From assembly GCF_033153115.1 (NCBI RefSeq), contig NW_026889769.1, positions 3,658,001 to 3,722,000 on the forward strand: a DNA stretch of 64,000 nt. The letters are read 5' to 3'. The number at the start of each line of letters is the position of its first letter. Position 1 is the stretch's first letter. Below, piece after piece: positions 1 to 64,000 of the stretch. Under the pieces are notes generated by a model, which was given only the letters and a program-made list of their open reading frames with translations, had not been told where the DNA came from and made no database searches. Both the position numbers and the translations under genes were made by a program. This DNA is from Saccostrea echinata. Lineage: Eukaryota.

Positions 1-12400: not shown

Positions 12401-13922
12401 TTTGAATAATATAAATGCAAGTTTGGAAGAAAAAACATAGTTGCGCGTGTTTTTTAAGGCATACCAATATATGCATAATAAACTTGAAATTATACATAGT
12501 AAACTCGTACAAACAATTTGCAATAATCTATCGTAAGAATGGAACAAACAACCAGCATATTTGCTATGCATATCCATATGCATTCAAATACAATTGAGAG
12601 AACACGTCGAACGCTGTAAACTTATTCATACCTGGAAATAGACCACTATACCTGTTCGAAGATGTGCACATGCCGAGTGAATTACACCTTGTATTCCATT
12701 TATTGAAATATGCATCACAAAAAAGTAATAAGTCCATAAATACTCAACAATAAACACGTTGTCACTTCATCGTACAGTCTAGCACTCAAATACACTTAGT
12801 CCGTGCTGATCAGATTTTGGTCAGGGAAAATATCAAAAGTGAAAAAGGGAATTAGTATTTGCGCGACTGGGTAAAAATTAAGAAATCACTAAAAAAGTTT
12901 GATTGCTGATTATCTAAAAAAATAAACTGAGTAATTTGGTGTAAGAAAATGATTTAGAACACAACACAAAAGCATTTAACCAGAACACAAATCAACAAAT
13001 ATATAAACACACACGTGGAGCGGGGGGGGGGGGGGGATACCCCCTTTTCTCAGAGTCTTTCAGGCATGTGTGTCGTTTAGCATCTAAGAAATAATTAACA
13101 CTTTACCTNNNNNNNNNNNNNNNNNNNNNNNNNNNNNNNNNNNNNNNNNNNNNNNNNNNNNNNNNNNNNNNNNNNNNNNNNNNNNNNNNNNNNNNNNNNN
13201 NNNNNNNNNNNNNNNNNNNNNNNNNNNNNNNNNNNNNNNNNNNNNNNNNNNNNNNNNNNNNNNNNNNNNNNNAAAAATCTCCAAAATCCAATTTTGTGGC
13301 GGTGATGGGGGGGGGGGGGGGGTAGCGGCTTTTTCGACGATTTGACTATAGTGCAACAAAAAGTGGAGGGGGTCAGCCTTTGAGTGTGTATTTCATACTA
13401 AACAGTAAAACATTATGCTCGAAAAAAACCCACCCACGCGTTCTACAGGCCTGTCTTTTACGGTTGATTTTGTAAGGATTTTTTTTTATTTCAAGACTCC
13501 CCCCCCCCAACTCTTATCCAACATTATTGTACATTGTATTCAATTATTTTTCTGCTGAAAATGATAGTATGAATGGAATCTGTCCCTCCCCTGACTATTT
13601 TTTTTAAGTGCCTGTTTTCTTCTTCACTTCCCCAAATTTTTAAGTGCCTAAGTTTTAAGTTTTTCTTTTGCTTGTCAATCATTTTACTCCCCCCCCCATT
13701 CTCCCTCGCATACACACATTTTGAGAAACGGTGCTACGTGCCTGTTTTATATGCATGTATAGGAAGCCTTTCCAGACTGGAGAGTTTCCACAGGCAGTCT
13801 AAAATTTGGTACCTAATCAATTTCTTGTATTTTGAAAAAATCTTAAAAGATAGTTTAAGGATTACTTGAAATCTTATCCGCAAGATTATGGATAAATATT
13901 TTTTTGCATTTTCAATACAAGT

Positions 13923-13975
<53 letters not shown>

Positions 13976-14358
13976 TAAGCATCTTTACATGTAAGAGCAA
14001 TAATGCATAAAAAAATCCGATGTAGTAGAAATCTTGGGAAATGTTATAGTCTTTATAACGGCAGATCAAGGAATTTTTCTGGGGCAGAGTGGATCAAACC
14101 TGCTGAAAAAAAGTCTCCTTTTTTTGACAAGCCAAAAAAAAAAAAGAAAGAAAAGAAGAAAAAACCTACACACCCAAACGAAAGGGGAACTAAACAATTG
14201 TGAAAACTATATTTCACGGGAATGGAAACATGTGGACCCCTCTCACGTACTTTCCAGAGGAAACAAAGTCAGTTTTTTTTGTTTCTCTATACCTATTAGA
14301 AACACTGAAGAGCACAGAGGCTTCCTACCAGAAATATTTAGACAAGAAAAAAAATATC

Positions 14359-14389
<31 letters not shown>

Positions 14390-17300
14390 CTTGGAGGGGG
14401 GGGGGGACACTCTCAGGGGCACATGTTTTCCTTTCCTACAAACTTTGACTATTAATTATATAATATTTAAAGAAATAATACACATGCACGCGCAACTATA
14501 TTTTAATCACTCAGTCATATTACAATTTTTATATTTTAATCATTCAGTCATATTACAATTTTTTTTTAATATCTAGAACGTGTAAATATGTGTAATTGTT
14601 AAAAAAAAAACACTTACGTAATGTAATGATTAGTACTTTTGCATCGCCTCGTGATATCTTTGACAATACGAGGATTGTTGAATCAGCCCACTTTACATTT
14701 GGGTACACAGTAGAACTATTTCAGTTATCAATATTAGTTTCATATAATACTAATAGTGTAATATATACTCAACTTCAAACATGTAATGTAGATTATTTTA
14801 ACTACACATAATTATGTCTGTGCTTATGTGTATATAAAATAATCTACATTACATGTTTTTGTATATATTGAAGTTGAGTAAGTCTGTCAGTGCTTGTTGA
14901 TAATTGTGCTTGTAATTTGTAACGCCTAAAAGGGCTCTAATTTGAAAATAATTTGTCTACAGAAACAAATTGTTCAGTGTGTGTAAATTTAAGATATATT
15001 AGTTTTATATCTAAAATAGTTGAGGCCAGTTCATTGCACGTATTTAAATATATTTGATCAAGGAAAATCCTACCTTTTTCCGACATATTGAAAAAAATGT
15101 ATTCTACATATCCCCCCCCCCCGCCCCCTTTTCATTCTCTTTAAAAGATGTAATTAAGATCCGTAACAAGAATGTATCTTTATGTAATAAATTTGAAGTA
15201 GTGAAGCCACATTCATGAACATATTTACTACATGTACCGACAACAGCTAGTTCGATTTCTTTGCGTGACTATATTGTCTAATCAGGCAAATAACACCAAT
15301 GTCATTTCCACCTTCGATATTTTCCCTGACCAAAAATGCTGATCGGCAGGGACCACGTGTGTTCAAGTGCTAGTGACAATGTGTTTGCCGTTTGAGTTAC
15401 AAATGGATTTATTTCTTCTGTGATGCATATTTCAATAAAAGGAAAATAGGAAATAATTCTTTCGACATGTGCACATCCCTGTAGCGATAGCAGTATTTCA
15501 GGCAGATGATTTTAGAGCGTTCGACGCGTTTTCTCGGCATGCATGCATTTACAACTTGAATGCGTAAGTTGCATAGTATGTGCTTATACCGTGTAGCATG
15601 CATAAAGCTCAAGAGTAGTGTTATTTGGAGGAAAAAAAATGGATGTGGTAGCCTTTTCTTCTTTATTGTTCAAATATATACGTATACCAAACTTGAATTT
15701 TCCGTTTTGATTTTTTAGCATTGCATCTAAATTATTCAAATTTTATATACTCATTTCCAGTTTTCAAAATAAAAAATCCGAGTTTTGGTAGGATTGCTAA
15801 ATTTATTGCATATTCCAAAACTGCTTTATCGGAGATGTGTACAGGCCTACATGTTTTCGGTCAGTTCATAGCGTGTTCCAAAACTTTGCTATCGGAGATG
15901 TGTACATGTCAACAGCCAGGCTAGAAAATCACTCAAGTGTAAAAAAGGCATCAGGGTTTATATAGCCGGTAAAATAAGTGAGCGAATATGAAAGAAATAT
16001 GGCGGGAAAGGGAGTACGGGAATGAAATAAGTCGTACAAGGATGAAAATATCACATATTTAAGAGTTCATGTCAGCTTTAAGGCCATATAACCGTACTTC
16101 TGTATTAGCAAGATTTTTTTTCCTGCATGCATCTACTGCAAAATTGGGCTTCAATGGTTTATTACTTCTCATCAACCAGTCTTAACATCCCATAGTGGGA
16201 TTTGATCCCAAAACATAAGGATCAACTCCTTACTTTGCAATTTAGTACAGAGTGAGACCTTCACTCTTATAATTGTGTCACCCACTCTACTTGTCACTGA
16301 ATCGTTAATTTAAAAAAAGCATTGATTCTTGATGGATAAATATTGTACTAATCATGTTTTTACTTCAAATGATCAATCATGTTTTGTAACTTTTTTATGA
16401 ATTACACCATATGATCATGAGAAATTATATACCCATACACCTTTTGAATGACCACCTTGAGCTCCATGTATTACAATGTATTACATTAAAGTAAAAAAAA
16501 TATGAAGCAATATAGTCTGTAACCCCCATCCCCCCCCCAAAAAAAAAAAACATGCCTCGATTTAAATACAGCTCCTTTTGCTTTTATTCATTATAGTTTG
16601 AATACCAATAATGCATTAATTAGTTGAACTGAAATTTCATTTGGCATTAAAAGTACACAATACATTAGACAATTGATTTTTAAATATGGTATTTTGAATA
16701 CTCAAACTCAGTAGCGTGAACTTTTATGGAATGCCAAATAATAAAAAAAATTGCCCAAAATTTAATTATACAATTATATTTTCTTTAAGTGGATTGTTCA
16801 CAACAGAGATGTCTAACGGTATAGTCCGTAGCCCCAGTGCTCACGTGAAATCCAGCCTTCATAGATGCTAAATTAAAGCCAATTCTTCGTCTCCAGATGG
16901 TCTTGAACTATATTTTGTTTTCAAAACACCAATTACATGTAATTCAGACATGTATTATTTTGTTCTGACAATTTATATTTTACTCGTATTGTGAATTTAT
17001 TCGAAGTTTTTCGTTTTATTTCGTTAAATTTCACGGGATTTTTGTATAAATTGATTTAATATCCAAATGAAAGAATTCATTAAACACTTGTGAACTCCAT
17101 GATGATAATTTTAACAAATATTTACTGATACAAACAGGTATTTTTCAACAAATAAGTTTGAAATTTTCATCCCCACATACAATATCTTTAGAAAAATTGA
17201 AAGTACTTTAATGTATTTTTACTTCAGATGTCCAAATAATAAGGGTAGAAAAACTCCCAAAGATTAACAAATTTACCCATGTCCTTTATATACTGTAACA

Positions 17301-20300
17301 TTTTAATGGAAATGAGTTATGTGATTTTTCTTGCTCAGACAATGTTTTGTGAAGAGTTTGTATTTGGGTTATACTTTTTTGTTTAGTTGAATATGATACA
17401 GATAAATGTTATGCCTGAATATGTATAGTCCGTAGTCCACTTGGGTCTCTGCTATATTAAGAGTGAAATCTTTTTAACCGCTTGACAGAAATGGACAGAA
17501 ATTTCAGACAATCTGCCAAAAGGATGTAGTGTTACATAGAACATATTTGTAATACATTTTGTTTGACTTCATTTTTTTGTTAATCTGCAACCAATACGGG
17601 CACCTGATCTTGGCCAAGCCGATATGTAGTGGATATTTAATTCATATTGTGTGATTTTAGCTCAATCCAACGAGTTAGAATAGAATATATTCGAGGGCTT
17701 TGTTGTAAAAAATTCCAATGACTAAAAGATTCCCCGGCTTTAACTCGAGGTCAGATCTCATTTATTGAGCAATCTTAAGTTAAAATAATGATACATCACA
17801 AGAGTGAACTAAATTTCAGTATTACACTCTTTTTTCTTAGTGTAGTATTTTTGCTTTAGTAAATTTTAATTATATACTGGTTGCGCCCCCCCCCCCTCCC
17901 CGTTTTTTTTTTCTGTAATATCGTGTACCTGCAAATTCTAGGATTTGGATAGTTAAGGAGGTTTTTTTTTGCTTGTCAGATAATTTTTGGAAAATCCCCC
18001 CCCCCCAACTTTTTGGACCGTTGAAGATTTTTTTTTTTTTGCCTGTTAGATTTTTTGGAGGGGGAGGGAGGATTTGCTTCCCCCTTCCACTTTTGAAACC
18101 GTTCCTACGGGCCTGCTATTGTAGCCATGCGGCAATAACATTTTGCTTTCGATCTTTCCCCTCTCATTTTCAATCATAAAAAATCAGTCTACATGTGTAA
18201 AACATGGGGGCCGGGGGTGGGAAGCTTACATTTTTATTTATCTTATTGAACAATCTTTGCTCTATGTACTCATCAAATATTTACAAAGATTCTGTTGCGT
18301 TTGTATCTCACTGCTTATTATAATAAGATAACCAGAAGTTTCTGATGAGGCTGTAGCTCTGCTGCTTTGTATTTATAACAATTAAAGGAAGAGAAAAGTA
18401 GCACTTGAAACTATGCATCAGCAATAAATAGAATAATGGTCCTTGGTTTAGTCTCTTTGTGGCAAGATTTATTGCAATCAGATTAAAAATGTTAGATGAG
18501 TAGCCTTTTAAAAGAATTTCACCAAAATTTCTAATTTTAGTAACCATAGCAAGATTGTTCATCAAAATCAAAAACAAATAAAATTATGCATCTCAGTGAA
18601 GTCTACTTTTGGGCAAAGTATCTTAAAATCAGATCAAAACTGTAGGAGGAGTAGCATTTTGGAAGTATTTCATAGAAGTTTCTATTTTTAGTAACCATGG
18701 CAACACTATTATTCCAAATCAAAAATCGATACACAGAATTATTTATCTGAGTTTGAAATCTTGTGTCCAAGTTATATTCAAATCAGACCAAAATTGTAGT
18801 AGTGTTTTGAAAGTATTTTACAAGCTTTTCTATTAAAGTAACCACGGCTACAATGCTCAAAAAAAAAAAAATCGATAAAAGAATTATGTATCTCAGAGTA
18901 GTCTACTTGTGTGTCATGTTATACTGAAATCAGACTATAAATGTAGGAGAGGTAGCATTTTGAAAGTATTTCACAGAAATTTCTATTTTTAGAAACCATA
19001 GCAAAACTGCTCCAAAAGAATCTAACACTCATGTACTAAATTATGTATCTTAGTGCAGTCTACTTGTATGCAAAGTTATATTGAATTCAGACCAAAACTG
19101 TAGGAGGGGTAGCGTTTTAAATGAATTTCACAGAAATTTCTATTTTTAGTAACCATAGCAACACCGTTCATCAAAATCAAAAACCGATGTACTAAATTAT
19201 GCATTTTAGTGCATTCTACTTGTGTGGCAAGATATATTAAAATCACATCAAAACTGTAGTTTGAAAGGAATTTCACAGAACTTTCTATTTTTAGTAACCA
19301 TGGCAACACCCCCGTTCATCAAAATGCACTATATTATGTGCACTATATTATGTATCTTGGTGTTGGCTACTTGTGTGCCAAGTTATATTGAAATTAAACC
19401 AAAACTGTAGGAGGAGTAGAGTTTTGAAAAATTGTTTAAAGACAGACGGACAGACAGACAGACGGATGGAGGTCGGACACCTTACCATCGCATAAAATCT
19501 TCTGGTGTCTGACCAGTAGAGCTAAAAATATCGAAAATTTGACCAAACATGAATGGTTTTATACAGACATCGAACAAGATGATCTTTGAAAAACGTTCAC
19601 TGTCGTTTTTTTAATTAAAATACGAATCAAAGGTGATCAGTCTCTTTGTTTAAAATACAAAAATAGCTATAGACCTTGACTCCAGCCGTGGAGATGAATC
19701 CGGCTTCATAAAGATCCCTATGTATGTCCAGTAGGACGTGAAGATTGTAAAGAGATCCGCTCATTTTTGTAGTCACGTTTCCGTTACCGTTCCATGTAAA
19801 GCAAACCCCTAAAGAGGTCAGGATAGGTTCGAACACCTGTCCATCCAGGAAGTCGAAGGTGCTCGTCAAAATAAACTTTGAGACGTCCATGCTCAGTTCT
19901 TGTTCCAAACTATTTGGCTCAAAATATCCATTTTCCTTGTAATACGAATCATTCCAGTCCACTTCATTGCTAAAAGCCGCCATGGTGGAGATCGATAACC
20001 AATAATCAGTATCTTTTTGAGATTTAGAAGATCTTGATTTGTTCTTGGAACCCATGTTGCAGATAGTAACCGCGGGAAATTGCATTCTTTCGAAACTCTC
20101 CAGAGATATTTTGCTTAGAAACGGATATGAGTAGTAACTCCGAAACTCGTCTATCAAAAACCAGACGATGGAAACCAGTGAGGTTGGAAGGAAAAGTATC
20201 CATAAAACTCTATTTGAATAAGAAAACACATGTATTCAGATTTTGCATATTCGATTGTTCTCTTTTCTCGGTAACATCATATGAATACAATTGTAATGAA

Positions 20301-20859
20301 AAAAAATCCTCTCAAGATAAATGTACATGTATTTTGAATTTTGGTTAAAAAGGCTTTCGAAACTACAAATATACCAAAATGTCGCAGCATCTGTGAATCA
20401 TATAAAGAAATCGAGTATTGATTTCGAAAACTAGACTAAGAAACAAAACCTATATAACTTTGTAGTCTTTGTGTTGGTACAGTTGCACTGGTAGTGGCAA
20501 AATGAGCACCCGTAGTTAGTGACTCAGGAAGACTTACGTATGGCATAAGATATAATTGGAACAGATCAAAATTGTAAAACATTCAAAGTAACACAGTTTA
20601 CTTACCCTCTCAATCGGTTTCCTCGCACGGTGCCTACTTTTCCAAATCCATGACAAGTTGTCTCGGATACAAATTTCCACCAAAGTTCGCGGAGTGAATC
20701 CTTTCTTTTTTCGACACCCGCATCTTTCAAGTTAATAGAGTTCGCACGATCTGATGAAATACCAGTCCGACTTTCTTGTCGAGGTACGGATTTCTTCGGG
20801 TGTATCGCAACTTGTATCATGATATGTCTTCTTGGAGCATCGCTTCGAAAGTTTGACAT
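6441..20859 (-). CDS. DEG/ENaC family (ASIC-like) amiloride-sensitive sodium channel subunit, 8 exons, 509 aa
   Basis: Exons (minus): 20859-20606, 20209-19675, 10849-10751, 8171-7994, 7268-7212, 7101-6939, 6797-6703, 6589-6441. All junctions are GT-AG, phases are consistent, total 1530 nt. Motifs: TTCHG, TM1, FPAVTICN, GVCFTWN, GVKVVVH, Cys-rich CGC...CDCPYPC, TM2 ANIGGQMGLFIGASVLT. Confidence 0.95.
8529..9850. mobile_element. Non-autonomous TIR element with arrays of AACGCACTTTGAAAA subterminal repeats
   Basis: Ends TGTGGCAACGCACTTTG / CAAAGTGCGTTGTAACA; about 12 motif copies in alternating orientation near both ends; flanks GACATT / GACGTT (6-bp TSD, 1 mismatch). Confidence 0.8.
13109..13272. 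other. Assembly gap (164 N)
   Basis: Run of N characters. Confidence 1.
13927..13972. repeat. (CT)n microsatellite
   Basis: About 23 CT units. Confidence 0.95.
18330..19528 (+). mobile_element. HINE/Helentron-like non-autonomous element with an internal tandem array of about 150-bp units
   Basis: About 6 diverged units (TTCTATTTTTAGTAACCAT(A/G)GCAAC...TCAGACCAAAACTGTAGGAG), then a (GACA/GACG)n microsatellite at about 19441-19466, a short palindrome (CTGGT..ACCAG) and GAGCTAAAAA. This is the modular layout known from bivalve HINE elements. Confidence 0.75.
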
Positions 20860-21586
20860 ATTACATATTAAACTCAAAGTTTTTTTGTTGAGTTTGAGTA
20901 AAAAAAGTAGTTCTCAAATAAATTTCCCTTTCTAGCAATTTTTGTCTTTTTAAGCAGAAAGTAACTCAATCACAGTTCCAAATACCATCTTTTAATTTAA
21001 AACAACAGCTCAAAAATTTCGCCTTGGAGGAACACAGCGGAAAACAATGAATTATTAATCGTCATACCCCATATATCCATTTAATAAATTGCAATTTTCT
21101 TTATACCCGAAGTATCAATTTGGGAAATTGCAATTTTCATTAAACATTAATTCAGAAATAAATGTACTAAATTTTTTATGCGTAATGCCTAATATGAGAA
21201 ACTATTGAGATATTTCTCATGAATTGATATAAAAAGTAATAAAACAAATATAATAGCCTTTTGATTCGGAACAATCCCTCGGTCGATATGCTTTCTCTAA
21301 GCTATATATTTACGGATTGACCTCATCAAAATACTATATGAAAGTATTTCAAAATGTTTGCATTCAAATGAATTCTGTCCTTAATCTAAAATATGTCATC
21401 ATTACCAGCTATGATTGTATGAAGACTAAGTGGAATCTTTCATTAAATGAATACCTTTATATTTGACTTATTCCCCAACAGAACAGAACACCGACTATAG
21501 GATGATTTAGTCCAATAACTAAAATGAATGTTTAATGCAGGAAGGGAATTCAGCGTAAAACGGCAAATATTGAGTAGTACACAATA

Positions 21587-21716
21587 GATAGGCCAAATTT
21601 TAATTTCTTTGAAACTTTGAAATTTTGTCGTAGGATACAAAATCTCTTTTCATATGTAACTTGAAAGAAATTCAACCGAACATTTTTTGCCCACATAGTT
21701 TGAAATATGGCCTATC
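21587..21716. mobile_element. Small MITE-like inverted-repeat element
   Basis: GATAGGCCAAATTT ... AAATATGGCCTATC; located just after the point where homology to 1-252 ends. Confidence 0.5.
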
Positions 21717-22422
21717 AGCCCCCTGTAATAAGATTGTTAAATCAGACAATACACTCCAGAATATGCATTTTTTAAATTACCGATCAATCTATTGCAAAGT
21801 TGTGTGAGGCATTTTATAGATACAACCTTTCTGTTACTAAATTTCAGTAAATTATATTGATACTGATATATTTGAATAAAATGTGATGAAAAAATAGAAC
21901 ATACATAGCCCAGGAATTGAAAATTCACATGTAAGTTTGCTACACTTTAAGTTCTCTTAAGAGAAAAAGTATAAATCAATTTTTACAAAAAATCAACAGA
22001 ATGATATTGAAATGGAACTCATATTAAAATATGTCAGAATGAGGAACATTCAACCGACAGTTTTGGATATTTTGGCGATTAAAAACAAATTCAATGCAAA
22101 AAACTGAAAAGAATCAGTAGGTGTCACAATATTTGATCTTTGACCTTGACCTTTATTGTGTGTAAAGAATGGAGACTTATTATAAATATGTCCGAATATC
22201 AGGTCTCTACTAAAAATGGATCAAAACTGACTAAATGAAGTAAAGTCTTTTGATTTAAATGATTATTTTCTTTCTAAACCAAGTCAAAGCTTGTATGTAT
22301 GTACAGTTTACTTGCACCGTGAACACACACTGAGTTGGAACTCGTCGAAAAAATCTAGAGGAAAGTAGCCATGCGAGTTGGAAGAAAGTATTGGCATGTT
22401 TTCCTCTTCCAGTGTCGCTTGT

Positions 22423-22453
<31 letters not shown>

Positions 22454-23042
22454 GGGGGAGTTACATCTATATGAAAGTACGGTCTTTTTTCAAGCAAGTA
22501 TTGACTATAATGCTGATATTTAATCAAAGGTAATTGCAGCAGCAATCCCGAGGTACTTCTGGGCTTCATAGTAGCTGCCGGGAGCCATTTCGGCTTGTCA
22601 GTATACATATTATGGCATTTACAGACATATTTTTCTTACCAATTCATCTCGAAAAATATGGTAGTACCGTCTCTAAAATGTCTACAACTTCTTCAATAAT
22701 GGTTAAAACCTCATAAAATTTAGTATACATGTAAATCAAAGTTTTTCCTTTCTAAAACTGCAAACCAATATTTATGTTACCTGGTAAAAAGTATTGAAAT
22801 ACATTGGCTCTCTATGACTTCCACAATATATTTTCTACTCTTATCTTTAAATCCAGTGATGTGTTAACTCAATAAATCTTGAAATATAATTGACACTTCA
22901 ATTACTCAATCAAGAAATAATGCTAAAACTGAAAATATATTACATTTCTACTATTCCACTTATGACTACATTTTCTCCCCACTTTCTACATGTACATGTC
23001 AGTTCAATATACATATGTACCATACATAAAATGTATGTATGC

Positions 23043-26000
23043 TTACATACTAAGATAATCAACAACCTTTTGAATAATCTTTGAGGATTTTGTTATTCTT
23101 ACACTCTTAGGATTTTCTTTCAATGGTTCTGAAAATATATATCTAATCCCATTTTCTGGGTCTCTAGCATGAATTTGTCTTAGTTTTGACAAAGTAAGTC
23201 CACATAGAAACAATTTTCGAAGTATTAAAGCTGACACAACTTTGCCTCTCAACAATGGCTCTAAAGACTCTTTACATGTGTAATATGATAAATAAAAAGC
23301 ATTTTCAGACACTGTACTTTCTGACAGACACAACTTAGAGTAATATAACTTTTCTAATGCTGTCACATCTGCCATCGCATTATGAGCCTCATATTCCTCT
23401 CCTAATAGATTCTGAACCAATGTCTCTTGCTTGTAGTTTGGAAGCTGGATATCTTTCAATAATTTCTTGGAAATCTTTAGAGTATCTAAAAATCCAGTTA
23501 CATTCTTACGAAATCTTTCAAGAAGATCACAGTTTCCCAAATGGTGTCGCAGTATTGGTAAGTCAAAGTTTTGAATGTTGTGTCCCACTAACACTGGAAG
23601 GTCAAAAGACTCTAAAAATGTAAGAAACTTGGTGAGTGCTTCAGGTGGAGGAAATGCAGCGACTGCTTCTCCCTTGTAGCAGAGGTTGTTTCCATCGAAG
23701 GTCAAAGAGGTTGCTTCAGATGCTTCCTTGCTGATGGAGCGAGTGGGCAAGGCATACACTGAGAACTCCTTTTCTTTGCATTTTGCAGCAATTTGAAGTA
23801 TATCAGATGTTCTTCCTATAGAAAGAAACAAAATGTGTGATCTTATGATATTGGCATACTCAATGTAATGATTACAAGAGGGATTTTGAAAGTATTATAT
23901 GATTAACAAACACCTATAAATTATACATGTACTGAAATTTAAGTATGAACAAACCTAATCCTCCTGTTTCCAAATCAAAGAACACCAATGGATGTGTATG
24001 CAGATTGTCAACAGGGGCATCCAGTTGAATATCATCTATATCTAGGTTTTCTTCAGCCTCTAAGCATATATTTGGCTTATATGTATCTCCTTGAAAAATA
24101 AATCATTTTGTTCTCAGATTGTATCAACATATGAGTAAATATATTAAAGATGACGAAATCACTAAAAATTAGTCAATACTAAATAAATGTACATACTAAA
24201 TAAATGTACATGTACCTTCAAGAACAGACTGTGATGCATTCTTAGATTGCCTTTCAGCTTTTAGCTCCAGTCTTCTTCTTTTGGCACTTGGCTGTATATT
24301 TCTCAGGCGCTTTCTTTTCAGCTTAGCATCCTTGCGTCTCATGTGTCTCATGGTGTATGTACCAGGTGATAATGAGCAACTCTTATTTAGCTACAAATCA
24401 AAGTTACTTAATTACTAAACATTGAAACACATATCAGCACATTTGACACACGAGAAAACAATTATAATAATTGTGGAAGTTTAAAGTAAATTCTTCTCTT
24501 TAAGTTCCAAGACATATCACTGGTTAAAAATTTTTAAGTTTATATTATTATTTAATACATATATTAGAAAGAATTAATGTTATAAATATTAGTTGGTAGA
24601 GTCCCAAATTAAAAAAAAAAGGTAAAAATAAGGTGCAATTAAAGAAAATGTAAACAGACATAAAACAATATTCAAATTACTCTGAACAAAAATAATGCCC
24701 AAAATTCGGCAAATATAAACATGATAAATAACATAAAAAAAATCAAATCATGAATGGCTGCACGTAACACATTCTACCTCAGATATGTATTCAAAACCAT
24801 CATTTTTTGGCAAACTGTGGCAGAGAGCCTTGAGGCAAGGCTTTCTGAGCCCCCATAAAACCTGCATTACAGATGTATTGCAAAATAAGCTACACTGCTC
24901 TTATATATTTATTGCTTTTAATGCTATGGGGCTGAGTACATGTAACAATTTGCTCACAGACATGTAAGTTTCAAACTTAAATTCAAGAACTATTTTAATT
25001 ATAGTATGCACAGGTATGTCATGTACTTACAATCTCTTTGGTGCTTTAGAAGCTGCCATATGGTTAAAGCTTTCATTTGACTGAGTGGACCCCATATTGG
25101 CCAATTCAGATGATCTTGATATGAATTTCTCCATCAGAGACTGCAAGGCCACCCTAAGGTCTTTGTCATCAAGTGGTTTTCCATGTGGCAGTGCCTTGTG
25201 TTTATATCCCTCCTCATTACCCCTGCACCAGGTTCCACAACTAGAATGCTCACCTACACAAGATAATACTTCATTAGCAATATATACATATCATTACATA
25301 ATCATGATAACAACCATTACCCAGATAGCAATAAGTTTTTCAACAGACTTTTAACAGTAGTTCTAATATCTCACTCAGCAAACATTCTAGTTGACCTTCA
25401 TTACACACCGTACAAATGAGGAATAATACTGCTTAGTCCAATGGCTAGTTGCTCTGGTTGGCCCTTGTTTTGCGAAATACTGTAGCTGAAACATCTTTCA
25501 ATGTGGGAGCGGACTTTAGTGTTTCGCAGTAGCTTGTGGGTCTTGCTCAGTTCTATGAGGGAAGCCGTGAACCCTTTCCTTGCGTGATTACTGTCGCACT
25601 GCTTTCTGATGTTCTTGTCTACAGTTGACTTCACTCTAGCTATCGTAGTGCTATCATTGTCCATCACTAATGTGGATACCTGTAAAATAATAATGATATA
25701 AGGCTTATTCAGAATCATCTCAAAGATTACTTTGGAAAAACATTCTGATTATTAACATATTTTACTTTTTCTCCCTGGTCCAAAACAGACTGTAGCATTT
25801 CACAGGCCATGGCTGGTTCCATTGATTTAGCAGAACCTTCCCAATTTTTCTTACAGTTATGCTTTCTTGGTGTTACATTTTTCTCTTTAGCTGCACTGCA
25901 GATACGACATTTCTTACTCTTCAGTGCATAACCAACACATTTTCCTGTTTTCTGCCCTATTAGAGTGGCATGACCTGAAAGACATTTTCAGTTATTTTTA

Positions 26001-27605
26001 GAAAGTTCCTTCAACTGTACAGAAAATATAAATTGTTACTCTTATCAGTAAAAGAATAATGTCAAAACACATCTCACCAGTAAGACTATTATAAGACCTG
26101 CCAGTGCCTCTTTTTTGCCATGCTCCATCAAAACTTACAACAATGCCATCCTCTTGAGAATCAGTTCTACAAGAAATAAACCATAAAAATGATGGTCATA
26201 GCCAGTAAAACTTACAGATAGCATGTGCAACAAGTGGTCACTCACAAAGGGTGCTCTACATTCTAAAGTACATGAATAGTGGAAATTCTGATAAATTATT
26301 GTGTGTAATTTCCTGTATTCCTATGCAGTGCTACCAAAATTCTATGAGATAATTGCAGACTGTATATAATATAGTATCAAGAAACATTTACATTTTTCAA
26401 ATATTTTCCATAAGATACTTTGCTAATTTAAAAAGGTTCATTTTCTCTTGAGCTACTATGGAGGAGTATGAATATATCCACTTTGACGTCATAATACCGT
26501 ACTGACATCTAACTATAGTGCAAACTGTTTTGCTTCAAAAATGATAGTTGAATAAAAGAAATTTGTGGAAAGTCTGGCATATAAATAAGTAGTAGACTTC
26601 ATAAAATATGCCAGAATGAAGGGTAATAGTTTATGTTCTCATAATTTCTCTAATACTATCAGTACATATATCAATTCTTTGTGTTTCTAAATGAATTATC
26701 CATGTTTATACTTACAAAGCTACTTCAGTTGCCAGATTTCTTGAACATGATGCAGTTGCCATTCTCTCAAGCTTCTCTCCAACTTCCCTTTCTCTCTCTT
26801 TTAAGTTTTTATGACATATTCCAGGAATATTGAGCATTGCCAGAAGAGTGTTAACATGGCTTTCTCCAAACCCTCCATTGACCATACCTATGTTGCACAT
26901 AAAATATATATGTGTTAGACTATAAAACCATAAATACAATATGAAATTGGATAGAAATATTTGATGTAATAGCAAATCTAAATGATCCACTTTTGTCTAT
27001 TGTATTATTGAACTAAATGATGCAATATTGGAAGTTTTAAACGACAAATTATCATGTTATTTTACACTGGCCATCTTACCTGCTGCTAGTTTTGTATTGG
27101 CATCCCATGCCAGTCCCCCTTTTTCTGTCCGATGACGGCTTCCTGTGGCAACGTCGTTTACTAGCTGACAGCTTTCACACTTAATTTCCAAGATCTGGGA
27201 AAGTCCAAACTTTCGTTCGTTTATGCAGTTATGTAAATGTAGGGGGGACTGGCAAAGCTGACAAGCCCTTAACCCATCTGCAAGAACGCTCAGTTCCACA
27301 ATACGTCTACCCACCCGCCAATCATAGCTTTTACCGTTGTCTATAGAGGGATATCCATCATCACACACAGTCACTTCTTCCTCTACACCAAAATAATCAT
27401 GATCTAAGTGCACGAATTGTTCACATTCAGTGTGATCAATGTTATTCCGGTCACCTTCCGAATGAATCGGTGGTAAAGGTTCACCCCTGTTCTTGGCTAA
27501 GCGCGCTAACAAACCTTTTTTTAATCCAAGTACTTTTTTGCTATGTCCTCGCTTGGTAAATTGTCCGTTTTTCTTACGCAGCAGATGTCCGTTTTTGGCG
27601 GACAT
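23043..27605 (-). CDS. DDE transposase fused to a DEDDh 3'-5' exonuclease with PML/Plex9-like C-terminus; 10 exons, about 885 aa; 1-nt frameshift in exon 7
   Basis: Exons (minus): 27605-27080, 26887-26716, 26166-26078, 25974-25766, 25679-25409, 25253-25031, 24861-24778 (84 nt, 85 needed), 24390-24216, 24089-23955, 23815-23043. Transposase motifs: CxxC..CxxC, VSFDGAWQKRG, KCRIC..H.C..NW.GSAKSME, MDNDS, CDSNH, GSTQSNESFN..KAPK. Exonuclease motifs: FFDLETGGL, GHNIQNFDLPIL, AHNAMADV. Confidence 0.88.
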
Positions 27606-27695
27606 TGTAAATGCATAGCCGGACTTTAACTACCGCTAACTAATATTAAAAACGATAACGGCATAAATATTCCGGAATATTACTCGTGATGCTGA

Positions 27696-27703
27696 TGACG
27701 TCA
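27696..27703. promoter_or_regulatory. CRE-like palindrome TGACGTCA about 90 bp upstream of the transposase ATG
   Basis: Exact 8-mer in a CpG-richer stretch upstream of 27605. The motif also occurs elsewhere in the window, so function is unproven. Confidence 0.3.
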
Positions 27704-28103
27704 TACGACAATCGAAACACCTTAAACTTTACTTTGACCTATATATAAAGATTGATCAGTGCCTTAAATATAAAATAGAACACATACCGGATGGTGTTGG
27801 TGCGTTTATTGAACCGGGCCATATTGTTTTAGGATTGTTTCTGTGTCCTGTTAATAAGTCTGCATGCAACTTTGACACAAAAGAAAACTTCATGTTTGGT
27901 CAGATTGTCCCTGATTACTTTAAGACTAGAGAATATGCTATGGCCTTGAACTGAAATCATTCGAGGAAAGCCAATATCATATATAGATGGGCAATGTTAA
28001 ATTCGATTATGATCCTTGATGACAGTCATGATTTACTACAGAAATTTACATAGCAAGAAAAGCGGAAAACCATAGTGATGGCCTTGCCCAAACTCACAAT
28101 ATT

Positions 28104-28478
28104 CACAAGATGACAGGAGTTCGAAGACTAAGTCAGTGTCATATATGTAATTTTGTAAATGAGAAACAGTTTACTTTAAAATTGCTGATGAGTATGGTGT
28201 ATAAAACGTTGCTTTATTCGAAAATCTTGTGAACTAATATTCAAAATCTTAATTGTTGTGTATATTCAAAATCGCCATAGATGAGGGTGGAGTATCATAT
28301 ACCTGAATTGAGGTCATATGAGGGTCAATATTTACAATGTTACCTCCAATAATTGATTCTTAAAAGATTATCATTCAAATGATCGCCAAATTAATTAAAA
28401 CGTGCCTAGTTGGTCACATATACATTATATTTCTGTCAGTTCAGTCTCGCGTTGAATTATTCTCCTGTCATCTTGTGG
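28104..28478. mobile_element. MITE
   Basis: 16-bp perfect TIR CACAAGATGACAGGAG / CTCCTGTCATCTTGTG. Confidence 0.7.
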
Positions 28479-28617
28479 ATGGAAATGCAAAACGGGGAAA
28501 AATTGAAAAAAATCTAACGAAAAAATACTTTTTTTTCTACAAAAGAACATCATAAATCACTCATTTTTATGTTCAATTATTTCATACAGTTGTACTAAGC
28601 AATAATTCATACATAAT

Positions 28618-28918
28618 CATGCGCGGATCGAGAGGGGTCGGGGGGGGGGGGGTCCGGACTCCCTCCTCCCCCCGGAATTTGCAGTTATTAAATGTACATA
28701 CTAAACCAAAAGTGACCTTGGACCCCCCCCCCCCCTAGAAAACGCGGATTTGTGTTAAGTTGGTATGGAAAGTCATAGGTATGAACCTTTGGAAGTGAAC
28801 ACGCCCTCCCCCCGAAATAGGTTTATCGAGTGTAGGTTTTTTTTTTTTTTTTTTTGCTTGTCAAGAAATTTCTGGATTGGATTTTTTTTGGGGGGGGGGA
28901 TTCCTGGATCCGCGCCTG
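28618..28918. mobile_element. Poly-G/C-rich MITE
   Basis: TIR CA(T/G)GCGCGGATC(G/C)AG; ATAAT on both flanks. Confidence 0.65.
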
Positions 28919-29493
28919 ATAATTATGAAAGAGAATTACGAAGTAATTTTTTCAAAGCTGTTTTTAAATGTCTCTTAAACATACCATTTTTTTAAAAAAA
29001 TGATCCGCTCCTTTATTTCTATTCAAGGGCAGATCACTCTAAACGATACACAAAGCAACATGCAGCATGATCCACTTGATTAGCCGGTATTTCACATTTA
29101 CACTGTTTATTTTCTACTTGAAACACTGAAAACATTTATGAGTTGAATCATTAGGTTAACAGAATTACTGACGGCTAGAGCTAGGTAATGTCCCTTAGCT
29201 GCTATGCAACTTCAATTCGAATTTTCTCAATGACAAAGATGCAATGTGCTGTATGTCGATTGCGCTATTTATTAAGTAGGACTCCATTGATGCCTTTTTG
29301 TCTTTATGATTAACAGCAACTGTTTGGGTTACAGTATGTGTGATGCCTTGAAGCCACATATGCTGAAGACGTGTTCATTAATCATATCGCTAATAATAGA
29401 AATTCTAGTTTCCTTTTATTTTTAGGGACATGCCGTCGCACTAATGATCATTTGACCTTACACCGCCAAAGTAATAAGAAATTTTTCAGCACC

Positions 29494-32400
29494 ATGAACC
29501 ATAATTCAGTCCCAAAAAGAGCTAAAATGGACGATCTGGGAGAATTTGACAAACTTTTTCCTGAGTTGCTGGAATGTCTGAATGAAGGATGTACAAAAGA
29601 AAAACAGTTAGACAAAGTATTTGCATGGTTCAGAGAGGTAAATATTATTAATGGCATGTTCTGTGATCAATACATGTTGTTTGATTTTACAAAATATAAT
29701 TTGTGGCATCTTTATTCCCAGGTATCGGAGTATAATGTTCCACATGGCAAGAGGAACAGAGGTCTGTCTGTCATTGCTTCATTAAGATGCTTGAAAGAAA
29801 TAGTTTCAGAGGAGGAAGAAAAATTAGCCAGAGTGTTAGGATGGTGTGTGGAGTGGGTGAGTTACATCAGAGACATATAATAGAGACATATAATCTCTAT
29901 TATATGTATGTCTATTATATGTCTCTGGTTACATGTACTGAGTACATAAACACAGATTTTGACATGAAAAATTATCAACTGACAAGGATTCAAATACATG
30001 TACTCATCATGCTCATGTATATATACTGTAAGCTACCCAAGGGGTGGCTAGTATTTCTGAATCCTCAGTATGTATACAGGTCATTGCTTCATCATCTAAA
30101 TAAATCATCTATTTACCAGGATGCACCAATTTAATTTGTTCTCATGTAAAATAGACCAGGCTCTTCTCTCTGTAGATACTTAGTGGAATAATACTTAAGA
30201 TGATGATCAGTCATGCTTATCATTTATTGTACGTACAGCATCTCATTATCATAACAATATAGGCAATACACAAGTAACAACATAAGAAAACATAGCTGAT
30301 TCTTCAGAAACACAAGTTTAGGTCGTCCAGTGTGGTAGGAGATTTCTAACTAGGCTAATTACGTGTAATTTACATTATAAGTATCTCACCGTCTTAGCTT
30401 TCTTCTTTATCTTTTTAAATGTTGCCGCCGTACAACTAGCTGAAATCTGTCGTAACGTAGTACGCGCTTGCTTATATAACCTCCTATCCCCTGTCACATG
30501 ACACAAATTATCCAATGAAAATATGCCGTACGAACTATCAACCAATCAACAGCTTGTACGGGAAGCTGAGTTCCCACACAAGTTCCCACACAGAACTACT
30601 TTTGCCACACAAGCTGCCGTACAATATCGTAACAAAAATAACAACGTAAAAATAACAACTGGAAATAGAATACATAAAATAAACTTGACTAGACGAATAA
30701 ATTAATACCTTCAATGTTTATAAAACATTCCTAGGTTGTACAATAGGTACTAAACAAAGTAGCGTATGAATATCGTAACTACCAACGATAGCGTAAACAA
30801 ATGTAGTTCCGATTAAGCTGACTGATAATAAAGTTAATGCTGACAATAAAGGACTACTTATAGCCTCAAAATACACAACAACTCAAATTAAAATGTAGAA
30901 TCTGATCCAATATTCATAACTTGAATCATAGATTACTATAGTAAATATGTCACTAAACCGGAAGTGACGATCCGAGTAAAGTATGATGGCTACCAAAACA
31001 TGAAATGTAAAATCCACCCTCTTATCCCTGATATTATAAATCCTACGACTTTACATGAAGCAACAACAGGTAAAATATGATGACAATAGCTATTTCTACA
31101 ATCGTATCAAGATAGGCTGACATATTATTTTCAATAAAATCGTAAATGAACAACTTTTCTGGCAGGCACATGATGAACATAGATTTAACAAGTAAGAGAA
31201 CTGGACGACCGCACAATATTACGTATAAAATAAAGTGATATATTACAATATATTACACTCCCCACAACTTAATTACAAAATTCTCCTGAATTTGAAATTT
31301 ACATCAACTCAACATAGCATTAACAGTCTTTACAGATTTTAAAGTCTGATGGGAATGTTCTTAGAGTCTATAATTGCAAGAAGGTCATCAGTGGAGCGGT
31401 CCCTAAGAGCACAAGATCTCTCAAGCATCTTTACCCAGGTCGAATCCCCATTGTCTTCGCTAACTATTGTCTTCAGTTGTTCATATATGTACCGAGCCTT
31501 TCGAACAATTTGTTCCTCCTTTTTCCCAATCTTCTCTACTGTGCCCGGAAGTGCGAGGAAATTGAACTTGTCTAATAAATCCACACGTTCGATACTGGAA
31601 CTTCTTGTTGGGTCCATCTTCTGTTGAATGGTCATGGAAGTGAATTCCCAAGATAGAAGCTTTCTATCAGATGACATCCCCTGCCAGTCCTTTGGAGGCC
31701 ATAAAATACTGAGATCTTTCAACTTCAGCGTAATCTGTTCTGTGCCCCAGTCCCTTCTTGCTGGAGGAAATAATGGCAAACATCCACGTTTTAGGAGGTT
31801 GAGGGCCCTTTCTGACATACTTGCTCTGGGTTTATTACTAGAAGAAGATTCTTTCACTGACTGTGAGGCTGGCTCAGATGGAGTTTCTGCTATGGCTGGT
31901 GCAGTGAGAGCAGGGGTTGGGCTTGAACATCTGATTTTCTTTGCGGGAGGACTGTTGTCATCTGCCTCTGTCGTTGTATATATCATGTCAAGGTAGTTCT
32001 TGTCAAGGCCAGCAAATTTCAATAATCTGGACTGGAAGGTAGGTGAACTTAATTGCACCATCTTAGTCTGGTCAACCTGAGGGGCTTCATTCCTCTTCTG
32101 TACCGACATCTTCCTTGAGAGACTGGCTACTCCTTTAGCGTCTGTGAGGATGGCATCTCTTATATTCATCTTAAAGATCTGTCTGCCCTGGCCTATAAAC
32201 AAGCAAATTTTCCCCAACATCAGGGAGACGTGTAGTATCTCCATCTCTTCTATCTCAGGGGCAGAGGGCGTGTAGCATATAGTTGGTACATGTATGTCTA
32301 GGGCTTCTTCATCATAGTCAGGTTGAAATAGAGCTTCTGGGGTTGGGGCCTGTGTGTGTGTGATCTTTAACTTGTCCCATCCTCTCTGCCACTCATCCTT

Positions 32401-35400
32401 CTTTCTGGTTGTTCTTCTTGTGGTGGAAAGCCATTCCAAGACTAAAACTCTAGCATGGGTGGCAGAGGTACTCCCCCATTCTGTTCCGTTGACCAAGCGA
32501 CTATATCCTTCTGGGTCGAGGCTGAACCACACACCATTACTTTCAGAAATCAAGTCAGATGGGTATTTGGCGAGCTGGTGAGGATGTGTTGACTTGATGT
32601 GGCTCCTGAGGTCTGTGACTCTTTTATATGTTCTTTCGTCAGGGCACCAAGGACAAACAACTCTCATAGTTCCATGTGTAGGCATCATATGGTTCTTGAG
32701 GTCTCTGTTGGAGGGAAAATTCAGGTGGCATATCCAGCACTCCATTACAATAGTCTAAAATCAAAGTAAATGGTTGTTAAAGGGGAGTTCATGCGTCATC
32801 TTACATCGTCTTATCTTCTTAAAGAGTTTCTTTGTTGTTTAAACTAAATAGGAAATCATAACATCAACACTTCTACTTCTGAAGTTAGCTACCACATGCA
32901 CTAACATCTACATCTAAATCTCTAAGAGACTGGTTAGAACAAGACATCAAACATCTATAGGATTCAATGTGTGATGTGTACCAGGTAGTAGGTCCACGTC
33001 TATAATACTGTCTTATAAACGACTTGTTAACCATCTCTTTCAACATCTTTGGGAGAAGAGTTCTGGGTGATCAGGCCAGCTCTATCCCAATCTCAATGGT
33101 GCACCAATCTCACATCTACCATCTACATAAACATCTAAGTATGACTTCTTAAAAGTAACTTGAAACATAGGAATACAAAACAACATCTGAAGAAACTTCT
33201 ATGCTTTATTTAAAATTTTCTTAAACCAGTTAGGGAGGGTTTTTCCTTTGTAGGGCATTAATCTGTCAACATGATAAACTTTTGCTGGTTTCCGAAGTGT
33301 TCTTTGCACGAGGTAGTTCAAATCATCTATTCGTTTGGTGATGAGGTAAGGACCCTTCCATTTTGAAGTTAGTTTTGGACACACCCCAACTTTCCTGGTA
33401 TCATCATACAACCAGACAGGTTGACCTCTTTCTAACAGTTGTTTCTTTGCTTTAAGATCATAGTGGCATTTATTATATTCTGTACTCTTTTTCAGATGTT
33501 CCCTGGCCAGGGCATGAACATCAATCAAAGTTCTTTGTAGCTCATCTATGTACTCATTTGGTTCTATGCCATCATCTGTCTGACTGGGAGGTTTGCCAAC
33601 AACTGCTTCTAGGGGTAGATTAACATTTCTGCCTAACATCATGAGATTTGGTGTTGTATTGATACTAGAGTGTATGGAAGCTCGGTATGCCATCATGACT
33701 TGAGGGAGATACTTATCCCATATTTTCTGGTTGTGCTCGCAGTACATAGTCAACATAGTAGCTAAGGTACGATTGAAGCGTTCCACACTGCCATTAGCTT
33801 GAGGTCGCATACTACTTGTCCTAGTTTTGTCAATATGGAGAAGTTCACACATTTCTTTAAAAGCTTTAGACTCAAAATTTCTTCCTTGATCAGAGTGGAC
33901 TTGTAAAGGTGTACCAAACCGGCAGACTATTTCATTGACAAAAGTTGTAATAACAGTTTCAGCTTCTTGATCTGGGATAGCTATAGCTTCGGTCCATTTA
34001 GTGAAACAATCAATCATGACCAGAATGTATCTGTTACCTTTTGTAGACTCGGGAAGAGGTCCCAAAATATCTAGAGCTATCCTTTCCATTGGTTCTCCAA
34101 CTATGTACTGTCCTAATGGTGCTCTGTTTTGTCTTTGGCTGGATTTACGAGCAGCACATAAATCACATTTTTTACAATATCTTGCAATTTCTTTTGACAT
34201 TGATGGCCAGTAAAATGAATTTTTTATGCGGGACGTGGTCTTCTCAGCACCAAGGTGGGCTCCTGTGGGAACATCATGAAAGTAATGAATAACCTCTGAT
34301 CTCTTCTGTTTTGGTACAACTAATTGTAATATGACCTTGTTTGTATCCACATCTTGGAACTCTCTGTATAACAGACCATTGATGACTTTAAGTCTATCCC
34401 ATTGTCTCCATAAGGTTTTGAATGCCTCAGAATTGTGTGATATGACATCCCATTTTGGTCTTACAGAACCATCTGTCAAGGCTAATAAAAGCATGCCCAT
34501 AGATTGGTCTTCCAGTTGCATCTGTCGAATTTCATCCACCCCCCATCCCTCTAGTATTACTTGGTTTCTGAATTGGCATTGGGCTATTTCTTTACTTCTG
34601 GTTGTCACTCTAATTGTTGGGATGGATTCAAGACCTTCACTTCCATTGCATTTTTCATCATCGCTATTGTCACTGTCATCTTTGTTTTGTTGTTGTCTTA
34701 GACATGGTTTGCAAGGATTTCTCGACAAGGCGTCTGCATTTTGATGACTTCGCCCTGGGCGGTGAGTAACTGTAAGGTCATAAGTTTCGATCTCTTGAAG
34801 CCATCGTACTGTTTGACCAGTGGGGTTCTTCAAGCTTCTGACCCAGCTGACAGCAGCATTATCAGTGCGAAGTAAAACCTTCTGGCCATAGAGGTAGGGA
34901 TGAAACTTCCGAAGGGCAGTGACAACAGCTAACAACTCTTTACGTGTGACACAATAGGATTGCTCATGGCGGTTCATTGTTTTACTCATATAGGCAATTA
35001 CTCTTTCTTTGCCCTCTTGATTCTGAGACAAAACTGCACCAACAGCTTTATCGCTGGCATCGGTATCTAGTGTAAATGGTAGTCCAGGTAATGGGAACCC
35101 AAGTATTGGCGAAGTTGTAAGAGCTGTTTTGAGGGTGTCAAATGCATTCTGACATTCAGGGGTCCATAAGAACTTTGTCTTTTTCTTGTATAAATCATGG
35201 AGGGGCTTTGCTATCTCTGCAAAATTCTTCACAAATCTTCTGTAGTAAGAACAAAGTCCAAGGAATGATCGGATTTGTCTTTCATTCCTTGGAATTGGCC
35301 AGTTTTTGACAGCTGATATTTTCTCAGTATCTGTCTGGATACCCTGTGAAGAAACTATGTGACCTAAGAATTTGACTTGTTTTTGGAAAAATATACATTT

Positions 35401-38400
35401 TGATGGCTTGAGCTTTAGATTTGCTTCTTGAAGTCTCGTAAAAATATTGGCTAAGCGCTGAAGGCCTTCCTCAAAAGTTGAACTGTAGGAAATTATGTCA
35501 TCCATATAGACTAAGCATTCAGTCCACTGTAGACCTTTCAGTACATTCTCCATAAGTCGCTCAAATGTAGACGGGACATTAACTAGACCAAATGGCATGA
35601 CTCGAAATTGGAAAAGTCCTAGTGTTGTTAAAAATGCAGTCTTCTCTTTGTCCTTTCCAGCCATTTCTATTTGCCAAAAACCTGAATTGAGGTCCATTGT
35701 TGAAAACCATTTGGCACCAGACAGAGAATCAAGGCATTCATCTATACGGGGCAATGGATAGGCATCTTTCACAGTTTTCGCATTCAACTGTCTGTAGTCG
35801 ACACATGCTCTAGTGGCTCCATTTTGCTTTGCTACTAAAACTAGATTTGATGCCCAGGCACTGGTGGATGGTTCAATTACACCTTTCTCTAACATGTTCT
35901 GAACTTCTCTTCTTTCAATATCTCTTTTTGCTATAGGTTGTCTTCTTAGGGGTTGTCTCACAGGCTTCTCATTTTCTGTATCTATCTTGTGTTTTATTAT
36001 ACCAGTGCAGCCAAGATCATCTGGTGTCTTAGAGAATACATCTTTGTGCTGTAAGAGTAGTTTGAAGAAAGCATCTTTCTGTTCTTGGTCTAGATTTATG
36101 GAACTTCTTTCAAACATGTCAAGGAGATGTTCTGGTAAATCTTTTTCAAGAGTTGTATTTTCCTTGGTATCCTTAAGAACTAAGACTCTCTGTGGTATGG
36201 TACCCTGATCCAGTAAATATGCATTTCTGCATTTACCAATTGTAGTTCTGGCTTGAAGTTTTACAGGTTCTTCTCCAAAGTTTACAATGTTTACATGTAT
36301 CTGATCAGACTGGGTATCTATCAAACCATCCAGTACTTGTATGTCATCACTGAAGGTGTTAAGTTGCTCTAGGAAGCCTATGTCGGTGAGGTCACCATTT
36401 CTGGTCAAAGCTACTGGAACCCAGACACCACAATTTGCAGGTATGGAAACTGTTTTCTTGACCTCCACATTTGTAGCTGCTTGATCATTGGCAATCCAGC
36501 ATTGAACAGTTGTCTTCTTGGTCTGAAGTGTTTTTGTTTTGTAGTTAATGTGATGACAATACTGCAAGAGGAAGTCTTGTCCGAGTATAGCAGGAAGATC
36601 CATGTCAACCACCAACAAGTCAACTGCATGTGGAACATCTTCTAGAGAAATGTAAAATCTTCCAATACCATGGACCGACAATGTATGACCATTCAAATCT
36701 TGCACACACATGTTTGAGGGTTGAAGATCAGGACACGACTCCTTCGGAATCTTCAGAAATTCCACATGTGACAAAAGTGATGCAGTAGAACCACTGTCTA
36801 GTAAAAAATTAACATCCACCCCACCCAGTGTTCCAGTAATATGGAAACCATTATCTGAGATATTTTTCTCTTTATTTAAAACCACCCCCCTAGAGTCATC
36901 AGAACTAGGTCTTGGCTCCTCCACCAGCTGTCGACCTACAAGGCTGATGGTCTCCCATTTCCCTGTTGGTAATTTTGTCGCCTTAGTACATCTTGATTTC
37001 TTCTCTGCCCAGGTCTTTGTTTGTCCAAATAAGGACAGTCTTTAATAAAATGTTTAGGTGAGCTGCAATGGAAACAGAGTTGAGGGGAAAACTTCTTGTT
37101 GGCTCTTTCCAGGCGGTCCAATCTGCTACTGATTTCTTGAATTAGTGAAGATGAATCAGGAGAGTTGCTTCTAGGCGCAGTAGAAGATGTTAACTTACTC
37201 ATCACTGGCACAGCTTGTGGAACATTAAATTCCTCATCATTTGTTTTAACAGCTCTAGCATGTTGTTTCTTTTTGTCATAGTTTTCACCAAGGATGGCTT
37301 CATATCTGTCAATTATATCAGCAGCTTCTGAAATGCTCTGACAATCTTTATCAATACATCTGCACTTCATCTCTACAGTTACCAGCTTGTAAAGGTGATT
37401 TAAAGCTAAGATTTCTTGAGCTTGCTCATCTAAATTACAGTAGGCTTTTTGAACCATCTGTCGGATATCATCACCTAGAGCAGCAGCACTCTCACCCTGT
37501 TGTCGTCTGCGTGATTCAAGCTTAGCTAACCATTTGTTCTGGTGTCTGGAATTTCCAAACCGCTGACTAAACTTGTTAATAAGGGCGTCAAAGGATCTTC
37601 TTTCAATCACAGATAAACTCATGTAAAATGTCCTGGCTTGGCCTCTCAAGCTTGCAGCAAGAAACAGTACTCTATCTCTCTCTGTCCACTGGCTTAGTTC
37701 TGCACAGTCATTGAAGTGTGAAATATACTCTTCCCAGCTTACAGTACCATCATAGGACTCTGGCTTCATCATGTAATTCACAGGTTGGATAGGGCTTGAA
37801 AACAGCTGAGGGGCAGGTCTACCAGAAAAACCACTATAGGTGCTTGGTGGTGGACCATGATTGTCTTCGTGTCTTTTTGGAGAAAATCTTTCATCATTGC
37901 TCGACTTCTGACGTTCATCATATGTGTCACCTTGACCACCATCATCAAATGTAACCGACTCAGGCACGCGTACCTCGACTTCATGATCAACCGACTCACC
38001 GGATTCTGACATCTTAAATTCTTTTTTTCGTCGTCTTAAATAAGTAGTAATGAATCTATTGTTAAATCTATGTCATCTTATCTTCTAAGACTTTAATGTT
38101 GTTAAACTACCACACTGGACGGCTCATGGGCTCGTATCAGGACACTAAAAAAATTTAGTATCCCACTTCTGACACCAGTTTGTAAGCTACCCAAGGGGTG
38201 GCTAGTATTTCTGAATCCTCAGTATGTATACAGGTCATTGCTTCATCATCTAAATAAATCATCTATTTACCAGGATGCACCAATTTAATTTGTTCTCATG
38301 TAAAATAGACCAGGCTCTTCTCTCTGTAGATACTTAGTGGAATAATACTTAAGATGATGATCAGTCATGCTTATCATTTATTGTACGTACAGCATCTCAT

Positions 38401-41400
38401 TATCATAACAATATAGGCAATACACAAGTAACAACATAAGAAAACATAGCTGATTCTTCAGAAACACAAGTTTAGGTCGTCCAGTGTGGTAGGAGATTTC
38501 TAACTAGGCTAATTACGTGTAATTTACATTATAAGTATCTCACCGTCTTAGCTTTCTTCTTTATCTTTTTAAATGTTGCCGCCGTACAACTAGCTGAAAT
38601 CTGTCGTAACGTAGTACGCGCTTGCTTATATAACCTCCTATCCCCTGTCACATGACACAAATTATCCAATGAAAATATGCCGTACGAACTATCAACCAAT
38701 CAACAGCTTGTACGGGAAGCTGAGTTCCCACACAAGTTCCCACACAGAACTACTTTTGCCACACAAGCTGCCGTACAATATCGTAACAAAAATAACAACG
38801 TAAAAATAACAACTGGAAATAGAATACATAAAATAAACTTGACTAGACGAATAAATTAATACCTTCAATGTTTATAAAACATTCCTAGGTTGTACAATAG
38901 GTACTAAACAAAGTAGCGTATGAATATCGTAACTACCAACGATAGCGTAAACAAATGTAGTTCCGATTAAGCTGACTGATAATAAAGTTAATGCTGACAA
39001 TAAAGGACTACTTATAGCCTCAAAATACACAACAACTCAAATTAAAATGTAGAATCTGATCCAATATTCATAACTTGAATCATAGATTACTATAGTAAAT
39101 ATGTCACTAAACCGGAAGTGACGATCCGAGTAAAGTATGATGGCTACCAAAACATGAAATGTAAAATCCACCCTCTTATCCCTGATATTATAAATCCTAC
39201 GACTTTACATGAAGCAACAACAGGTAAAATATGATGACAATAGCTATTTCTACAATCGTATCAAGATAGGCTGACATATTATTTTCAATAAAATCGTAAA
39301 TGAACAACTTTTCTGGCAGGCACATGATGAACATAGATTTAACAAGTAAGAGAACTGGACGACCGCACAATATTACGTATAAAATAAAGTGATATATTAC
39401 AATATATTACAATACTGTAAAATCATATATTTTCTTTGGGTCAAATTTTCATGGTTTGAGGAAAAAATATTGGTTCATGGGGATTTGATTTTGTGGTTGA
39501 AGAAGCGGTGAGTTGTTATAATTATATGTGAAAGTAACATTTCGTGGAAGAGATGAATTCTTTGGTTTCTTCATACCTTGAAAACAACAAAGATTTAACA
39601 GGTCGGGGAATCTACCTTATATGGATATTGTTGTCATTGCGCACAGCGGTGCTTACAGCCAACAGTCGTCCAATCCAGTGAATGAGCTGAAAAGCATGAT
39701 GATCTACTACATGTTTATATTTTACTACAAACACTTGGGTCAGGCAAATTTAGGACGCAATTTCAAATGACTGTGGGAAAGTCAACTAATAATTATTTTT
39801 AATGTTTTTGTGAAAAATACGAAGAATAGGTACTAATTAAGATTACCCATGCTCACGTTAACAAACAAAGTCAATTTTCCGTGTTAAATAGTACGTTGAA
39901 ATACCGCTCGCAAAGTCTTCAAAAGTAAATAAGAATCCAGTTTTTATAACTTGATAGTCGTAATTTTGCCATGCTACTGCTGTTATTCGTTGTTGCTTTG
40001 TTATTTGTTCACTAGAAATTTAAAGTTAATGCATTTATTAAAAAAAAAACCCATAAGTTTATTGCTGCACAGCATTTATTTTAAACAGTATTAATTCTCA
40101 TGTACATCGATCATAGAACGTGTATTGAGTAGCATATATATATCGTTGTAAACAATGACCACATGTGAGTACACCTCAGAGTCGATTATTTTGGACCACG
40201 GAATAGTCACATGAAATTCATATTCACTGATAGTACAGCACAGGAAAAGCAGCCAAACAATTGTAAACTTACGGACTTGTACAATGGAGTGTAGAAAACA
40301 GCCATTTTACCATTGTAAAACATCTGTATGTAAATGTGAGCATGGAGTTCGTAGATAATGATGTACAGATTGTATTAAGTGTGTTAAATGCTTGGATAAA
40401 TGCATCATGTCTTTCCGAAAGCGATTTGAAAAACTGGCCTTTTCGAAACGTACATGTAGTATTTTTTGTAGTAACCCATAATGCAACTCATTAAGCCGAT
40501 TGGACGGTTTGTCAGTCACGATGGTGCCTCATTTAGCATGTAAATTTATTACGTCACAGAAAATAGTTTCCTTGACCTGTTTAACCACCAAGAAAATTAG
40601 TGATTTCATGGTAAATATATATCACATGTTTACTCCTTTATACAGTAGGTATAGCTCACAGGATATCGTTTTCATATCCACAGTTGTGATGTCACAATTG
40701 TTTTTACGTGAATTTGATCAGGTCAAATATTGTGGATTTACATATAAATATAAGACAGTGTAAAACATGAAATGGCTTCATGTAAAACATGTGACAAAAA
40801 GAATCTCCCCTGGTTTGTGGTTTAATATATGTGATTTTTTAATCCAGTGAGTTGTGTTTTTATCCCCATGCCAAGGTTCAGGGATAAAAATACACAACTT
40901 GATGGATAAAAAAATCATTACAAACCAAGGGAGATCCTATATAGCATTATAGCACTTGTGAATGATTTCAGCTTCAGGCCTTTTTCCTTGTCGCAGATGA
41001 CATAATGGATAACTCTACAACAAGGAGAGGAAAACCATGTTGGTACAAAAAGGTACAGTACACCTCAAACATTCATTAAATACTAAAAGTTAAGATCTAA
41101 AGCTGCTGGAAAGTTGGGAATTGCTGAGAAACACAAAATTTGTCATTCATTCACATGTCAAGTTCACTCTAGTGAATCACTAGCTATCACATATTCCTGC
41201 AAAGCAAAATATTTGAATCCTGTAACTCTTTGAAAACCTTGTTAAAACTTTTGTCTATCTGATTGGAGATGTAAACTGATGTTAACTGAAGTGGTTGACT
41301 GTACATTTTAGGATGGAGTGGGGATAGTAGCAGTGAATGATGCTTTCTATTTAGAATCCTGTGTTTACCACATCATGCGTAAATATTGCAGAGACAAACC

Positions 41401-44400
41401 ATATTACATCAACATTGTAGACTTATTTCACGAGGTGGGTTTCTAAACTAACAATCAGAGTTTACTGCCTGTTCCTGTAGTTTTCCAAGCATTTATGCTT
41501 CATGTTACATATTTATATATATTTCAAATTACAATTTAGGCCATCTTTAAAATAATGTTTGTTTGCCCTCTCCCGACCCAGGGTAAAAAATTGGGTTGGT
41601 AGGTAGGTGGGAAAAATTTTTTTTCCTCAGAAAATTTCAGTATCAATTCTGAATTTTTAAAATATATTCAAGTTAAATTTATAATAAATACATTGTTTCC
41701 TGGAGGTTAAAAAAAGTTTTGAGTTGGACCGTTTTTAGCCAGTCGGTCAGTAGAGGGCAAACAAACAATTTTTTGAAGATGGCCTGGGTAAAAACATTAA
41801 ACTCTCCACAAGTCAGGGTGTGAGGTATAATTATCTCTTGGGATGGTCGTATCAGGGTTCTATGATAATTATTACTATCATCTAAATCTGTATGCACTCT
41901 TAAGCCCAAGAGTGAAACAGAGAATATACATGTATAGTAATAGAATTACTGAGGATAGTAAATCTCTGCACAGCCCTGATCAGTCTGATTAAAATCAAAC
42001 CTTCACTAGCTCCTTTTTATTTTGATTGTCAAAATAAAAAGGAGCTAGTGAAGGTTTGATTTTAATCAGACTGAACCCTGATAAACTCTCAATGACTAAT
42101 GCATATATGGTACATGTATAAAATAAGCCACTCAAATTTACTAGGATGAAATACTTCAACATATTTAACTAGATGTGTTTGTGAAGCACTGATGCCCCTG
42201 TATGGCAACTTATTGCAAAGGTTAAACTTTCTCAAATGCAAATCAAATATGTTGGTACCCAAAGTAAGGTCTTGTCTCAAGAAATATACCTGTGACATGT
42301 GAAAGCCCTAGCAGCAATCATTGAATAGATATGGAAAAAGTTACAGTTTTTCAAAAGTAAGTCAAACATCAAGGTCAAGTCAAAATTAATGGTGCCCAAG
42401 GAAAGGCCTTCTCACAAGAAATACACATTGTGGAATATGAAAGCTGCAGCACCAATCATTCAAAAGTTATGGCCAAGGTTAAAGTTTTTCAAAAGTAGGT
42501 CAGACTCCAATGTCAAGGTTGATGGATTACAATTGTTGGTATTCAAAGGAAGGTCTTGTCACAAGGAATAGACTTGTTAAATATGAAAGCCCTAGCACCA
42601 ACTGTTCAAAAGTTATGGCCAAGGTTAAGGTTTTCCAAAAGTAGGTCAAATGTCAAGGTCAAAGGATTAAAGTTGTTGGTATCCAAAGGCAGGTCTTGTC
42701 TAAAGTATTATATATGTGAAGTATGAAAGCCCTAGCACCAGCCGTTCAAAAGTTATGGCCAAGGTTAAAGTTTTTCAAAAGTAGGTCAAACTCCTAGGTC
42801 AAGGTCAAAGGGTCAAAGTTGTTGGTATCCAAAGGAAAGTCTTGTGACAAGGATTACATATGTGAAGTATGAAAGCCCTAGCACCAATTGTTCAAAAGTT
42901 ATGGCCAAGGTTAAAGTTGGGTAAAATTTTGCAAAACTTGGTTAAATTCCAAGGTCAAAAGGTCAAATATGATGGTACCCAAAGAAATTTCTTGTCACAA
43001 GGAATACACATATGAAATGTGAAAGCCATAGCTCCAAACAATCAAAAGTTATGGGCAATGTTGAAGTTTTTGCGGACAGTCCGATGGACGGGGTAAAAAC
43101 TTTATACACACGAATTTGCGATATGGGGGAATAAAAATGAAAGTATTCTCTCTCTCCTAGACAACCATGCAGACGGTGAGGGGTCAGTGCCTGGATATGA
43201 TCACAGCTCCCTCTGGTGGCAGAGTAGATTTCACAGACTTCACGGAAGACCGATACAATGCTATTGTCAAGTGGAAAACTGGCTATTACTCCTTCTATCT
43301 ACCTGTGGCACTGGCGATGTACATGGTAGGGAATACACATATTGTAAATAAAAGTATACATGTAACTGATGACCATTTGTGAAAGAGTGGCATAACTTAT
43401 TGCCATTCAGTATTTGTATAGTGTTATAACTGATTACCATTTTGTATTTGTAAAGTGGTATTACTGTTTTGTATGGTTTGTAAAGTGGAATACATGTAAC
43501 TGATAACCATAAGGGATTTGTAAAGTGGTACAACTGATGACTATTTCATATTTGTAGAAGGGTTTAACTGATAACCATTTGGTATTTGTAAAGTGGTAAA
43601 ACTGATAACCATTTGGTTTGAAGAGTGATATAACTGATTACCATTTAGTATTTGTAGACTAGTACATGTTTAACTGATTACATCTTTGCTAGCCAAGGGT
43701 TTCTGATACGCTACTCTCCTCATAAGCCCTTGGCCTACGGTGTTAAAAAAAAGTTTGGATTTTTTTCTCAAGTTGTGATTGGAGTTGATTGACATCGTTC
43801 GACCAATCATCATTTGATTTTTTGTAAATGACGATATCTGCGTTCGGGATATATCTTTACTCTTTAATCTCCGGAATGAAAAACGCAAGTAAACAACGAC
43901 CCGTGATATAACATGCCATTCTATGAATAGCTATGATGTCATCCAATATCTTAAGCTATGTGCAAAATATGTGATTAAGAATCTGTACTGAAGATGTAGA
44001 TTTGCACTTTAACATGTTAAAATAACAAATTAACATAACTCAATACCTTCTTGTTAATTATTCTTTAAAAAACATTTAATTTTTTTTAATACACTTTTTA
44101 TTTCTGTCGATGATGCAATCTGTGTGTACTTGTAAGAATCGTGATCATGTGACGAAAACAATCCCTTCTTTTGTCAGCACCATAGGCCAAGGGTTTATGA
44201 GGAGAGTAGCATATCAGAAATCCTTGGCTAGCGAAGATGAACTGATTAACGCTTTGTATTTGTAAAGGAGTATAATTGATTACCATTTTTGCATTTGTAA
44301 AGTGGTATAACTGATTACCATTTGGTATTTGTAGAGTGACAAAGGTGATGACCATTTGGTATTTTTTTAGTGTTATAACTGATTATGGTTAGGTATTTGT

Positions 44401-46512
44401 AAAGTGTATAACTGTTTACCATTTTATTTTTTGAAAAGTGGTAAAAATAGTTACCATCTAGTATTTGTAGACTAGAGTATGTGGTTTAGATGGTCAATAT
44501 TTGGTATTTGTAGAGTGGTAAAACTGATGACCATTTGGTATTTGTAGAGTGGAATAACTGATGACCATTTGCTATTTATAGAATGGTTTAGCTTATTACC
44601 ATGTAGTATTTGTAGAGTTGTTTATAACTGATTATTGTTTGATATTTGTAAAGTAATATACCAGATTACCATTTGGTATTTGTAGAGTGGGATAACTGAT
44701 GAAGATTCACATCAGAGAGCACAACACATTTTACTGCATATGGGCAGATATTTCCAAGTACAGGTATATCTCCATCTGTATCTTCATCTATTCAAATATT
44801 ATTTTTAGATTTTGTTGAATTTCTCACTGGTTCTAAACAATTTTCCAACTCAGGTACTGCTAGTAAATGTAGGGAAAAAAGACCATAAAAGAATCATGAT
44901 TAAAACATTTCTAATGCATAGAGTAATGTTTACTTTTTTCAGGATGATTACTTGGATTGTTATGGCAATCCGGAGGTTATAGGAAAAATAGGAACTGATA
45001 TTCAGGAAAATAAATGTAGCTGGTTAGTGATACAGGCTCTGAGAAAGGCAACTCCTTTACAGAGGAAGATTTTAGAGGTATGTGGAAGACATGGTAATTT
45101 GGACAACGTCTAGGTCACTGGATTTGAAGTGTAAAATTCTTGCCCACAGCATAATTTCTTAATGAAATAACTTTAGAAGTTCCACTTGCCAACATTGTTG
45201 ATAATGTGACTATAGGATATGTCATGACCTTAAACAGAGGTCATTTAGATAAGTTCAGGCCTGGAGGTTATAAAACTTTTTGAGTATGTATTCCGTGCTC
45301 AGACTTATACACTGTACTCCAAAACCATACTCATGCTCAAAATTCCATTCTAAATTGTATAAAAAATTTGAGTGTGAGTGTGGTTTTAGATAATGCAGTA
45401 CGAGCTTGATCACAGAGTACGTACTCAAAAAGTTTTATAACCTCCAGGCCAGAAGTGAATTCTAAAGGTCTCAGACATATAAAATAACTTTGTATTGGAG
45501 GAGCATCAGGAGGATCCTAGCCATGGCTATTTGTAGAAGGTCAAGGACTTGTAAGTTAAATGTTCTATTGGCCATGACTCTTTAAAGATAGAACTGTGAA
45601 AGATCATATTTTTCATACTCAGCACAGAGGTTGCTCTTGACAAGTGGTGTATAAACTTCAACCAATTACATTGCGGCAGGATTCAGGCCATGTGTATTGG
45701 CAGTATGATTTTCTAGCAAAATTGCAAAGTTTTTTTTTTTAAGTTATGCCCTTTCTCAAAAAAGAAAGTATGTTCTTTCTTTATTTGACTCCTGGAGGTA
45801 TTCCTATTAGGACAGTTGTCCATTCTGTTTCTTTCTGTAATTTGTCACATCAATCTGCCTAACACACTTATCCCTTTTGCCTCTAAGATGTACATGTACC
45901 ACATTGAAGTGTGTGGTTTACATGATTCACTTCACTTATAATAGTGTTATATACTATTGTAATCATGGCAGCATACTGACCATACTTTAATGCTGTACAT
46001 GAACTAATTTCAAAACTCATATTTTTTCCCTTTTGTTTTTTTATGCAGATTCATGCTCACTGTCAAATATGAATCTGTTTATCCCAATTAGCACTACTTC
46101 AAGGGACCATTGATTCCCATGAGCGTCTTTTATATGTTACATCTAATTTTCTCTTTGCAAAATTTTAATGGTGAGATGTAATTAATACATAAAGGGAAAA
46201 ATAGCAAAATAAACCACCTCTAAAGTCCTCAAGTAAAGGGACATTCTTCAGTAAAACTATTAATTTGTCAACATCTTTTTATATTTAAAGATACTTCAAT
46301 GTATTTTTCAGGAAAATTATGCAGATACTGATCCAAATAAAGTACAGAGAGTGAAAGATTTATATAAAGATTTAAAACTGAAGGAACTCTATCATGAATT
46401 CGAAGAAGAGAGCTACAAAGAACTTATAACTTTGATTGAAAACCAAAGAGGGAGTTTGCCGGAATCTGTGTTTTTAACATTTGCAAGGAAGATATATAAG
46501 CGAGAAAGATAA
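29494..46512 (+). CDS. FDPS: Farnesyl pyrophosphate synthase, 8 coding exons, 353 aa
   Basis: Exons: 29494-29637, 29722-29856, 40972-41052, 41312-41434, 43161-43325, 44686-44763, 44943-45077, 46312-46512 (1062 nt, all phase 0, GT-AG). Motifs: [72 protein letters not shown]-terminal KIYKRER. Confidence 0.97.
30027..31257 (-). repeat. 3' LTR of the Gypsy element
   Basis: Direct repeat of 38181-39411; preceded on the minus strand by the purine tract GTGGGGAG. Confidence 0.97.
31339..32745 (-). CDS. Gypsy ORF3: 468-aa protein with two N-terminal C2H2 zinc fingers; not env-like
   Basis: [17 protein letters not shown] and CPWC...[15 protein letters not shown]; NLS-like PPAKKIR; no signal peptide or TM segment evident; polypyrimidine/AG acceptor TTTACTTTGATTTTAG ends 9 nt before the ATG. 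Confidence 0.88.
   Translation of the reverse strand: MECWICHLNFPSNRDLKNHMMPTHGTMRVVCPWCPDERTYKRVTDLRSHIKSTHPHQLAKYPSDLISESNGVWFSLDPEGYSRLVNGTEWGSTSATHARVLVLEWLSTTRRTTRKKDEWQRGWDKLKITHTQAPTPEALFQPDYDEEALDIHVPTICYTPSAPEIEEMEILHVSLMLGKICLFIGQGRQIFKMNIRDAILTDAKGVASLSRKMSVQKRNEAPQVDQTKMVQLSSPTFQSRLLKFAGLDKNYLDMIYTTTEADDNSPPAKKIRCSSPTPALTAPAIAETPSEPASQSVKESSSSNKPRASMSERALNLLKRGCLPLFPPARRDWGTEQITLKLKDLSILWPPKDWQGMSSDRKLLSWEFTSMTIQQKMDPTRSSSIERVDLLDKFNFLALPGTVEKIGKKEEQIVRKARYIYEQLKTIVSEDNGDSTWVKMLERSCALRDRSTDDLLAIIDSKNIPIRL
33199..36963 (-). CDS. pol: Gypsy pol polyprotein (protease, RT, RNase H, integrase), expressed by -1 frameshift from gag
   Basis: FLLDSGS (PR), [19 protein letters not shown] (RT), DTDASD..RKELLA (RH), H-H-C-C zinc domain, DDE core and GPY motif (IN). 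The ORF is uninterrupted. Confidence 0.97.
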   Translation of the reverse strand, partial: GKWETISLVGRQLVEEPRPSSDDSRGVVLNKEKNISDNGFHITGTLGGVDVNFLLDSGSTASLLSHVEFLKIPKESCPDLQPSNMCVQDLNGHTLSVHGIGRFYISLEDVPHAVDLLVVDMDLPAILGQDFLLQYCHHINYKTKTLQTKKTTVQCWIANDQAATNVEVKKTVSIPANCGVWVPVALTRNGDLTDIGFLEQLNTFSDDIQVLDGLIDTQSDQIHVNIVNFGEEPVKLQARTTIGKCRNAYLLDQGTIPQRVLVLKDTKENTTLEKDLPEHLLDMFERSSINLDQEQKDAFFKLLLQHKDVFSKTPDDLGCTGIIKHKIDTENEKPVRQPLRRQPIAKRDIERREVQNMLEKGVIEPSTSAWASNLVLVAKQNGATRACVDYRQLNAKTVKDAYPLPRIDECLDSLSGAKWFSTMDLNSGFWQIEMAGKDKEKTAFLTTLGLFQFRVMPFGLVNVPSTFERLMENVLKGLQWTECLVYMDDIISYSSTFEEGLQRLANIFTRLQEANLKLKPSKCIFFQKQVKFLGHIVSSQGIQTDTEKISAVKNWPIPRNERQIRSFLGLCSYYRRFVKNFAEIAKPLHDLYKKKTKFLWTPECQNAFDTLKTALTTSPILGFPLPGLPFTLDTDASDKAVGAVLSQNQEGKERVIAYMSKTMNRHEQSYCVTRKELLAVVTALRKFHPYLYGQKVLLRTDNAAVSWVRSLKNPTGQTVRWLQEIETYDLTVTHRPGRSHQNADALSRNPCKPCLRQQQNKDDSDNSDDEKCNGSEGLESIPTIRVTTRSKEIAQCQFRNQVILEGWGVDEIRQMQLEDQSMGMLLLALTDGSVRPKWDVISHNSEAFKTLWRQWDRLKVINGLLYREFQDVDTNKVILQLVVPKQKRSEVIHYFHDVPTGAHLGAEKTTSRIKNSFYWPSMSKEIARYCKKCDLCAARKSSQRQNRAPLGQYIVGEPMERIALDILGPLPESTKGNRYILVMIDCFTKWTEAIAIPDQEAETVITTFVNEIVCRFGTPLQVHSDQGRNFESKAFKEMCELLHIDKTRTSSMRPQANGSVERFNRTLATMLTMYCEHNQKIWDKYLPQVMMAYRASIHSSINTTPNLMMLGRNVNLPLEAVVGKPPSQTDDGIEPNEYIDELQRTLIDVHALAREHLKKSTEYNKCHYDLKAKKQLLERGQPVWLYDDTRKVGVCPKLTSKWKGPYLITKRIDDLNYLVQRTLRKPAKVYHVDRLMPYKGKTLPNWFKKILNKA
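36936..38012 (-). CDS. gag: Gypsy gag (358 aa)
   Basis: Capsid-like KPESYDG..WEEY..HF...A....W....LAASLRGQA motif; CCHC knuckle [14 protein letters not shown]. Confidence 0.95.
   Translation of the reverse strand: MSESGESVDHEVEVRVPESVTFDDGGQGDTYDERQKSSNDERFSPKRHEDNHGPPPSTYSGFSGRPAPQLFSSPIQPVNYMMKPESYDGTVSWEEYISHFNDCAELSQWTERDRVLFLAASLRGQARTFYMSLSVIERRSFDALINKFSQRFGNSRHQNKWLAKLESRRRQQGESAAALGDDIRQMVQKAYCNLDEQAQEILALNHLYKLVTVEMKCRCIDKDCQSISEAADIIDRYEAILGENYDKKKQHARAVKTNDEEFNVPQAVPVMSKLTSSTAPRSNSPDSSSLIQEISSRLDRLERANKKFSPQLCFHCSSPKHFIKDCPYLDKQRPGQRRNQDVLRRQNYQQGNGRPSAL
38160..38177 (-). promoter_or_regulatory. Primer-binding site complementary to the tRNA-Leu 3' end
   Basis: TGGTGTCAGAAGTGGGAT on the minus strand, 3 nt after the 5' LTR; matches the animal tRNA-Leu(CAA) 3' end ATCCCACTTCTGACACCA as recalled. 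Confidence 0.88.
38181..39411 (-). repeat. 5' LTR of the Gypsy element
   Basis: Direct repeat of 30027-31257; adjacent to the PBS. Confidence 0.97.
40803..40935. repeat. Imperfect palindromic element just upstream of FPPS exon 3
   Basis: ATCTCCCCTGGTTTGT...GTTGTGTTTTTATCCC is mirrored by GGGATAAAAATACACAAC...ACAAACCAAGGGGAGAT. Confidence 0.65.
41538..41785. mobile_element. MITE
   Basis: TIR of about 40 bp: AGGCCATCTT(T/C)AAAA(T/A)A(A/T)TGTTTGTTTGCCCTCT. Confidence 0.8.
41981..42073. mobile_element. 93-bp perfect hairpin MITE (Mutator-like, 9-bp TSD)
   Basis: 45-bp arms, 3-nt loop; flanks AGCCCTGAT / AACCCTGAT. Confidence 0.8.
42167..43137 (+). mobile_element. HINE-like element with AAGGTCA-rich tandem repeats of about 140-150 bp
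   Basis: Starts AACTAGATGTGTTTGTGAAGCACTGATGCCCC; about 6 units containing TGAAAGCCCTAGCACC..CAAAAGTTATGGCCAAGGTTAAAG; ends GGACG..GGGGGAATAAAAA, about 25 nt before the FPPS exon 5 acceptor. A related reverse fragment lies at about 47460-47665. Confidence 0.75.
43360..44702 (+). repeat. Minisatellite of about 34-bp units overlapping the FPPS exon 6 splice acceptor
   Basis: Unit AACTGAT(G/T)ACCATTTGGTATTTGTA(G/A)AGTGG(T/A)AT repeated about 20 times; the last unit runs into the exon start AGTGGGATAACTGATGA. Confidence 0.9.
43681..44239. mobile_element. Mutator-like MITE nested in the minisatellite
   Basis: TIR of about 62 bp, CATCTT(T/C)GCTAGCCAAGG..CCTTGGCCTA(C/T)GGTG; perfect 9-bp TSD AACTGATTA (43672-43680, 44240-44248). 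Confidence 0.92.
45256..45452. mobile_element. MITE
   Basis: TIR GGCCTGGAGGTTATAAAACTTTTTGAGTA(T/C)GTA. Confidence 0.8.
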
Positions 46513-46948
46513 CAGAACATTACATTAAGACTTTATCATTTAAAATATTTCGACACAAGTTTTTATGTAAATACAAACATGAACAAGTAATACAGAACAA
46601 GAATCATACTTATTTATCAAAAGTAAGTTCCTTATCAAAGTTTGTCATCCATCTGTCAGTGTGCATGTCTCCAACCTTTTGTATGTGGTCTGTGAACAAG
46701 AAATTCATATTCTACATGTACTTATATTGAGCTTTTAAAGTGAATACTTTAATTCTGGTTGTAACGCTGTATTTGATTGGATAAAAAATTTACTTTATAT
46801 CATATAAAATGGGTTGCCTACGTCACAATGACTTGCGTCAAAAACGTGTCAATCCGCCTGAGGTTACATTCAAATTTTGTACAAATTGAAGTCATTTTTT
46901 TAAGGACAATCATCCTTTTTTCTTATACCAAATGAATGAAAATTAAAT

Positions 46949-47108
46949 TTTAAGGAATGAATTTAATAGCTACCCAATTTATACAGTATAAACTGGGTTG
47001 GAACAGTTAACGCTTTTTTATAAACTGCTTCGCGGTTTATAAAGCGTAAACTGCCCCAACCCAGTTTATACCATATAAAATGGGTAGCTATTAAAATCAT
47101 TCCTTAAA
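46949..47108. repeat. Long imperfect palindrome
   Basis: TTTAAGGAATGA..TAGCTACCCA..TATAAACTGGGTTGG..TATAAAC is mirrored around GCTTCGC. Confidence 0.8.
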
Positions 47109-48379
47109 TAATAAATAGGTAATTGACTGAATACTAACAGTTATAAAGTTAGTTCTGGTCCAAATAAGTAATATGGAGGCATCCGAGGTGTGAAATGGAA
47201 ATCTGTATTGGGCAAGACGTAGCATGGAATGAATTTATCCTGCTGGAGACCTTTACAAGATTTGTTTTTATTAAATAAAATATCATTGAACATCATATAT
47301 TCTCAGTATTACATAATTGCAGTTCAAGATACGAACAATAAATTTCTTCAAACAAAGGTTTTCTTGCTGCCATTTATTTACAACAGATTCATGTAGAACA
47401 GAATCTCACGCCCCTGCTCAGAGACGGTGCATTAGAAAATTTCAGAGAGTCATTTTGCTTTTGCAAAATTTTACAAAACTTTAACCTTGGTCTTAACTTT
47501 TGTATGGTTGGTGCTAGTGCTTTTATATTTCACATGTGTATTCCTTGTGACCAAGACCTTTCATTAGTTACATGTACCAACATTCTTGACCTTTGAGTTT
47601 GACCTACTTTTAAAAACAAACCTTGGCCATGACCTGCCATATGGAGGCATCAGTGTTTCACAAATAAATGGAATCTCTGAATTTTGAACATATGGCATAT
47701 AGTAATTGCCTATGCTTGGATGATTATATTTGTCACATTACATGATGCTGTAGTAGTCCCATTACAGTGAGGGCTTATATGGCACTGTTATTGCCCAGGT
47801 TCACTCTATGTATTGCATTGAAAATACATGCGCCTTAGTTGACAATGGTTTTCGAGGGGTGAAAATTTTCAATGTTACACTCAACTACATGCAATATTTA
47901 TTATATTATACTGAATGTTTTATACAAGTACATTATAACAGTGAACCTTGTGCGCATAAATTCTGCGCAGTCACTATTTTTTGGAATATCACCTGTCGTC
48001 AAGCAATCTTGACTGTTGCTATGCTGCAAGGTGTGGCTTCATCATTCAGCAGGTAATAGTGTATTTTAACAAATGTTTCTCGACGAATCAGATTCAACTA
48101 ATTTATATGAAAGTATAATATCAAAATATGTAATAATATGAATATTTTTTTCATATTATCTCCTTGGGGAACTTATATAGCCCAATATGTGCTTTTTGAG
48201 AGGATGAATAGACAGATTGTTTATTTTTTCTCTATTTTCATGTTACTCGGTTGACTTTCGTTATTATTTGTGATCTAAGGACTGACTTTATCCCCTGATT
48301 CCTAATCTGTCTTTGTGAGGGTGTGTGTGTGTGTTTGTTTCCATCAGTAATGTCATTATACAAGCTTTGTAACTCATTG

Positions 48380-48570
48380 ATTTTGTTTGTTTGCTTTTTG
48401 TCCTATTGAGAATTTTTCACTCATTTTAGAAAGCCACCAATTGCCGGTGGAGGGCTACAAATTTAGATCTGTACTAGGCATTTATAGCCATTGAGCAATG
48501 AAACATCTTTTTCATGCCAGCATCTACTGCAATATGAGACCTCTGTGTATACAGTCTCATCTGATGAACC
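48380..48570 (-). mobile_element. Degraded SINE fragment
   Basis: (TTTG)n tail followed by CACCAATTGCCGGTGGAGGGCTACAAATTTAG..GCCATTGAGCA, resembling an abundant oyster SINE body (recalled, not searched). Confidence 0.45.
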
Positions 48571-51497
48571 AGGGTAATGCAAGCAAAGAGAAAAGGTCAT
48601 CAGAGGTTTTTTTAGGGTGCATAACCATAAACTAGCTTTGTTTGTTTTCTAATGTAGAATATATACACTGGCAAAATCATGAGAAGGGGGCACAGCTGCA
48701 AATTAGCTTTGCTTTCTATAGTAAATATATGAATACTTGCAAAATTTATTGGGGGCATGTCCTCTCCCATTCCTGTATGCCTGTATTTTCTGCTCAGCAT
48801 GAGTGATACAGCTGAGGAAGAGCTAGGGGACATCAGACTTGCTTTGGATGCTGTACATTACTGCAGTTTGCATATAAGTGATGCAAGACATTTGCTGCAA
48901 GTCCAGTCCCAAGTACTGGTACGTCTGGTAGATGCTAATTGGATCAAACTTGAATAAATGATGCATCAAGGGATGATTACAACCAGACTAGCTTCAAATG
49001 ACTTGATGTTTCTGGAGCAGAACCATTTCCTTGTTAGTGGAAGCCCTTGTTACTTAACAAACTTGCACAAGGATTCTTCTTGTCAGCCTTGCATCAGATG
49101 CTGCACCCAAGTAACTGTTTTTGTGATAAGCAGCTAGTGAGTATGACCCTATAGAGCTACATCCAGGTCAAACTACTGTATGGATTTTAAGTTGACTAAT
49201 GTAAGACTTCATTCCGATCTTATATTTTAATGTGTAACTATAGTCATTTGTTGATAAATTTATTATAGATAAAGTGTCTTAATATTCATTTGATATGAGA
49301 CAATGCCTCAGTGTGATAATCATATCCATGTAAAATTTTAAAATTACCTGTTGTTTGTAAAAATGGCATTGTTTTAAACTTTGTTTTAAAATTGGAATGC
49401 ATCATGTATAAAACAAAATTATTTTTAAAAAATGTGTAACAAGTACAACACTTTGTTATTATTCAAAAAATGTTAAATAGTAACTGCTCAATGATGTAAC
49501 ATTGTATTATAAAGGTCATTGTTGTTATATCTTACACATGTAAACTCTTATTATACCCTCCACTTATAAAGTGGGCTGTTTATAGTAATGGGGATGTCCG
49601 TCAATATATATATCTGAACATCCTTCCATTGTCCATAGCACTTGGGGATACCCAGCTAGTATCCACAACTCCTATAGCCTACCACTGAATAAAAGCGTTT
49701 TGATTAACTGAATTGAACGTCTATTTATCAGCAATATAATAGTTCAGAATAGTAAATCGGGAGTGGGGTGGGGGGTCCTTTGTTTTTTTAGTATAATTTA
49801 ACAAAGAATACCTCTTCTTGAATAATTGTATATCACTTGCATGAATCTACAATATATTTTACAATGCACAGGCCCTTAGATTGCTTTAAAAAAAATTAAA
49901 GGGTATCTTTTTTTATACACCCCAATTTTTTAAGTCGAATTTAAGCGATCCAAAGGCCTGTGTACGATGTATGTATATAAGCTACATTTTGTAATGCAGA
50001 TGTAATCGAAATAAAAGCTTTTTAGACATGCTACCAATGCAGAAGATCTACAATTATGTTAAATTAATCTCTAATTATAATCATTATATACCGGTACATT
50101 TTCAATTCATTGTAAAAAAAAAATGTAGTCATTCGAGTATGGAACAACCTTAATATTTTTATGAAGCTAATGTACATGTTTATATATAGGGTGTCTTTGA
50201 ATTTCCTCTAACACAAGAACATGCATCAGAAATATGGCGAGGTTTAGGTTGAATCTGAAGCAACATCTTGTGTCAGTGATGATGAATTTTTGGGTGCATT
50301 TTTGGGGTTGTTGAGCAAAGTAAGATTTCAGAATCTCCGATGTTAATTAGTAACTCTTACAATCTTTCAAGGTAAAGGTAATGGCCTAACAACTTCAAAT
50401 GGTTATTTTTCGATAAAACATACAATAATTTAAAGTCAATTGGTATTTTAAAGGGATATTGTATATATTACGTTGGTATATTATTTAGTTACGATTGGTA
50501 TTGGTGATGAAATACGAAATGCGCATCTAATTTTTCTTTATTGTCTGTATTGTCGTTACATGATATATAGAAAAAAAACATGACCGAGTTTATTGATAGC
50601 AAACAAGATAATGCGAATTAAATCCAATTTGGTGTTATAACGATATTTAAATGTATTTGTACCATAGGACTGGCGGTAAATTTAGATTTTGCTTTCTTGT
50701 TGCTGTGGTGTATTTGCCAGAAGAATCACAGTTTTTTAAAGTCACGCCCACCTTTTGGCATCAAGCCATACTGTGTCAAGACCTTGACTAATGAATGAAT
50801 GATGTCAATTTCAAGACCAAGGCAATGGCTGATGAATGAATTAAGTCAACATTTTAAATTTCAAAAATACTAACATTATTTAGCTTGTCGGTGTCCGCTT
50901 CATAAATGGTTCTGTATGTTTTCTCCGCGTATCCTTAAGCAGTAAATGATACGTCCTATCTCGAATTCTCGTCATTTTCTTTCCCGTCTCCAAATACATA
51001 TAGCAATTTCACATCAGAAGTCCCCGCATTTTTTTTACTTCCAATACCATTTCAAACTTTCACTAAAATGTCACAAATCATTTCATTTTTTTCTGTACGC
51101 CTATTGCCATAAAGAAAAAGTTCAATGCCGATGTTTCCCATATCCATCCCCCTTTTTTTCAAAAAAAAAAAAAAACACGATCTAGAAAGATAAATTTTCT
51201 TTCAGAGTTGACGGCTTGAACATAAAAGCCTACAATCGCTACCCCTATACCTGTACCTGACAAAAATCATGTTTTCTGCGTCTTCAACATTTCAAAGGTA
51301 CAATATCTTCACACGTACCAATTCCGATTTTTTTACCAACAACTTGTAGTAGCAGTGCCGCAGTAAAATATGATCCTTGCAGATGGAGACAGCTATTTAT
51401 ACAGACTCCGGACCGTGTCTTGACACCTCGTAGTAGGCGGTGCTATTTATCAACTCGCTTTTCTCTCATTGGTCCTCTGGTACAAGTAACTTACACA

Positions 51498-51610
51498 ATA
51501 GATATTAATTGGTTAGCTGTAAATACACTCACAGTTTTTATTCACTCGGAGCTCCGCCCCTCGTGAATGAAAAACTGAGTGTATTTACAGCTAACCAATT
51601 AATATCTATA
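51498..51610. repeat. Near-perfect hairpin about 340 bp upstream of the P450 start codon
   Basis: ATAGATATTAATTGGTTAGCTGTAAATACACTCA..TTCAC / GTGAA..TGAGTGTATTTACAGCTAACCAATTAATATCTAT; the loop contains CTCCGCCCC (GC-box-like). Confidence 0.8.
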
Positions 51611-51951
51611 GTGTAACTATAACATATAACACAGAAAAATAACAAGACACAGGGGTAAAGTGAAATTGGCACGTCTGTAGGTCATTCAGTAAAGACAGCG
51701 AAATATATGAATATTTATGGTCTTCTTTCATCAGTTAGTCCTCAGTGTCATATCGAAAGTAGGTTGAAAAACTAGAACGTTTAAGGTGACAAGCTGGAAC
51801 GTTTTAGGTTAGATATCGTTTGCAAACATTGTATTAAAAAGTATTTAAGTTGATGGAAAAAATACTTCTCTTTAGAAGGTGCGAATTTAATTGAGAACTT
51901 GGATGAGATAATACCAGTTCATTAGATTTGAAAAAAAAAATATTTTGCATT

Positions 51952-54121
51952 ATGTGGGTTACTGTGGCCATTATTGTTGTTTTGGTCTGTTTAATTTGTG
52001 GTCTGTCCAGACGACCAAAATGTCTTCCACCAGGTCCGAGAGGCTACCCAATCATCGGCAACGTGGGACTCTTCAAACCTTCAGAAGCTTTGAAAGCTCA
52101 CAGAAGTCTGAAGAAGATTTATGGAGACATATACTCTTTAATGTTTTTCTACAAACCCATGATAATTGTCCATGGATATCACCATATAAGAGAAATTCTG
52201 GTAAAACATGGCGATGTGTTTTCAGAGCGACCCAAAATTCTTCCTTCTGTAGCTGTTGCAAAGGGGAAAGGTTTGTTTTTTGTTGAACATAATGTACAGT
52301 ACGTAATGAAAGTTTAACCATAGTAAAAACAAAACATATTCTATCACTAAACATGTGAATCAGCACAACATTAAATGTAATTTGTGTGTGACTTATTTTG
52401 CTTTATAGGATTGCTTTGGTCAACTGGTCCATTATGGAAGGAACACCGAACGTTTGCTCTGACAACGATGCGCAAGTTTGGATTCGGGAGACGTTGTCTG
52501 GAAAGCCAGATCATGGATGAAGTAGATTGTTTAATGGACGAATTAGAAAAATATGAACAGGAGGCTTTCGATATACAAAGCATTCTAAACAGCTCGGTGT
52601 CTAACGTTATTTGCTCACTTTTATTCGGTAAAAGATTTAATTACGAGGATGCAAAATTTAAGCGATTAATTTATCTGATAAATAAAGTAGCCTCTACTGC
52701 AAGTGCTTCTTCAATCCGCTTTCTTTTTCCTTGGCTTCGCCATTTCCAAACAAGAAGGACTCGCACAGCAATGGAGAGCAGTAATGCCATGACTGCATTT
52801 GTCACAGAAATGGTAGAAGAGCACAAAGTAAATTTCGATGAGAACAACATCAAAGACTACATCGATGCTTACCTTCTGGAACAAAAACAAAGAGGAAATG
52901 AAATTAACACGACATTTACAGGTAATAAAATGGCAATCAAATTGAAACTACTCATCCTCCAAAATGAACACTATTACGCGTTATTTAAACTTTGTTAAGA
53001 ATGATCACCGAAGTTTACATCTATGCGAGAAAATTAAAGCCATTTTTGCCTTTAGACAAAATTTCAGTCAAATTTTTTTTACATTTATAAAAGTTTTGAA
53101 AGTTACTAATGAAGTTGGAATAGGTCTGAAATTGTTTTGGAGGAAAGTTTAGTAAGTTGAAAATACTATATAAAGTTGTGAACCATACACATAAGAAACT
53201 TCAAGTTTGGTTTAGAGGTAGGGTTGTTTTCCATGAGATTAAAGTTGAAGTGTGAGCACAACTTTTGGTTTCCGTACTGTAGTACATTACATGTATGTAG
53301 TATAATAGAAAATCTATTATTTAGACGGGATTGCTTTTCCATGATGCGTTTCACTTTTGACAGATGAACAACTTATCGTCAGTGTACGAGACTTCTTTGC
53401 TGCTGGCACTGAAACTACTTCCACAACACTTAGATGGGCGCTTCTATACTTGATTCATTATCCACATTGGCAGAAAAGGCTCCAGAAAGACATCGATGAA
53501 GTAATCGGTCAAGGCCAGCCTAGGATGGAACACAGGGAACAACTGCCAATGGTGGATGCGTTCATTCTTGAAATTCAACGCCTGGCAAACATACTTCCAT
53601 TGAGTTTGCCCCATGCATCTAATGAGGATTTTGTGTACAATGGACATCTCTTTCCAAAAGGGGTCATTGTATTTTGCGTTTTAGATTCTGTATTGTCGGA
53701 TCCTGAAATTTTCCCCGAGCCTTCAAAATTAAAACCAGAGAGGTTTTTAGACGAAAGTGGGAAATGTCAAGGAGAACAGAAAAATAGACTGATACCGTTT
53801 TCAATGGGTACAGAGTTATGATCATATTAGAAACACGTAATAAGTCATTATTTCAATCAAAATTCCGAAAATCTGTTCAGAAATTACTAGAACATACACT
53901 AAATTCTGTGTAACTAAACACTTCCTTAATTTTCTTTTATAGGACGCAGGGTGTGTTTAGGAGAATCGCTTGCCAAAATGGAGCTATTCTTATTCTTCAC
54001 CAGATTTCTACAAAAGTTTGAGATAAAACCAGAGAATTCCGAGTGTTTGCCTCCTCTGGAGGGAACCTTTGGATTAACCCACATGCCACAAGCCTTTAAA
54101 ATAAGACTTTCAAAACGCTAG
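51952..54121 (+). CDS. Cytochrome P450, clan 2 (CYP2-like), 4 exons, 484 aa
   Basis: Exons 51952-52270, 52409-52921, 53364-53807, 53943-54121 (1455 nt, all phase 1). N-terminal anchor, PPGP hinge, WKEHR, I-helix AGTETT, EIQR, PERF, heme motif FSMGRRVCLG. Confidence 0.96.
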
Positions 54122-54589
54122 ATCTTCATAAAGGAGATGGGTGAACATGACGAGCGATAAGCCTATAGTGTGACAAACATGAAGATGAAAAATTAAATTT
54201 CAATTATATCAAAATTTCCCTTGATATTTCCTCTAACATTAAAATATACTTTATGTAAAATCTCTACAATTTGCAAAAATCCCTCAAAGATTGAAATTAT
54301 TTGCCTGTAAATATTAGACACACACTAAAGCGGGCAAAAAGAGTCATTTTCTCATACTATAACACTATTTTTCGATATGAGTGGGTCTTCGCTCCACCAT
54401 TTCGAAAGTTAATCCTTAAAGTTTACATAAAAATATACATTTTTTGGTTACCAAAAATATGGAGCAATGACCCACTATACCTTAAAAATATACTTTTATG
54501 ACATAACATTCGCATCTTTTCGAGAAATACTAGAAGTCCATGAAGTCAAGGGTCATATCACAAACATGATTTAAATGCCACTGTTCATC

Positions 54590-54683
54590 AGGACTTGTGT
54601 AGTCTATTGGTTAGCGTGCTAGTCTCGAAAGAAAATGATACTTCAGTATTTTTATTGCTAAGGTTCGAACCCCATGAATACCA
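54590..54683 (+). pseudogene. tRNA-like sequence (degenerate tRNA or SINE head)
   Basis: A box TAGTCTATTGGTTAG and B box GGTTCGAACCCC; ends in ACCA; acceptor and anticodon stems pair poorly. Confidence 0.4.
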
Positions 54684-54927
54684 CATTAATTTTTTTAATA
54701 AAAGAATAAATTTTGCCGAAAAAATTTTCCTCAGAAAAATTTTGTTTATCACAATTTCATAAATTTGAATAATGAGAACTTTACTCTAAATATTACATTC
54801 ACAAACTGAACATGATTTTTATATTTCTGAAGCTATAGGCTTTCTGCACGCTATGTTCGCCCATCTTTATTATCTTAACAATAGCATTACGAAAAGATTT
54901 ACGAACGTACAAATACTATATATATAA

Positions 54928-54930
<3 letters not shown>

Positions 54931-55003
<73 letters not shown>
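54931..55003. repeat. (TA)n microsatellite
   Basis: About 36 TA units. Confidence 0.95.

Positions 55004-55005
<2 letters not shown>

Positions 55006-64000: not shown

Follow-up and report, generated by a model that had tools for sequence, protein, structure and literature searches.

A zinc-finger accessory gene in the envelope position of an oyster Gypsy element, and its possible function

A Gypsy element in the 64,000-nucleotide stretch of Saccostrea echinata DNA analyzed here (the window) carries an intact zinc-finger gene, ORF3, between pol and its 3' LTR, the place that an envelope gene takes in other elements. What kind of gene is this, and what might it do for the element? A sequence-only reading had regarded it as an accessory gene coding for a nuclear, non-envelope protein. 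Our analysis supported the element-borne, selected and non-envelope character of the gene; its function is discussed below by degrees of likelihood.

The element and its third gene

The features of the window copy, all on the minus strand, were as follows.

38181..39411 (-): 5' LTR, 1231 bp, with TATATAA at 38632-38626 and AATAAA at 38382-38377
38537..38544 (-): candidate splice donor in the presumed R region, G/GTGAGA, GT at 38543-38542, a consensus match only
38160..38177 (-): primer-binding site (PBS) of tRNA-Leu type, from sequence
36936..38012 (-): gag, 358 aa; Ty3_capsid (E 0.0016) and zf-CCHC (E 0.022), neither reaching the Pfam threshold
36957..36963 (-): predicted -1 frameshift heptamer G GGA AAT, gag to pol
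33199..37041 (-): pol frame (PR-RT-RH-IN), 1280 codons, stop to stop
32755..32775 (-): splice-acceptor-like site, its AG ending at 32755, 9 nt 5' of the ORF3 ATG
31339..32745 (-): ORF3, zinc-finger accessory protein, 468 aa, no internal stop
32584..32739 (-): two C2H2 fingers, aa 3-24 and 31-54, ligands conserved
32356..32583 (-): helical module behind finger 2, aa 55-130, AlphaFold pLDDT about 97
31966..32253 (-): small alpha/beta domain, aa 165-260, pLDDT about 95
31930..31950 (-): NLS-like PPAKKIR, aa 266-272
31342..31821 (-): C-terminal domain, aa 309-468, pLDDT 94.4, pTM 0.87
31258..31265 (-): polypurine tract (PPT), directly before the 3' LTR
30027..31257 (-): 3' LTR, 1231 bp

With its gag, RT-RH-IN order, TG..CA LTRs, target duplication, PBS and PPT, the element belongs to Ty3/Gypsy (Metaviridae). 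The LTR pair was 100% identical and was flanked by a 4-bp GTAT duplication (39415-39412 and 30026-30023). A pattern from the PBS complement had seven genomic matches, and ARAGORN called tRNA-Leu(CAG) at one of the two places fetched. The -1 frameshift is predicted from sequence; the pol frame overlaps the end of gag in the -1 frame. Pol matched RVT_1, RT_RNaseH, Integrase_H2C2, rve and Integrase_p58_C, while its protease, without a Pfam match, was assigned from position. A search for MolGy1/MolGy2 reference sequence with one short motif in the accessible supplements of PMC6238403 gave no match.

ORF3 was stop-free over its 468 codons, as the sequence-only reading had described, with the pol stop (33199) 453 nt upstream and the 3' LTR 81 nt downstream. 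Its only Pfam family was zf-C2H2, in two stretches (E 1.7e-5). The ligands C3, C6, H19, H24, C31, C34, H49 and H54 were 95-100% conserved among homologues, and their C-x2-C..H-x3/5-H spacing, together with a beta-hairpin/helix fold, made these classical C2H2 fingers. In a profile comparison the finger pair matched fingers with which CTCF and ZBTB17 bind DNA (E 6e-5), and its model aligned with fingers of ZNF524, ZBTB7A and CTCF (Z 3.8-4.0). In the finger 2 helix, position -1 was R42 in 80% of homologues (K in 14%) and position +3 was D45 in 82% (E in 16%), while positions 1, 2 and 6 were variable (28% or less).

Behind the fingers, P78, Y81 and W123 of the helical module were nearly invariant, the alpha/beta domain was poorly conserved in sequence, and the C-terminal domain was the most conserved region of the protein. 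The latter kept the motifs [16 protein letters not shown] and [13 protein letters not shown] noticed earlier, which were conserved in homologues, and many conserved arginines, including R330, R331, R387, R418 and R467. PPAKKIR was present as reported; a loose pattern like it occurred in 40 of 90 homologues of at least 400 aa, a count made without a control. Although confidently modeled, the C-terminal domain had no clear structural match: the best was a designed protein (VIA Z 4.5, rmsd 3.0, 53 residues aligned), none reached Z 5, and the Foldseek PDB and viral libraries returned nothing at E 0.001. A Panoramix-Sov entry reached only Z 4.0 and was not taken as meaningful. The N-terminal half, within which the other two modules were searched rather than alone, found zinc fingers only, and the ESM Atlas gave no hit at 0.9. 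Such searches, made with predicted models, prove neither differing folds nor new ones.

By hydropathy, ORF3 did not show the signal peptide and transmembrane anchor of an envelope glycoprotein. Its top 19-residue Kyte-Doolittle mean was 1.38 and its N-terminal 9-aa maximum 0.77; it had a single NxS/T sequon and lacked a furin-type site, which upheld the earlier view that membrane features are missing. The AlphaFold models were soluble predicted folds free of envelope features, so the envelope or fusogen fold that would have spoken against that view did not appear. No fusogen was among the matches listed for either half of ORF3, where an unlisted family could remain.

Homologues, selection and exchange of tails

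ORF3 had 415 relatives, and those named came from oysters, mussels and clams. That homologues sit mainly in elements and not as single-copy host genes was borne out: this lineage's pol lay upstream in 31 of 35 in-genome loci, and in all four metagenome loci with enough upstream DNA, the other seven of 11 starting too near ORF3. Both LTRs were at least 98% identical at 15 in-genome loci. Five diverged subfamilies with about 28-38% ORF3 identity kept an intact gene in the same position. Values of dN/dS near 1, set beforehand as counting against an accessory gene, did not occur; once six saturated pairs were left out, 19 of 20 measurable pairs lay at 0.06-0.44, similar to pol. Of the 25 ORF3 differences listed for contigs of a relative about 91% identical, 18 fell at third codon positions. 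Position, selection and models thus support ORF3 as an element-borne, non-envelope accessory gene under selection.

The zinc-finger ORF3 stood as described in the element first noted, and its apparent restriction to that one element did not: of 40 further loci in the lineage, 27 had other zinc-finger ORF3s, and a control Gypsy lineage had them at none of 20. Three of eight sister ORF3s scanned joined the finger pair to a BTB_2 domain (E 1e-14 to 1e-18), for which the window ORF3 had no Pfam match, and one sister matched the RNA-binding model zf-C2H2_jaz (E 6e-6). Elements C29 and C10_10.7 shared 95-99% identity in the LTR, gag, pol and finger half, and 60-64% in the linker and C-terminal domain; this break indicates that the tail is exchanged and the fingers remain with their LTR. 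A decayed ORF3 also lay 2.3 kb behind a distant pol at C9_51.42, which would have extended the gene to a second Gypsy lineage. It was read as chance nesting, since a same-family copy 80-86% alike (L149) had no ORF3 profile match. The integrase tree omitted C1_47.13 for its short match.

Two kinds of locus departed from the usual arrangement. ORF3-less sisters of C10_1.22 were 97% identical to it over LTR-gag-pol (two compared), with LTR pairs at least 99.8% alike, and lacked acceptor and ORF3 together. Such young forms fit a trans-supplied factor and could equally mean that ORF3 is dispensable; as pairs with and without ORF3 they are a natural test of regulation. The other, C2, was a single-copy homologue outside any element. 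It lacked finger 1, had a PPT-like tract behind the gene and sat eight nodes below the midpoint root, at weakly supported nodes. C2 looks domesticated and is a candidate for study as such, and the lineage as a whole suggests that some bivalve gene models named "C2H2-type domain-containing" are transposon cargo.

We consider it possible, at slightly short of an even chance, that this is a large and old envelope-less animal Gypsy lineage with modular zinc-finger transcription factors of its own, one of which was domesticated in oysters. The exchangeable effectors would then be an undescribed fold, a BTB domain or TQT-motif tails. Read in this way, the element proteins would mirror host effector-ZNF silencers from the transposon side.

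Expression signals and possible functions

The sequence-only reading had pointed to an acceptor just before the ATG, and its placement exceeded chance. Nine of 11 non-redundant loci had a pyrimidine tract with YAG within 10 nt of the ORF3 ATG and two did not; of the 27169 ATGs in the same DNA, 1415 had one (5%; binomial p 1e-10). Donor-like sites lay 65-125 nt downstream of the TATA box in C46, C56_12.1 and C54_8.7, in a comparison of LTRs and donors that left out five of 21 loci without a callable ATG. The nine RNA runs found contained 5-6% of words, and no joint to 32754 was seen in four runs, all contigs of the relative and of a kind that cannot exclude one. Initiation from the gag start codon was discarded, as splicing from a donor 13 nt past that ATG to the acceptor at 32754 would put ORF3 out of frame.

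The reading we favor, at about an even chance, is that ORF3 is a nuclear DNA-binding regulator of the element's own LTR. The protein would likely be made from a spliced subgenomic mRNA with its donor near the transcript start and would be imported through PPAKKIR. Its two fingers would bind the element's own LTR, finger 2 perhaps at an NCG-containing site if the C2H2 recognition code holds, and the C-terminal domain, the part that is exchanged, would draw in chromatin or transcription machinery of the host. ORF3 would act in trans, as an activator or an anti-silencing factor. The wider lineage has a single design of finger pair and variable effector tail, as in host zinc-finger transcription factors. 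This regulator reading is favored by the kept base-reading positions of finger 2, the match to DNA-binding fingers, the fingers that stay with their LTR, and the sister fingers joined to BTB_2.

The LTRs themselves spoke on both sides. Favoring LTR regulation, CpG observed/expected was 0.89 in the window LTR vs. 0.29-0.36 in gag, pol and ORF3, and CCGGA occurred 17 times in the C29 LTR vs. 1.4 expected (z 9.8, null maximum 4.8). CpG-rich LTRs also occurred outside the ORF3 clade, repeated words were found in ORF3-less LTRs too, and the top 5-mer of the window LTR (z 3.5) fell below the shuffle maximum (3.8). The reading is weakened by the lack of a significant shared U3 motif, the best being CGTA (permutation p 0.058, eight vs. 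12 LTRs), a word first noticed in the window LTR before that test. It is weakened also by nearly alike finger 2 helices in the window and C29 families, whose repeated LTR words differ (TACG vs. TCCGGA). A pair of fingers carries little specificity, and RNA or protein can also be what C2H2 fingers bind.

An RNA-binding role, less likely though credible, comes next. ORF3 from a spliced mRNA would bind unspliced element RNA through its fingers and conserved arginines, in the manner of Rev or CERV, and promote nuclear export of that RNA or block its splicing. A strong internal acceptor means that intron-containing RNA must be exported, and ORF3-less forms, losing the acceptor with ORF3, would have no need of an exporter. 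The many C-terminal arginines, four loose NES-like patterns and the zf-C2H2_jaz match in one sister fit as well, and the accessible text of PMC10309623 describes CERV as exporting such RNA for Cer1, from a spliced mRNA and with an NLS and a Cys-rich loop. Against this role stand the conservation at canonical DNA-reading positions of finger 2, the NES-like patterns counted without a control and partly inside predicted folded cores, and the proposed C4 finger of CERV in place of a C2H2 pair.

Rather improbable is a counter-defense adaptor, in which the fingers would bind a silencing or restriction protein of the host, and the tail would direct it to degradation or sequester it. The KCTD-type BTB_2 tails of sister ORF3s are in its favor, and such domains can be Cullin-3 adaptors; a C-terminal half swapped between near-identical elements fits an arms race. 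However, BTB domains also simply oligomerize, and the focal C-terminal domain is no BTB by Pfam and is under purifying selection.

Poorer still is the case for a separately encoded targeting factor that would tether the pre-integration complex to chosen chromatin. DNA-binding-type fingers and an NLS-like motif would suit it, and chromodomain tethering is known in other Gypsy lineages (accessible text of PMC12440569). Yet ATAT-like flanks surrounded ORF3-bearing and ORF3-less sisters alike, so local target choice can do without ORF3. The protein is also encoded apart from Gag-Pol, and no way for it to enter the particle is evident. Finally, a recently captured host gene carried neutrally, or a disguised envelope, is very improbable and largely refuted: C2 and the six of 90 long homologues with 19-residue hydropathy of at least 1.6 are outweighed by dN/dS far below 1, five subfamilies with the gene in one position, soluble predicted folds and the structure and (weakly supported) nesting of C2 itself.

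Comparison with known systems

Regulators encoded by the element itself are characteristic of complex retroviruses; simple LTR retrotransposons are thought to depend on host factors for transcription. The lineage-wide zinc-finger accessory repertoire, if true, would represent complex-retrovirus-style regulation arising without an envelope. Tas/Bel1 of foamy viruses and Tax of HTLV are spliced accessory genes beside the 3' LTR with proven function; they belong to Retroviridae with env and have no C2H2 pair, whereas action of ORF3 on the LTR is putative. Host ZBTB, KRAB-ZNF and ZAD-ZNF factors likewise join a finger module to an interaction domain. In contrast, ORF3 has two fingers only, which are N-terminal and element-encoded, and an effector of no known family; the BTBs of sister ORF3s are KCTD-type, unlike those of host BTB-zinc-finger factors.

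No account of a mollusc Gypsy element with a C2H2 ORF3 was found in the open literature, which excludes Repbase and most subscription journals, nor in the accessible portions of PMC13524379, PMC6238403, PMC9679248, PMC8556966, PMC10294476, PMC8905726, PMC12440569, PMC11952523 and PMC10309623. Errantivirus env occupies the same slot and has the spliced expression that is putative in ORF3 (accessible text of PMC13524379), but ORF3 lacks a furin site, any long hydrophobic stretch and the character of a glycoprotein.

That Gypsy elements usually carry an env-like third ORF proved too strong a premise, given the accessible accounts of Cer1 of C. elegans, which encodes the nuclear protein CERV (PMC10309623), and of bdelloid rotifer LTR elements, with esterase and exonuclease ORF3s (PMC5408684). 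CERV resembles ORF3 as a non-envelope accessory protein of an animal LTR retrotransposon, with an NLS and linker-joined folded domains, and comes from a spliced mRNA, where splicing of ORF3 is putative, from acceptor placement. It differs in its start common with Gag, proposed C4 finger, G-protein-like domain and demonstrated RNA export (accessible text of PMC10309623). ORF3 has a C2H2 pair and its own ATG behind pol, and the likeness is one of description only. The bdelloid ORF3s are GDSL esterases, DEDDy exonucleases and fusion glycoproteins, whereas the window ORF3 is zf-C2H2 only; like it, they lie between pol and the 3' LTR, are modular and are exchanged among lineages (accessible text of PMC5408684).

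The Gypsy element and its third ORF

A Gypsy element lies complete in the window, on its minus strand, and the zinc-finger ORF3 that the sequence-only reading had placed in its env position proved real: a C2H2-finger protein encoded after pol and before the 3' LTR.

Features of the Gypsy element in the window
39411-38181, minus strand: 5' LTR, 1231 bp
38012-36936, minus strand: gag
37041-33199, minus strand: pol frame
32745-31339, minus strand: ORF3, 468 aa
Between ORF3 and the 3' LTR, minus strand: polypurine tract
31257-30027, minus strand: 3' LTR, 1231 bp

Both LTRs were identical, the target duplication was GTAT, and the primer-binding site was of the tRNA-Leu type, with a tRNA-Leu called at one of the two genomic matches fetched. 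CpG observed/expected was 0.89 in the LTRs versus about 0.3 in the coding parts. The Pfam search with ORF3 returned C2H2 fingers only, and its 19-residue hydropathy maximum was 1.38. The ORF3 halves were modelled with AlphaFold2 from 109-row alignments. In the N-terminal half (pLDDT 91.5) the two fingers come with a helical module at 55-130 and an alpha/beta domain at 165-260; the other model is a C-terminal domain (pLDDT 94.4, pTM 0.87). Matches to solved structures covered the fingers only.

Near the element, minus-strand ORFs at 25401-27605 matched a Mutator-like transposase (PF20700, E 4e-11) and are probably a spliced DNA transposon; not far from them lay a 110-aa ORF (23043-23375, minus) matching the PML C-terminal domain (PF25244, E 5e-22). 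The window also held a repeat of 204-250 bp (copies at 1-249 and 21306-21566), a 100% identical direct repeat, 300 nt or longer (2181-2480 and 3776-4075, spacing 1595), and degenerate tandem arrays at 42242-44707 (unit length roughly 140-150 nt) and 18430-19428 (roughly 34 nt).

Distribution of ORF3 within and beyond the element lineage

In a search of the S. echinata genome for ORF3, 91 of 95 candidates were scored and 73 matched; these were grouped into 35 loci with the window included and a tandem trio counted once. The lineage's pol lay upstream in the same orientation in 31 of these (one at 4.8 kb). Of the other four, two were fragments, one lay behind an unrelated pol, and one was an intact gene in single copy. 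ORF3 is thus part of the element. Intact copies were kept in five subfamilies (identity to the window about 28-38% in ORF3, 52-57% in pol), and LTR pairs were at least 98% identical at 15 ORF3 loci. Three full elements stood in tandem with shared LTRs at C30:16.29-16.32 Mb (L019-L022; L-numbers are pieces of this genome), 99.8-99.9% identical, and a further tandem at C1:6.61 Mb.

Outside this genome, 415 cluster representatives matched ORF3 at E 0.001 and 54 at 1e-30. Among 30 clusters looked up, the majority unnamed, relatives were named from Magallana, Ostrea, Mytilus, Mercenaria, Potamilus and Sinanodonta, and one from a bacterial metagenome bin, probably host contamination. Eleven metagenome loci carried ORF3, with pol present in all four that had enough upstream DNA.

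An integrase tree built on 72 loci put the ORF3 carriers in a single clade (support 1.0) that also included C23_7.88, whose finger ORF differs. There (C23:7.87-7.89 Mb, L088-L089), a focal-clade integrase accompanied an ORF3 and primer site of the type seen at loci C57/L128, which suggests a module swap between lineages.

Forty further loci were hand-picked to be diverse from those of 130 integrase matches that lacked a listed ORF3 match; some are copies of one family. After pol, 26 had a finger-pattern ORF, one a degenerate finger-pattern ORF judged by eye, one an ORF with no in-frame finger, and 12 none. In a control Gypsy lineage (20 of 118 matches), no locus had, within 3 kb of pol, a finger ORF of at least 100 aa; the pattern also matched three short ORFs of 39-92 aa. 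By BLAST the sister ORF3s split into several groups, some joining fingers to BTB_2 (three of eight scanned), some to acidic tails with TQT-like motifs, and others.

Sister ORF3s
L101:4602-5885, minus strand: finger pair fused to KCTD-type BTB
L105:4645-5868, minus strand: finger pair fused to KCTD-type BTB
L093:4871-5626, minus strand: finger pair fused to KCTD-type BTB (Pfam BTB_2 E 1e-14 to 1e-18 for these fusions)
L131, L136, L144, C16_22.5 (L118-119), C56_13.56 (L110-111), C72/L134: fingers, acidic tail, one to three TQT-like motifs

We take the TQT-like motifs to resemble dynein light chain LC8-binding sites. At L137, a Gypsy third ORF with a finger pair had a BTB-like stretch, by eye, in a second frame. 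ORF3-less forms were interspersed with carriers in the integrase tree, four being young sisters of locus C10_1.22, and monophyly of the whole lineage was poorly supported (0.17). LTRs of the C10_1.22 family (L100-L101, L096-L099, L102-L103, L114-L115) repeated AGGTG/CCTTC words 14-18 times each, where about 2 would be expected, whether or not the sister carried ORF3.

The single-copy gene (G000:C2:21250169-21251914; L082:3170-4915, minus) was an intact 582-aa homologue without finger 1. It points away from an exon that matches CAF1-p150_C2 (E 2e-8), so that it and a CAF-1 p150-like gene stand head-to-head. Neither gag nor pol nor a primer site was present in the 29 kb on its upstream side or the 14 kb on its downstream side; a PPT-like tract lay about 250 nt past its stop. 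It was 70% identical over its length to protein P0050, whose cluster includes Ostrea edulis LOC125649889 (next best match 34%), and the surrounding tree nodes were weakly supported. From sequence it is a candidate domesticated gene, the element-to-host direction being likelier.

Possible roles of ORF3

Of 20 unsaturated ORF3 pairs, 19 had a dN/dS of 0.06-0.44 and one had 0.65; the pairs share references and so are not independent. Pol gave 0.08-0.51 where measured. Values well under 1 agreed with the proposal of an accessory gene. A splice acceptor, as noted in the window just ahead of the ORF3 ATG, lay within 10 nt of the ATG in 9 of 11 non-redundant loci (background 5.2%). An acceptor-like AG stood near the start of the majority of sister ORF3s, and a donor-like site lay about 90 nt downstream of the TATA box; no spliced junction to ORF3 was seen in a relative's contigs, the sole RNA data.

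At about even chances, ORF3 is predicted to act in the nucleus, where it would bind DNA and regulate the LTR. In about 100 homologues, position -1 of finger 2 stayed Arg and position +3 stayed Asp, with variable neighbouring positions; under the C2H2 recognition code this finger would presumably read N-C-G. This conservation of base-reading residues argues for LTR regulation, as do the CpG-rich LTRs, the finger-plus-effector design throughout the lineage, and fingers that stay with the LTR while tails swap: loci C29 and C10_10.7 share 95-99% identity over the LTR and the finger half but 60-64% over the linker and C-terminal domain, indicating an exchanged tail. Counting against it, no significant U3 motif was common to the LTRs (p 0.058), and LTRs with near-identical finger helices repeated different words.

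Less probably, ORF3 would be an RNA export regulator resembling Rev or CERV, the nuclear accessory protein of C. elegans Cer1. A counter-defence adaptor is improbable and an integration tether more doubtful still. A mere passenger or an envelope is scarcely credible.

Comparison with known third ORFs

No account of C2H2 ORF3s in these elements was found in the literature searched, five mollusc or annelid transposon surveys included, and Repbase, subscription journals or one supplement might hold one. Third ORFs other than envelope are already described in LTR elements (PMC5408684, PMC10309623).
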